A DNA stretch of 62,968 nt, filler included, from Jimgerdemannia flammicorona (taxonomy: Eukaryota), in the NCBI GenBank assembly GCA_003990765.1. It is 2 parts of 2 records of this genome, joined end to end, with 100 filler letters (N's around TTAATTAATTAA, not from the genome) between each part and the next. Parts side by side here need not be neighbours in the genome. Positions count along the whole stretch, not along the records: positions 31,539 to 62,968 come from RBNJ01000399.1; 1 more part is not named here. The stretch is one strand, 5' to 3'. The notes below the pieces were generated by a model. It worked only from the letters and a program-made list of their open reading frames with translations. It was not told the DNA's origin and ran no database searches. The position numbers were made by a program, and so were the translations under genes. Of this stretch, positions 1 through 62,968 are shown in pieces. Positions within the stretch are counted from its first letter, which is position 1, and every line of letters starts with the position of its first letter.

Positions 1-3000
1 AAAAAAAAAAAAAAAAACTATAGTATACTAAGTATTTATATACTATATTGTTCACAAGTTACATCAGTCCTTACTAAAGGATGGTCTGTTCTCAGACTGT
101 TCTTTAGTTATCATTTTAGTAAGCATAGGTATTTTCTATATCAATATTAATATCATTATCTTCATTGATATTAGGGTTACTCTATTTGGGATCTGAGTGT
201 TATTTTTCTAGTTTCAGAAACAAGAACTCTACTTATTGTAATATACTTTAGAAGATGGCTTCATTCATTCTCTAGATACTATTGAGAAAGAACTATACTT
301 GGACAAGTACTTCTATATTATATCTATAGAGAGTATAGATCCTTTTAGCAGCTATGTCATTTTGGCAATTTAAATATACAGATCTTTCTATATATATATA
401 ATCTTAGAGGACTTGTCCAATAAAGTAGTAGGTCTACAATTAGTGGATTTGTAACAATCTCTGGACTATAACAAGATTTTCAAGATACTCTTAAATTCAT
501 CTATTTAGAGTTCCTTGAGATTGACAGAATGTGAGCATAGAAATAGACAGAGATTACAGGAAACTTAGAATGAGTGTCTGGAGGTACTGGTCAATTCTTT
601 TGTTTATAGTATAGAGAGAGGTATATATATCTTGAGACAATTGATATATATTAGTATTCTCAGAGTTCATCTATCTATATTTCTTAAATAGATACTGGTT
701 CCTCTGATATTTTATATAAGATAAGGTCCTTTCCATTTGGACTCTAGTTTGGTATCAAAGTTTGTTTCAATTATACTTCTCTAGACTAGTACTTAATCTT
801 CAATTTTGATCTTTTTATCCTTCTACTTCTAGTTATAATACTTCTTTTATTTTTCTTGAACCTTAATTATCTGAGCTCAGGGTTGATTGTATAATTGTTC
901 TGTATTTTTAAAAAGATCTCCAAGGTTCTCATGATCAGTATTTCTGATTTTCTTAACAAATATTATTTTGAACAACTTTTGTTTGATAGAGGTAGTAGGG
1001 GTGTTCTGAATTTCTCATAGGATCTCAGATAAGCAGAGATCTTAGTTGATAGAATTGACTTAGGTAAGTTCTTTCTTAGTGGTCTAATTCATTTACTCTG
1101 TTATACCATTGGTTTGAGGATAGTATAATATAGTTCATTTGAGGTAAATCTTGTAAATTTGAGAATAATTTATAATTATATTATTGATAAATTCTATACC
1201 TCAGTTAGAAAGAAGTTCTTTTGAAGGTCTATATCTGAGTATGAGGTCATAGAGAAGATTTAATAATGGTCAAGACATCAGCAATTTCTATTAGGAAAAC
1301 TTTGGGCTATTTAATTAGATATTCTATAAATACTAGAATATATTTATTTCTTCTTAGTATAATTGACAGGAGTCTAATAATATTTACTTTTCATCTCTGA
1401 AAGATGTTGTCCAGTAGTGTAATTTATTATAGTAATACTTAGTAATTTTCTTTTCTTAATACTTCTGGCAGATATCGTATTTCTTGAATATGTCTCTAAT
1501 TTATGTTCTGAGGTTAAGTTAATGTTGATATATTATTTATAGCCTTTCTTCTATATTTACCTGTCCTTGGTGGGATTTTTAGTATTCTTTTTAGATAAGG
1601 TCTTCTTGTACTTTAATAGTTATGAGAGCTTTCTTTAGAGTATAGTTTCTTGGTATACCCTTCTACTAGTTTGTTAGAGTTAGTGAGAAAGTATATCAAC
1701 ATTGTTGTAAGCTTTTCCTACTTTGTAGATAATAGTGATTTGGTAATTCTATAGGATAAGAATATAGCAGACAGGAATTATAATAGATTTCTTATAGTTG
1801 AGTGGCTATTTTAGAGCAGTATAGTCAGTTATTAGAGTAAATTTTTTCTAATAAGATAGTATTAGAACAGGGTGACTGCTTATATATCTGTAAGATATTC
1901 TACTTTAGTACTACTATAATTGATTTGTGCTAGTTGGTAGCTTAGCTTATATAAGCTATTATATAATACTACTAGTTAGATCCTTCTTGGGCTAGAACTG
2001 CTCTCAGATAATCTTTGAAGACATCTATATACAAGATGAATGGCTTCTGCAGATTGAGTCATGTAAGAATTAGTACTATGATTATACAGCTCTTGAGTTC
2101 TCTGAAGGCTAGTTCTTGTAGCTCCCTCTATTTATATAGTACTTCTTTCTTAAGTAGGATTCAGATTGGGGTAGCAATTTGGGGAAAGTCTTTGATAAAT
2201 CTTCAATAGTAAAATACTAATATCAGAAATGATATGTGGTATCTCCTTCAGAGTCTTGGATACTGACCAGTTATTGATCTTCTCAGTTTTTTTTAGATCT
2301 GTATGAGTTCTTTTTTTTAAAACTATAAATCTAAAGAATTTGAGTTCTGTTTTCCAAAGTAGTATTTTTTAGTATTAAGTCTCAAGTGGTTCTTGTAGGT
2401 GAGCTGGAATAATTCTTTTAGGTAGTATAGGTATTCTTCAAAATTTACTGAGTAGATATTAGAATTATCTATATATATAATTAGGCAGTAATGGATTAGT
2501 GGACTATAAACTGAGTTCATCATTCTTTAGAAAATGAGGAGTACATTGCAGAGCTCAAAGGATATTCAGAGATATTCAAACAATTTTTCTAGAGTAAGAA
2601 AAGCCATTTTCTTAATATTCTTGAAGTCTATGGGAATTTTGTGGAATCCTGCAAAGAGGTCTATACTGTTGAAGTATATATCTGGTATCTTATAATTGGT
2701 CTAGGAGGTCATCAATTCTGAGCAAGGGGTAGGTATCTTTTTCTATAACTAAGTTGAGCTTTTAGTAGTTTATACAGAGTCAATATCTTTCTTTCTTGGG
2801 TATAATAAGTATAGGACTGGCCCAGGGGCTAGTGGAGGGTCGGATAACTCTATTGTCTAAGAGTTTCTAGATGTGTTCTTTCTTAAATATCTTTCAGTGA
2901 TAGGGTATTCTTTTGAAGTAGTTAACCTGAAGGAGGTATACTTCTTTTTTATCTAAGTTTCCAAATCCTTCAGTTTGTCTTGTATCTTGAGTTAGAGAGT

Positions 3001-3259
3001 CTTGATCTTTATAAAGATTTCTTATATAATCTTTTATCCTTTATAGATTTGGTACTATTCTGTACTACTATTATTCAGAATGATCTTGATTTCTCTTATA
3101 TATCTAGAGTCTATTGTTCTTTCTTCTATAGTTATTTCTTATCTGATAAGTCCAGACTCTGAGATCAATTGGATGTAAGTTTCTTTAGATAGCTATATAG
3201 CTATAAGTACTATTGTTCTTCCAGACTTAATAGATTTATCTCTGAGGCTATGAAGGTCA
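1..3259 (-). mobile_element. Ty3/Gypsy LTR retrotransposon A, 3' half (dUTPase-RT-RNase H-integrase-extra ORF-start of 3' LTR), heavily decayed
   Basis: Minus-strand remnants: VIRPSTSPWASP (~2850), KDTYPLLRIDDLL (~2730), YFNSIDLFAGFH (~2660), IYIDN (RT YxDD, ORF 2323-2523), integrase YYPQTNG (~1110), KWKGPY (~730). Purine-rich tract followed by TGTAAC at 63 is the probable LTR start. Confidence 0.88.
150..600 (-). pseudogene. Extra ORF downstream of integrase in Gypsy A, unknown helical protein
   Basis: In-frame remnant TYYFIGQVL*DYIYIERSVYLNCQNDIAAKRIYTLYRYNIEVLVQV*FFLNSI*RMNEAIF. Boundaries approximate. Confidence 0.5.
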
Positions 3260-3261
3260 TA

Positions 3262-3651
3262 CAGTATGTTCCAAAACTAAACTAATGTTTTATTAAATTT
3301 TAAATTTTAAATATTTAAATAAAAATACTTTATATAAATATATTTTATCTTATAATATATTGTAGTTTTATATTAAAAATATTTAAAAATATTAAATTTA
3401 TTATTTTTAAATTTTTATTTTATCTTTAAAAAAAATTCTAAAAAAAAAAATTATTAATTCAGTTTTGAAATAAAATTATTTATAAATATTCTTTATTTAA
3501 TAGATAGATAATAAATTGAGATATATATTTAAAGCTTATTATAGTTATTCTTTTAATATTTCTCTATAATCTTATATAATTTATTTTTTAAAATCTTATA
3601 TATTTTATCTTTTAAAAAAATAATAAAAAACCTCTTTTTAAATATATATAA
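3262..3651 (+). repeat. Left TIR, piece 1
   Basis: Reverse complement of ~27440-27760. Confidence 0.88.
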
Positions 3652-5207
3652 TGTAATGGTGACCTCAGAATGATGACATCAGTACAGGAGACAGTCTTTC
3701 CTTATAAGCTATCAGATTGGATTACAAGAAGATTATACAGCATGACTTACCCAGGCTATGAGATGAGTAATGATGACCAACTGTAAGTCATTGTGACCAC
3801 AGGACAGGTATTTTGAAAAATATAAAAGAAGAATCAAGGAACCACAGTAGTAGCAACTCAATAAGACACACTAATCCCAAAATAGCTCAAAGACTTACCA
3901 TAAACAAAATGTCTGCTGCTCACCAAATCTCAAGATCAAGGTACCACCAAGGCTACTTAGTTGAAGAAAGGATGTTCTAAGATATCAGAAGAGCTATGAG
4001 GACCCATTTAAAAAGGACTCCTAGCCTCAACCTGGGTACTGAGGATCCTTATTACTTTATTCTCTACTACTATAAAATGGAAACAAGGATCACTATTGCT
4101 ACTGAATATCTCCAAATATTACAGAAGTATGAAATAGGAAACCTTCTATACCAGGAGTTCCCACAGACCAGCCCTCAAGAGTTAAAAGATACTACTTTTA
4201 TAAATATATATGAAACAAGGACAGTTAAGAAGATTTATCAGATCTTTAGGCATATATTATAGTTGATCCCCAACTTAGAGTATACTAGAGTTACAGACTT
4301 CAGAGATCTGTCAGCCTGCTATATTAATGTACTAGAAGTCAGAGTGGCAACAGAAGCTCAGTCCACTATCACCCTTGATAGTGATGAGGTATAAGAGTTC
4401 TGGTATTCCATCCTTCAGGACAACTCAGATCAATTTCTGCAAGGATTGATCTCTATATTCCAAGGCCCCAGTATCCAGGTCAGACCTCCCTAAGACCCCA
4501 CATTTATTCTCTATTTTGTAGAAGAGAACCTTATAGATTAGAGAGCCCCTGATTTCCTCACTACCAAATGTGATGATGTCATTGGCAATAATATCATTCT
4601 GCATGACATGTACAAAGTATAATATATGTGAAATGTACAATATAACTGATTTCATCTCCTTTAAAAACATCCTGACCTCTGATGAAGATAAAGCCCCCAC
4701 AGTCCTGAACATTCTGCTTTAAGTCCCTTAGTTATACAGAATTATGCTGGCATTCTTTTCCTATATAACAGCTATTTCTCTACTGGTATTCTGACCTTAT
4801 GTAACTCAGAATTATTCCAGCACTCTTTTTCTATATCACTAAAATTATACCAGCATTCTGAATCTATACAACCATCTGTGCCAATACTGGAACTTGGCAG
4901 TTTTCTGTATTCCAGCATTTTATTTAGTTATTGAAATTTATATTTAGCTTTATATCTTAGCAACTATTGAATTATATTTTGTATAAATATCCTTCTTATT
5001 TTCTTTGAAATAAAGTTAGTTCCAGTTCACTTACTCTCAATTCTATACAAGCAATCTAAGAAATAACAAGATAGTTAAAGATAAGAAGTTTGAGGACTAT
5101 AAGATCTTAGAAAGATACTCCAATAAGAACTTGCTTATAACAAACTTGAGTTAGTCTAAGAGATATACCTTGAAGAGAATCTGACATATTTGAAGGACTC
5201 AGTAACA
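3652..5207 (+). repeat. 5' LTR of B1
   Basis: TG...CA; matches 10908-10985 plus 16825-18291 and the LTRs of B2; TATA-like TATAAAT at 4982 and AATAAA at 5009. Confidence 0.93.
3909..4740 (+). pseudogene. LTR (U3)-encoded ORF, ~280 aa, unknown function, copy 1
   Basis: ATG at 3909; colinear with the same frame in the other three LTRs (…QKYEIGNLL…RTVKKIYQIFRH…). The 3' end is approximate. Confidence 0.75.
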
Positions 5208-5239
5208 ACTTGGTGTCCATTGACTGGTGATTCAAGACA

Positions 5240-8200
5240 AATTCCTCACTTTCAAGCTGAAAAACAAACAACCACTACAATAACTACCTTGACTACAAGA
5301 GTCACCCCTGCAAGAATTCAAGACAAGATAGAAATGTATCTCTCTACATTCTATGAATATACTACTGAAGAGTCAATCCTGACCTTCATTGAAGACTTTG
5401 AACAATTTGCCACTATATGAGCTCTTAACATGGATGCACAATTGGCCCTTCTACCAGTCAGCCTCAGAGGATCTATCAGAGACAAGTTCAATGTAGCTAC
5501 CATTGCTGATGCTGGTGCAGCCAAACTTGCCAACATGAAGACCTTCCTCAGAACCACATACTATACTGAAGAGATCAAGCAAGCTCTCAAGAATCAACTC
5601 AATACTATCTGCCAGAGACTTAGTGAAGATCCCAACTCATTCTATATCTGAATCTGCTATCAAATTGTCTTGCCTGACTATGATGACTGCCTCAAGGAAC
5701 AAATAGTAGATTCAACCTTCCTCAAAGGAGTTCACTCTGAAATTGCCCTAGCAATCCAGTCTACCCTAGCTGCACTGACCCTTGATCAGAAAGTAGTCTT
5801 TACACAGAGATATTAGACTGCCAGATACTCTATCAAATACTTAATGGAGAAAATAACTGGTATCAAGATGAAGCTATCAAAGTCAATCAGTATTATATCT
5901 ACCACAGTTGTAAACAGACAACCATCCCTACCTACCCCCAAGATAGCCAAAGCTGATCCAGTGGAGGAACTCACCAAGTAGTTTGCCAAGATGACTATAT
6001 ATCTTAGTGATATTATTAGAGAAGTCCAAAGCACTAACAGGAGACCAGCACAGAGATTTGCAGCTGCTACAGAAGAATGTAATATCATATGCTTCAGATG
6101 TAAAGAAGGCCACTATACAAAGAGCTGCATGACCAATATAAGATGTAAAGCCCAACTAAGCAATATTAGCAGAACTAGAGAACAAACCAATACAGTAGTC
6201 ATTGAGGAGATTGGTGATACTGATGATGAAGAATACTATGAGGAGCCTGAATTCAATCCTGTTACTGAAGATACCAGAACCTGGTCCAAGCCCTATGACA
6301 AGAAGAGCAACAGTAAGCCCGTTGGAAGACCAAAGAAGACTCTAGCTATTACTATTCAAAACAAGACCCAACCCAAGGAGATTGATCAAGATATAGAGTT
6401 AGATGAAGCTGTCTACCAAATTATTGAAGGCACTACTCCAGTCTCAGGAAAAAGTGAAAGCAAGAAGGAACAGAAGCTGTGCAAGACTAAGATCCACTAG
6501 TATGATATCTACAAGGACCTCAAGGAACAGAAGGTCAATACTACTTTTGGACAACTAGCCAAAGTCCCTGCCTTCAGATAGCAGTTGAGAGTAGGACTTA
6601 CAACCACTGCTAAGAATCAAGAGTACAAGATTGTAGAAGCTCACAATATACAAGAAGAATCTGAAAACTTAGGTGAAGAATCTGAAAACTAGTGCAAGAC
6701 ATCAGCCTATACTCTATGTCAGATTGAAGATTATATCTTTGATGCCATCATTGATACCAGTGCTAGAGAATGCCTTATGAGCAAGAAGGCAATTGACCAC
6801 CTAGGCTGAGATATTGAAGAGTCCACCAAGATAGTCTATGTCACAGTAGATGGTATACAAGCTATCCCTCTTGGCAAAATCCAAGAAGTCTCTATCAAGA
6901 TAGAAGAAGCTACCAATCCAGTAGATGTAATTGTTATAAGTGCCACTAACTATAACATCCTCATTGGCAACTAATGGCTTTATAAGGCCAAGACTATCAT
7001 TGACCTCAATGTCCAGAAGATGTAGATCAACTACAGAGGAAGAAAGATACAAGTCTCTATCAATGTCTATAAAGGAGTTCTACCAAATATAGAGAAAGGA
7101 GATGGAGAGGACACAGAAGTCTTTATGCACTTGGTGAACAAGAACAAGAACAAGACACTCAAGCTTACAGATGAGCAGTAGTATATATGTAACAAGATCA
7201 TCAATGGCTATGCCACTCAAGGAAGATGCCCCCACAGTACTAGGATGTACTGCTCCAAACACCTGAGTGACTGCTGGTCCTGCATCAGTGAAGTCAGAAA
7301 AATCCACTAATAGAAGTATGAGCAAGAAGCTGCCAAAGCAAAAAAGAAAGCTGAAGAAGATGACCAGCCCCCAGAGCTTCAAGCTGACAGTGATGATTAG
7401 GAGGAAAAAGAACCAGACATCACTCTCAAGGTCAAGAAGTTTCACTCCAAAGCTAAGATCCCAGAATACAAGACTGAAGGAGCCATAGGAATGGACCTTG
7501 CTAGCATTCAAGATGCTACCCTTGAACCCCAGACCACCACTCTACTTGGTACTGGAATTGGAGTCAAGTTGCCAGAGAACTATGCTGGAATTATCAAGAC
7601 TAGAAGCAGTCTAGCCAAAAGCAAAATCTCAATTGAAGGAGGAGTAATTGACCCTGATTACACTGGTGAGATCTTTCTTATAGTCAGAAATCACAACCCC
7701 ACTACTCCATTCGAAGTCAAGAAGTATGACAGGGTTGGCCAGATGCTGATCCACAAAATCAAGAAGCCCAAGATCACTGAAGCCATCAAACTCATCAAGA
7801 CTAAGAGAAGAGAACAAGGCTTTGGATTTACTGGAAGAGGAGTCTATACTGCCATCAAGATTACTGAACTTGAGCACAAGAAAGACAAGGACCAGAATAA
7901 GCACACATATACCATTGAAGAAAACTTCCCCCTGAAAGAACAGCTGCTCAAGATCCTATACCAGAACAAAGAAGTACTCACTACAGACTTCAGGAATATC
8001 CACAATTAAGAACCCAAGTACTATCATGAAGTTGACACCAGCAATACTAAGTCCATCTATCAAAAAGCCAGACCTATACCACCTGCTTACAGAGAATGGC
8101 TGCAAGCAGAACTCAAGGAAATTGAAGAAGCTAGAATCATCAAGCAAGCTATCAGTCTCTGGGCTTCACCTATTGTCCTTATCCCAAAGAAAGGAAGCAA

Positions 8201-9355
8201 GCCTAGAGAGTTTGCTCCAAGACTCTACATTGATTATGGGAAGCTCAATACAATCACCAAGAAGGATAGGCAGCTCTTGCCAAATATTCAAGAAATCCTT
8301 ACCACCCTTAGAAGCAAAGCCAAATACTACACCACCTTGGATCTGTTCTCAGACTTCTATCAGATTGGTCTCACTCAAGATGCCAGTGAGAAATCAGCCT
8401 TCATCACACCTAATGCCACCTATATTTATCTGCAAATTCCATTTGAAATGTGCAATACTCCAGTAAGTTTCAGCAAATGATGAACAGAGTCTTCAGCAAT
8501 AAGATTGGAAAATGGCTCTTTGTCTATGTTGATGATGTGATCATCTTCAGCAATACTACATGGGAATATGTCAATCACATACAACTAGCCCTCAAGAGAC
8601 TCAAGGAGTATGGCCTCTACATCAAGCCCAAGAAGTGTAAGTTTGTAGCTCAGAAAATTACCTACCTAGGACACCTCATCAACCAGACTGGAATTCACAT
8701 GAACTCTATGAAGATTGAGGCTATTGCAGCCTACCCAAGACCCAGAACAACTACAGAAGTCCATGCCTTCCTTGGACTGGCCTCCTACTATAGAAGATTC
8801 ATCAAAGGATATTTCAACATTGTAGCACCTATCTATGAGCTACTGAAGAAGGAAATCAAATTTGAATGGACTAAGGAATGTCAAGAAACCTTCAATAAAC
8901 TCAAGACCAGGTTGACTCAAGCACCCATTCTTAGAAGATCAGATTGGAACCTAGAGTTCATTCTGTAGATAGATGCAAGTGCTATAGGACTTAGAGCAGT
9001 CCTAGCTCAGAAGAAAGATGAACATGAATATGTCATCTCTTATGCAAGCCAAGGTACTCACAGAGCAGAACAGAACTATGAGTTATACTAGCTTGAATGC
9101 TTAGCAGTAGTTTAAGCAGTAGACAAGTTTCACTACTACCTAGCTGGGAAGTACTTCACTATTCAAACAGACCATTCTGCTCTTGTTTAGCTATTCCACA
9201 CTCTAAACCCCAAAGGAATATATATCAGATGGATCTACAGGCTATAAGAGTATAACTGTACTATCAAGTACTACTTAGAAAGAACCAATGCTAATGCTGA
9301 TGTACTCTCAAGGACACTCCAAAACACCTCCATCAAGACTATTCAACATAAATAA
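5240..9355 (+). pseudogene. B1 gag-protease-dUTPase-RT-RNase H polyprotein (inactivated)
   Basis: Zn knuckle CFRCKEGHYTKSC (~6090), protease IIDTSA (~6745), dUTPase, RT YYTTLDLFS and VYVDD, RNase H DASAIGL…; multiple stops. Start approximate. Confidence 0.93.
7420..7845 (+). pseudogene. dUTPase domain within B1 pol
   Basis: Trimeric dUTPase motifs GMDL, TRSSLA, GGVIDPDYTGEI, DRVGQM, RREQGFGFTG. Confidence 0.93.
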
Positions 9356-10593
9356 GAAGCTATACTATGGATTAATCAGCTATCTTGGGTAGTGGAAGAT
9401 GCCCAACCACCTTGAACCCTGGACTATCACCATCATCAACCAGACTTGGAAACAGTTTGAACTAGACAACACTATACTCAGAAAAGGAGAAAAGCTTGTA
9501 ATACTCAAATATAAGAAGTATTAAGTAATAAAGGAAGTATATGAATAAGGATACCTAGGAGGAATCAATATATACAATAAGGTAAGAAGAACTATATAGT
9601 GGCCCAAGATGGAAGAAGACCTGCACCAATTTGTTAAAGAGTGTGATAAGAGCTAAAAACAGAAACAAGATCAGTAAGATCAGGCACCCAGGTCATCAAG
9701 AATTGAGCCTATCCCCTTTCACTACATTGCAATAGATATAATTGGACTACTACCAGTGATGCTGTCAGAAAACTACTATATTATAGTTATTGTGAACCTC
9801 TTTACCAAATGGATAGAAGCAGGAGCATTATAAGAAGCCAATGCCCTCTCTATAGCCAACTTCCTGTACCAAGAAATCATCTACCACTACAAGACACCAA
9901 AGCAAATTACCACTGACTATAGTACAGAATTTATCAATGGATTCCATGAGATAATGTATCAGAAATACAAGATTCAGCATATCAAGACTACTGTGTACTA
10001 CTCTCAAGGAAATGGACAGATAGAAAGAACCAATAAGATTCTCAAGAACATCCTGGCAAAGATCTCAGACACATACAAGAATTGGGATAACTACCTCCCA
10101 AATGTCCTCTCTGTCCTACAAGATATACAGTTACAGAGCACACACTTTACCCCAAGAGAACTGCTCTTCAGAGAAGAAGATTCTGATGGAACCTCAGCTA
10201 CAAATCTAGATCTAACTTGGAGATAGATTGACTCAGAAATTTGGAGACTATACTAAATCAGAAAGAAGGCTGAAATTACATCATCAAGTTACAAGTACTG
10301 ATAAGAAAGAATGCAGAGAAGAATTACAAGGCCCTAGAACCCATCCAAATCAGAGAAAAGATTCTACTATATTGAAATATGGTAGAAGCCTTATGGTTAT
10401 GAAAACTGGAGCCCAAATAGAAAGGACTCTTCTATATACAAGATATCAAGAGAACTATCTTCTGGCTTAGAAAATTCTCAGAGACTATACTGCCTACTAT
10501 AGTATACAGAAACAGACTCAAGAAGTACCATGAACCTATATAAGAGAAGCAAAAAATGATGACCACCCATGAGATTCTAGTTCATGAATCATA
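9345..10593 (+). pseudogene. B1 integrase (HHCC, DDE core, GPY/F-like tail) in a different frame from RNase H
   Basis: Remnants WPKMEEDL…CDK, IAIDIIGLL, TKWIEA, YYSQGNGQIERTN, KLEPK. Confidence 0.9.
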
Positions 10594-10907
10594 ACAGCAT
10601 ATCTCATGACCAGCAGACAATCTGTCTGGACCATTCTCTAAGAGATATGGCACCAGCAACTACTCATCTGTAAGACTTTCAAAGCTAGAGAAGTTCAAAC
10701 CATCAACTGATTGGTCAAGTTCAGAATTAGGCTCTTGCTCTATATAAAGAGAGTGACTCTTCACCATCATACCAAAATATAAAAAGAAGATACCAGCCTA
10801 TAAATACTACTTTTTAACCCCCTGTCAGAGGTTATGAGATTAGTAAATTTTTCAGGACTGGACCAATGAATAAGAATGTTCAAGAAGATCCTTATTCAGG
10901 AGATAGA

Positions 10908-10985
10908 TGTAATGGTGACCTCAGAATGATGACATCAGCACAGGAGACAGCCTTTCCTTATAAGCCACCAGATTGAAGGACAAGA
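10908..10985 (+). repeat. 3' LTR of B1, first part (interrupted by LINE-1)
   Basis: Same start as 3652; continues after 16824. Confidence 0.92.
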
Positions 10986-13900
10986 TTTTTTTTTTTTTTT
11001 TTTATAGTCACTTGGACTCCTTTATTCCACTAGTCTATAGAATTACACTATCCATGTATCTCATCAATTACCCTAGAATAACAATGAACCCATCCCTCCA
11101 CTATTAAATAATAATACAAGGAAGGGCCCTTCAGCCTACACCTTCTTTCCACCTCACCCCCTTCTCACCAAGTACAAGGTGCTCCTGACTCCTCTGGACA
11201 ATGTCTAACACCTTCCTCATGGCCCCCAACTGGTGCCTCCTCCCCTGATACCACCACCCTTATACTACTTCCAAGAGTAACCTCTTCCACTGCTCCACCA
11301 ATTCTCCAATTCCCATCCAAGGATCTCTCTCAAACACCCATCGCCAGTGCACTGCCATCAGTACCCAGATGCCGATAATCTGACCCAGGCCTCCCCAGAT
11401 GTCCCCAATTACTCCCACCAGTCAACGCTTGATCACCCAACAAGTGGGGCCCTCTGTCTGCTCACTCTCTACTCCCCAATAACCTTTTAATGTCTACCAA
11501 AATCCTTCAACCCCTGGACAATCTGCCAGAACATGCTCTGGTGTCTGCACTACTCCCCCATCTAGCTCACAACACCACTCATATTCCTTTACACCTTCAT
11601 CCACCATCCACCCCATCCTGTACCCCAGCATGACATTCCTCTGCAAAAATTGCCGCCATACCACCCAGAACTTAGGTGGGGCAATCTTGAGTAGAGAGGT
11701 CCCCCAACCCCAAACCCAGCCCCACTCCCACTCTTCTCTAAACCCAGCCTTCTGCCAACCAACTGGCCACCTCTCAAGCAGTTCTGTCTGGATCCACTCC
11801 ATCACCCCAGTTAAAGAGTATTCTACCAATGGGTGGCCACTAATACGAATCACACCAAATTGTCACCATCACTGTTCTGGGTCCTTCTCTTCTCTGCCAG
11901 GCTCTGGGCCCATAAGCCCCATCACTAATCAAGCTTCTACAATACCCCACCAGAATCCCTGATAGCACAACCTGCCAACCTTTCCAACCTGGAGCAAACC
12001 TTGCATATCCTTCTGAATCTCACTCCAGGGACAGAACCTAACTTCCCAATTGTCCATAGCCAGTTTGCTCCAACCCTCTCCTCCTAATTCTGCCATTTGA
12101 CAACCCCACCAGCCCCAAAGTACCTTCAGCCACCTTTTAAAGTCCACCAGCCCCAGACCTCTATCTGCCTTTGACATTACCATTATCTCCCAACTAATCT
12201 GTGATCTCCTTCCTTGCCATAGCCATCCTTCAACCACCTTCTTCAGTTTCTGTACCACCCACCCTGGAAAGTCCAGGTGGTACCCCAAGTACCACAGCTT
12301 CGGCAACCAATATACATTCAAGACTACAATCCTCCCAACCAAAGAGAACCCCCTCCCAGACCAGTCCACCAAGGCATTCTCCCACTTCTGTATCAATCCA
12401 CACCACCACTCTTTCAGCAGCACTATCTCATATACCGAGAACCAGATACCCAAATATCGAACTGCCTCCCCAGAACCAACTAAATGTCCAAAATGTCCAT
12501 GCTCCCCCAAGCCTGCTCCAAGCTCCATAGTCTCACACTTGCCCCAGTTCAGTTTCACCCCTGCCAGCATCTCATACTGTCCTACCCCTTCCTGCAAGCT
12601 TGCCACATCTTCCACACTGCCTAACCCTACCACTATGTCATCCGCAAAGGCCCCCAGCTTCCAGACCACCTCTCCCATCTTCAACCTAGTAAGCCTCCTC
12701 TTCAGCCATGCCAACAAGGGCTCCAAAGATAAAATATAAAACAGGGGTGAGAGAGGATCCCCCTGTGGCACACCTCACCCTAAGAAAAACTCTGGGCCAC
12801 TCCACCCATTCATCAACAGTGCAGCCTGGTAACCTCGCACCAGACCCATCAGTTTTTGAGCCTCCTCCATGCCAAACCCAGCCTTCCATAGAACTGCCTC
12901 CAAGTAGTTCCACCTCACCCTGTCATAAGCCTTTTCCTGGTCCAAGAACACCATTCTTCCATCTATTTGCCGGCTTCTACAACCCTCTAAAACATTTTGC
13001 ACCCAGGCTGTGCTGTCACAAATCTATCTCCCCTTCACAAACCCTCGCTGTTCCTCACCAACCAATCTGCCAATTCATTATTGCATTCTCCCTGCCAGAA
13101 TCTTGGAGACCAACTTCCTATCCACATTCAGTAACATGATGGGCCTCCAGTTCCATCACACATATCTGTCCCCTTTCTCCTTCTAGAGCAGAGAGACTAG
13201 TCCCAAGGAGCCATTGCCAATCCAGCAGCCTTCCCCCAGCATAAAGTTCGCCATTTCCATGAGCCATGCCCCAAACTCAGTTTGAAACTCCTTCCAGAAC
13301 TCCCAGGGCAATCCATCCTCTCCTGGTGACAAGCCCACCTGCACTTTCCTCAGAACCTCCAACACCTCTTCAAGGGTCACCCTACCCATTACCACCCCAC
13401 CAATTGCAGGCTCTGCCACCACTGGCCAGCTGCCAACCAAATTGTTATTATTCTCCAGCACTGTCTCTCCCTTCACCAGACCTCCATTATCCTGCCATAG
13501 GGAGCACCATCAACCAGAGATCTCCCCAAGCATATCTGTGATATCCATCACCTCTATTCCATTCTCTCGCAGCACCGAAGCCCAGCTGTGCCACACTCTC
13601 CTGGCCTTCAAGATTCTGGATAAGTATTTGGTGGGTTGCTCTCTTTCTTCCAACTGCTTTGCTCACAATCTTGCCAGCAATCCATCCACCACCCTATCTT
13701 CTGCTGCCTTCAAATCTGACAGCAATTCTGCTACCTCCTTGATCAATAGGGAGTGTTGTTCCCCTGAGGAGTTCTCTCCTTTCAAAAGTTTTAGCTGCCA
13801 GCAAAGCCCCTGCTCCACTCTCCTTTCTCTATCCTTCTGCTCCCTTCCAGCTACCTCTCCTACATCATGCCAATATACACTAGCTAGATGTTTAAATTTC

Positions 13901-16813
13901 CCCCACCACTGTGCTATCGACTGGTCACTGTTCTTCCACCATGCTACTTTCTGTCTTGTGATTTTAACAAACTTGTCCTGCTCCACCTGTCTCTTGAGTA
14001 GTGCCACATTAAGTTGCCATCTGCCTCCACCACCACTGGCTACCTGGAATCTCCCACACACCTCCACACCCCAGTGATCTGACCAGGGACACCACCATAC
14101 TTCTGACGAATCCAAAATATTACCCCAGCATTCTGCTACCAGGATCCAGTCAATCCTCATCCTAACCAAATTCTCACCAATCAGATGCCACCTAGTAAAT
14201 GGCCCTGACTTCTCACCTCGACATTGTCATACTCCATCAACCAATCTCATTTCCTTCTCAGCTTGAAGCCATCATGAGAGCCCAGTAGAAACCACCACAC
14301 CGACTCCACCATCCAACCTATCTAATGTCCTATCATGCACCATGTTGAAGTCCCCTCTCAGAATATCCAGCCCAATCTCATCTTGGCCTCCCCAATCCAG
14401 CCAACCTTCCACCCATTGGTTTCACTCCCTGCCAACTGCTGGCAGATATACAGAGCCAACCACCAATCCATCGCCAGCTCCTCCTTTCTATCTCCCCCAG
14501 ACCAATCGATCACCATATATCTCAACCTCCTTCAGCTCTCCTCTCCCCAAGCCAACCAAGATGCCCACCTGCTCATTCCACCCTGTACTACCATATCATT
14601 CCTTGCTCCACTCCTCATAATCTAGCTCCCCATAGGCCCGAATGTCCTGCAGAAATACTACATCATACCTTCTGTTCTTCAACCACTGAAACAAATACCT
14701 TCACTTCACTCTATCATACAAACCATTGATATTTAGTGATAATATACATAGACTGTTCATCATCATGGATATAAATGTTTAAAGCTCAGCTGGAATTGCC
14801 ACTACCTTTTCAGCCCTACTGCAGATTATTGCCTTCTATTCCTCGCAGATAGCCCTCCAGATGTGGGCTCTATTCACACCACTACAGAAGGCATCCACTC
14901 ACTCCAATGCCACCCTCCTGATATCAGCCATATGGTCCTCATCTACCTCATATCCTTCATCATTCAGAAGCACTGCCACCATCACTATCACCAACTTCGG
15001 CCCCTACAATGCCACATTGAGGAACCCTTCCCAGGCCTCCTGCGATCTATTAAATATATCCACTTCCTTGATATCCTCCTCCATAAGCTCCTCGAGCACT
15101 GCCTGATACCAGTCATCTGCCATCATCACCATGGGCCCATGAGTGGCTGGCCTTGGGGTTCTGTTCAGCTCCTGCAGCATCTCTCTATCCACCGACACAT
15201 CAGAAGCCACATCCACCAGGTCATCCTCCTCAGTGCCTTTCTCTAGCTGAACTACTTTGCCTGCTTCTGGGCATTTCCAATGAACATTTACTGCTCTGGC
15301 CATGTGAACATCCTCCAACTGGGTCTCTGGTACCACCTCGATAGCCTCCTCAAAGCCCGCAGCATTCACCTCCTCCTTATCAGCCCACTTCCCCTTTACT
15401 GGTGTATGAGTGGAGTTCTCCACTCTCCCTAGTTGCAAAAAGGATACCTCAGCCATCTCCACCTCTTCCATCTGATTTTTGGCCATCTCTGCTCTTTCCT
15501 TTTCCTCCTTTTCCGAGCCCTAGAGGACCATCTGTAGGCACTCCCAGTTTGTCCTTTGCCACCTCTTCCTCCTCCCATCTATCGGGATCCAGATCCAGTT
15601 CTTGGCGAACTCCTCCCATCTTCTCTTCTACAATTCCTTCACAGCCTCTCTCTCTTTAAGAGCAACTAGCAATTCCTCCTCCTTCTGTTCAGAACCCTTC
15701 CTTCTCCACACTTTGCACTCCTGCCCTCTGATACGAATCACTTCTGGCCAGTCCCTTCCTTGCCCTGTAGCCTCTTTGTCCTCCAGTCTCACCATCACCT
15801 TGCAATTGCCATTCCTCAGCTTGGTCCCCTCCCAGAACATGAATCTGAAGTCAACCATCTCACCAAATGCCCCCAGTCCTCTGCCACCATTCCTTTGGTC
15901 TCCTATCTCCCCAATGTTGGCAGCCCTTCAATCACCAGTTGCACTGCCTACAGGTCCCACCTCAGGCACCTCACCATGCCAACCTTGATGCTCTTGATGA
16001 CCAGCCCTTTCTCCAGGGCCTTCACCATCTCCTCCTCCTCAACAAATCCTATCTCAACCACCTCCACCAATGGGATGAACTTCAGTGACTCTGCCCCTGC
16101 AATCTCCTCCCCCACTAGCTGCAAGACCTCTCTAGCAGACATCCTCAGCCCCAAAAAATTCACTGAAATGGCCCACGTCAACACCGACTTGTGGAAGAAG
16201 GGACGCACCACCAGTTCACCAGAACCTGCTGCCATCATTGCCTTCTTCTTGCTCTCTGACACTCCAGCAGTCACTCCAGCCACCAGCCCAGCCCCAGGAA
16301 TATCAGTTCCAGCCACACCACTTCCGGACCCCTGGCCCCTGGCAGGCACCTGACCAGTCACCTGACCAGTCACCTGGCTGGTCACCTGACTCCTACCCCT
16401 GTCAACACTATGTCCCCTCTGCCCTACCCCCATGGGCCTAGTAGCCACCCTCCTGCCCCCCATCACCATGTACCAACTCTCAATACCAGCCTGCCTCTCC
16501 TGACCATCTGCTCCTCTTGCCCCTACACCAGCCCCTACACCTATACCAGCCCCAACCATCACCACAAAACTCTTAGGGAGACCCAGACCAGGCCTCCTTC
16601 TCTCCAAATGCTCAGAGCTTGATGAACCCTGGGGTTGCTATCTGATGAAAACTCCACCAAAACAGATGAGACTTGTTGTTTACTGTAGCTAGACTCCTGC
16701 TGCACCTTGTACATCAGAATAGATGATGGGAAAACTTGAAAATGTGTTGCTTGTTGTGAAAAGATGTCTGTGTGGCTTAGCTTGCTCTGAATGGTTTGAG
16801 TAAAAGAAGTCCC
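10986..16813 (-). mobile_element. Full-length non-LTR retrotransposon, L1/Tx1-like (LINE-1 of window), inactivated
   Basis: Poly(A) tail (T run at 10986) after AATAAA; 11-bp TSD GAAG(G/A)ACAAGA (10975-10985 / 16814-16824). ORF2 from ~14763 has APE motifs LSLNING, GDFN, RIDW, SDH and RT motifs LDQEKAYDRV, PQGDPLSP, FADD; C-terminal C…TPEH…C. ORF1 ~14780-16620. Confidence 0.95.
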
Positions 16814-18291
16814 GAAGAACAAGAAGATCATATGATATAACTCACCCAGACTATGAGATTAGTAATAATGACTAACTGTGAGTCATTATGACTACAGGAC
16901 AGGCATCTTGAGGAATATAAAAGAAGAATTAAGAAACCATAGTAGTAGCAACTCAATAAGATCCACTAATCTCAAAATAGCTCAAAGATTTACTATAAAT
17001 GAAATGCCTGCTGCTTGCCAAACCTCAAGGTCAAGAAACCACCAAGACCACTCAGTCAAAGAAAGAATATTCCAAGACATCAGAAGAGCCATGAGGACCT
17101 GTATAAGAAGGACTCCTAGCTTTAACCTGGATACCAGAGATCTTTATCACTTTATCTTCTACCATTGTGAAATAGAAATAAGGATTACTATTACTACTGA
17201 ATATCTCCAAATATGGTAGGAGTATGAAATAGGAAACCTTCTATACTGAGAGTTCCCACAGTCCAGCCCTCAAGAGTTATAAGATACCACTCCTATAGAT
17301 ATATGTGAAATAAGAATAGCTAAGAAGATTCATCAGATCTTCAGGTATACACTATGGTCAATCTCCAACTTGAAGTATACTAGAGTCATAGACTTCAGAG
17401 ATCTGTCAGCCCACTATATCAATGTACTAGGCCAGGGTAGCAACAGAAGCCTAGTCCACTATCACCCTTGATAGTGATAAGGTAGAAGAGTTCTGGTATC
17501 CCATCCTCCAGGACAATCCAGATCAATTCCTACAAGGATTGATCTCTGTATTCTAAGGCCCCAGCATCCAGGTCAGACCTCTCCAAGACCCTATATTTAT
17601 TTCCAATTTTGTGGAAGAGAATCTCATAGATTGGAGAGCCCCCAATTTTCCCACTGCTGAATGTGATGATGTCATTAGCAATGACAAAATGCATGACATA
17701 TACAAAACTCACAATGAAACTGATCTCATCTCCTTTGAAGACATTCTGACCTCTGATGAAGATAAAGCCCTTATGGTCCTAAACATTCTGCTCTAAGTCC
17801 CTTAGTTATATAGAATTATGCCAGCATTCTTTTCCTATATAATAACTATTCCTCCACTGATATTTTGATCTTATGTAACTCAGAATTATTCCAGTACTCT
17901 TTTTCTATATCACTGAAATTATACCAGTATCCTGAATCTGTGTAACCATCTGTGCTGACACTGGAACTTAGCAGTTTTTTGTATTCTAGCATTTTATTTG
18001 GTTATTGGAATTTATATTTAGCTTTATATCTTAGCAACTATTGAATTATATTTTGTATAAATATTCTTCTTATTTTCTTTGAAATAAAGTCAGTTCCAGT
18101 TCACTTACCCTCAATTCCATGCAAGCAATCTAAGAGATAATAAGATAGTTAAAGATAAAAAGTTTGAGGACTATAAGACCTTGGGAAGGTACTCTATAAG
18201 AACTTGCTTATAACAAACTTGAGTTAGTCTAAGAGATACACCTTGAAGAGAATCTGACATATTTGAAGGACTCTGTAACCACTATGTGATA
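16814..18291 (+). repeat. 3' LTR of B1, second part; includes U3 ORF copy 2 (17004-~17795)
   Basis: Colinear with ~3715-5207; ends …ACCACTATGTGATA. Confidence 0.92.
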
Positions 18292-18478
18292 ATAAATATA
18301 TATAATATACTATTAATATACTGAATTCAAATATTAAAGCAATGATATTTTGTCCAAAGAAGGCTATTTAAGTATACTTTCTACTTATAATAAATTATAA
18401 TTATTTATTATAGATTGGTTATAGTTTAAGATTATATAAATTATTATAGAATTAATTATATATATAAAAATAACAGGA
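18292..18478 (+). repeat. Left TIR, piece 2
   Basis: Reverse complement of ~27260-27445; joins piece 1 once the ATAA TSD is removed. Confidence 0.85.
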
Positions 18479-21400
18479 CATCTTTCTCCAGTAACATTTA
18501 GGTTATACAACCTTTTGACAATATTCACAATATTATTTTTGAAGAAAAGATACTAGTAATATAGTAACTGATGAGTATTCTGAGGTATGTACTAGGCAGG
18601 GTGGCCCTAGTGTATTTTACTGGCAGTATGTAGAGAGGGGCCCTGGCTTGGAGGGAAGCATGAGGGGTCTGCTGGCAGGAGGATGTGGAAGGAGAGGGGG
18701 CAGAGATGAAGGGCAGGGGACTGGGAGAGTAAGCTTCACTAATAAGGTAAAGGGGGGTTAGCTGGTGACTAGACTGAAAGGCTGGTTGAAAAAGGGTAAG
18801 AAGATGGCAAAGACTACAGGGTATGGGGGAGCAGTACTTGGGGGTGGAAATAGTGGAGTCAGGGGAGTAGTGGCTAGAATAAGCGAGATTGCTGATGGTA
18901 GAGTGACTTCTAATCTGGAAATAAAATCCAGATGTGATGGCTGATGATGGAGCTGAACAGGGGGGGGTATGAGGTCTGGAGATTTGGCAGATAGTGTAAT
19001 GGGCCTGATGGCAGCCCCATTACTCAAGAAATTACAGTTAGAATTCACTATCATGTTGTGCTTCTAAGGCTTAGTTATTATGGTAAGAATGATTCTGAGA
19101 CTACTGGCTCAGGAGGTAAAGGGGGACACTTTGGTGAAGTTCTCAAAGGGAATGAAAAAGGTGAAAGTTGGCTTTGAGCAAGAGGAGGTACTGTTGGAGG
19201 TGATGGAGAAGGGGGTAGTGGTGGGGGGGGTGATGATCCCCATGGCATGGTACTTGTACTGAGATCCTTAAGTAGTATAGTTGATAGTACTGGATGTGCC
19301 AAAAGTATTGAAGGAAATGACCAGGGGGCTGATTGTGGAGGCCATCAAAGAGTATGAGGAGATTGTAGATGTTGGGTTTAGGGTCTGGAAGGGTACCAAG
19401 TTCAGGACAGGAGATGTGGATGTCAGGGTATGGTTAGTGAATAAGAATAATATGGGGAAGATGAGAGACTGACTGATAGTGCTAAAGTGGGGCCCTGTGG
19501 AGTGCAAGGTCACACAGGTGAAGAGAATATTGAAAGAGGAAGAGGACTTGCTAAAGGTGCTGGAAGATCTGGCTAGGGTTGTGAAGAGGAAGAGATTGGC
19601 CTAGAAGGAGTATGAGGCCAAAATGGTGGTGGAGATTATCAATAGCAAGAAGGTATGGTGGGATCAGACAGCCTGGGAGAGGACACAGAGAAGGTGGGTT
19701 CAGAAGGAGCTGCTGGTAAAGTTGAGAGGAGGGACAGCTGGGGGGAATGTCACTGATGTAACCAGATTGAAGGTAAGTGCCTAGATAGGAGAGGAGGGAG
19801 CAGTATCAGGGGGGAGCCTGGGAGGGGAGGAGAGTGCAGGATTGAGTATTGTTGTAGAGGATATGGAGATGGCAGAGGGAGAGGACTCTCAGTATGGAGT
19901 GCCTGATGGAGCTGGAGGTAATGATGAACTGTAGGATATTCTGGAGGAGAACGGAGATGAGTTGGTGAGAAGGATTTCAGAGGGGAGACAGGTGGAAGAG
20001 GAGATGGGAGTGACTCAGAGAGTGGCTCAGGGAGTGGCAGAGACTGAGCTTGAGGAGAAATAGCTATGAAAGATGCTGGAGAATATAGTGGCTGAGGAGC
20101 TGGGAGGAGATGATTTCTGGGTACTAAGTAAGAGATACTGAGGAGAGATCTTACATAGAGAGGTAGTGCTGCAAAACTCAGAGATGAGATAATGGTGACA
20201 CTGTTGGAGGAGGAGACCTATCAGATGGATAACACTAGAGAGGAGACACTATGGAGAGTTGTAAGTAACAGGGCTGCATATCTGTGGGGCTCAAGAAAAG
20301 GACTAGTGAAGTGACAGGTGGTGTATAAAGAGTACTATATAGAGATGGAGGCTGTGAATGGCATGGATTATTAGGAGATTTTGGCAGCATTGGAGGCCCA
20401 ACAGGGAGAGGCAGATGAACTGGCATTAGAAAGAAATCTGGACTTGGCTGGGGATGCAAGAAGTATGGAACTGTAGAGTGAATAAATGGGCTTTAACTAA
20501 AATTATTCAATATGAACAGTACAACTAGAATCATATCTCTGAATATCAATGGGCTATGAGGGGTGGTGAGGTAGTATAATATTTTTGAATGGTTAAAGGG
20601 GACAGAGGTTGATTTGTTTTTACTGTAGGATGTTGGGTGCAATGGGGACCTAGATAGTCAGGATTGGATGAAGGAATAGGGAGGAGTGACAGTTTGGAGT
20701 GGACATGTAGGCATTCTGATTAGGAAGGGCAAGGAGGACATTGGAGACAATGGATAATGGGGGAGCATATTAGTGTGGGGAGTTTGGAAGAGGCCAGGCT
20801 GGAGGTCATTAGTGATTGGGTTATGTTATTGTCTGGCAGAAAGAGAGGAGAGAGTAGAATAGATCCAAGGATTGTGAGAGTCTGAAGCACTAGTAGAGGT
20901 AGGGATTAATTGTCTTAGGGGAGACTTCAATATGATACATAATGAGAAGATAGATAGAACTGATGGGGGTAGAGAGATGATGGATAGGAGTGGGAGTATA
21001 GAAGTCTGGGAAGGAGTCAAACATCTGTGCACTTTAGTGGATACTGAGAGACTTGGATGGGGAGATTATAAAGTCTTTACCCACTGGGTGGTAGGATTAG
21101 ACTTGAGGATTGACTGGATGTTGACTGCAGATTGCTGGGGAGTGAATATCTGGAGGACTCTGGAGACAGTTTGGTGTCTATGGTCAGATCACTGGGGTCT
21201 ATTAAGTGAGGGGTGTTTTGGAGGAAGTGGGGAGGGGCCTAGACACTGGTGACTAAATACTTTCTTATTAGAGAAGGAATTCCTATAGAAGACTTGGATG
21301 ATAGACATTAGTGCTAGGATATATGGTTGGAGAGATGTGGGACTGGAGATTAGTGATCAGTAGAGGTAATTAAAGTCTATAGTACAATAGTACTAAAGAG

Positions 21401-24236
21401 AGGCAGGAAGGATGTGGGGGACCAGAGGAAGAAGAGATCAAGATGGGTCTCTCAGAGGCTAATAAGGGTGTTGGAGACTTGGGTAGATTTGGTGAATAAA
21501 GGAGTAGAGGGAGATTGGTGGCTTCAGTGGGCCAGGCTGGAGGCAGAGAAGCTAAAAGGCATTCTGAAGTAGGAGGAGGACCTACAGGTTAAAAGTATGA
21601 CAGTCAGGCTGTAGTGGCAGAGACTGGAGGAGAAGGAATGACCTACTAAGTTTTTATCACATCTGTTACAGGTAAGGAGAGTCTGGCAGTGGTGGGAGGG
21701 GGTTCTGGATGAGGCTGGAGAGCTGGTTGTGGAGATGTCAGAGATCCTGAACAAGTTGAGCAAGCAGTGGGGACATCTGTAGAGTGAGGAGGATAGTGGG
21801 GAGGGGGCATTGGATATTGCCAGATACTTAGAGGAATAGCATCTGAATCTGATAGCAGGCATAGGAGATCTTGGTGCTGCAGAGGAGATTTAGTGAGTGC
21901 TGTAGATGACAAGCTCTGGAACTGCACCTGGGGAGAATGGGTTAAAGTGGGATTTCTGAAAGAAGATAGCAGGAGTTGAGCTAGTTCTGGAGGAAATAAA
22001 GGCAATGTACAATGAAGTATTAGACTTCAGGGCATGAATTAGAGGGCAGAGCTTAGGCCTTGTGGCTTTGCTGTTTAAGAATAAGAGAAGAAGAGAGGAG
22101 TGGAAGAACTGGAGACCAATCATGCTTCTGGATATAGATTGCAAGCTGGTCATAAAGGTATTAGTGGCTAGGCTGCAGAGAGTGGCTCAACAGGTTCTTG
22201 GAGTAGAGCAGAGAGGATTTTTAAAGAGTCATCTGATTAGAGATGAGACAGCCTGAGTATATGGTATTATTGAGAGTGTGTGTACTACAGAGATGGATAG
22301 ACAACTGGTTTTTCTAGACCAGGAAAAGGCCTATGACAGAGTCTGGTGAGTGTGGTTGGAAAGGGTGTTGAAGTGCATTGAGGTCCCTCATAGAGTTCAG
22401 TGAGCCTTGATCAGTCTGTTGGAAGGAAGTTGGGCAGCAATTATAGTAAATAGGTACAGGAGATATTCATTCTCTCTGGGCAGAGGAGTGCCACAGAGGG
22501 ATCCACTATCACTGATACTGTATGTGCTATCACTGGAGCCTCTTTTGGATAGGATATAGCATAAGGTAGGAGGGTTGAACATATTAGAGATTAACTGGAA
22601 AGTGAGGGTATTCACTGATAATATAATGGTTGGGCTGGGGTCAGTTTCAGATATTGCAGTACTGAAGGGTACAGAGAGTGGTATGAGAGGTGCTCTGGTA
22701 CCAAGCTCAACTGGTATAAGTGTGAGACCTTGGTGCTGGGTGGAGGGATAGTGGGTGGGGATGTGATTGGAATAATTGTTCCAGCAGGAGAGGCAGTTCA
22801 ATATCTGGTGATTTATTTTTCAGTGGCTCCTTATTACTGTGCAAGTGGTGGGAGCAGAGGTTGACTGAGTGGGGAAGCACTCTTCTGGGGTGGGGTGGTT
22901 GATATATTTCTCTAGCAAGAAGAGTAATGGTGATAAATATATACTGGTTACCTAAACTGTGGTATCTAGGATATCACTAAGACTTTCTGATATGGGTAGT
23001 CAAGCAACTTCTGAAGATGGCCAGGACCTAGATATGGGTGGGATGATGGAGTCAGATTAGTTGAGAGATATTGACTTGGCTGGTGGACAGAGGAGGCTGG
23101 GGTTAGTGGATTTTCCCAAGTATCTTCACTGCTTGAGAGCATGGTGACTAAAGAGAGCAAGTGAGTTGAGGGGCAGGAAGTGGGTTCCTCTCATGTAAAG
23201 GGTGTGGGAAGCCCTCTTCTCCCCCTATGGTGAACTAGAGATCTTCTGTCTCTAGTAGCTTTAGAGGATAGTCAGAGGATATGATATAGGGAATTCTGGT
23301 GGGGGTAATCAATAGAGCATATCATATTGGTCTCAGATAGAGAGGGAATGAGGGGGAAGAGAATTGGGGACCCCAGATATAGAGGTGGGACCATCTTCTG
23401 TTGAGCAGAGTACCAGTGGATGATTTCTGCTTAGAAGACAGCATGGAGTACCTTTGGGAATGAGGAAGAGACTTGTGGCTGGAGACACAGCAGGGGGTGG
23501 GAATTGGTGAGGAGTAGAACTGAAATGGTATTTGGTGATTGGGCAGTTGAGTAGCAAATTGGATATCTCCCAAGTTCTGGATAGTATGATAGAGAGTTCC
23601 ATAGTACAATATTAAGCTGAACTATCAGATAAGCCACTTGGTGGAGGAGGGTACTCAGGAGTGTGAGGAGTGCCTCAACATTAGACAGAAGAGAGGGGTG
23701 ATACAGACCCCTGAACATTGGCTGGGGGCATGTGAGGTGATGGGGGACTTTTGGAGAGAAATTGAGATATGGCTGGGGGTACACTCACCAGGGCTGGCAG
23801 CTAGAGGGAGGTGGAGTAATCTCTGGAGGAGGATGGTGGGGGGGATGAGAGATGAGTGGTTAATATTAGGTTGGGTGTTGATGATCTGGATTAGTATAGC
23901 TAGATATTGGCTTTCAGTATTTGAAGAGGATCAAAGACTACTACTGGGGAGGAAAGTGGCTAGATAGAAATGATTGATGTTAGATATGTTGAATAGATAG
24001 TAGACGGGTGGGGGTGTGGATAGAGGGTATTAGCAATAGCTAGTGGAGATAATCTTTGTGAAGAGTAGAGGGGGGATAGAGTGACAGGGGAGTGGGCAGT
24101 ATTTTGAAGTGATGGAGAGGAGGAGAGAGATTTTCTAAGTAGGATTGAGTGAGAGACACCTGTATATTAGCAATATATCTTAGATGGTTAGATAGTAATA
24201 AAGGAGTCCAAATAACTATAAAATATATATATATAT
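18479..24236 (+). mobile_element. Near full-length L1/Tx1-like LINE (LINE-2), decayed
   Basis: ORF1 remnant GFRVWKGTKFRTGD homologous to LINE-1 ORF1; ORF2 starts 20512 MNSTTRIISLNING, with GDFN, SDH, KNWRPIMLL, LDQEKAYDRV, GVPQRDPLS, FTD; AATAAA plus A/(TA)n tail; probable TSD AAATAA(C/T)AGGA (18468-18478 / 24237-24247). Confidence 0.92.
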
Positions 24237-24345
24237 AAATAATAGGAGAATAAATAGATATTATATAGAACAAACTAATATTAGGTAATTAGAAATTTAT
24301 AGTATCCTCAAATAAAACAAAAATCAATTATTTTGAATTCTATAT
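24237..24345 (+). repeat. Left TIR, piece 3
   Basis: Reverse complement of ~27160-27270. Confidence 0.82.
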
Positions 24346-24619
24346 ATAACATCTGCCTTTTTTTATCATCTTTGAATTTTATAGTCAATTGATATCACAT
24401 GACCTTTTCCACATTGAAAATGCTGCAAAAACTACTTTAAACTAACTATAAATACTCAAACAATATATTATTATTATTTCAAATATCTAAGATACTACAA
24501 AATTGATTCAAAGATATGAAATATCACTTAATACAAGTTATATAACATTAATTAACTAAAATTCAAAGATAATGAAAAAGGTATATATTATATACAAAAT
24601 CCAAAAGGAGGAGAAAATT

Positions 24620-26955
24620 CGCTAGATTCTTATTGTGACTATGCTGAGCATGGTACCTAGAGAGGATGGTCTGTTCTGGGACTTTTGGAAGAAGATGGTA
24701 GATATCTCTGGAGTGCTGGGAGAGATGATGGTGCTTTGTGACTTAGTACTGCAATCAGAGAGGTGAGTGGGTGAGCAGGATCTGGGACTAGTGGCTCTGC
24801 TTTTTAAGGACAAGAGTAGGAGGGAGGACTGGAAGAACTGGTAGCCCATTATGCTTCTGGATATGGACAGGAAGTTGGTCACTAAGGTGGTAGTGGTAAG
24901 ACTACAGAAGGTGGCCCAGCAAGTCTTGGGTGAGGAGCAGTGAGGTTTTATAGGAGACTGGCTCATTAGAGATAACATAGCCTGGGTGCATGGCATTATT
25001 GAAGAGGCTCAAGCCTGTGGACTGGATGGAAGATTGGTCTTCTTGGATCAAGAGAAAGCATATGACCATGTTTGGCAGATCTGGCTAGTAAAGATTTTAA
25101 ATAGGATTGGTATCTCTTAGCAGTTTTGAGTGATAATGATCAGCCTGCTGGAAGGGAGTAGAGTAGTGCTTATGTATAATGAGCATAAAGGGGTAGTATT
25201 CTCTCTGGGGAAGGGTGTTCCCCAGAGAGACCCACTGTCTTCTATTTTATATATTCTATTCTTAGAGCCATTGATGGATAGGATTCAGTGGAAGATAGTA
25301 GGACTCTCAGTATTCAGTATTGTGTAGAAAGTTGGTGCCTTTGCAGATGATATAGTGGTTGATCTATGGTCAATTGCTGATATTGAGGAACTCCAGGAAA
25401 CAGTAGAGTGGTATGAGGCACACTCTGGGCCTAAACTTAACTAGTACAAGTGTGAAACAATGGTATTAGACAATGGCCTAGTGAGAGGAGATATCATTGG
25501 AACAATAGTCCCAGCTAGAGAGGCTGTGAGATACTTGGACATCTATCTTTCAGTATATGGGTCAGTCCTCTAAGACCTTGGTAGGAGCAGTAGGTGGCTA
25601 TCTAGAGGGAGGTCTTGCAAAGTTGAAGTAGCTGCCACTTGTCTTTGACAGGGTACATTATAATTTTGAATATCTACTGACTGCTGAAGTTGTAGTATTT
25701 GGTATATTATCTGGACTTTTTAGCCTGAGTGGTGAAGAGGCTATTGAAGTTGGCCAAAGATTAAATCTGGGCTGAAAGGAGGAGTCATATTAGCTGGGAA
25801 ATCTTGTCATTACCATTAGCTAGAGGAGGTCTTGGGCTGGTTGACTTCCTGAAGAGGTTGCATTGTCTGAGGGTATGGTGACTGAAGAGAGTGGTGGAAC
25901 TGAGAGTTGGTAGCTGGATTCCACTGATAAAGAAGGTCTGAGAGATGAGGTGCTTACTAAGAGGAGCTACCAGGAATCTACTGTCTTTGGTTGGGCTTCA
26001 AAATAGTGGGCACATAAGGTTTAAGGGCTTCTGGTGGGGAGTAGTTGATGGAGCTCACTATGAAATTTACTGGTAGAGGGATGAAAGAGAGGTGCCTTGG
26101 GGCCTGGTAATATGGAGATAAGATTGAGTGTTGCTGGAGAGTACCCCCCTTATAGACTTTGATATTAGTGATGGAGTTAAGTACCAGAGGGGGTTGGGAC
26201 AAGATGTATGGCCTAGCAGTTGACAGATAGTAGGTATTGGAAAGAAGTAAAACTGGAATAGAGTCTGGGCCTAGAGTATAGAGATGAGATGATAGTTACC
26301 ATCTAAGTACTGGGTAGTTTGGTGATATATATTGTAGAGGAATGTCATACTCAACTTTTGCTTGAGCTACCTTATAGAGGAGGGGAGCTTTGACTATAAG
26401 GAGTGCTATAATATAGGACAAGAAGAGGAGTTTGTGTAGATACCAGAACATTGGCTGAGAGAGTGTGTAGTACTTAGAGATTTTTGGTTAATAGTTGGGA
26501 ATAGACTGGATGTAGTGCATAAGGGGGTCAATGAGAGGATCTGAGGAATAGATTGGTGGGGGGGGTGGGGAAGGAGTGACTTACTTTGGGTTAGATATTG
26601 GCTATATAGGTGGGGCTGGCAGGTCATTGGCTATTTGTATTTGAAGAAAGAAAGCATTTGAGTCTAGAGGAGCAGTTATTGAGGTGGGAAGGGTTGATGG
26701 AAGATATCTTGATAGGCTGGTGGTTGGGATGGGGTCTGTAGAGAGATCAGCAGTACCATTTGGTAGAGAAAATTTGTAAGCAGAGTGAGAAGATAGTTGG
26801 GGTGATAAGTGATAAGATAGTATTTAAGCATGAGAGTATAGGGGTGGGGGGTCCTAGGGATATTGGGTGGGGGTATTGTAATTATATTTGATAGATTGAT
26901 AATAAAGGCAAAATCTAAGAGACTATAAAAAATATATATATATATATATATATAA
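24620..26955 (+). mobile_element. 5'-truncated L1/Tx1-like LINE (LINE-3), RT and C-terminal part only
   Basis: LDQEKAYDHV, GVPQRDPLS, GAFADD, VRYLDI; AATAAA, short A tail then (TA)n. No clear TSD, 5' edge approximate. Confidence 0.9.
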
Positions 26956-27159
26956 TGTGCTCCTTTTTGAATGTTTTTAAGTGATGGGATATTCTATAGA
27001 GTTTCTGCTGGATGGGTGTTGCATTTCTTGTATTTATGCTATAGTGATATGATGGGTTGTATAGTAGGTTGCTATAATTGGTGGTGATGATATCTTGATA
27101 TTTGTTAAGGAGTTCTACTAGTTGTTACTATTGTTGGGGTATTAATTCTTCTCCATATA

Positions 27160-27760
27160 TATATATAGAATCCAAAATAATTAATTTTTGTTTTATTAGA
27201 GGATACTATATACTTCTAGTCACCTAATATCAGTCTGTTCTATACAGTATCTATTTATTCTCTTATTATTCTTGTATATATATAATACTATAATAATATA
27301 TAATCTCAAACAATAACTAATCTATTTAATAAATAAATTATAATTTATTATAAGTAAAAAGTATACTTAAATAGCCTTCTTTAGACAAAATATCATTACT
27401 TTAATGTTTGAATTCAGTATATTAATAATATATTACATATATTTATATATATTTAAAAAGAGTTTTTTTATTATTTTTTTAAAAGATAAAATAAATAATA
27501 TTTTAAAAAATAAATTATATAAGATTATAGAGAAATATTAAAAGGATAACTATAATAAGTTTTTAATTTATATCTCAAATTATTATCTATCTATTAAATA
27601 AAGAATATTTATAAATAATTTCATTCCAAAACTGAATTAATAAATGTTTTTTTTTTTTTTAATATATTTTAATATAAAATATATTTATATAGAGTATTTT
27701 TATTTTAATAATTAAAATATAAATTTTTATAAAACATTAGTTTAGTTTTGAAATATATTA
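27160..27760 (-). repeat. Right TIR (~600 bp, uninterrupted)
   Basis: Inverted match to the three left pieces in order. Confidence 0.88.
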
Positions 27761-27762
27761 TA

Positions 27763-30700
27763 TCTTATATCTTTCTAGTGAGCTTTGTTAGAGATTTGTT
27801 CATTAGATATAGCAAGATATACTGGACAATATCTTGGCTAAGCTCAGATTGTCCTTGGGCTGAAACTCTTATAGAGATGAGCTCCCAGACTCTAAGGTTG
27901 AGATGCAGCTATCTGGCTCTAGTAGAGGGATCTTGGAGATAATTGATTTCTCTTTTTCCTATAGGATCTAGAGCTTTTATAAAGTTGATGGCATCTTCTA
28001 TCTATTCTTGATAAGTTATATATCTGATAAGAACTAAAATATCACCTCTCAGATTATAGATCTTGATAGTCTTCATCTTTATTTTCTTGGCCTGATTATT
28101 TCACATCTGAGCTCTATTATCTTCTTTCTTTAGTATATATATAGTAATATTTTGACTGAGGTAAATTTTCTAATATAGATAGTTTTAGTAGTCTAGATAT
28201 TTTCATGATTGCAATATTCTATTACTCAGAAATATAGTTCTCAGTTATTGATTTCTTACTATTTTAGAAATCAATATCTATCTCTATCATAAGTTGGAGA
28301 AAGGGTAGCTAAGGGCTGTACTTCTGTTCAGTAAAGTGATCTTATCCATTGACTTGTTTTTTCAATATTATAGTGGTTTCTTAAAAAGTAGTTATCTATA
28401 TAATTATGATTAAGAATCTCAGTCTGCAGTATCTTTATCTTTCTTACTAATCTATTAAGTGGTACTGATAGCAGTAGTCTTGAGGAGAGCAGAAGACTTT
28501 TTGATGCTAGTATATTCCTAGCTAAAAGGCTCTTTTCTGATATATTTCTTGTCTTCAGACAATAGTGACTATACTTAGTCCTTCTTCAGTATTCTAGGAG
28601 TTGTCATCTTCTAGTGATATCCAGTGAGGGTTATCTTAGGGAATAAGTTCAGAGAGTTCCTCCTGCTCAGAAACTTCTTGTTCAGGGGTTTTTTCATCAG
28701 ATATTTCTTGACCCCAGATTGCTTGTACTTCTGTAGCTTTAGTTATAGGTGTCTTCAGAGAGTAGTTGTATTTCTTCTTCCTTTTTCTATACTTAGGGCA
28801 GGCTGTACCAGGTGAATTTCTTATTCCAATGATCTTGAAAGAGTGTTCAGAGCATTTGTATCTTTTGAGACAGAAGGGACATCCTTTAACTTATTCTGCA
28901 ATAGCTCTGATCATAATAAGAATAGTATCTTTGGCCCAATATGTTATTTTCTGGTCTATCATCTACTAGGTTTATTCATGGGTTGAGTCTGAGATCATTT
29001 CTGTTTTCAGATTCTTCTTCTTCTTCTATAGTAGATTCTTTGCTGCTGACATACTCTTTCTGGATTGTAATCTACTTCTTTTTCTTTAATTGCTCATAGC
29101 TAGTCACCTGAATCTGTACTTCTTTCCTCTGTAGTCATGTTTGAGTATTTGTTAGCCAATGTCAATGACTGCATTCATTTTCTTCATCTAGTTAATGCTA
29201 AGAATTATGACATAGGTGACAGCTTTGGTAATAATAGCTTTTGGGATAGAAAACTGAATGTGTCTTAGAGAGATAGTGATATTTTGAACTTCTCTAAGAG
29301 GTTTAGTTTAGGCTCTATCTGCTACTATAATACTGAGGTTGGATGGTCCATCAATGGACTACCAGAGGGTATCTAGAATTCATTTGGTATTGATACAGAT
29401 AGCTGCTTCTATATCAATGAGGATTTTCACCTTTTGTCTTCCAATATCCTATACAGATATGTGCTGACATATCTTTCTATAGCCTGAATAGTAGTTGGTG
29501 CTAGTTTTTGTGGAATTGAGACTCAGTCAGTACTAGATCTGGTAGTTCTCAATAGTTTGTTTTGAACTCTAGCAGGTATTAGTTATAGGAATTATAGGAG
29601 GAACACTTCTATCTTAGCTTCTTGAATCTTTTGTCAGTCTTCATTATAGATATCTTTGAGCATTATCTTCAGGGTATACTTCTTCTTGAGCTTTGGAATA
29701 GTAGGCTCTTGTTCTTCTTACTTTATTTCTTTATTCTCTGATAGTGGTTTGTTTGTTTTGGAGACAAAAGATGAGGGGAACCAGAGAGGTGTTTCAACCT
29801 GCTCTTCTTTATTTTCTTCATCTTTTTCTTAGATAATTCTTCTGCTGATATTTCTTAATGGCCTTCCTACTGGTCTCTTTCTTTTCTCAGCTAGGTAGAC
29901 TGTTTTTCTAGTAATAATCTTGGTTGAATATAGATCTAAGTTACTATAGACTTGCTGTTGCTTTTTTCTTCAAAATCTTCAAAAGAGTGGGCTTCAGTCT
30001 TCTTGTACTTATTTCATTCTTCTTATTTGGTAGTTCTGAGTCCCTTTGATCACTAATTCTGTTATCACATTCTGTAGTATAGTATCCAAACTATCTACAG
30101 TATAAACATTAGACTTGAGCTCTGTCTTAGACTGAATACCTTCTTTCTTCTTATAACTAGTAGTTTCTGATATCTCTGGATAGGTAATCTTGATTCCTTC
30201 ATAGTGTATACCCTCTGCTGTCCTATTAGTAGCTCTGATTTTTATATGTAGTAAGTTTTTCAATTTGTCCAACCAATTGATCTAACTTGAAGTTGAGGTC
30301 TTGGATTTTGTTTCTCTCTTTTTTCTACTTCTTGGCTGGCTTTCCTTTTTCTAATTTTTCATATTTCTGAAGGTGTCCTGGCAGGGTTTTAATAAAGAGG
30401 TCTTTCTTATCATCCTTTTTATCATAATCACTCCAGGTAATTTCTTGTCTAACATCAAAAAATCCTTGAGCTATACCTACTTGTTCTTCAGACTTTCTGA
30501 TATCTAGAGTGTGGATATACTAAGCAATGTTTGGAGAAATCTCATTTATTAAGGTCATTGGACCTATGATGTCTCAGTTGGTAATATTAAACCCAGCTAT
30601 ATATATTCTTTTCTGGATTTTAGTGAAGAATTCCCTGGATGATTCTCTAAGATTTATCTTCATTCCCATAATAGATTCTTGGACCTTATGATAGGTTTTA

Positions 30701-31361
30701 TTTTCTGTATATTTCTTAATAAGCTAATGAGTCATGACTTTATATTCTGCTTTCCAGATTGATACTATATAGATGACTATTCTAAGATCTGAATGTGTAC
30801 CACTTACTACATAGTTGATAATTCTCTTAGCTAGTTCTCTGAGTTAAGTCTTATAGATAACAACTTTTCTCTAGACAGAGAGATTCTTTAGAGCTATAAT
30901 TCCTTTGATTCTATTAAGGAATTCTCTTGGATCTTTTTTAGAATATCCTGCAAAAATTGATATTGAGGTAGTTATTTCACTATCACTATCTTCAGATTCT
31001 AATTTTGATTCTGATTCTGATTCTGGTTCTGATTTACTTCCTGAGTTATTACTAGAGCTTGAGATGCTTGGGTATCTAGAAGATAGTGTTATTAATTGAG
31101 GGCTAGCTGAAGATATAGTCTTTGGTAGAAGAAGTAGAGAGGAGGTAAGATGCTCTTCAGATGTGGCTGGTGAGAGAAGTTGGTAATAAATGGCTTTTGG
31201 TAGAGTGGGCCCTTGCTGTTTGGATTGGACTCTCTGAATATTAGCTATATATTTTTAAGAATAATCAGAAACTAGTACTGGGGGTGAGAATAGTAAGGTG
31301 GGAGTAGTTAATATTAAAACTATTAAATGAGTAGTAGAAGGAGTGAGGACTCAGGGGGAGT

Positions 31362-31365
<4 letters not shown>
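27763..31365 (-). mobile_element. Gypsy A, 5' half (gag, Zn knuckle, protease, Cys-rich insert, dUTPase N-terminus)
   Basis: IFAGYSKKDPREFL (gag, ~30940), CLYCR*FGYYTTEC (~30090), KILIDIEAAIC (decayed LIDTGA, ~29420), GCPFCLKRYKCSEH (~28870); reads into dUTPase across the TA target. Confidence 0.85.
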
Positions 31366-31438
<73 letters not shown>

Positions 31439-31538
31439 NNNNNNNNNNNNNNNNNNNNNNNNNNNNNNNNNNNNNNNNNNNNTTAATTAATTAANNNNNN
31501 NNNNNNNNNNNNNNNNNNNNNNNNNNNNNNNNNNNNNN
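31439..31538. other. Assembly gap / artificial contig spacer
   Basis: 44 N + TTAATTAATTAA (stops in all six frames) + 44 N. Confidence 0.97.
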
Positions 31539-33429
31539 TTTGTGTGCTAATTCTGCTACTAAATATGCGGCTAAGTATTAAGTCTTTTCATGTGAAATTC
31601 TCAGGTAGAATCTCATGTGAAATCCTATCTGAAATTCGTGAAAGTAACAAGAGTTTCACTGATAATGTTTTAGATACAGTGTCCGCAGTAAAAGACTATA
31701 CTAAATCGGAAATTGGATTCAGGTACTACCATCAAATGTCTATTTCCTGTTTCTATTTCATACCATACGTCACACTATATAAGAAATTACTAATATTATA
31801 TAAAATAATATCTAGTAAATATAAGATGCTCTTATAGATATATAAAGAATATAAGTAGTATATACTAATAAAAATAAAAGAGAGGTTATATACAAAAAAA
31901 GAGAAGAAGTTTTACTTAGTACTTAGTATCTAACTCTAAATAATATAGGCTCTAAAAAGAAGCATAGACTCTACTATATTAGACTATTTAAGATCCTCAA
32001 AAAATATAGACCTATTATATATAAATTAGACCTTCTAGCAATATTAGAAAGAATCTCCATCCAGTATTTCATATATCTCAACTTCAGCTATATATCTCAA
32101 ATACTTTTGAAGAAAAAACTATGTCTTCTCCAGATCTAATAATTATTAATCAACAATCAGAATATAAAGTAGATTATATTCTAGATTATAAGAATTACTG
32201 ATTTGGATAAGCTGCTAAGTCCATCTAGTACTATCATATAAAATGAAAAGAAAACTCTGAGTATGATATTATTAGAAAAAAAAAAGAACAATCTTTAGCA
32301 AAATATAGAAGAAGTAGTAATCTAATACAGATATCTAATATAATGAAAATTTCTGAAAGATAGTCATATATCTGAATACTCTCAATAAAGAAAAGTATAA
32401 ATATTCTGAAATAATCTTATATAGATAACCTACTCTCAATATGAGTACACAGTAATAATATTAAGAACAAATTAAGAATAAGATTACTACTGCTATTCTC
32501 AGAGCTATCAAATACTAATAGAATTCTACTAAACTACTTTCTGTTAATATATAATCTCTAGAGATCCAGATCTAAATAAAGCTCAATAATATCTTTTCAG
32601 ACTTTCTACTATTAATAAGAATTAAAGGAGTACTATAAGATAGGATATCTTATTTATCAACAAGCTACTTCTCAGTACTACTAAATAATAAGTTTGCTTT
32701 TTATTAATAACTATATCTATATTATTGCCAAAAGACTCTATATTCTTTTCCATATCTAACTCCAAGTCTGTGACCATCTCTATGGAGTATCTTCTGAGAA
32801 TATTATTAATTTGAGTAATAAATAATAAAGTAAAATTATTTTTTAAGTAGTCTGATATATTATCCATCAGTTTGATAAATATCTGAAGTTTAGTGCTGAG
32901 TTTAATGAAATAAGCTCAGACAAAGAAGAGAAGAATATAACAAATTATTATATACCTATAAAGCCACTGGAATTTTCAATGGAAATTTCTATAGAAATTT
33001 CTATAAAAATTTCTACAAAAATTCCAACTAGTAATTATAGTTATTTAGAATAATATAAATATATATAGATATATCCAATATACTATATTTAGGCATAGCC
33101 TCAAATGTGTATAAATACTCTCTATACTGAGTATATATATTATAACTTCAGCTTCACTTTCTCTGAATATAAGAATAAAGTAGTATTTTTATTACAAAAC
33201 TCTCAAATCTGACTGTTAATAATTCTAAGTCTGATTAACTTAGAATATAAGCATAGTATCTCTATCAGTATAAGAACCCAAAAGTAATATCTGGACTTAC
33301 TACAAGATAATTAGAACTCAGTACTTCCTTACAAAACTCAGAACTTAGAGCTAATAGTCAGTTTAATTATCTATAATATATTAATTCTATCAGTATATAG
33401 TTTTATTACAATATTGAAAAGCTTTTTTA

Positions 33430-34410
33430 TTTTGATCTTAAAATTGATGCAAAATATCTTATTTTTATTACTCATAATAAATCTATTTTTTATTCAAATT
33501 ATTATATATAATTAATTTAGCATTCTTAAGATAAAATATCTTTAAGAAAAAAAGAAAAAAGATATATACTAATAGTAAGTAAATTATTAACTAAAATAAT
33601 TAGATCTTTACATTTATTATATTTAAATAAAAAAACAATAATTATTATTTCCTAATATATCTAAAATGACTAAATAAACTATTAAACTAGAAATTAATAA
33701 AGATAGTTGGTAGACTGCTAAAGATATTATTAAATAAGTAAAAAATAAGACAATTCCTATCTTTGAAGCTATACATCCTGATTATATTGTAATTTTTACT
33801 TTTGATAATTCAACAGAATATTAAGCATTTATAGAAGATGTTTTAAATATTAATAAATAAATTTAAATTAGAGAGAAAATAAAAAAAAAAATAAGAAATA
33901 CAATTTTAGAAAATACTCAAATATAGTTTATAAATTTTGAAGATAATTATTTTGAAAAAGAAAAAAGAGGTCTACCAAAAGAAAGAAAAATAATTTTATA
34001 AAAAAGAGAACTGTAGAAGGATAATTTATATAAAATTTATTAAAAATATATATATTAAAGATAAAGAAAAATATTTTAGAAATAATTGTTATATATAAAG
34101 AATTTTAAAATTACAGTCTGACTTTGTTAATCAAAAATATATACTTGAAGAAATTATTACTACAGCTGGTTATAAGATTATTTTTTATTCTAAATTTCAT
34201 TATAAACTTAATTATATTAAAATATATTAGAGAGCTATAAAATTATTTACAAGAGAACATTGTGATTATACTTAGAATAGTTTAAATGAAACTATATCTC
34301 AAGCTGAATTTTTTTTTAGATATATGGATATATATTCTAAAGGATAATAGGAAAAGCAGCAGAATATGTTATAAAAAAATATCATTCTTATTATTAAATT
34401 TCTAATATAG
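33430..34410 (+). pseudogene. Decayed fungal IS630/Tc1-like DDE transposase
   Basis: Remnants NKTIPIFEAIHPDYIVIFTFDNST and LKLQSDFVNQKYILEEIITTAGYKIIFYSKFHYKLNYIKIY*RAIK…REHCDYT match the FDN…PKFHCELNxIE…W signature. Ends not defined. Confidence 0.8.
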
Positions 34411-34467
34411 AAATATAAATATATATATATATAATATAAATAAATTGATAATTCATCTTAATTATAA

Positions 34468-34553
34468 TCATCTGTCTCAATAATCTGTCTCAATCATCTG
34501 TCTCAATCATTTATCTCAATCATCCATCTCAATTGTCTATCTCAATTGTCTGT
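34468..34553 (+). repeat. 13-bp minisatellite (TCATCTGTCTCAA) x ~6.5
   Basis: Directly visible tandem units. Confidence 0.85.
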
Positions 34554-35811
34554 CTGTCTATTTATTATTATAAAATTTATATAGTATAATAAAATTATAT
34601 AGTAATTTCCTTTTTAAAATATATATGACTGCAGTTATAATCTGACCTTAACATAATTTTTTTTTTTTTTTTTTAAAAAAAAAATTATGTAGAAATATGA
34701 AAAAAAAAATTAAATAAAAATTCTGGCTCTATTACATTATCAAAGAATCATTCTATAGAGTCAGTTTTTTATTTTATTTTTTTTTATTATATTCCATATC
34801 TTCAAAGTTTATCAAAATTTATTGAGGTTTTAGATTGGCTGATCTGTAGATCTCTTTTTTCAATAATAATAATAATAATAATAATGAAACATTTAAACAC
34901 TATTTTCAGAGAATTCTAATTATAGATGTCAAAATAGTGTCGTTCAAAATTTGCTGCTTTTAGACCGATCTGAATGTAATGCACCCAACAACATTACGAC
35001 ACATGATGTTAGTAAATAGCCGTGGACTAGCTTACGAAAGATGTCAACAAAACACTGAACACAAGATCGATAAACGGGCTTGCTGCGCCATGTGGCAGGG
35101 CCACGTGAATGGCAGTAATTATAACGACCGTCGTCAAAACTGGCAAATAATGACGATTCCAAATCACTACCATTACTTGTAAACTTCACATGATAAGATT
35201 GTGCAGACTATGTAGGTCGCAGCGAAATAGAACACCGTGAAAATTTGGACAATGTTTACTTCAAATAAGCCTGCCGAAAGGTTCACCATATTAAGGTTTT
35301 CAAAGCGAACATAGAAATTGTTGATAACTTTTGTCACACTTTCTCAGGACCATATATTCTCAAGGCGCGGAATTGGAAGTTCAATAAATTGTATTTTGTG
35401 ATGATATATGGTCTATGAAACACGTAGCTGATTTCATAACCTCTTTGGTTGAAACGTGAAAACTATAGAGTGTGCTTAAACTAAAATATATAAAATATAT
35501 GCAGGCTCTTCCACGAAGCCACCCGGTATTTATTTTTCAAGGCGAATATCGTTTTGGAATTGGACAGACTTTCTTGTCAGAGCTTGGTTACTTTGGATGA
35601 AACGATTATTCTACTGCGTCGCCGGTGTCGATTGTTCTGCCAAGTAATTCTGCTTTCGCATCTTTATTTGTAAACAAATATGACCTTAAAATAACAACAT
35701 CTCACTAAAATTAGAATATTCCGCTTAGAGCGAATGCGGCGCCCCGTCAAATCAGTGTCGAGCGCTTGTATGTTTGGTTCCTCTAGTATCCTATACCGGC
35801 GACCCATCACT

Positions 35812-37756
35812 ATGCATCGTCCACTTCGAATGACAGCCCTGCTCCTAATACTCGTGGTTATCATCGCTCTCGCCACTGCCTCAAGTGCAGCAACCACTGA
35901 GGCACGCGTTGGAGCCCGCGCTGTGCTACTCAATAAAACCATCTGGATCTATGGCGGCCTCACTGGCGCAGATGGAAAAGTACATAATCTTCTGTCACGG
36001 CTGGATGTATCAGTGGGCTGGGAGACGTCCCATCCACCCTACGTCGACCATACCACCGACGGGCTCGGAGCGGCTCCCAATACATCGTTGGGTACCCTAT
36101 TCCCCAGCGCAGACCAGTCCGCTTTCTACTCTGTCGACGTATATGGACCCGGCCAGACATTCACCTTCGCAAAGTATGATATTGCCACCAGGGCATGGAC
36201 CCTGTTCCCGACGACCGGCCAGATAATACCCAATGCGTAAGTGTTCGAATCGGTTTGTTCCGAGAATCATCTAAAAGATCGAAAATATCAAGGTTCGGAG
36301 AAACGGCGCAATCCCACCAAAAAGATACCAGCGCACTCACTTGACTTTATTTTCACGTTCCGAATCCTACAAATCAGTGGTCCTGCCGCCCACGACAATA
36401 TGGGCAACACCTGGGTATGGTGCGGCCACTTCCCCACACACCGGTATAGCAAATGTCGGTAACATCGTTGTGCTTGGGTCTGTTGGGTATCGTTGCCGAG
36501 ACATAGTTCGAATTTGACTCACTGCCCAAACCGACAACACAGTTGTCTATCAGTTCGACCCCAATCTGCAGCTCTGGAAGACCAACGCCTCGCCCAGCCC
36601 CATCGCAACACGCGAATTTTACACAGCGAATCTGTTGCCGTGAGTTATAGGTCTTGATTTTGACACCGGAATAATGTAGTATTGCTCTTCTACCTCTTAC
36701 GCCTTACCATACGTTTCTATTGACAGTACTGGTATGATCATCGTCACCGGCGGCTTGTATCAGATTCAAAATGACCAAACATGGATTAACATTTGGGCTG
36801 ATATGGCCGACACACCGACCTACAAGTGAGAAGCTTTGAGCTTTGTGAAGTTTCCTTGTTTTTTCTTCTATGGTTTACTTATAATATTTTATAAATAGTA
36901 CAACATCTGGTGTTTGGCGCAACAACACAGCAATTGGCCTCGTCCCACGGCCAAGGAACATGCACACTGCCACTCTTTGTAAAAATGATTCCATTATGTG
37001 TATATGTTTTTTTCTTGGAATCAGCCATGGCTCTGACCTCCTTTAATTGTTAATGACGACAGCTCCGGATGGCTACACCCTCATCATATACGGCGGCTCG
37101 GCCCCGATATCGGTGAACGAGGCGGGATCAACGATTCGCCCAGAGATCGGGTCCGAGGAAACAGCTCTAGGTGACGTGCAAGTTCTAAATACACAAACGT
37201 ACGAGTGGTCAGGACCGAACATCACGGGCAACATTCCGAGCGCCAGGTTTGGGCACACCGCTGTCCAAGTCGGATGGCAAATGATTGTGATGGGGGGTAG
37301 GTGTTTTAGGGCTGGGTTCAAGATGGTTTCAAAGTTTTTGTTTCTGTATCGAATGCGATATGGAAAAATCTGCCGAGATCTTTTCTGAACAACTTGCATA
37401 TTATTCTAGGCTCCACTGGCAATTCCTTTTCCATCATACCCACCAGTGAAACAATCGTTTTCGATACCACCATATGGTCTTGGATGACGGACTACACGCC
37501 AACCATCTGGCCTGACGTTTTCAATCAAACCACCGATTTGCCCTCTACACCCACGCCTACGTCCACACAATCGGCCGCGCCCCAGATTCGCGTTGAGGCC
37601 ACCGTTGTTATCTCTGTACGCGATTTCGGCGCCCTCGTTCTCACCGCCCTCGCCGCTTTTACGGTTGTAATTATTCTTCTTTGGCGGAGGCGAGATTCTC
37701 GATGGCCCGATGGACACAATAGTGGTGACCAAGACGGTACACAACATTTACTTTAA
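35812..37756 (+). CDS. Kelch-repeat (galactose oxidase-like beta-propeller) type I membrane protein, ~7 exons
   Basis: Signal peptide MTALLLILVVIIALATASS; kelch motifs IWIYGG, IIVTGG, PRPRNMHTATL, LIIYGG, SARFGHTAV, MIVMGG; S/T stalk, TM helix, WRRR. Exons approx 35812-36236, 36378-~36455, 36543-36639, 36727-36825, 36899-36978, 37063-37296, 37410-37756, with GT-AG introns. Exon 2 donor uncertain. Confidence 0.88.
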
Positions 37757-38589
37757 TTTAAAGCAGGACGATTTTCTCGATCAACGCAGGTCGACTTTCT
37801 CGATCAACGCAGGTCAAGTCCTTTAATCCGGTAAGGGGCGGCGGCGCCGGACGCCCGTTGTTGAAGCGCGATGTGACGAGACCGGAAACCCCGGTTGTTA
37901 AACCCGATGATACAGTCGAGCCGGAGGAACCGCTAAGGCCAGGAGATTTAAGAGTGGATTTGGAGCCGAAATAGCGATAAACAGGTGACCATGGACAATA
38001 CGATTTATAATTCAAATTCTGTCTTTCTCTGTTCTTTATTTTATTATATTGCATGCGCCATCATGGCGAGGCTTGTACATAATAGTAATGGGTCCTTAAA
38101 AACGTAATTCGCGTTACTTGGTGTTGTCAATTATTCTCTACTCTGCGTGAAGGACGTGAATTTCATTACGCAATTGTTAGATTTGGGACGACGATTCCCG
38201 GTTGAGGAAATAATGGAAACAAAAGTGACACAAGTACAGTGACAGCCAAAACTGTAATAATGTTTTGTTATTTTTAATATATAATTATATTACAGCTCAA
38301 ATATAAATTTTATTAAATTCAGATTTTAACCATTAATAATATAGTATTTAAGCTTTTGAATAATAAAATTTTTATTTTATTTAGATAATCATAGATGTTA
38401 ATATAACCATTTTAAGTTATATTATAATTGTTACAGTTTTGACCCTTACCAGCTTCTAAATCTGTTTGAATTCACAGGTTAAGCTATAATAACTTTACTA
38501 CAATATTATTTCAGATATTTTTTAACACTTTATGGTATTTTTACTCTTAATTTCAAGCAATGAAAAACTTTCCATTGATATTTATAACT

Positions 38590-38850
38590 ATGATGTAGTA
38601 AGGTAGCAAAAGCAAGTTTTTTTACTTGATATATATCTTCAGACTAGAATATATATATCAAATTGAAGGCCAAATAAATGCTGAATTATATATTAGTATT
38701 CTTAGTAATGAATTACTTTAAATAATTAATCATTATAAATATAATCATATAAAGAACTATTCCAATAAGATAATGACTCTAAATATATATCTCATATATC
38801 TAAAAAGATATACAAATAGTTCAAAAATAACTCAATCCATATGTTAGACA
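38590..38850 (+). pseudogene. Tc1 transposase DDE fragment (second copy at ~40260-40490)
   Basis: QIEGQINAELYISILSNELL…Q*DNDSKYIS…FKNNSIHMLD, a decayed FQQDNDPKHTS motif. Confidence 0.75.
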
Positions 38851-40054
38851 GATCTGTGTAATATGTTTTCCAATTTAATTAACTATTTGAACTCTGATGA
38901 GTATAATAAGTATGATATAAAAAACTGAATCAGATAACTGAAACTAATTCTTAAGCTTATATAATAGGTTTAGATTAGATGATTGTATTTTTAGTCAATA
39001 ATAGTCCAATCTTTATATAAAGGTTTAATCTTTATATAATTAGTTATAAATATATATTATACTTTGTTAGAATTACAAGTTAATATATATCTATATAACT
39101 TTATACCAATTTGTTTTATATCATTTATATATATATCATTATTTATAGTACCTAAAAGTATATAATTTGTATTATAAATAAATTGCTTCTTCTGTTTATC
39201 AAAATATAAATTATGAGCTCTAGTTAGTAGCTAGAAACTCCTCTAGTATATATACTATATTATAAGATATATGAGTATACCAAGTATGAGCACTCAGTAA
39301 TAGAAAACATAGTCTCATTATAAATATGGTCATTACTAGTCCAGGTGTGATAAAGAAGTCCACTAATAGTAATAACAAAGTTTCCTCTAATAATAGAGAT
39401 ATACAAGCTCTCCTAGGTGATAGAAGTATAAAGTCCTCTCTGGTAGCAGAAGATAATTATGACAAAGGTGCTCACTCAGATATTTAAGGCAATTATGAAG
39501 CCCTCCTAAGTAGTCAAGATAATTATAATAATAAGGATACCAGTTGATGAGACTGAAAAAGTCAGTATATATAAGACTAGCAATGAGATCAATAAGAACA
39601 AACTAAAATCTAAGATCTAAAGTATAAGTGAGATCAATAAGACTGATAAAATCAGTAATATAACCAGCAATGAGATATAGCTAATAAGGCTATAGAAAAG
39701 GCCAATGAGTTTGAATGATGAGTTAGAAATACTCTATCAATAAGTAATATTTATAACACCTACCTCCTACAATATCAACTGATCTATGATAAATATAATA
39801 ACTAAAGTGAGATACTTTTCAGACTACCAAAAGCCTCTTATATTATATATATATTATATATATATTATATATATTATATTTCTATAGATATTATAGTGCA
39901 TATTATATAGATATTATGGAATACTTTTTAATTTATGAAAATTTCTTAGATATAAAATTTCTAGTTATAATTTGAATTATATGCAGTTCTAGTTTTTTTA
40001 CATATATTATATATTGTTTTTATTTTACTCTAGTTTGTATTTTATTATAGATTG

Positions 40055-40085
<31 letters not shown>

Positions 40086-40607
40086 GACATATATATCTCC
40101 TTAAGTAAAAGTATTGGGATTATAAGTTGATATATATCCATGTGACTTTATACTAATTCATTTTATATTATTTATATATCATTATTCACAATATCTAAAA
40201 GTATATAATTTATATTATAAATAAATTACTTCTTCTATTTGTCACAATATACTTTAATATAGTAAGGTAGCAAAAGTTGTTTCTTTTACTTAATATATAT
40301 CTTTAAACTGAGATATATATATTAAATCAAAGGCTAAATAACTGTTAAATTATATATTAGTATTCTTAGAGATGAATTACTTTAAACAATTAATTATTAT
40401 AATTTTAATCATATTTTAACTAAATAATAACTTCAAAAAAAATCCAAAAAGCATAAAAATGATTCAAAAATAACTTGATCTTTATGAAATAATATCATTA
40501 TAATACTTCTTTTTTATATAGTTTACTATCATTATACTTACATATAATCTTATATATAAATAAATCAGATTGTAGTAAGTGAATAATATAGTTACAAATG
40601 TTAATAG

Positions 40608-42114
40608 TATCATGTAGTGGTCGCTGAGTCCTTCAAATATGCCAGATTCTCTTCAAGATATATCTCTTAGACTAACTCAAGTTTGTTATAAGCAAGTTCT
40701 TATTGGAGTGTCTTCCCAAGGTCTTATAGTTCTCAAACTTCTTATCTTTAACTGTCTTGTTATCTCTTAGATTGCTTGCAAGGGATTGTGTATAAGTGAA
40801 ACCGGAACTGACTTTATTTCAGAGGAAATAAGAGGAATAGTTATACAAAATATAATTTAATGGTTGCTAAGATATAAAGCTAAATATAAATTCCAATAAC
40901 TAAAACTACTAAGTTCCAGAGTTGGTACTGATGGTTGTACAGGTTCAGGATGCTGGCATTATTTAGTATCATATCAAAATGCCAGTGCTGGAACAATTTC
41001 GCATTATCTCAGAATACCAGTGCGGGCATTATCTAGTATAATAAAGAACTTGGAGCAGAAAGTTCAGGACCATGGGGGCTTCATCATCATCATTACTGAA
41101 GGAGATGAGATCTGTGAATTCATCATGTAGGTCACACATTTTGCATATGTCATGTGCTTCGGGTATGTCACACAGGATGATGTCATTGCTGATGATGTCA
41201 TCATGTTCGGTGGGAAAATTGGGAACAAGATCTGGAGCTCTCCAGTTTATGAGGTTCTCTTCCACAAAATAAGGGACAAATGTAGGGTCTTGGAGAGATC
41301 TAACCTAGATGCTTGGGCCTTGGAATACTGAGATCAATCCTTGCAGGAATTGGTCTGAGTTGTCCTGAAGGATAGAATGCCAGAAGTCTTCTACTTCTTC
41401 ACTATTGAGGGTGATAGTGGACTGGGCTTCTATAGCCACTCTGGCTTCTAGTGTATTGATATGGTAGGATGACAGGTCTCTGAAGTCTGAGACTCTAACA
41501 TACTCCAAGTTGGAGATCGACTATGGTGCATGTCTGAAGATCTGATGGATCTTCCTAGTTGTCCTTATTTCGCATATATCCATGGGAGTGGCATCTTGTA
41601 GCTCTTGGGTGCTGGCCTGTGGAAACTTCCAGCAGAGGAGGTTTCCTATTTTGTACTCCTGCCACATTTGAGGCATTTGGTAGCAATGGTGATTCTTGTT
41701 TCTATTTCACAGTAGTAGAGAATAAAGTGATAAGGGTCTGCAGTACCCAGGTTGACACTAGGAGTCCTTCTTGAGCAGGTCCCCATGGCTCTTCTGATGT
41801 CTTGGAATATTCTTTCCTCAACTGAGATACCTTGGTGATTCCTTGATCTTGAGGTTTGGCAGGCAGCAGGCATTTTGTTTGTAGTAAGTCTTTGAGCTAT
41901 TTTGAGATTGGTAGTTCTTGTTAGTTGCTGCTACTGTGGTTCCTTGATCCTTCTTTTATATTCTTCAGGATGCTTGTGCTGTAGTCACAATGACTCACAG
42001 TTGGTCATCATTGCTCATCTCATATGTCATAAGATCTTCTTGTGCTTCAATCTGGTGGCTTGCAGGAAAGACTGTCTCCTATACTGATGTCATCATTCTG
42101 AGGTCACCATTACA
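40608..42114 (-). repeat. 3' LTR of B2; includes U3 ORF copy 3 (41873-41029)
   Basis: Direct repeat of 47818-49361. Confidence 0.94.
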
Positions 42115-42430
42115 TCTTCCTCCTGAATAAGAATCTTCTTGAGTATCCTTATTTATTGGTCCAGTCCTGAAAAATTTGCTGATTCCATAACCTCTGGCAA
42201 GGGGTCGAAAAGTGGTGTTTATGGGCTGATGTCTTCTCTTTGTATTTTGGTGTAATGGTGAAGAGTCACTCCCTTCATATAGAGCAAGGACCTGATTCTG
42301 ATCTTGACCAATCAGTTGATGGTTCAAACTCCTCTAACTTCGAAAGTCTCACAGATGAGTAGTTGCCAGTGTCATATCTCTTAGAGAATGGTCTAGACAG
42401 ATAGCCTGCTGGTCATGGGACATGCTGTTA

Positions 42431-43678
42431 TGATTTGCAGACTAGAACCTTGTAGGCAGTTATCATGTTTTGCTTCTCTTATATAGGTTTGTGATACTTC
42501 TTGAGTCTGTTCCTATATACCATAGTAGGCAGTATAGTCCCTGAGATTTTTCTAAGCCAGAAGATAGTTCCCTTGATATCTTGTATGTAGAAGGGTCCTT
42601 CCCATTTGGGCTCCAGTTTTCATGACCATGAGGCTTCTACTATATTTCAATATAGTAGAACCTTTTCTCTGATTCAGATGGGTTCTAGGGCCTTGTGATT
42701 CTTTTCTGCATTCTTCCTTATCAGTGCTTGTAACTTAGTGATATAATCTTCAGCCTTCTACCTGATTTGGTGTAGTCTCTAGATTTCTGCATCAAGCTAT
42801 CTCTAAGTTAGGTCTAGATTTGTGGCTGAGGTTCCATCAGAATCTTCTTCTCCAAAGAGCAGCTCTCTTGGGGTAAAATGTGTACTCTGCAACTATATGT
42901 CTTATAGGACAGAGAGGGCAGTTGGGAGGTAGTTATCCCAATTCCCATATGTCTCTGAGATCTTCATTAGGATGTTCTTGAGGATCTTATTGGTTCTCTC
43001 TGTCTGTCCATTTCCTTGAGGGTGGTACATGGTGGTCTTGATGTGCTGGATCTTGTATTTCTGATATATTATCTCATGGAATCCATTAACAAATTCTGTT
43101 CCATGGTCTGTTGTGATTTGCTTTGGTGTCTTGTAGTGGCAGATGATTTCTCAGTATAGGAAGTCAGCTATAGAGAGGGCATTGGCTTCTTGTAATGCTC
43201 CTGCCTCTATCCATTTGGTGAAGAGGTCTACAATAACTATAATATAGCAGTTTTCTGATAGTGTTACTGGTAGTGATCTAATGATATCCATTGTGATATG
43301 GTGGAAGGGGATAGGCTCAATTCTTGATGACCTGGGTGCCTGGTCTTACTGATCTTATTTCTGTTTTTGGCACTTGTCATACCCTTTGACAAATTGGCAC
43401 AGATCTTCTTCTATCTTGGGCCACCATATGGTTCTTCTTGTCTTGTCGTATGTGTTGGTTCCTCCTAAGTATCCTTGCTCATGTACTTCCTTTATTACTT
43501 GATACTTCTTGTGTTTGGGTATTACTAGCTTTCCTTCTTTTCTGAGTATAGTGTTGCCTAATTCAAACTGTTTCTAAGTCCAGTTGATGATGGTAATTAT
43601 CTAGGGTTCGAGATGGTTGGGCATCTTCTGCTGCCTAAGGTAGCTGATTAATCCATAGTATAGCTCCTTATTTATGTT
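42431..43678 (-). pseudogene. B2 integrase, separate frame
   Basis: NKELYYGLISYL…EVHEQG…WWPK…DKCQK…YHPQGNGQTERTN…KLEPKWEGPFY. Confidence 0.9.
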
Positions 43679-46600
43679 GAATAGTCTTGATGGGGGTGTT
43701 TTGGAGTGTCCTTGTGAGTGCATCAGTATTGGTATTGGTCTTTCCTGAGTGGTGCTTGACAGTACAGTTATACTCTTGCAGTCTGTAGATCCATCTGGCA
43801 TATATTCCTTTGGGGTTCAGAGTGTGGAATAGTCAGGCAAGAGTGGAATAGTCTGTTTGAATAGTGAAGTGTTTCCCAGCTAGATAGTAGTGGAACTTGT
43901 CTACTGCCCAGACTACTGCTAAGCATTCAAGCTTATACATATGACTTATAGTTCTGTTCTGCTCTGCAGGTACCTTGGCTTGTATAGAAGATGACATATT
44001 CATGTCCATCTTTCTTCTGAGCTAGAACTGCTCTAAGTTCTATAGCACTTACATCTGTCTGCAGGATGAATTCTAGGTTCTAGTCTGGTCTTTTAAGGAT
44101 GGGTGCTTGGGTCAACCTGGTCTTGAGTTCATTGAAGGTTTCTTGGTGCTCCTTGGTCAATTCGAATTTAGTCTCCTTCTTCAGTAGCTCGTAGATAGGT
44201 GCTACAATATTGGAGTATCCTTTGATGAATCTTCTGTAGTAGCTGGCCAGTCCAAGGAAGGTGTGAACTTCTGTAGTTGTTCTGGGTCTTGGGTAGGCTG
44301 CAACAACCTCAATATTCATGGGGTCTGTGTGGATTCCAGTCTGGTTGATGAGGTGTCCTAGGTAGGTGATTTCTTGAACTGCAAACTTGCATTTCTTGGG
44401 CTTAATATAGAGGCCATGCTCCTTGAGCCTCCTGAGGGCTAGTTGTATGTAATTGATATGTTTCTGTGCAGTGTTGCTGAAGATGATCACATCATCAACA
44501 TAGACAAAGAGCCATTTTCCAATCTCATTGCTGAAGACTCTGTTCATTATTCACTGGAAACATGCTGGGGTATTGCATATTCCAAATGGTATTCGCAGAT
44601 AGATATAGGTGGCATCAGGTGTAATGAAGGCTGATTTCTCACTGGCATCTTGAGTGAGACCAATCTGATGGAAGCCTGAGAACAGATCCAAGGTGGTGTA
44701 GTATTTGGCTTCGCTTCCAAGGGTAGTAAGGATTTCTTTAATATTCAGCAAGGGCTGCCTATCCTTCTTGGTGATGGCATTGAGCTTCCTGTAGTCAATA
44801 CAGAGTCTTGGTGCAAACTCTCCAGGCTTGCTTTCTTTCTTTGGGGCTAGAACAATGGATGAGGCCCAGAGACTGATAGTTTGCTTGATGATTCCGGCTT
44901 CTTCCATTTCCTTGAGTTCGGCTTGCAGCCACTCTCTGTAGGCAAGTGGTATGGGTCTGGTTTTCTGATAGATGGGCTTGATATCACTAGTGTCAACTTT
45001 GTGGTAGTACTTGAGTTCTTGATTGTGGATATCCCTGAAGTCTGTAGCAAGTACTCCTTCATTCTGGTGCAGGATCTTGAGAAGTTGTTCCTCCAGGGGA
45101 AAGTTTTCTCCAATGGTATATGTGTGCTTATTCTGGTTTTTGTCTTTCTTATGCTCAAGTTTGGTAATCTTGGTGATGGCATAGGCTCCTCTTCCAGTAG
45201 ATCCAAAGCCTTGTTCTTCTCTCTTGGTCTTGATGAGTTCAATGGCTTCTATGATCTTTGGCTTCTTGACTTCATGGATCAGCATCTGGCCAATCCTGTC
45301 ATGCTTCTTGACTTCGAAGGGGGTGGTGTGGTTGTGATTTCTGACTATGAGGAAGATCTCACCAGTGTAATCAGGGTCAATTACTCCTCCTTCAACTGAG
45401 ATTTTGCTTTTGACCAGACTGCTCCTGGTCTTGATAATTCTGGTATAGTTTTCTGGTAACTTGACTCCAATTCCAGTGCCAAGTAGAGTGGTGGTCTGTG
45501 GTTCAAGGGTAGCATCTTGAATACTGGCAAGGTTTATTCCTATGACTCCTTCAGTCTTGTATTCTGGGATCTTGGCTTCAGAGTAAAACTTCTTGACCTT
45601 GAGGGTGATGTCTGATTCTTGTTCCTCCTCATCATCACTGTCAGTTTGAAGCTCTGGAGGCTGGTCATCTTCTTCAGCTTTTCTTTTTGCTTCAGCAGCT
45701 TCTTGCTCATATTTCTGTTGGCAGATTTTCCTGACTTCACTGATACAGGACCAGCAGTCATTCAGGTGTTTGGAGCAGTACATTCTAGTACCATGGGGGC
45801 ATCTTCCTTGAGGGGCATAGCCATCGATGATCTTGTTGTACCACTGCTCATCTGTGAGCTTGGGTGTCTTGTTCTTGTTCTTGTTTACTGAGTGCATGAA
45901 GACCTCTATATCTTCTTCATCTCCTTCCTCTATGTCTGGTAGGACTCCTTTGTGGACATTGATAGAGACTCATACCTTTCTTCCTCTATAGTTGATCTGC
46001 ATCTTCTGGGCATTAAGGTCAATGATGGCCTTGGCCTTGTGAAGCTATTGGTTGCCAATGAGGATGTCATAGTTGGTAGTACTTATAACAATCACATCTA
46101 CTGGAATGGTAGCTCCTCCTATCTTGATGGGGACTTCTTGGATTTTGCCAAGGGGGGTAGCTCATGTACTATCTGCTGTGATATAGACCATCTTGGTGGA
46201 CTCTTCAATGTCTCAACCTAGGCAGTCAATTGCCTTCTTACTCATGAGGCATCCTCTAGCACCAGTATCAATGATAGCATCAAAGTTACAATCTTCAATC
46301 TGACATAGGGTATAGGCTGATGTCTTGTACTGGTCTTTGGATTCTTCACCTGAGTTCTCAGATTCTTCCTATGCATTGTGAGCTTCTACAATCTTGTACT
46401 CTTGATTCTTAGTGGTAGTTGCAAGTCCTACTCTCAACTGCTGTCTGAAGGCAGGGACTTCAGCTAGCTGTCCAAAAGTGACATTGATCTTCTGTTCCTT
46501 GAGGTTCTTATAGATGTCATACTGGTGGATCTTGGTCTTGCACAGCTTCTGTTCCTTCTTGCTTTCACTTTTTTCTGAGACTGGAGTAGTGCCTTCAATA

Positions 46601-47790
46601 ATTTGGCAGGCAGCTTTGTCTAACTCCATGTCTTGATCAATCTCCTCAGGTTGGGTCTTGCTTTGAATAGTGACAGCTGGGGTCTTCTTTGGTCTTCCAA
46701 CTGGCTTACTGTTGCTCTTCTTGTCATAGGGCTTGGACCAGGTTCTGGTACTTTCAGTAGTAGGGTAGAATTTGAGCTCCTTATAGTATTCTTTATCATC
46801 AGTGTCACTGATCTCCTCAATGACTACTGCATTGATTTGTTCTCTGGTTCTACTAGCATTGCTTGGTTGGGCTTTGCATCTTGTTTTGGTCATGCAACTT
46901 TTTGTATAGTGGCCTTCTTCTCCACATCTGAAGCAGGTGATATTGCATTCTTCTATAGCAGCTGCAAATCTCTGCACTAGTCTCCTGTTGGTACTTCAGA
47001 CTTCTCTAACAACATTACCAAGATATGCAGTCATCTCAGCAAACTACTTGGCAAGTTCTTCCACTGGGTTAGCTTTGGCTGTCTTAGGGGTAGGTGGGGT
47101 TGGTTGTCTGTTTACAACTGTGGCAGATAAGATACTAGTTGGCTTTGATGGCTCTATCTTGATGCCAGTTATTTTCTCTATTGAGTGTTCGGCAGAGTGT
47201 CTGGTAGTCTAATATCTTTGTACAAAGACCACTTTCTGATCAAGGGTCAGTACAGCTGGGGTAGACCAGATTGCTAGGGTAATTTCAGGGTGAACTCCTT
47301 TGAGGAAGGTTGAATCCACTATTTGTTTCTTGAGGCAGTCATCATAGCCAGCCAAGACAATCTGGTGGCAAATTCAGGTATAGAATGAGTTGGGATCTTC
47401 ACTAAGTCCCTGGCAGATAGTATTGAGTTGATCCTTAAGAGCTTGCTTAATCTCTTCGATATAATATGTTGTTCTAAGGAAGACCTTCATGTTGGCAAGT
47501 TTGGCTGTACCAGCATCAGCAATGATGGCTGCATTGAACTTGTCTCTGGTAGGTCCTCTAAGGCTGACTGGTAGAAGGGCCAATTGAGCATCTACACCAA
47601 GGGCTCATATGGTAGTGAATTGTTCAAAGTCTTCAATGAAGATTAGAATTGACTCTTCAGTAGTATATCTATAGAATGTGGGGGGACACATTTCCATCTT
47701 ATCTTGAATTCTTGCAGAGGTGACTCTTGTAGTCAGGGTAGTTGTTGTGAGGGTTGTTCATTTTTTAGCTTGAAAGTGAGGGATTCATCT
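43668..47790 (-). pseudogene. B2 gag-PR-dUTPase-RT-RNase H polyprotein, interrupted by stops
   Basis: ORF-track pieces 47374, 46369, 44551 and 44080 share one frame (gag through RT); CFRCGEEGHYTKSC, IIDTGA, dUTPase (~45190-45610, REEQGFGSTG), RLCIDYRKLN, VYVDD. Confidence 0.94.
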
Positions 47791-47817
47791 TGAATCACCA
47801 GCCAATGGGCACCAAGT

Positions 47818-49361
47818 TGTCATGTAGTAGTTGCTGAGTCCTTCAAATATGTCAGATTCTCTTCAAGGTATATTTCTTAGACTAACTCAAGTTTGTTATA
47901 AGCAAGTTCTTATTGGAGTGCCTTCCCAAGGTCTTATAGTCCTCAAACTTCTTATTTTTAACTATCTTGTTATTTCTTAGATTGCTTGCAAGAGATTGTG
48001 TGTAAGTAAAACTGGAACTGACTTTATTTCAGAGAAAATAAGAGGGATATTTATACAAAATATAATTCAATAGTTGCTAAGATATAAAGCTAAATATAAA
48101 TTCCAATAACTAAAACTACTAAGTTCCAGGATTGGTACTGATGGTTGTACAGGTTCAGGATGCTGACATTATTTAGTATCACATCAAAATGTCAGTGCTG
48201 GGATAATTTCATATCACCTCAGAATATCAGTGCTAGTATTATTCAGTTTTATATGAGAATACCAGTGCTGGCATTATCTAGTGTAACAAAGAACTTAGAG
48301 CAGAAAGTTCAAGACTATGGGGGCTTCATCATCATCATTACTGAAGGAGATGAGATCCACAAATTCGTCATATAGGTCACGTATTTCATATATGTTACAT
48401 ACTTCAGATATGTCATATAGGATGATGTTATTACTGATGATATCATTACATTTGGCAGGGAAATCAGGAACAAGATCTGGAGCTCTCTAGTCTATGAGGT
48501 TCTCTTCCACAAAATAAGGGACAAATGTGGGGTCTTGGAGAGATCTAACCCAGATGCTTGGGCCTTGGAATACTGAGATCAATCCTTGTAGAAATTGGTC
48601 TGGGTTGTCCTGAAAGATAGGATGCCAGAAGTCTTCTACTTCTTCACTGTTGAGAGTGATAGTGGACTGGGCTTCTGTAGCCACCCTGGCTTCTAGTGCA
48701 TTGATATGGCAGGATGACAGGTCTCTGAAGTCTGAAACTCTAACATACTCCAAGTTGGGGATCAACCATAGTATATGTCTGAAGATCTGATGGATCTTCC
48801 TAGCTGTCCTCATTTTGCATATATCTATAGGAGTGGCATCTTATAGCTCTTGGGTGCTGGCCTGTGGGAACTCCTAGCAGAGGAGGTTTCCTATTTCATA
48901 CTCCTGCCACATTTGGAGGCATTCAGTAGTAATAGTGATTCTCGTTTCCATTTTGCGGTAGTAGAGAATAAAGTGATAAGGGTCTGCAGTACCCAGGTTG
49001 ACACTAGGAGTCCTTCTTGAGTGGGTCCCCATGGCTCTTCTGATGTCTTGGAACATCCTTTCCTCGACTGAGATATCTTAGTGATTCCTTGACCTTGAGG
49101 TTTGGCAGGCAGTAGGCATTTTGTTTATGGTAAGTCTTTGAGCTATTTTGGGATTGGTGGTTCTTGTTGATTGCTGCTACTGCAGTTCCTTGATCCTTTT
49201 TTTATATTCTTCAGGATGCTTGTGCTGTGGTCACAATGACTCACAGTTGGTCATCATTGCTCATCTCATTTGCCATAAAATCTTCTTGTGCTCTGATCTG
49301 GTGGCTTGCAAGGAAAGGCTGTCTCCTATGCTGATATCATCATTCTAGGGTCACCATTACA
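47818..49361 (-). repeat. 5' LTR of B2
   Basis: TGTAATGG…CATGACA followed by PBS. Confidence 0.94.
48274..49119 (-). pseudogene. U3 ORF copy 4: 282 codons ATG to TAA without frameshift
   Basis: Five internal TAA/TAG codons, each at a position where the sister LTR has CAA or TGG. Confidence 0.8.
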
Positions 49362-50001
49362 ATAGAAAGGTTTTTCATTACTTGAAATTGAGAGCAAAAA
49401 TATATAAAGTAGTGAAAAATGTCTAAAACAATACTATAGTAAAGTTTAATAATTATAGCTTAACTCAATAGTATACTGTAAATTCAAACAGATTTAAAAG
49501 CTGGTAAGGATTAAAACTGTAACAATAATAATATAACTTAAAATGATTATATATTAACATCTATAATTAACCAAATAAAATAAAAAAATTATTATTCAAA
49601 AGCTTAAATACTATATTATTTATGGTTAAAATTTAAATTTAATAAAATTTATATTTAAGCTATAATATAATTATATATTAAAAATAATGAAACATTGTTA
49701 CAGTTTTGGCTGTCACTTTATATCGCATGTTCTATATTTCCTAGTGACGCTGTTTGCCTTTATTACCTTGGGGGTATTATTCAAAATACGCTTACGTCGG
49801 CTTCAGCAATTTATATTTTTTTCTTCCACACGCCTCGTCGAAACCGGTTCTACGAAGCAGAATATACATGTCACCGTCGTCACCTTCAGACTGGGCCTCC
49901 ATCTCGACCTATAGAGAAGTAGTACCGCGCATTGGTATTTCTTCAATCGCTCAACGTTGTGAAAGGATGTCTTTCATACCCAAACATTTTTGTCCCGTGC
50001 C

Positions 50002-50560
50002 TTAGACACAACTGTTTCTGCTTGGTCCCGCCGTAATCGAGGTACGCTTGCGCGTTTCGGTTGAAGTCATCGACGTGTGCTTGGTTTCCGTTTCAGTTGC
50101 AGTCACAGGCGCTTGGCTTCCGTTGCTCTCGCTGACGTACGCTTGGCCTCGGTTACGGTCACCGATGTTCCCTTGGCTTCCGTTGCTCTGGCCGAAGTGT
50201 GCTTTGATTCGGTTTCCCTCGCCGAGGTGCGCTTGGTTACGGTTGCCGTCACCGAGGTGTGCTTGGCTTGAATGGTGTTCTGGATAGCGATGTTGCACGA
50301 GAAAACATGCGCGGGCGATTCGTAGTCGGTAACGCAACTGGAAAACAGCTTGTGGACATCAAACTACCTCCCGTGTTCCGTTCTTCGTGCAATATATCGG
50401 ACAGTGGATCCAGCAGATATCGCTCGAAGAGTTTATCCAGATGGTGTTCGTCCGTCACATGTTCTCAAGTACCTTTTGTCCAATGAACTTTATGTCTTCA
50501 AGACGGTGAAGGTGTGCCATCGCCGCCAAAGATTCTGACAGGCTCGCTATTAGCCATTTG
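50002..50560 (-). pseudogene. Frameshifted gene remnant with 30-bp / 10-aa Thr/Ser-rich repeats (K[HR]TSxxxTE[AT])
   Basis: About 8 repeats; Thr codon varies synonymously (acc/act/aca/acg) in the KHTS frame; frame change at ~50108. Upstream extent uncertain. Confidence 0.55.
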
Positions 50561-51104
50561 CAGTGGTGGCGGTGACTTTGGCTGACGCGGAGACGTGAAT
50601 GATCTTGGAGTAGTGGCGGTCGACGTATTCCTTGAGTTGAACATGAGACAAGAACACAAGCACTTGGCTTGTAAAATGAGGGTTGTACGCGAGTTATATA
50701 TAATATTAGACATGTGCCCCCCTGGCAATCCAATTATTCTATATACCTCTTCGGCTCCATCAAGTGGCCAAACCTACCGCACTTGAAATACCATTCTTCG
50801 GTAACCTCCTCTAGGCCCTCAATGTTTGCAGACGGGCTGCCGTAGCTGCTCCGAACTGTGGACGATGAGTTGGAGGGCGAGAGCGAGGGCTTGGCGAAGC
50901 TGATGAAGCCTCCTCAGGACTGAGCCGGTGGACGCGGGCCTTCTTTATGGATATTCTAGGTACGGCGACGCGTGCCTGGAAATTTCGATGACAAACCGTT
51001 GCATCCTTGCTCAAGGGAATCTTCAGCTGGCTTTAAAGCAACCAAAACGGTCCTCAGAAGCCACGTGGCGTGCTGGAGGGACTACGCCCCTCAGCCACGC
51101 GGCT

Positions 51105-53490
51105 GGAGAGGTATAACGGTAATGAGTGAGATTTTAGGTCTTTTAAAAAAAATAATTTAAAAAAATAAAATGTAAAGAATGTCACTCCCTCCCCGAAGGT
51201 CAGGCCCGATACGATCGAGTCCACTACGCATCAAGGAAGGGCTGCATTGTTCCTCCATTACTTACCTTTACTTACCCGTAAAGGAACGCGTAGCAACCGG
51301 CCCCTCATTAGCACAACTGCTGAGCAATCCGGTGCATCATCGCAGACTCTAGACCAAATCCATCCTGCTGACATAGACGGACAGAACAGAAAATAGTGAA
51401 AATAATACTCATCTTTTGCAAAGGAATGTTTTGAAGGGGTTTCGCCAGACACACGACTAGAAGAGAGATATATATAACCGTAACAAGTGAGTTTTTTTGC
51501 TCTTTTAAAAGAAAATATTTCAAAAAATAATATATAAAGAATGTCACTCCCTCCCCGAAGGTCAGGCCCGATACGATCGAGTCCACTACGCATCAAGGAA
51601 GGGCTGCATTGTTCCTCCATTACTTACCTTTACTTACCCGTAAAGGAACGCGTAGCAACCGGCCCCTCATTAGCACAACTGCTGAGCAATCCGATACATC
51701 ATTGCAGACTCTAGACCAAATCCGTCCTGCTGACATAGGCGGACGGAATAGAAAATAGTGAAAATAATACTCATCTTTTGCAGGGGAATGGTAGGAAAGG
51801 GTTCGTAAGCCATGCGACTGGAAGAGATATATAAAACCGTAACGAGTGAGTTTTTTTTGCTCTTTTAAAAGAAAATATTTCAAAAAATAAAATATAAAGA
51901 ATGTCACTCCCTCCCCGAAGGTCAGGCCCGATACGACCGAATCCACTACGCATCAAGGAAGGGCTGCATTGTTCCTCCATTACTTACCTTTACTTACCCG
52001 TAAAGGAACGCGTAGCAACCGGCCCCTCATTAGCACAACTGCTGAGCAATCCGATACATCATTGCAGACTCTAGATCAAATCCATCCTGCTGACATAGAC
52101 GGACGGAATAGAAAATAGTGAAAACAATACTCATCTTTTGCAGGGGAATGGTAGGAAAGGGTTCGTAAGCCATGCGACTGGAAGAGGTATATAAAACCGT
52201 AACGAGTGAGTTTTTTTTGCTCTTTTAAAAGAAAAAATTTCAAAAAATAAAATATAAAGAATGTCACTCTCTCCCCGAAGGTCAGGCCCGATACGACCGA
52301 ATCCACTACGCATCAAGGAAGGGCTGCATTGTTCCTCCATTACTTACCTTTACTTACCCGTAAAGGAACGCGTAGCAACCGGCCCCTCATTAGCACAACT
52401 GCTGAGCAATCCGGTGCATCATTGCAGACTCTAGACCAAATCCGACCTGCTGACATAGACGGACAGAACAGAAAATAGCGAAAATAATACTCATCTTTTG
52501 CAAAGGAATGATTTGAAGGGGTTTCGCCAGACACACGACTGGAAGAGAGATATATATAACGGTAACGAGTGAGTTTTTTTTGCTCTTTTAAAAGAAAATA
52601 TTTCAAAAAATAAAATATAAAGAATGTCACTCCCTCCCCGAAGGTCAGGCCCGATACGATCGAGTCCACTACGCATCAAGGAAGGGCTGCATTGTTCCTC
52701 CATTACTTACCTTTACTTACCCGTAAAGGAACGCGTAGCAACCGGCCCCTCATTAGCACAACTGCTGAGCAATCCGATACATCATCGCAGACTCTAGACC
52801 AAATCCGTCCTGCTGACATAGACGGACGGAACAGAAAATAGTGAAAATAATACTCATCTTTTGCAGGGGAATGGTAGGAAAGGGTCCGTAAGCCATGCGA
52901 CTGGAAGAGATATATAAAACCGTAACGAGTGAGTTTTTTTTGCTCTTTTAAAAGAAAATATTTCAAAAAATAATATATAAAGAATGTCACTCCCTCCCCG
53001 AAGGTCAGGCCCGATACGATCGAGTCCACTACGCATCAAGGAAGGGCTGCATTGTTCCTCCATTACTTACCCGTAAAGGAACGCGTAGCAACCGGCCCCT
53101 CATTAGCACAACTGCTGAGCAATCCGATACATCATTGCAGACTCTAGACCAAATCCATCCTGCTGACATAGACGGACGGAATAGAAAATAGTGAAAATAA
53201 TACTCATCTTTTGCAGGGGAATGGTAGGAAGGGGTTCGTAAGCCATGCGACTGAAAGAGATATATATAACCGTAACGGGTGAGTTTTTAGCTCTTTTAGG
53301 AGAAAATATTTCAAAAAATAAAATGTAAAGAATGTCACTCCCTCCCCGTAGGTCAGGCCCGATACGACGGAATCCACTACGCATCAAGGAAGGGCTGCAT
53401 TGTTCCTCCATTACTTACCCGTAAAGGAACGCGTAGCAACCGGCCCCTCATTAGCACAACTGCTGAGCAATCCGATACATCATTGCAGAC
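51105..53490. repeat. Tandem array of ~360-bp units (about 6.5 copies), high identity, CpG intact
   Basis: Anchor AAAGAATGTCACTC(C/T)CTCCCCG recurs at ~51175, 51536, 51896, 52256, 52619, 52979, 53327. Confidence 0.97.
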
Positions 53491-53493
53491 GCA

Positions 53494-55020
53494 AAATCCT
53501 CAAAGCCGGTACCAGAAGATTTTAACAAAGGAAACTGACCTTTTTGACTTTACGACCCATGTTGGTCATCGATGTGAACCTCTCTGTTACTAGCCAGGGC
53601 TGATATTTGCTGTGGAAATTTTGCTGTGTGAAAGGTATAGAGCCGGTCAGTACTATACACCTACTAAGTCAATAGAACATAAAGCCGCGCGCTCTTTCAC
53701 GCTCCCCACAGAACCAAAGTGACTGCAGGTGTGGTCTATTATGTGAATCACGCCGTCCGCATACCACCCCCCACAGCGACCGTAGTAACAGGTGTGGTAC
53801 GGCCGAACGCTCGCAGACAAATTGCCTACGAAACGTTCCCCACAGAGATCGCAATCACTGTAGATATGGCCCTAGCAGTCGCGCGTTGGCACCCCTAAAT
53901 GCTTCCCACACAAACCGAAGTCAATGCAAGTGTGACTGCCGCGAAATCCTCAAAGCCGGTACCAGAAGATTATAACAAAGGCAACTGACCTTTTTGACTT
54001 TACGAACCATGTTGGTCATCGATGTGAACCCCTCTATTACTGGTCAGGGTTGGCAATTTTCCCTGTGAAAATTTCGCTTTGGAAAGATAATTAGAGCCGG
54101 TCAGTACTATACACCTACTGAGTCAATAGAACATAAAGCCGCGCGCTCTTTCACGCTCCCCGCAGCACCGAAGTAACTGCAGGTGTGACCTTTTATGTGA
54201 ATCACGTTGTCCGCATACCACCCCCTACAGTGACCGTAGTAACTGCAGGTTGCAGGTGTGGTACGGCCGCACGCTCGCAGACTAATTGCCTACGAAACGT
54301 TCCCACAAAGACCGCAATCACTGTAGATCTGGCCCTAGCAATCGCGCGTTCGCACCCCAAAACGCTTCCCACACAAACCGAAGTCGATGCAGGTGTGACT
54401 GCCGCGAAATCCTCAAAGCCGGTACTAGAAGATTATAACAAAGAAAACTGACCTTTTGACTTTACGACTCACGTTGGTCATCGGCGTGAATATTTCTGTT
54501 ACTGGCAATGGTCGACGATTTTCTCTGTAGAAATTTGGCTATGGAAAGGTAGAGCCGGTCAGTACTATACACCTGCTGAACCAATAGAACATAGAGCCGC
54601 GCGCTCTTTCACGCTCCCCACAGAAACCGAAGTCAATACAGGTAGGACGCTTCGCTGCCAAATCCTCAAAGCCGGTCATACTGGAAGGTTATAACAAAGG
54701 GAACTGACCTTTTTGACTTTACGACCTGTTGATCATCGGTGTGAACCTTTCTGTTACTGGCCAGGATCGGCGATTTTTGCTGTAGAAATTTTGTTGTGGA
54801 ATGGTAGAGTCAGTCAGTATTATGGGTCAATAGAACATAAAGCCGCGTGCGCTTTCACGCTCGTTACAGAAACCGAAGTCAATCAGGTATGACACCGCGA
54901 AATCCTCAAAGCGGCCATACTGGAAGATTATAACAAAGGAAACTGACCTTTTTTTAGATTTGCAAGTTTAGCAATGACGTTACGACCCATGTTGGTCATC
55001 GGTCTGAACCTCTCTGTTGC
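53494..55020. repeat. Second tandem array: 5 copies (periods ~450, 463, 254, 240 bp) with nested ~66-bp subrepeats
   Basis: Anchor AAATCCTCAAAGC at ~53494, 53944, 54407, 54661, 54901; subrepeat CCCACAGAAACCGAAGTCA.TGCAGGTGTG. Confidence 0.93.
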
Positions 55021-55246
55021 TGAATTTCTAGCTCACTCACGAATGCGGATCGAGAAATTCGAGTAGTGGCATCGGATTTCTTGATTGATAGAATGTCGTC
55101 CAGTTTTTCAAGCTCTATTCGGTAACAGGCTGAATACAGAAACCCAAATGATAGTGGCAAAAACGAAGCGCACTCATTAGAGAGCAAGACTATAAACCAT
55201 AAAAATACGAAAAAATAGAAATAGAAATAAAAAGCGTGTCAGTAAG

Positions 55247-55290
<44 letters not shown>

Positions 55291-55293
<3 letters not shown>

Positions 55294-57660
55294 GATAGTT
55301 AGATTAAATTATGAGTATTCTTCAGTAATCTATCTTAATATTCATAAAGTTGACCTACTTTTATCTGCTAACATAATTGCTATTACCTCTGTATTTTCAA
55401 ATATATAAGTGCTTGAGATTGCTATTTAGTATACTAGACTATCTGATCTTACTACTTATATAGCAAGTTTTACCAAACTTTATACTCTTAAGATCAGAAG
55501 TTCTGTTACTAGAGAATTAGATAAGAAGATCAAGACAGAGCTAAGTATCTTTAATAAAAAATAGTATTATTAGTATATATTAAATAGAATAAAATATTTA
55601 TAAAGAAATAGATTCTATTCTTTTATATATATTATCAGATAGCTTAGCCTCTGATTTTTATTTTTATTTTATATATAATAATATATATTATAGATAGATA
55701 GCTAGACAAAAATATAGAGTATTTACTATTTTATATTAGAATCATATTCTTAATCTTATTACTATTATTTATATTTATAGTAGTCTACTTATATTTCTTA
55801 ACTTATTTTACTAGTAGTTTATATATATTATATTTGTATATATTCTTGTTATACTGTAGATTAGTTATTTATTTATATTCAATACTTAATAGCTTAGATT
55901 TATTCTATACTTGTGAATATTTTGATATATTGTATTAAAAGATTTTATATTCTAATAGTTTATATATTAGCTATATCTATAAGCTTTTATATAATACTAA
56001 TAAATTATAGTAGAATGATAAAGACTATATAACTATATAATATATCAATTATACTTCATAGTTATTAATATAGATAATATCTAGTAAAGTTATATCTTAT
56101 CTATATATTAAAGCTATATATATTAGTAAGATATACAAAGACTGTATTCTCTTTTCATCTATCTTATATATATATATGTATATATCTAATCAATACTCTT
56201 ACTACAGTCATTAAAATAATACTATACATCTCTTCATCTAAACAAGTATATACTATATAATATCTATTTGACAATTCCAATCTTTTTCAGATCATTCTTC
56301 AGACTGGCAAGAATTATATATATAATATAGTACTATCTAATATAACTTAACTATATTTATCAACTGATAGAAAAAGATATTCTAAAGATAGACTATAATA
56401 TACCAGCTATCTCAGATATACCCTGATAGGATAGATGTTTTAATCAATATCATTATAGTATAGTATAAGTAGCTCTATATTTAATAAAATACATAAGGTA
56501 GATCAGTAACTAATAACATAGCAATATCTTAATTAGACTGAAATATATATAACTATTTTGAGTATTCTTGTGATAATCTAGTATTACTATGATATAGATT
56601 TCTCTGAACTCAACATTAGTTATTTGTAGATATAAAATCTCCTTAATCTATAAGAGACAGAGAAATGCAAAGATATATATATATTGGAGAATAGTTAATA
56701 TAGAATTTACTAGTAATATATAATAATTCTTACAATTTCTATATATATACTGATATGCTCTCATATAGTTTATAATTACCATTATAGTAGTTATACAGAT
56801 ATCTCATATTCTCTATCTATAGTATATATATAAACTTAGGGTACTTGCTTATATCCCTTTGTCTGTAGATAAGATCATCTTTTAAAATCATTTAGCAGAC
56901 AAATTAAAGTTTGAAAAAAATGATTTTTTGAAACATTGTTTTTCTGTTAAAAATATATCTCGATTTGTTTAAAAACATTTTTTTTTTTTTTGTAAAATTT
57001 TTACCAAAGATAGAATTATTATATAAAAAATTATTGGTAAATTTTTTTTTAAAAACTATTATGATTTTAAAAGTTATAAACTTTTAAAATCTTGCCTCTA
57101 AATATAGGTGCAAAATAGTCAAAGGGATATATACTTTATATTACTAGAGACTACTCATATATTACTTAACTAGAATAGACTGGAATAGATTACTAATCTA
57201 TCTATCCTGACTTCTGCTATAGTAGTATCTTAGAGACTCAATATCAAGACTATTATAGTGAAATAAAATAATAGTCTATATTTTCATTATACTATTATAC
57301 TTAAAAGGAGAGATAAAAGACTATTTAATAAATAACTCAGAAGAACCAGTCTCTACAATATATGAATATACTGTTAGCCCCTGGTAATTCAGATGTTGGC
57401 CATGATTGTTCTTAGTATACTTGTACTTATATTTGTAAAGAATAAAGATAATAATATCTATTAGAGTCTATTCTGATAGAATATTAAAATCAAATACTCT
57501 TTGCTGAAGTTTGATATATCAATATTTGCTAAATCACAGATATTTATTCCAATATCTGCAGCTAGCTAACAGTTAGGCATATGGTCTATACAGATTTATT
57601 TTTAATATAATATATATATAGCTCATATTGTCATTATATAATTTGTACAATATACTGATC
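55291..57660. mobile_element. Very decayed AT/TpA-rich repeat-derived sequence, family not identified
   Basis: Near absence of CpG and excess TpA as in the other transposons; no motif I can assign with confidence. Confidence 0.4.
56855..57126. mobile_element. 272-bp MITE with piggyBac-like CCCTTT…AAAGGG ends and ATAT flanks
   Basis: ATAT|CCCTTTGTCT … AGTCAAAGGG|ATAT; AT-rich noncoding interior that differs from its flanks. Confidence 0.6.
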
Positions 57661-58586
57661 CATTAGTTATATAGCATAGTCTTCAAGATCAATAGATAAT
57701 TCATCAGCCTCACCCTCACTATTCACAGTCTGATTCTCTTTTAATAGCAAGGTCTGAGCCAGTTTGGCAGTAGACATATATGATGACTGTATGTAAAACA
57801 GATTACAGAAATATAATTTGTTTTGATCTATCCTCATTGTATACTGTAACAGTTGGATGCTCAATCCAGCCATGGCAGTATTTACTACCAGATTGATATT
57901 GTCTGGCAAGGCACCAACAGAATGGGGGCATGTTTTCTGTGCAGTAAAGGAGGAGGATGGTGTATGTCATACATGGTCTTTTAAAAATAACGCGGACTGT
58001 GAAAATGGACTGGGTACTAAAATGGATATTGCTTCGCCACCTGTTTGGAAAGCAGTCAAACATGTCCAGACATATATGACTGCTTTTCTGGGGAGTGGCT
58101 TGGATTGGGCGCATAGGACGCATGGAGCTTAAAGGCAGGACCAAAATCGATTCTGTGGTCCCGTAGAGAGAGTGGAAGAAAAGAGACAGCACTGGTGTCA
58201 CGCAGTACCCTTGTAAAACCTGATCTTCTATATTGGATTAGAAGACAAATGGCTTGGTATAGTGCAGACTGATTGGGGGGCATATAATACATTCAACAGA
58301 AAATAACTTCGGGTGATGAATGTTCAGTGCAGTAACACAACTGATGTTATTAATTCTATTCAATTCTGTCACACGTCAATCCACCACCAATACCCCATTT
58401 GAATTACTAAGAACTCATTGATATATAGCACGAAACCCTGAAGTATGGTGGCACTCACTGGTGCATTTTTTTTACACACACATCAGTCATGATATTTATT
58501 ATATCTCTTCTGTTATGTCGAACACTTGTTTAAATAACATAGCTATTTCAAATACAAAAAAGCTTTAATGCTCGAGCTTAAGCTCC

Positions 58587-58937
58587 TTAATTATGGGTAA
58601 AGGAGAACTCGGCAACATTTCGTTCGACCAGATGGATCCAGGTGGCTGTACCCGGAATATCCCCCGAAACAGTTTTGCCATGAACCGTAGCAATGGCCTT
58701 GTAAACATTGTTATAATCTACACTCGTAGCATTCTTCCCAGCGCGAGCATCGATATCTTCTGTTAGTTGAGCAAGAGCACAAGCATGGTAATGTTAGACG
58801 CTTAAATATAGTTTCTGATATATGTTAGACATTAGAATAAGGTTAACAAAGTTACCATTCCAAATCTCGGTCCCATCAGGAAGTTTCAAAGAGATCCGTG
58901 CGGGGTGCGGAGTCGTGTTCAGGCAGTAAATATCCAT
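58587..58937 (-). CDS. Small two-exon hypothetical protein, 84 aa (MDIYCLNTTPHPARISLKLPDGTEIWNEDIDARAGK…EFSFTHN)
   Basis: Exons 58937-58856 and 58759-58587; 96-nt GTAACT…CTAAC…CAG intron joins in frame; TATATAAA ~50 nt upstream; CpG-intact DNA. Confidence 0.72.
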
Positions 58938-58983
58938 GATGGAATAACTTGGTTGATTGGAAATCGATAACTCTGAGCAAGCC

Positions 58984-58991
58984 TTTATATA
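58984..58991 (-). promoter_or_regulatory. TATA box of the small gene
   Basis: TATATAAA on the minus strand ~50 nt before ATG 58937. Confidence 0.55.
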
Positions 58992-59092
58992 TGAATTTGG
59001 GAACTTTGAAATTTGATATCGGGTGATGTGACCAGTATTCATTTTGACCTACTTTCGACTTTGAGACCTGGTGCGAAGGTGCGGAGCTGATG

Positions 59093-59190
59093 GTCACATA
59101 GCAACAAGCAGGGGTGTATACATAGCAACAAGCGATCAACTGGCTTGTACAACAGATAGTTACATAGCAACAAGCGCAACAAGCAGGGTG
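59093..59190. promoter_or_regulatory. Three ACATAGCAACAAGC repeats, RFX X-box-like
   Basis: GTCACATAGCAAC (59093), GTATACATAGCAAC (59116), GTTACATAGCAAC (59159). Confidence 0.4.
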
Positions 59191-59551
59191 TATATTTGTG
59201 ACTGGTCATTTTTGTAATGCAAACAACTGCGCAATACCCAATGCAGACCAAGCCGGTCGCTATCAAGATAAGATCCATTCACCATTGTTCATAGGTTGTA
59301 AATGTGGCTGGCCATTTGTCCATCCTTGGGAATATCTGCAATAGGGTGTCGCCATTCGGTGTATCGAAGGGGTGTTTGTTGTGTGGCTCCGTGTCTGGTG
59401 TGACAGTTCCACAAAAATTGATCATGGGATATGCACGGAATATACTGGTTCTAATTATATGGACTAAGAAAAGCATTGCGGGGCCACTGGGGAGGCTTGA
59501 AAAGGGGCTGTGGTGTGCGGATTCCTGAGATTTCCTATCCCTGGTAAGACG

Positions 59552-62500
59552 TATATATATAATTATCAGTAATTTCTTTTTGTGAGTTACTAGCTTCTGT
59601 TCTGCTGGTAATTGTTTTTGTAACTTGAAGGCAATAGGATGATATTCTTTTTTATTATCTTGTAACAAGACTACTATAATAGTGAAATTTGAGACATCAG
59701 TGGTAACTGTGAATTTCAGATTTAAATTAGAATTTTATAATACTGGAGTATTGGTCAGGTAGTTCTTGAGTTCTTGGAGTACTTGTTGATAAAAGAAGTC
59801 TCAGGTATAAGATATATAATACTCTGAGTATAGTACCTTCTTCATTAGATTTATATAAGGCTTAGTAATTTCAGAGAAGGTTCTGATAAAGTAGTAATAA
59901 TAGCTGGCTAAGTCTAGAAAGAATCTGAGTTCTGTAAGATTTGCTGGCTTAGACCATTATTGGATTATCTTTATTTTATATAGATCTACCTGGATTTCTT
60001 GGGCAGAGACAATGTGGTCAAGATATTTGACTTGTTTCTTAAAAATTCATATTTCTTGAGTTTGATAAATAACTTATATTCTTGTAGGATTTCCAAAATA
60101 AGATAGATATGCTTGAGGTATTCTTCTTTAGTTATACTAAAGATCAGAATGTCATCAAGATATACTAATAGAAAAATAAAAAGTTAGTTCTTGAATATCT
60201 TATTTATAAGAGTTTAGAATATTATAGATATATTGGTAAGACTAAATACTAGAACTAGAAATTTATAGAGTCTAAAGAGGGTTATAAAAGTAGTCTTGAG
60301 GATATCTTCTAGCTTAATTCAAATTTGATAATATTCAGACATAAGGTCTAGCTTAGTGAAGAACTTAGCATTCTTAAGAGTATTAAATATCTAATCAATG
60401 AGAGATAGTAGATATCAGTTCTTGACTATAAGCTTGTTGAGTATACAGTAGTCTATATATATTCATAAAGTTCTATCTTTTTTCTTAACAAAAAGAACTA
60501 GTGAGCTATAAGGAGACTTGCTAAGCTAGATGACTCTTCAGATAAGTAGTTCTTCTAGTTCTTTTTTAACTGCTTCTATCTTAAGAGATGATATACAGTA
60601 TATATATTTCTTGAATAATATAACTTCTAGAGTCAGTTCAATTTTATAGTCTACTTTTTATATAAGTAATAGGCCAGATAGCTTGTCTGAAAAAATATCC
60701 TTGAATTCTTCTAGCAGTAACTTGATACTTTCATTAATTAAAAGTTTCTTATCTTATTTCTTAAGATAGATAATAATGATAAAAGTATATATATAATACT
60801 TTCTTAAGTATCTTCTTGTATTTTATTGCTGACAGAGTAGTAATCTGAGTTTTGTTTACTAATTTGTCTAACTTGATAGTAATATTAGCTCTATCTTATA
60901 ATAGAGTAACTTTGTTTCTATATTAATCAATATTCAGATTGTACTTAGTAAGTTAGAGGTTTTCTAAGATCAGATTATAATCTCCTAGAGATATGATATT
61001 GAAGTTAACTTATTCTCAATATTTCTAGATCTTGATAGATAGTTTGGTAGTAATTAACTTAATAAAATATAGAATATCATCTGTTATAACTACTTTTTCA
61101 TTCTGGGTACAGACTTGGTAAAGATCTTGAGGGTTTTAATAAGGTTCTGATTGATGAAGTTACTAGCTACTCTGCTATCAATAAGTACTTAAACTTCTTT
61201 TCTCTTAACTGGTTCTTTAAAGATGAGTATTGCTTGAGCTTGGTTTATAGATAGGCTTACTACTTGGTCTGTACTTCTAAAGTCTTTCTGATCTCACACA
61301 ATTGAGAGTAGTTCTTGGACTTCTACATATGATCTTGAGTTAGCTTGCTTCTTCTAGAATTATTTGTGCAATTTTGTCTCCTTTCTTAACTATGTAGTCT
61401 TGATCCTTCTGATTAATAATTAGAACTTAAACTTGTTCTCAATAGTTTAGATCAATGATATCAGCACTAATATCTAAATGATAATTAATGCTAAGTTCTA
61501 ATCTGGGTATAATTCTTACATAGTGGTCTTCTGAATATTGAATTACAATTTCAGTAGATATTAGGGGGTTTTTTTTTCATAGAAATAGTAACTTATTTGA
61601 TTGAATACAAGTTAAGACCAATGGCTCTTTCTGATTGATATTGAGGAATCTGGATCTTTGAATATAGCTTCTTGATCTTAAGTTCTAACTAACTAGTAGT
61701 GGGGTTGATAAGTATATCTTTGAACAATACAGTAACTGATCTTGCAGGTTTGCTTATCTTTTTAGAATATTTGGTTGTAATATATTCTATTTGATAGTAG
61801 AAGAAATATACTTCTGACTTCTTTAAACATTCTTTCTCTTTAGAAGTGAGTTTGGTATTTTTCTTATTTATAGAATTTAAGTCTATTGGGGCTGATTCTA
61901 CAGTTCTAAGCTAGTTTTTGTTATAGTTTTCAAAGTGATTCTTCTTATAATATTTTAGTTCAAAGTAGTAATTATAGATAGTAATATCAAATCTATTGAC
62001 TATTCTCATAATATCTTTAAAGAATTCTGACTCTTCTAGTTCAACCTTGACTTATATGTTTTTCTTTAAACTTTTGATATAGTAGTCAATTTTCTTATCT
62101 TTATAACTCTAGAAGAATTAATAGGAATTATATATTATATATAACTTTATATAGACTTGAGTTGCTTAATATTTACTAGTCTATCCTGATAGTATTAGCA
62201 GACTTGAACTACTTATAAAGAACTTCCTTGAAGGCTGTCTAATCTTCTATTCTATTTTTTAATAAATAGATATAATCATATATAATACAATTGTACTATC
62301 AGATAGCAGTATTTCTCAGAGAAAGATGGTGGTAAATTAGACTTATATGTCTTCTTTTATTCTTATAAATTCAAAGTATTAGTCCAATTAGAAGGTCCAG
62401 ATATCAGTAGATAGTCTTTCTTAGTAGCTATCAAAGGTATTTGATTTGAATGACTTAAAATTAATAAGTATAATTATAAGATATACTATTGTATTTTTTG

Positions 62501-62968
62501 TTTTCTATTATTCTAGCTATACTTATAGATATTAGAGCTGATATATTATATTAGTAATCATTTCTACTAGGTCCACCTATATCTCTGAATTAGTATCTCC
62601 TATTAGAGTAGGTTCTGGCTAGTTGACAGATTCTCTACAGTTCATCTTGAACTTATATGACTAGTTGTAACTAGTTTTTAAATTTGTATAAGGTTTTTTT
62701 AATAAGATAAGATATAACTTTATCACTGCTATCAAGTATAACAGTTCTAGTTTCTTTAAGAGAAAGTAACTAAATATAAAAGTATTTAAATAGGTCTAAA
62801 GTAACTCAAAGAGATACTTATAGATTTAAAAGATCTTAAAGGATTTCTAAAGAAAAATAAACTATTCTTTATTTGAGTAAAAGATGAAGATATTTATATA
62901 GATTAGAAAGAAGAATCTAAAAGAGTCTTAAAAATGAAGAAAAAGATCAGAAATAAGTTTTTTTTTTT
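59552..62968 (-). mobile_element. Decayed Ty3/Gypsy element C (gag-PR-RT-RNase H), truncated within RNase H, no dUTPase seen
   Basis: VLIDSRVASNFI (protease, ~61180), LFVKKKD…IDYCILN, FTKLDLMSEYYQI, VYLDDILI (~60155), TTDVS…LLQDNKKEYHPIAF…PAEQ…THKKKLL. Confidence 0.88.

Follow-up and report, generated by a model that had tools for sequence, protein, structure and literature searches.

Can the LTR of a retrotransposon hold a whole gene? In the literature searched, a gene lying wholly inside an LTR has its other known examples in a few retroviruses, as with MMTV sag, and not in retrotransposons, whose accessory genes are placed by that literature in the internal region. In the window (the whole stretch of DNA analysed, 62,968 nt) four LTRs belonging to two Ty3/Gypsy elements had been predicted to share one coding frame. 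Is this frame what is left of a real gene, or is it an accident of the sequence? If it was a gene, was it expressed from a promoter of its own, and what might its product have done? Our main reading is that the LTR of a dUTPase-bearing Ty3/Gypsy element holds a complete accessory gene of an orphan protein family, and that this gene is its own transcription unit, the latter with a probability of roughly 0.55.

The two Ty3/Gypsy elements of the window are E1, on the plus strand, and E2, on the minus strand, each with the domain order gag-PR-dUTPase-RT-RNaseH-IN. A Pfam search of the read-through frames found, in order, zf-CCHC, Asp_protease_2, dUTPase, RVT_1, RT_RNaseH(_2), Integrase_H2C2 and rve, and the carrier is probably a fungal Gypsy-type retrotransposon. 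The parts of the two elements that concern us are as follows.

3652..5210, plus strand: 5' LTR of E1, with a gene copy at 3909..~4722
10908..18291, plus strand: 3' LTR of E1, with a gene copy at 17004..~17796
40608..42114, minus strand: 3' LTR of E2, with a gene copy at 41873..41050
42115..47817, minus strand: internal region of E2, with gag (CCHC), aspartic protease, dUTPase, RT, RNase H and integrase (H2C2 and rve)
47802..47817, minus strand: PBS-like sequence ACTTGGTGCCCATTGG, directly after the 5' LTR of E2
47818..49361, minus strand: 5' LTR of E2, 1544 nt, TGTAATGG...CATGACA
48295..49119, minus strand: the flagged gene copy, 274 codons and a natural TAA, at LTR nt 243-1067 of 1544

All four LTRs are ~1.5 kb long. 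Their termini are TG..CA, and both elements are bounded by 4-bp target duplications, ATAA for E1 and CTAT for E2; one copy of the latter flanks the 5' LTR and the other lies beyond 40608. The 3' LTR of E1 is in two pieces, 10908-10985 and 16853-18291, between which there is a nested 5.9-kb insertion. In E2 a TGG-starting sequence 3 nt past the 5' LTR is a putative PBS, and at the 3' end of the internal region a purine run, CAGGAGGAAGA, abuts the 3' LTR as the putative polypurine tract. The internal region of E2 contains stops and frameshifts. It has gag-pol domains only, and the ORF of the LTR gene does not occur there.

The target duplications, the PBS-like site and the polypurine tract set the LTR boundaries against which the ORF was placed. 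It lies wholly inside the LTR, at nt 243-1067 of the 1544, in the sense orientation and on the gag-pol strand, just as the original prediction had it. Each element therefore has two copies of the gene. The proposal that every transposition duplicates the gene is supported by this position; the further proposal, that copies are left behind in solo LTRs, is without an observed case, there being no solo LTR in the window.

The presence of one and the same frame in each of the four LTRs, with the quoted motifs, was borne out by tblastn with an intact relative, P0003, as the query. This matched 49119-48298, 41873-41053, 3909-4598 (with 4645-4719) and 17004-17793, at E-values from 5e-115 to 3e-86. 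The prediction had described a gene of ~281 aa with five stops, each of them CAA or TGG in the sister LTR. In the flagged copy there are in-register stops at codons 14 (TAA), 82 (TAG), 93 (TAA), 211 (TAG) and 275 (TAA), and the sister LTR does have CAA, TGG, CAA, TGG and CAA at these codons. The fifth, however, is the natural terminator, because codon 275 is TAA in three of the four window copies and the relatives end in ...LNFLL. The gene is therefore 274 codons long, from 49119 to 48295, and has four premature stops (codons 14, 82, 93 and 211).

Compared with its relatives the flagged copy has no indel, a point on which the earlier description stands, and the three other copies are more damaged. 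The copy in the 3' LTR of E2 has lost 1 nt at 41670, codons 118 and 190 are stops in it, and CAA has taken the place of the terminator. Both copies in E1 have 5 premature stops and a 2-nt deletion, to which a 9-nt deletion is added in the 5' LTR, and deletions of 9 and 21 nt in the 3' LTR. Over 1507 sites the differences between the sister LTRs are 138 transitions as against 3 transversions, and there is a bias for CpA>TpA. The four copies in the window are pseudogenes, made so by transition-only, RIP-like mutation.

Are there intact members of this family elsewhere? A search of 5.8 billion proteins found relatives at E-values of 5e-125 to 6e-31; among 276 candidates, 6 proteins had E<=0.01 and were 54-81% identical. 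The full-length relative of 271 aa starts with MPAARQTSRSRNHQ and ends in LNFLL. When 1,835,955,588 representatives were searched exhaustively with a profile, 5 came up at E<=0.001, among them forms of 342 aa and 200 aa with 27-40% identity, and a profile-seeded search gave 11 at E<=0.001, adding a form of 325 aa. Taken over these searches the intact relatives are 271-342 aa in length and 27-80% identical, and come from independent metagenome contigs. The family is tiny and its source is short metagenome contigs, the proteins being gene-caller predictions, several of which are fragments starting at internal Met residues. From 587 metagenome pattern matches one relative with DNA, L001, was obtained; 65 pattern matches in viral contigs gave no relatives. 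One of the predicted members, P0020, is encoded on a contig of 4848 nt.

L001 has a single open frame of 323 codons, while every other frame is of 84 aa or less. The differences between the window copy and L001 fall 108/69/142 by codon position over 277 codons, and the NG86 dN/dS is 0.15, with dS saturated. In the coding core, where nucleotide identity is 66.5%, pS is 0.71 and pN 0.23. The pN/pS is 0.32 in frame, as against 0.99 and 1.48 when the frame is shifted by 1 and by 2, in an alignment that was guided by the frame-0 protein and so favours frame 0 somewhat. Conservation extends to the start context, to the natural stop and to the LNF motif at the C-terminus. The LTR gene is a genuine, once-intact family, maintained by purifying selection in four or more diverged subfamilies. 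The diverged relatives keep the frame open, free of the stops and frameshifts of the window copies, and the claim that the ancestral ORF was intact holds, as does the expectation that substitutions would be specific to a frame. The gene is also distinct from gag and pol, as had been supposed: it has no Pfam family, and a comparison with frame 1 of the three read-through frames, the frame of gag, PR, dUTPase and RT, had as its best BLASTP E-value 1.2.

Two explanations would deny the gene a function of its own. The first is that the frame is open by chance or that its conservation is an artefact of alignment. Each of the four window copies does contain stops, yet E-values reach 5e-125 against independent contigs, and with the codon-position and frame controls this explanation is scarcely credible. 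The second is that the sequence is a passenger, either a captured fragment of a host gene or a coding relic, the DNA of which is kept as cis-regulatory sequence. This would suit a product with no recognisable domain. It would also suit the transversions within the window, the density of which is 0.027 per site in the ORF core and equal to the 0.025 of the upstream LTR segment; by codon position the window-only transversions in the core are 8/3/6, too few to show constraint. A passenger would not be expected, however, to hold pS at 0.71 and pN at 0.23 with the signal lost in shifted frames, to remain open in subfamilies that are as little as 27% identical, or to keep its start context, natural stop and LNF motif. 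Longer or fused host-like forms of 600-2000 aa numbered 0 among 8000 scored candidates, which is weak evidence in the same direction. We regard the passenger explanation as very improbable.

If the gene is real, how might it be expressed? The LTR has the following signals around the ORF.

49200..49209, minus strand: TATA1, GAATATAAAA, at LTR nt 153-162 and 87 nt upstream of the ORF ATG
48161..48277, minus strand: three direct repeats with a spacing of 35 bp, 72-77% identical to the reference copy
48048..48057, minus strand: TATA2, TGTATAAATA, at LTR nt 1305-1314, conserved in L001
48023..48028, minus strand: AATAAA, at LTR nt 1334-1339, conserved in L001, a putative poly(A) signal

A TATA and an AATAAA downstream of the frame had been predicted, and the TATAAATA/AATAAA pair is indeed conserved in L001. 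The second conserved TATA, TATA1 upstream of the ORF, is new to this analysis. It is found 65-88 nt upstream of the ATG across the sequences and is invariant in the four window LTRs and L001, between which the context of the ATG is likewise invariant. In four of five sequences the leader from TATA1 to the ATG is free of other ATGs. The conservation of this layout rests on a single outgroup, because L001 is the one relative with DNA; its LTR ends lie off the contig. The direct repeats are located between the ORF stop and TATA2, and similar repeats of 33 bp are present in E1. Enhancers in the retroviral U3 occupy such a position, upstream of the promoter, and by analogy the repeats may be an enhancer-like array. 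TATA2 itself may be either the promoter from which the genomic RNA starts or an efficiency element for polyadenylation. Among the 14 runs listed there was no RNA run holding element sequence.

From these signals we favour, with the probability stated at the outset, an arrangement in which the gene would be its own transcription unit, with TATA1 as its promoter and its end at the AATAAA of the LTR, and would hence lie in U3. TATA1 would then give a monocistronic mRNA of ~1.15 kb that ends at the LTR's own AATAAA, and the genomic gag-pol RNA would start at TATA2, just before or at the AATAAA. Every round of reverse transcription would therefore place a copy of a U3 gene at both ends, and the genomic RNA would include the gene as well, at its 3' end.

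An alternative reading of the same signals keeps the gene real and puts it in R. TATA1 would be the only LTR promoter and TGTATAAATA...AATAAA a polyadenylation signal of the fungal type, UA-rich elements upstream of AAUAAA being typical of 3'-end signals in yeast and other fungi. R would then be ~1.15 kb long, and the genomic RNA would have the ORF as its first cistron and again at its 3' end; the ORF mRNA would come from transcripts polyadenylated in the 5' LTR, and the genomic RNA from those that read through. TATA1 is as conserved as TATA2, as this requires, and TATA2, at ~25 nt before the AATAAA, would allow a very short R at best. However, an upstream cistron of 274 codons, with its many AUGs, would keep scanning ribosomes from reaching gag, and the 35-bp direct repeats are upstream of TATA2, which is the site expected of the enhancers of a second promoter. 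To our knowledge, an R of over 1 kb would be several times the length of that in any known retroelement. These counterpoints are indecisive. We hold the placement in R to be unlikely, and the placement in U3, as a separate transcription unit, is the one that we carry forward.

What would the product be? Among four members the net charge by composition of residues 1-40 is +8 in P0003, +7 in P0010, +5 in P0022 and +1 in P0020, and that of the last ~70-120 residues is -17 to -29; P0003 has 10 K/R in its first 40 residues. The core of ~170 residues is conserved and is helical in the model, and the tail is variable, acidic and studded with hydrophobic residues, with the conserved motifs DLISF and LNF(L/R)L. 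Of two AF2 models the first had a pLDDT of 34.2 and the second a pLDDT of 54.3 and a pTM of 0.45, with the N-terminus and the C-terminal tail without a confident model. Foldseek found nothing in the PDB at E<=0.001 (best 1.3), and VIA-align found none of 48,161 chains at Z>=5 (best Z 3.7). Winged-helix regulators (MarR, SarA, IclR) were considered as a fold and rejected, their Z of 2.4-3.1 being below the noise level for helical models. Matches in the ESM Atlas were at chance level: the best score was 0.83 with the whole protein and 0.91 with the core alone, the shared features numbered 147-149, and the families did not agree with one another. The window protein had no Pfam family at E<=0.1, 16 family members had chance-level Pfam matches only (best E 0.026), and PDB sequences gave no match at E<=10. 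The family is thus an orphan, with no match to a known Pfam, PDB-sequence or fold relative. Since the models are poor to middling and there are no matches, any assignment of function rests on charge layout and position only.

On that footing we tentatively suggest that the product may be a regulator in the nucleus, a transactivator of the LTR acting in trans, in which case any intact LTR could supply the protein to all copies of the family. A different possibility, which we hold to be doubtful, is a post-transcriptional or anti-defence factor. It might serve in RNA export or packaging, in the manner of CERV or Rev/Rex, or as an inhibitor of RNAi, cytosine methylation or RIP. Retroviral Rev and Rex have an arginine-rich N-terminus and a hydrophobic C-terminal motif, and here P0003 has an arginine-rich N-terminus and the tail has conserved hydrophobic motifs, DLISF and LNF(L/R)L. 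Attack by the host through transition hypermutation is clear, and the CERV of Cer1 is a precedent for a regulator in Ty3/Gypsy, to judge from the part of the source available (PMC10309623). The product has no homology or fold match among proteins of this kind, however; the element has no evident intron or need for splicing, and the window copies were not protected from mutation. Should the product be a regulator acting in trans, each LTR of the family might be an autonomous gene, with its promoter, its ORF of 274 codons and its poly(A) signal, and solo LTRs might be 'helper' loci for it, a suggestion that we consider speculative and rather improbable. Each transposition would then double the dose, and an antagonist of silencing or a transactivator of the LTR would serve the whole family. 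This would be a 'complex' regulatory circuit of the retroviral type, independently evolved in a fungal retrotransposon and using a fold without known relatives.

The nearest counterpart in position is MMTV sag, which is also a complete sense ORF wholly in the LTR and hence at both ends of the provirus. MMTV Sag is a membrane superantigen. The two differ in that MMTV is a vertebrate retrovirus and the carrier here probably a fungal Ty3/Gypsy element, with a TATA directly upstream of the ORF. By sequence they are unrelated, the window protein having no Pfam family at E<=0.1, and here there is a basic N-terminus and an acidic tail, without a counterpart of the host system. Foamy viruses have a second, internal promoter dedicated to the regulator Tas, which then activates the LTR. 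Foamy Tas/Bet and lentiviral nef resemble the present gene as accessory regulators at the 3' end or in the LTR, and the basic-plus-acidic layout is activator-like. They start in the internal region, however, and overlap U3, whereas here the whole gene and its putative promoter are in the LTR; no homology to them was found in Pfam or PDB sequences, and activation of the LTR is here putative. Among the matches listed in the literature on LTR ORFs, MMTV sag was the commonest case and the other recognised cases were also retroviral.

Accessory genes of retrotransposons are closer in host element and farther in position. Cer1, a Ty3/Gypsy element of C. elegans, encodes CERV, described in the available part of PMC10309623 as a lineage-restricted accessory protein, without homologues beyond a narrow group, by which the RNA of the element itself is regulated; the present gene lies within the LTR and is apparently unspliced. 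The plant aORFs and brtn of Botrytis Boty, a fungal Gypsy element, are conserved extra ORFs of unknown function, according to excerpts of PMC7264820, PMC4227169 and 10.1101/2021.04.13.439636. These, like CERV, belong to the internal region and not inside the LTR boundaries. The phrases 'in', 'within' or 'inside the LTR' have 0 occurrences in the review of plant aORFs. Among fungal Gypsy elements a dUTPase is reported for Tmt1 of Tuber and, between PR and RT, for PosPlaTy3-5 of Postia (PMC2864245, section 5, in the portion available). These and the Phanerochaete elements are the dUTPase-bearing likenesses of the carrier, in which, as in PosPlaTy3-5, the dUTPase is between PR and RT. The accessible text of PMC2864245 has no mention of an LTR-borne gene for any of them. 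Two items of that paper could bear on novelty: Figure 3, the legend of which has an 'add. ORF' of unknown function, and Additional file 1, with the structures of >150 fungal Gypsy families. In open full text (PMC-CC and bioRxiv) no fungal or plant LTR retrotransposon was found to have a gene embedded in its LTR. In its available part, the crapaud paper has LTR subfamilies and ORFs for gag and pol only; the 'LTR ORFs' of the Talaromyces paper are pol ORFs; the truffle genome paper names the Tmt1 clade and has no ORF terms; and the choanoflagellate and rotifer papers are not relevant to LTR-embedded genes.

If the main reading is correct, annotation would change, since LTRs are normally masked as non-coding, and solo LTRs would become potential genes. 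The masking may be why the family has been seen only as anonymous 'hypothetical proteins' of metagenomes. The gene would also provide a tractable retrotransposon-encoded regulator in fungi, where elements face the defences of RIP and methylation.

The stretch was found in part in twelve sequencing runs, soil metagenomes among them, with a best share of 0.24. Each of the four soil-metagenome runs compared has many contigs with the family, and any function would therefore matter for a common, transposon-rich soil organism. Through most of the LTR the contig depth per bin was ~2-3x higher than in the internal region, a measure that cannot rank the parts of a gene. At the premature stop of codon 93 (place 48843), which is the only one of the four premature stops among the 40 listed of 1773 differing places, the related soil-metagenome contigs mostly have CAA. 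The depth of CAA at 48843 in the four runs was 571.7/614.9, 87.1/100.8, 40.3/40.3 and 27.5/35.2.

The reading frame in the 5' LTR of E2 is an LTR-resident accessory gene of an LTR retroelement, probably a fungal Gypsy carrier, and its product belongs to an orphan protein family; we infer its placement in U3 and its function. The carrier is present in the window as two copies, E1 and E2, recognised by repeat finding and alignment. Its LTR is 1544 nt long, with the ends TGTAATGG...CATGACA, and there are 4-bp target duplications of CTAT at E2 and ATAA at E1. A PBS-like sequence, ACTTGGTGCCCATTGG, directly follows the 5' LTR, and the purine run CAGGAGGAAGA adjoins the 3' LTR. The internal region, translated by reading through with X at stops, has the Pfam domain order zf-CCHC, aspartic protease, dUTPase (E 1e-22), RVT_1 (E 3e-30), RNase H, Integrase_H2C2 and rve. 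Because of this order the carrier is assigned to the Ty3/Gypsy elements with a dUTPase between protease and reverse transcriptase. This is a minority arrangement, which section 5 of PMC2864245 reports in some fungal Gypsy elements.

Features of the carrier element and its LTR gene
49361..47818, minus strand: 5' LTR of E2 (alignment)
42114..40608, minus strand: 3' LTR of E2 (alignment)
3652-5210, plus strand: 5' LTR of E1 (alignment)
10908-10985 and 16853-18291, plus strand: 3' LTR of E1, in two pieces around a 5.9-kb nested insertion (alignment)
45193-45579, minus strand: dUTPase domain of pol, between protease and reverse transcriptase (Pfam)
49119..48295, minus strand: LTR gene, 274 codons with four premature stops (frame reading and relatives)

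The minus-strand frame from 49119 begins MPTACQTSRSRNH, followed by a stop, and continues through the motifs quoted in the original prediction. That prediction put the same frame into each of the four LTRs. A tblastn search using an intact relative agreed, matching all four LTRs and no other place in the window, and it showed no solo LTR there. The absence of indels claimed for the E2 copy was borne out relative to its relatives, and the other three copies have frameshifts plus stops. Five stops and about 281 residues had been proposed. The in-register stops are at codons 14, 82, 93, 211 and 275, where the sister LTR (the 3' LTR of E2) reads CAA, TGG, CAA, TGG and CAA, as predicted. Only the first four are premature, however. 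Codon 275 is the natural terminator: three of the four window copies have TAA at this codon, and it is where full-length relatives stop (...LNFLL). This shortens the gene to 274 codons.

The copies have been altered mainly by transitions. E2's LTR pair, which was identical when the element inserted, has since come to differ by 138 transitions and 3 transversions, or 141 of the 1507 sites aligned. With the other element used to assign polarity, C>T changes in E1 were mostly in CpA (ACA, TCA, CCA and GCA contexts, 44/70), and G>A changes often followed T. Such a bias is characteristic of repeat-induced point mutation or of a related process of cytosine deamination. Together with it, the window's blocks of 19-25% GC, the apparent short introns of a Kelch-repeat host gene and the soil-metagenome provenance of every related sequence make a filamentous fungus the probable host.

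Six relatives (E 5e-125 to 6e-31), all anonymous metagenome proteins, emerged among the 276 candidates from a search of 5.8 billion proteins. The full-length one, of 271 aa, begins and stops where the window frame does, and forms of 323 aa were added through cluster look-up. When 1.84 billion cluster representatives were searched exhaustively with a profile, just five matched, two of them far more remote (39% and 27% aligned identity); a search seeded with the profile gave 11, including a new 325-aa member. The related sequences are all from soil metagenomes. Judged from these sequences, the family has at least four subfamilies, which have in common the motifs W-x-(E/D)-Y-E-I, HQIFRH-P, LE-x-VA, F-(Q/E)-G-P, W-N-P-(I/L)-L-Q-D-N-P-D-Q-F, P-Y-F-V-E-E-N-x-I-D-W-R and a C-terminal LNF.

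The original prediction had named a gag or env fragment as the alternative identity. No such kinship appeared when the 271-aa relative was compared with read-through frame 1 of the element, one of three frames and the one covering gag, protease, dUTPase and reverse transcriptase (best BLASTP E 1.2). No Pfam family matched the window protein at E<=0.1, 16 family members gave chance-level Pfam matches only, and no PDB sequence matched at E<=10.

Is the frame under selection? The sole relative with DNA in the codon comparisons is L001, a metagenome contig of 1345 nt with a single open frame of 323 codons, all other frames being at most 84 aa. Differences between it and the window copy by codon position are 108/69/142 over 277 codons, with a dN/dS of 0.15 at saturated dS. 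Over a 212-codon core pS is 0.71 and pN 0.23, a ratio of 0.32, against 0.99 and 1.48 for the same alignment out of frame by one and two bases; the alignment is protein-guided and slightly favours frame 0, but the contrast is nonetheless large. A passenger frame whose protein has no role is unlikely because of this frame-specific constraint. In contigs from four soil-metagenome runs, premature stop 93 is CAA in most of the depth. Within the window, ORF transversions by codon position (8/3/6) are too few for a powered comparison, and their density equals that of the upstream LTR segment. The relatives and the codon comparison with L001 show that the LTR gene is real.

Layout of the 1544-nt LTR (LTR nt)
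153-162: upstream TATA-like motif, TATA1, GAATATAAAA
243: ATG of the LTR gene
1065-1067: natural stop of the LTR gene
about 1085-1201 (window 48161-48277): three direct repeats, 35-bp spacing
1305-1314: downstream TATA-like motif, TATA2, TGTATAAATA
1334-1339: AATAAA
1544: LTR end

The coding core of L001 has only 66.5% nucleotide identity to the window, yet the contig retains GAATATAAAA, the ATG surroundings (AAGACTYACYAYAAAC-AAATGCC), TGTATAAATA and AATAAA. Four of five sequences have no ATG in the leader between TATA1 and the start codon, the exception being a mutated window copy. The frame does lie upstream of the LTR TATA/AATAAA, as predicted, with both past the stop; TATA1 was absent from the prediction, which gave only this downstream pair.

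The simplest reading, to which we give a probability of roughly 55%, is a two-promoter LTR with the gene in U3. TATA1 would drive an mRNA of ~1.15 kb that finishes at the poly(A) signal within the same LTR. From TATA2, with the enhancer-like repeats ahead of it, the gag-pol genomic RNA would begin at AATAAA or shortly past it, leaving a short R; such a start would put the gene in U3. Among the 14 sequencing runs listed, none on record as RNA contains the sequence. Reverse transcription would copy the gene to both ends, making it expressible from either LTR. In the main rival reading, which is less probable, TATA2 and AATAAA are a fungal poly(A) signal only and TATA1 is the sole promoter, so that the gene would lie in an R of ~1.15 kb and head the genomic RNA as its first cistron. 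Against this reading, such an R would be unusually long, and a long upstream cistron would hamper gag translation.

What might the protein do? The N-terminal 40 residues have a net charge of +8, +7 and +5 in three members and +1 in a fourth, the conserved core is near-neutral, and the variable tail is -17 to -29, with many hydrophobic residues inside its acidic runs (DLISF, LNFLL). The part encoding the tail contains short tandem DNA repeats (48368-48449, minus strand; period 18 x 2.9 and period 15 x 1.9), and it is the part most variable in length among relatives. AlphaFold with 19 sequences gave a mostly helical core (mean pLDDT 54.3, pTM 0.45; pLDDT 55-90 over residues ~14-32 and 62-162). 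Foldseek with this model found no match (best E 1.3), VIA against 48,161 chains reached a best Z of 3.7, below what the tool regards as noise for helical models, and ESM Atlas look-alikes were at chance level. Going by layout and position alone, we tentatively favour a transactivator, a predicted nuclear regulator that works on the LTR; a role in RNA export or packaging, or in countering silencing, has roughly the same probability.

Full-text searches for ORFs lying in an LTR returned mostly retroviral cases, among which MMTV sag was the commonest. The accessory gene is LTR-resident here as in MMTV, but on a probably fungal Gypsy element; in the full texts searched, which include few subscription journals, no fungal or plant retrotransposon was described as having a gene contained entirely in its LTR.

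Other features were observed in the window. The 5.9-kb insertion nested in the E1 3' LTR (10986-16852) is extremely strand-skewed in composition (GC skew -0.32 to -0.51), with a protein-coding strand that is G-rich and W/G-rich. Its only reverse transcriptase match is weak (RVT_1, E 0.004), and a non-LTR retroelement is its probable identity. The opposite strong skew, +0.34 to +0.58, extends over ~9 kb from right after E1 (18300-27000), which may be a related element in the other orientation. A 212-nt inverted repeat has arms at 3440-3651 and 27443-27654 that are 94% complementary, one directly adjoining the 5' end of E1. Blocks of 19-25% GC at 32000-35000, 38000-41000 and 55000-57000 flank elements and genes of 40-50% GC and would fit old repeats that RIP-like transitions have heavily altered. 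A tandem array at 51101-53490 has about 7 copies of a ~360-bp period, 72-97% alike, in a block of 42-52% GC. Two 44-N runs (31439-31482 and 31495-31538), masked or unknown bases, lie within the joining filler. A host-like gene at 35734-37756 (plus strand) has Kelch/beta-propeller matches in two open stretches (E 4e-5 and 4e-11) and predicted hydrophobic segments, one N-terminal and one C-terminal, and appears to be split by short introns.

Follow-up and report, generated by a model that had tools for sequence, protein, structure and literature searches.

The closest described systems to the locus reported here are the minisatellites and short satellite arrays. Like them, it consists of head-to-tail units of a few hundred bp; these are 93–97% alike, their two subtypes recur in a set order, and the copy at the edge is diverged. 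However, there are only 6.7 copies, the island that holds the array is CpG-normal and next to a gene, not heterochromatic, and the two subtypes differ within 43 bp only (the cassette), with no clear three-unit periodicity outside it. A second point of reference is the primate SVA, a composite retroposon that bears a VNTR. The island is likewise an ORF-free chain of repeat blocks with an AATAAA hexamer and a long pure poly(A), but its repeat units are much larger, and it lacks a target-site duplication, an identified partner LINE and a second copy in the window (the whole stretch of DNA that was analysed, 62,968 bases). In ribosomal DNA intergenic spacers, several tandem sub-repeat families abreast in non-coding, CpG-rich DNA are the usual architecture. 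Adjacent tandem-repeat families in non-coding, CpG-retaining DNA are found here too, but there is no rRNA or 5S gene within the 63 kb and transposon relics flank the island. Finally, Dscam-type exon arrays and box C/D snoRNA clusters also combine a constant frame with one variable segment and splice-like borders. Here, by contrast, whole units including the would-be “introns” are near-identical and the motifs occur on both strands; no C/D pair was found around the cassette, and neither a fold signal nor a match to an RNA family emerged. As regards genome defence, repeat-induced point mutation (RIP) in Ascomycota senses repetition as such.

Jimgerdemannia flammicorona is a soil fungus of the Endogonales (Mucoromycota). 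The window joins two contigs at an N gap (31439–31538) and transposon sequence makes up the bulk of it, including two copies of an LTR retrotransposon with a dUTPase domain within pol. The CpG observed/expected ratio was close to 1 in two blocks only. One of them corresponds to a Kelch gene (35–38 kb, 0.99–1.20), with seven annotated introns of 49–141 nt and a Kelch-repeat exon (35812–36237) that is 100% identical to a named J. flammicorona protein. The other is the island that contains the array, with values of 0.94–1.11 across positions 50001–55000. As a reference, the ratio was 0.00–0.19 in the TE-rich regions 1–31000 and 39001–49000, and 0.30–0.32 in two AT-rich intervals between TE-rich stretches, while a reverse-transcriptase/RNase H fragment at 58–60 kb was partly preserved (0.48–0.68). 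A preliminary description of this DNA had held that the dispersed transposons have lost nearly all their CpGs and that the array keeps them. The ratios (~0 vs. ~1.0) bear this out, and the preserved block is the whole island, whose CpGs span 49724–55235, the nearest ones outside being at 49065 and 56961.

The island itself (49719–55249, 5.5 kb) is CpG-normal, transposon-free and ORF-poor, contains three tandem-repeat families and resembles no other part of the window in a blastn self-comparison. Among 51 ORFs there was no credible Pfam match at E ≤ 1, and no recognisable gene was found adjoining the array within it. The left border is an AT-rich, CpG-free repeat element of ~350 bp (49366–49718, plus strand), an inverted copy of which (38235–38577) borders the island of the Kelch gene. 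The two copies are 85% identical over 362 columns (blastn) and share an identical 18-nt terminus (49700–49717 on the plus strand and 38238–38255 on the minus strand; 0.04 matches expected by chance). They might conceivably be the inverted termini of a single 11.5-kb transposon, which would have divided what had been a continuous block of Kelch gene and array; their flanks carry no target-site duplication. At the right border there is a pure run of 42 A (55250–55291, plus strand), which begins 14 nt past the island's last CpG; an AATAAA hexamer (55226–55231, plus strand) ends 18 nt before this run. An inserted element would account for the sharp borders and for the A-run after AATAAA no less well than native DNA would. 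Of 140 inverted pairs in the region 49600–55400, the 25 longest include none that joins the island ends as terminal inverted repeats would. No telomere repeats were found.

Leaving aside the 360-bp array, the island holds two other tandem-repeat families. Tandem Repeats Finder detected a 30/60-bp repeat with 5.4 copies (50109–50269), of which degenerate further copies, read by eye, appear from near 50041. The other is an array of ~450–463-bp units (53490–55022, by Tandem Repeats Finder and blastn self-matches) made of two full units followed by truncated and more diverged copies, with four internal subrepeats of ~63 bp per unit. Tandem Repeats Finder delimited it to 53490–54633 (period 463, 86%), and blastn self-matches of 73–86% extend it to 55022; units 1 and 2 are 86% identical and the later copies go down to 73–79%. 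Comparison of the three families with one another and with the island's unique sequence revealed no noteworthy 8-mer or 9-mer motif in common. Of the six island sub-regions, three or more had just two 8-mers in common, one of them A-rich.

The 360-bp array extends from 51112 to 53490 (Tandem Repeats Finder and unit alignment), with 6.7 copies, 93% matches, 1% indels and a score of 3985. Cut at a constant 11-mer, its units start at 51177, 51539, 51899, 52259, 52622, 52982 and 53330, the last one being partial, and the spacings are 362, 360, 360, 363, 360 and 348. Most unit lengths, like their indel sums, are divisible by three; this may point to a reading frame, and hence away from a non-coding nature, although unit 1 measures 362 and all the coding tests failed. 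Aligned with one another, the six full units vary at 54 of 365 columns; the units are 93–97% alike. Each of them contains an AT-rich run of ~60 bp, visible in the sequence, plus a GC-rich body, and TTACCCGTAA is present in every one. The units are head-to-tail copies, with a similarity beyond chance. A 28-mer of the scaffold gave no exact matches in a prokaryote genome collection.

The differences between units are distributed very unevenly. Between the two units of type A (1 and 4) and all four of type B (2, 3, 5 and 6) there are fixed differences at 16 columns, and 13 of these fall within columns 246–288, a span of 43 columns (binomial P=3.3e-10). The remaining three (columns 155, 157 and 206) are located upstream, up to 90 nt away, indicating that the A/B haplotype is slightly wider than the cassette. 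The type A cassettes are found at 51421–51463 (unit 1) and 52503–52545 (unit 4), and those of type B at 51783–51822 (unit 2), 52143–52182, 52866–52905 and 53216–53255. In the cassette region A and B units differ pairwise at 14–16 positions. Outside it, any two units differ at 4–16 scaffold positions (gap columns ignored). The variants of the scaffold are combined as a mosaic from one unit to the next: columns 38 and 42, for example, run x,x,y,y,x,x(,y), unlike the A,B,B,A,B,B of the cassette. The mean numbers of scaffold differences at register shifts of one to five units were 10.4, 12.5, 8.3, 7.0 and 12.0, so that a three-unit higher-order repeat is not clean outside the cassette. A third, CpG-rich cassette variant is found at the left edge of the array (~51048–51116, from alignments), in a copy whose likeness to the units wanes leftwards. 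At one shared site the edge copy has CACGCG, A has CACACG and B has CATGCG, and A and B appear therefore to have diverged independently from the edge copy. The preliminary description was accurate on all these points: a 360-bp period with a constant scaffold and one variable segment, a cassette of ~40 bp with two alleles differing at about a dozen positions, their succession as A,B,B,A,B,B and, near ~51070, a further variant. Neither cassette recurs elsewhere in the 63-kb window.

The same description had stated that no common ORF runs through the units, which is correct only in part. A minus-strand frame is open over 110 of the 120 codons of the unit consensus. In units 2, 4 and 5 the resulting ORFs measure 110, 111 and 110 aa; unit 3 has a premature stop. 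Substitutions among units in this frame were 6 synonymous, 17 non-synonymous and 1 stop; 27% synonymous are expected under neutrality. The period-3 signal was 0.2–0.5 over most of the array (0.2–1.3 over all its windows), to be compared with 2.3–3.5 in two large exons of the Kelch gene, and the codon log-likelihood of the 110-aa ORFs was −0.10. Searches with the 110-aa ORF among 1,835,955,588 representative proteins gave no matches at E ≤ 0.001, nor did a 121-aa ORF of the array match in a word-indexed search covering proteins of 66–212 aa, and the array ORFs matched no Pfam families at E ≤ 1. There is also a plus-strand ORF of 75 aa per unit with a mildly positive codon score (0.07–0.11). We rejected it as a candidate, as a 10-bp deletion in units 6–7 disrupts its frame and its variants are mostly amino-acid changing.

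The two LTR-retrotransposon copies provide a measure of what happens outside the islands. They are 87.5% identical, with CpG close to 0, and differ at 721 of 5755 aligned sites, 670 of which (93%) are transitions. The dinucleotide pairs include 181 CA/TA, 106 TA/TG and 62 TG/CA, the last marking independent CpG loss in the two copies. Judging from this spectrum, the differences are a signature of cytosine deamination, which acted after the copies diverged. In the two larger arrays of the island CpG columns were only 1.5–2.5 times as variable as the others (6/35 vs. 18/259 and 9/64 vs. 36/384). The 463-bp array is about as diverged as the LTR-retrotransposon copies and has kept a CpG observed/expected ratio near 1, which favours exemption over youth alone; the island thus looks exempt from erosion and not just young. 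Even so, an insertion that came recently from an unmethylated source lineage would present the same picture. Since a tandem repeat of 2.4 kb was spared, erosion seems not to sense repetition itself.

The interpretation that we favour, with middling confidence, is that the array is a non-coding repeat of the minisatellite type in native, presumably unmethylated DNA, shaped by unequal exchange and gene conversion. The array would have expanded by unequal exchange or replication slippage, which, along with short gene-conversion tracts, would also have held its units close to uniformity. The cassette may lie at the starting point of the array and be the one segment where two old lineages, A and B, escaped homogenisation, which would account for the pile-up of their differences in 43 bp. 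It was probably CpG-dense at first, as the edge copy still is. Erosion, a transition-dominated deamination of cytosine that is presumably driven by 5mC, would target transposons and spare repeats as such, and the CpGs of the array would survive for that reason; the Kelch gene would escape in the same way. A sequence-specific function of the cassette need not be assumed. The array is real and probably ordinary, with no sign of protein, structured RNA or alternative exons.

The main rival, rather unlikely in our judgement, is that the whole of 49719–55291 is one young composite, non-autonomous, poly(A)-tailed retroposon with internal VNTR blocks, similar to SVA. The intact CpGs would in that case derive from a recent insertion from an unmethylated and transcribed source. 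The position of the A-run 14 nt past the last CpG, with AATAAA ending 18 nt before it, both sharp borders and an interior that is an ORF-free series of differing tandem-repeat blocks are what such an element would present, and the partial preservation of the RT/RNase H fragment at 58–60 kb fits younger transposons keeping their CpGs. However, no target-site duplication is present: the 14 nt past the A-run are not repeated near the left border, and there is no k-mer of at least 7 nt at a plausible target-site position. Neither a second copy nor a fragment was found in 63 kb of transposon-rich sequence. Nor did a shared 3' end come to light: the 150 nt before the A-run are unlike the flank of the T28 run or that of the gap after the T74 run, with a best local score of 22, while shuffles had a mean of 19.6 and a maximum of 31. 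Besides, a purine tract bordering the eroded zone could have become the A-run through G-to-A deamination.

A role of the array as a set of cis-acting, protein-binding modules (promoter, enhancer, insulator or nucleosome positioning), whose cassette alleles would alter the specificity of binding, is distinctly unlikely. The array does lie in a gene-like, presumably unmethylated compartment beside a gene, each unit has an A/T-rich run, and TTACCCGTAA bears a likeness to the yeast Reb1 site, TTACCCG, and may be considered a candidate. Against this, no notable 8-mer or 9-mer links the repeat families to one another and to the island's unique sequence, and there is no recognisable gene next to the array inside the island.

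The preliminary description had gone further and proposed tandem alternative exons of a noncoding transcript or an array of structured RNA genes with variable guide segments. Its observations on the sequence stand, as shown above for the scaffold, the two-allele cassette and the CpGs, and the splice-like motifs it mentioned are also present. On the minus strand an acceptor-like motif, ACTCAC...TCTCTTCYAG, precedes the cassette (the TCTCTTCCAG end) and is followed after 180 nt (B) or 181 nt (A) by GTAAGT. There are 12 GTAAGT sites, two each in five units and one each in two, and one- and two-site units differ by a 10-bp microduplication. An exon led by the cassette in each unit would imply introns of 180 nt, near the annotated range of the Kelch gene, and the preserved CpGs of the array also speak for this reading. 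But an equally good splice-like pair surrounds the cassette on the plus strand, where TACTCATCTTTTGCAG precedes it in units of type B and GTGAGT follows it in every one of the six. The presence of such motifs on both strands fits chance and leaves the alternative exons unsupported, and the “introns” are conserved as much as the “exons.”

The structured-RNA version fares no better. No Rfam family reached its gathering score in the whole window; in the region 49600–55400, searched by E-value, there were only two matches, both box C/D and sub-threshold, and the best scores were 19.5 bits (gathering score 38) and 19.3 bits (40). One of the two touches a single array unit (E = 2.6) and would put the cassette outside the RNA; a box C/D pair bracketing the cassette was not found. 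The fold z-scores of the unit were −0.10 and +0.30 on the two strands, no better than shuffles. Alignment folding of the cassette region, of low power given three variants, gave no covariation support: the terms were +1.2 and −0.86 kcal/mol, and on each strand a single sequence had one double change. A search for complements of the cassettes within the 63-kb window gave none for A or B, in disagreement with a guide role. Overall, the units carry no coding or RNA-structure signal, and we regard a noncoding RNA of either kind as very improbable.

Slightly less probable again, and of very low probability in any case, are two further readings, namely that the island is a displaced ribosomal DNA intergenic spacer or that the array is an assembly artefact. 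The spacer would explain the adjoining repeat families, but no rRNA, 5S or tRNA match was found in any of the 62,968 bases. The scaffold on which the array lies has a gap and long homopolymers, which would suit an artefact; however, the array is embedded within a contig, between flanks that are unique, and the variants of its units are consistent and phased. Extremely doubtful is also the idea of a host-protected, transcribed locus made of splice-bounded modules, in which the A, B and edge cassettes would recognise an RNA or DNA target elsewhere and the exemption from deamination would reflect function. The weakest alternative, a minus-strand gene with repeated exons of 180 nt (60 aa each) or with a long ORF and a 42-nt intron, is largely refuted and hardly credible. 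In its favour, the frame is open over most of each unit, exons of type B have 180 nt, stay open and keep phase 0 on either side, and lengths divisible by three prevail among the units (360, 360, 363, 360 and 348 in one array, 450 and 462 in the other). However, unit 1 measures 362 and breaks that pattern, exons of type A have 181 nt and contain stops when read in the acceptor frame, a 42-nt intron would be below all seven of the Kelch gene, and the premature stop in unit 3, the neutral-looking substitutions, the missing period-3 signal, the negative codon score and the lack of relatives in protein and Pfam searches described above all speak against it.

Among 25 of the 44 papers that mention Jimgerdemannia there is, as far as titles or the beginnings of abstracts indicate, nothing on satellites or repeats. 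The parts consulted of a review on fungal 5mC and 6mA (PMC13297926) have nothing on repeats of Jimgerdemannia, and those of a genome-comparison paper (PMC12574304) have nothing on repeats.

Under the reading that we prefer, a non-coding minisatellite-type repeat in native DNA, the array is in itself a small and probably neutral repeat, and its value is that of a natural control. The same 63 kb contain transposons stripped of their CpGs, with 93% of their differences being transitions, and an untouched repeat of 2.4 kb with units of 93–97% identity. If this were true genome-wide, the defence of this early-diverging fungus would not sense repetition as such, but would follow transposon identity or chromatin state.

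A single LTR retrotransposon is present in two copies, one on the plus strand (5205-10958) and the other on the minus strand (42064-47820). Their alignment covers 5755 sites and shows 721 differences, of which 670 are transitions. The dinucleotide pairs found between the copies were CA/TA (181 cases), TA/TG (106) and TG/CA (62), and CpG is practically gone from both. The mutation pattern is RIP-like and of the deamination type, in a host that is a Mucoromycota fungus. Pfam located a dUTPase domain (E=1.5e-27 and 1.7e-23) in the pol regions at 7401-8006 (+) and 44554-45969 (-), where it sits upstream of the reverse transcriptase. The closest database protein to this pol was an unnamed fragment with 88% identity. 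A reverse-transcriptase/RNase H fragment on the minus strand (59282-59734) may represent a younger transposon copy; across 58000-60000, the region around it, CpG observed/expected is intermediate (0.48-0.68).

Two long blocks have extreme GC skews of opposite sign, -0.3 to -0.5 in 11000-17000 and +0.34 to +0.58 in 18000-27000, with small AT skew in both. The Pfam search of these blocks gave zero matches apart from an RVT_1 fragment at 11932-12774 (-). Three long pure homopolymers were also found, T74 (31365-31438, abutting the N filler between the two records), T28 (40058-40085) and A42 (55250-55291), and no sequence common to their comparable flanks was found.

The Kelch gene region spans 35408-37756 (+). 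The public gene model codes for a protein of 335 aa and stops at 37050, and ORFs for Kelch and transmembrane segments run on past this point to ~37756. A paralogue of this protein has 568 aa, and the public annotation is probably truncated. Sequence comparison detected an AT-rich element of ~350 bp in two mutually inverted copies (38235-38577 and 49360-49720), with no visible target-site duplication at either. An identical 18-mer terminates each copy exactly where the CpG-normal blocks, one carrying the Kelch gene and the other being the island with the 360-bp tandem array, begin or end. The Kelch block and the array island may formerly have been contiguous.
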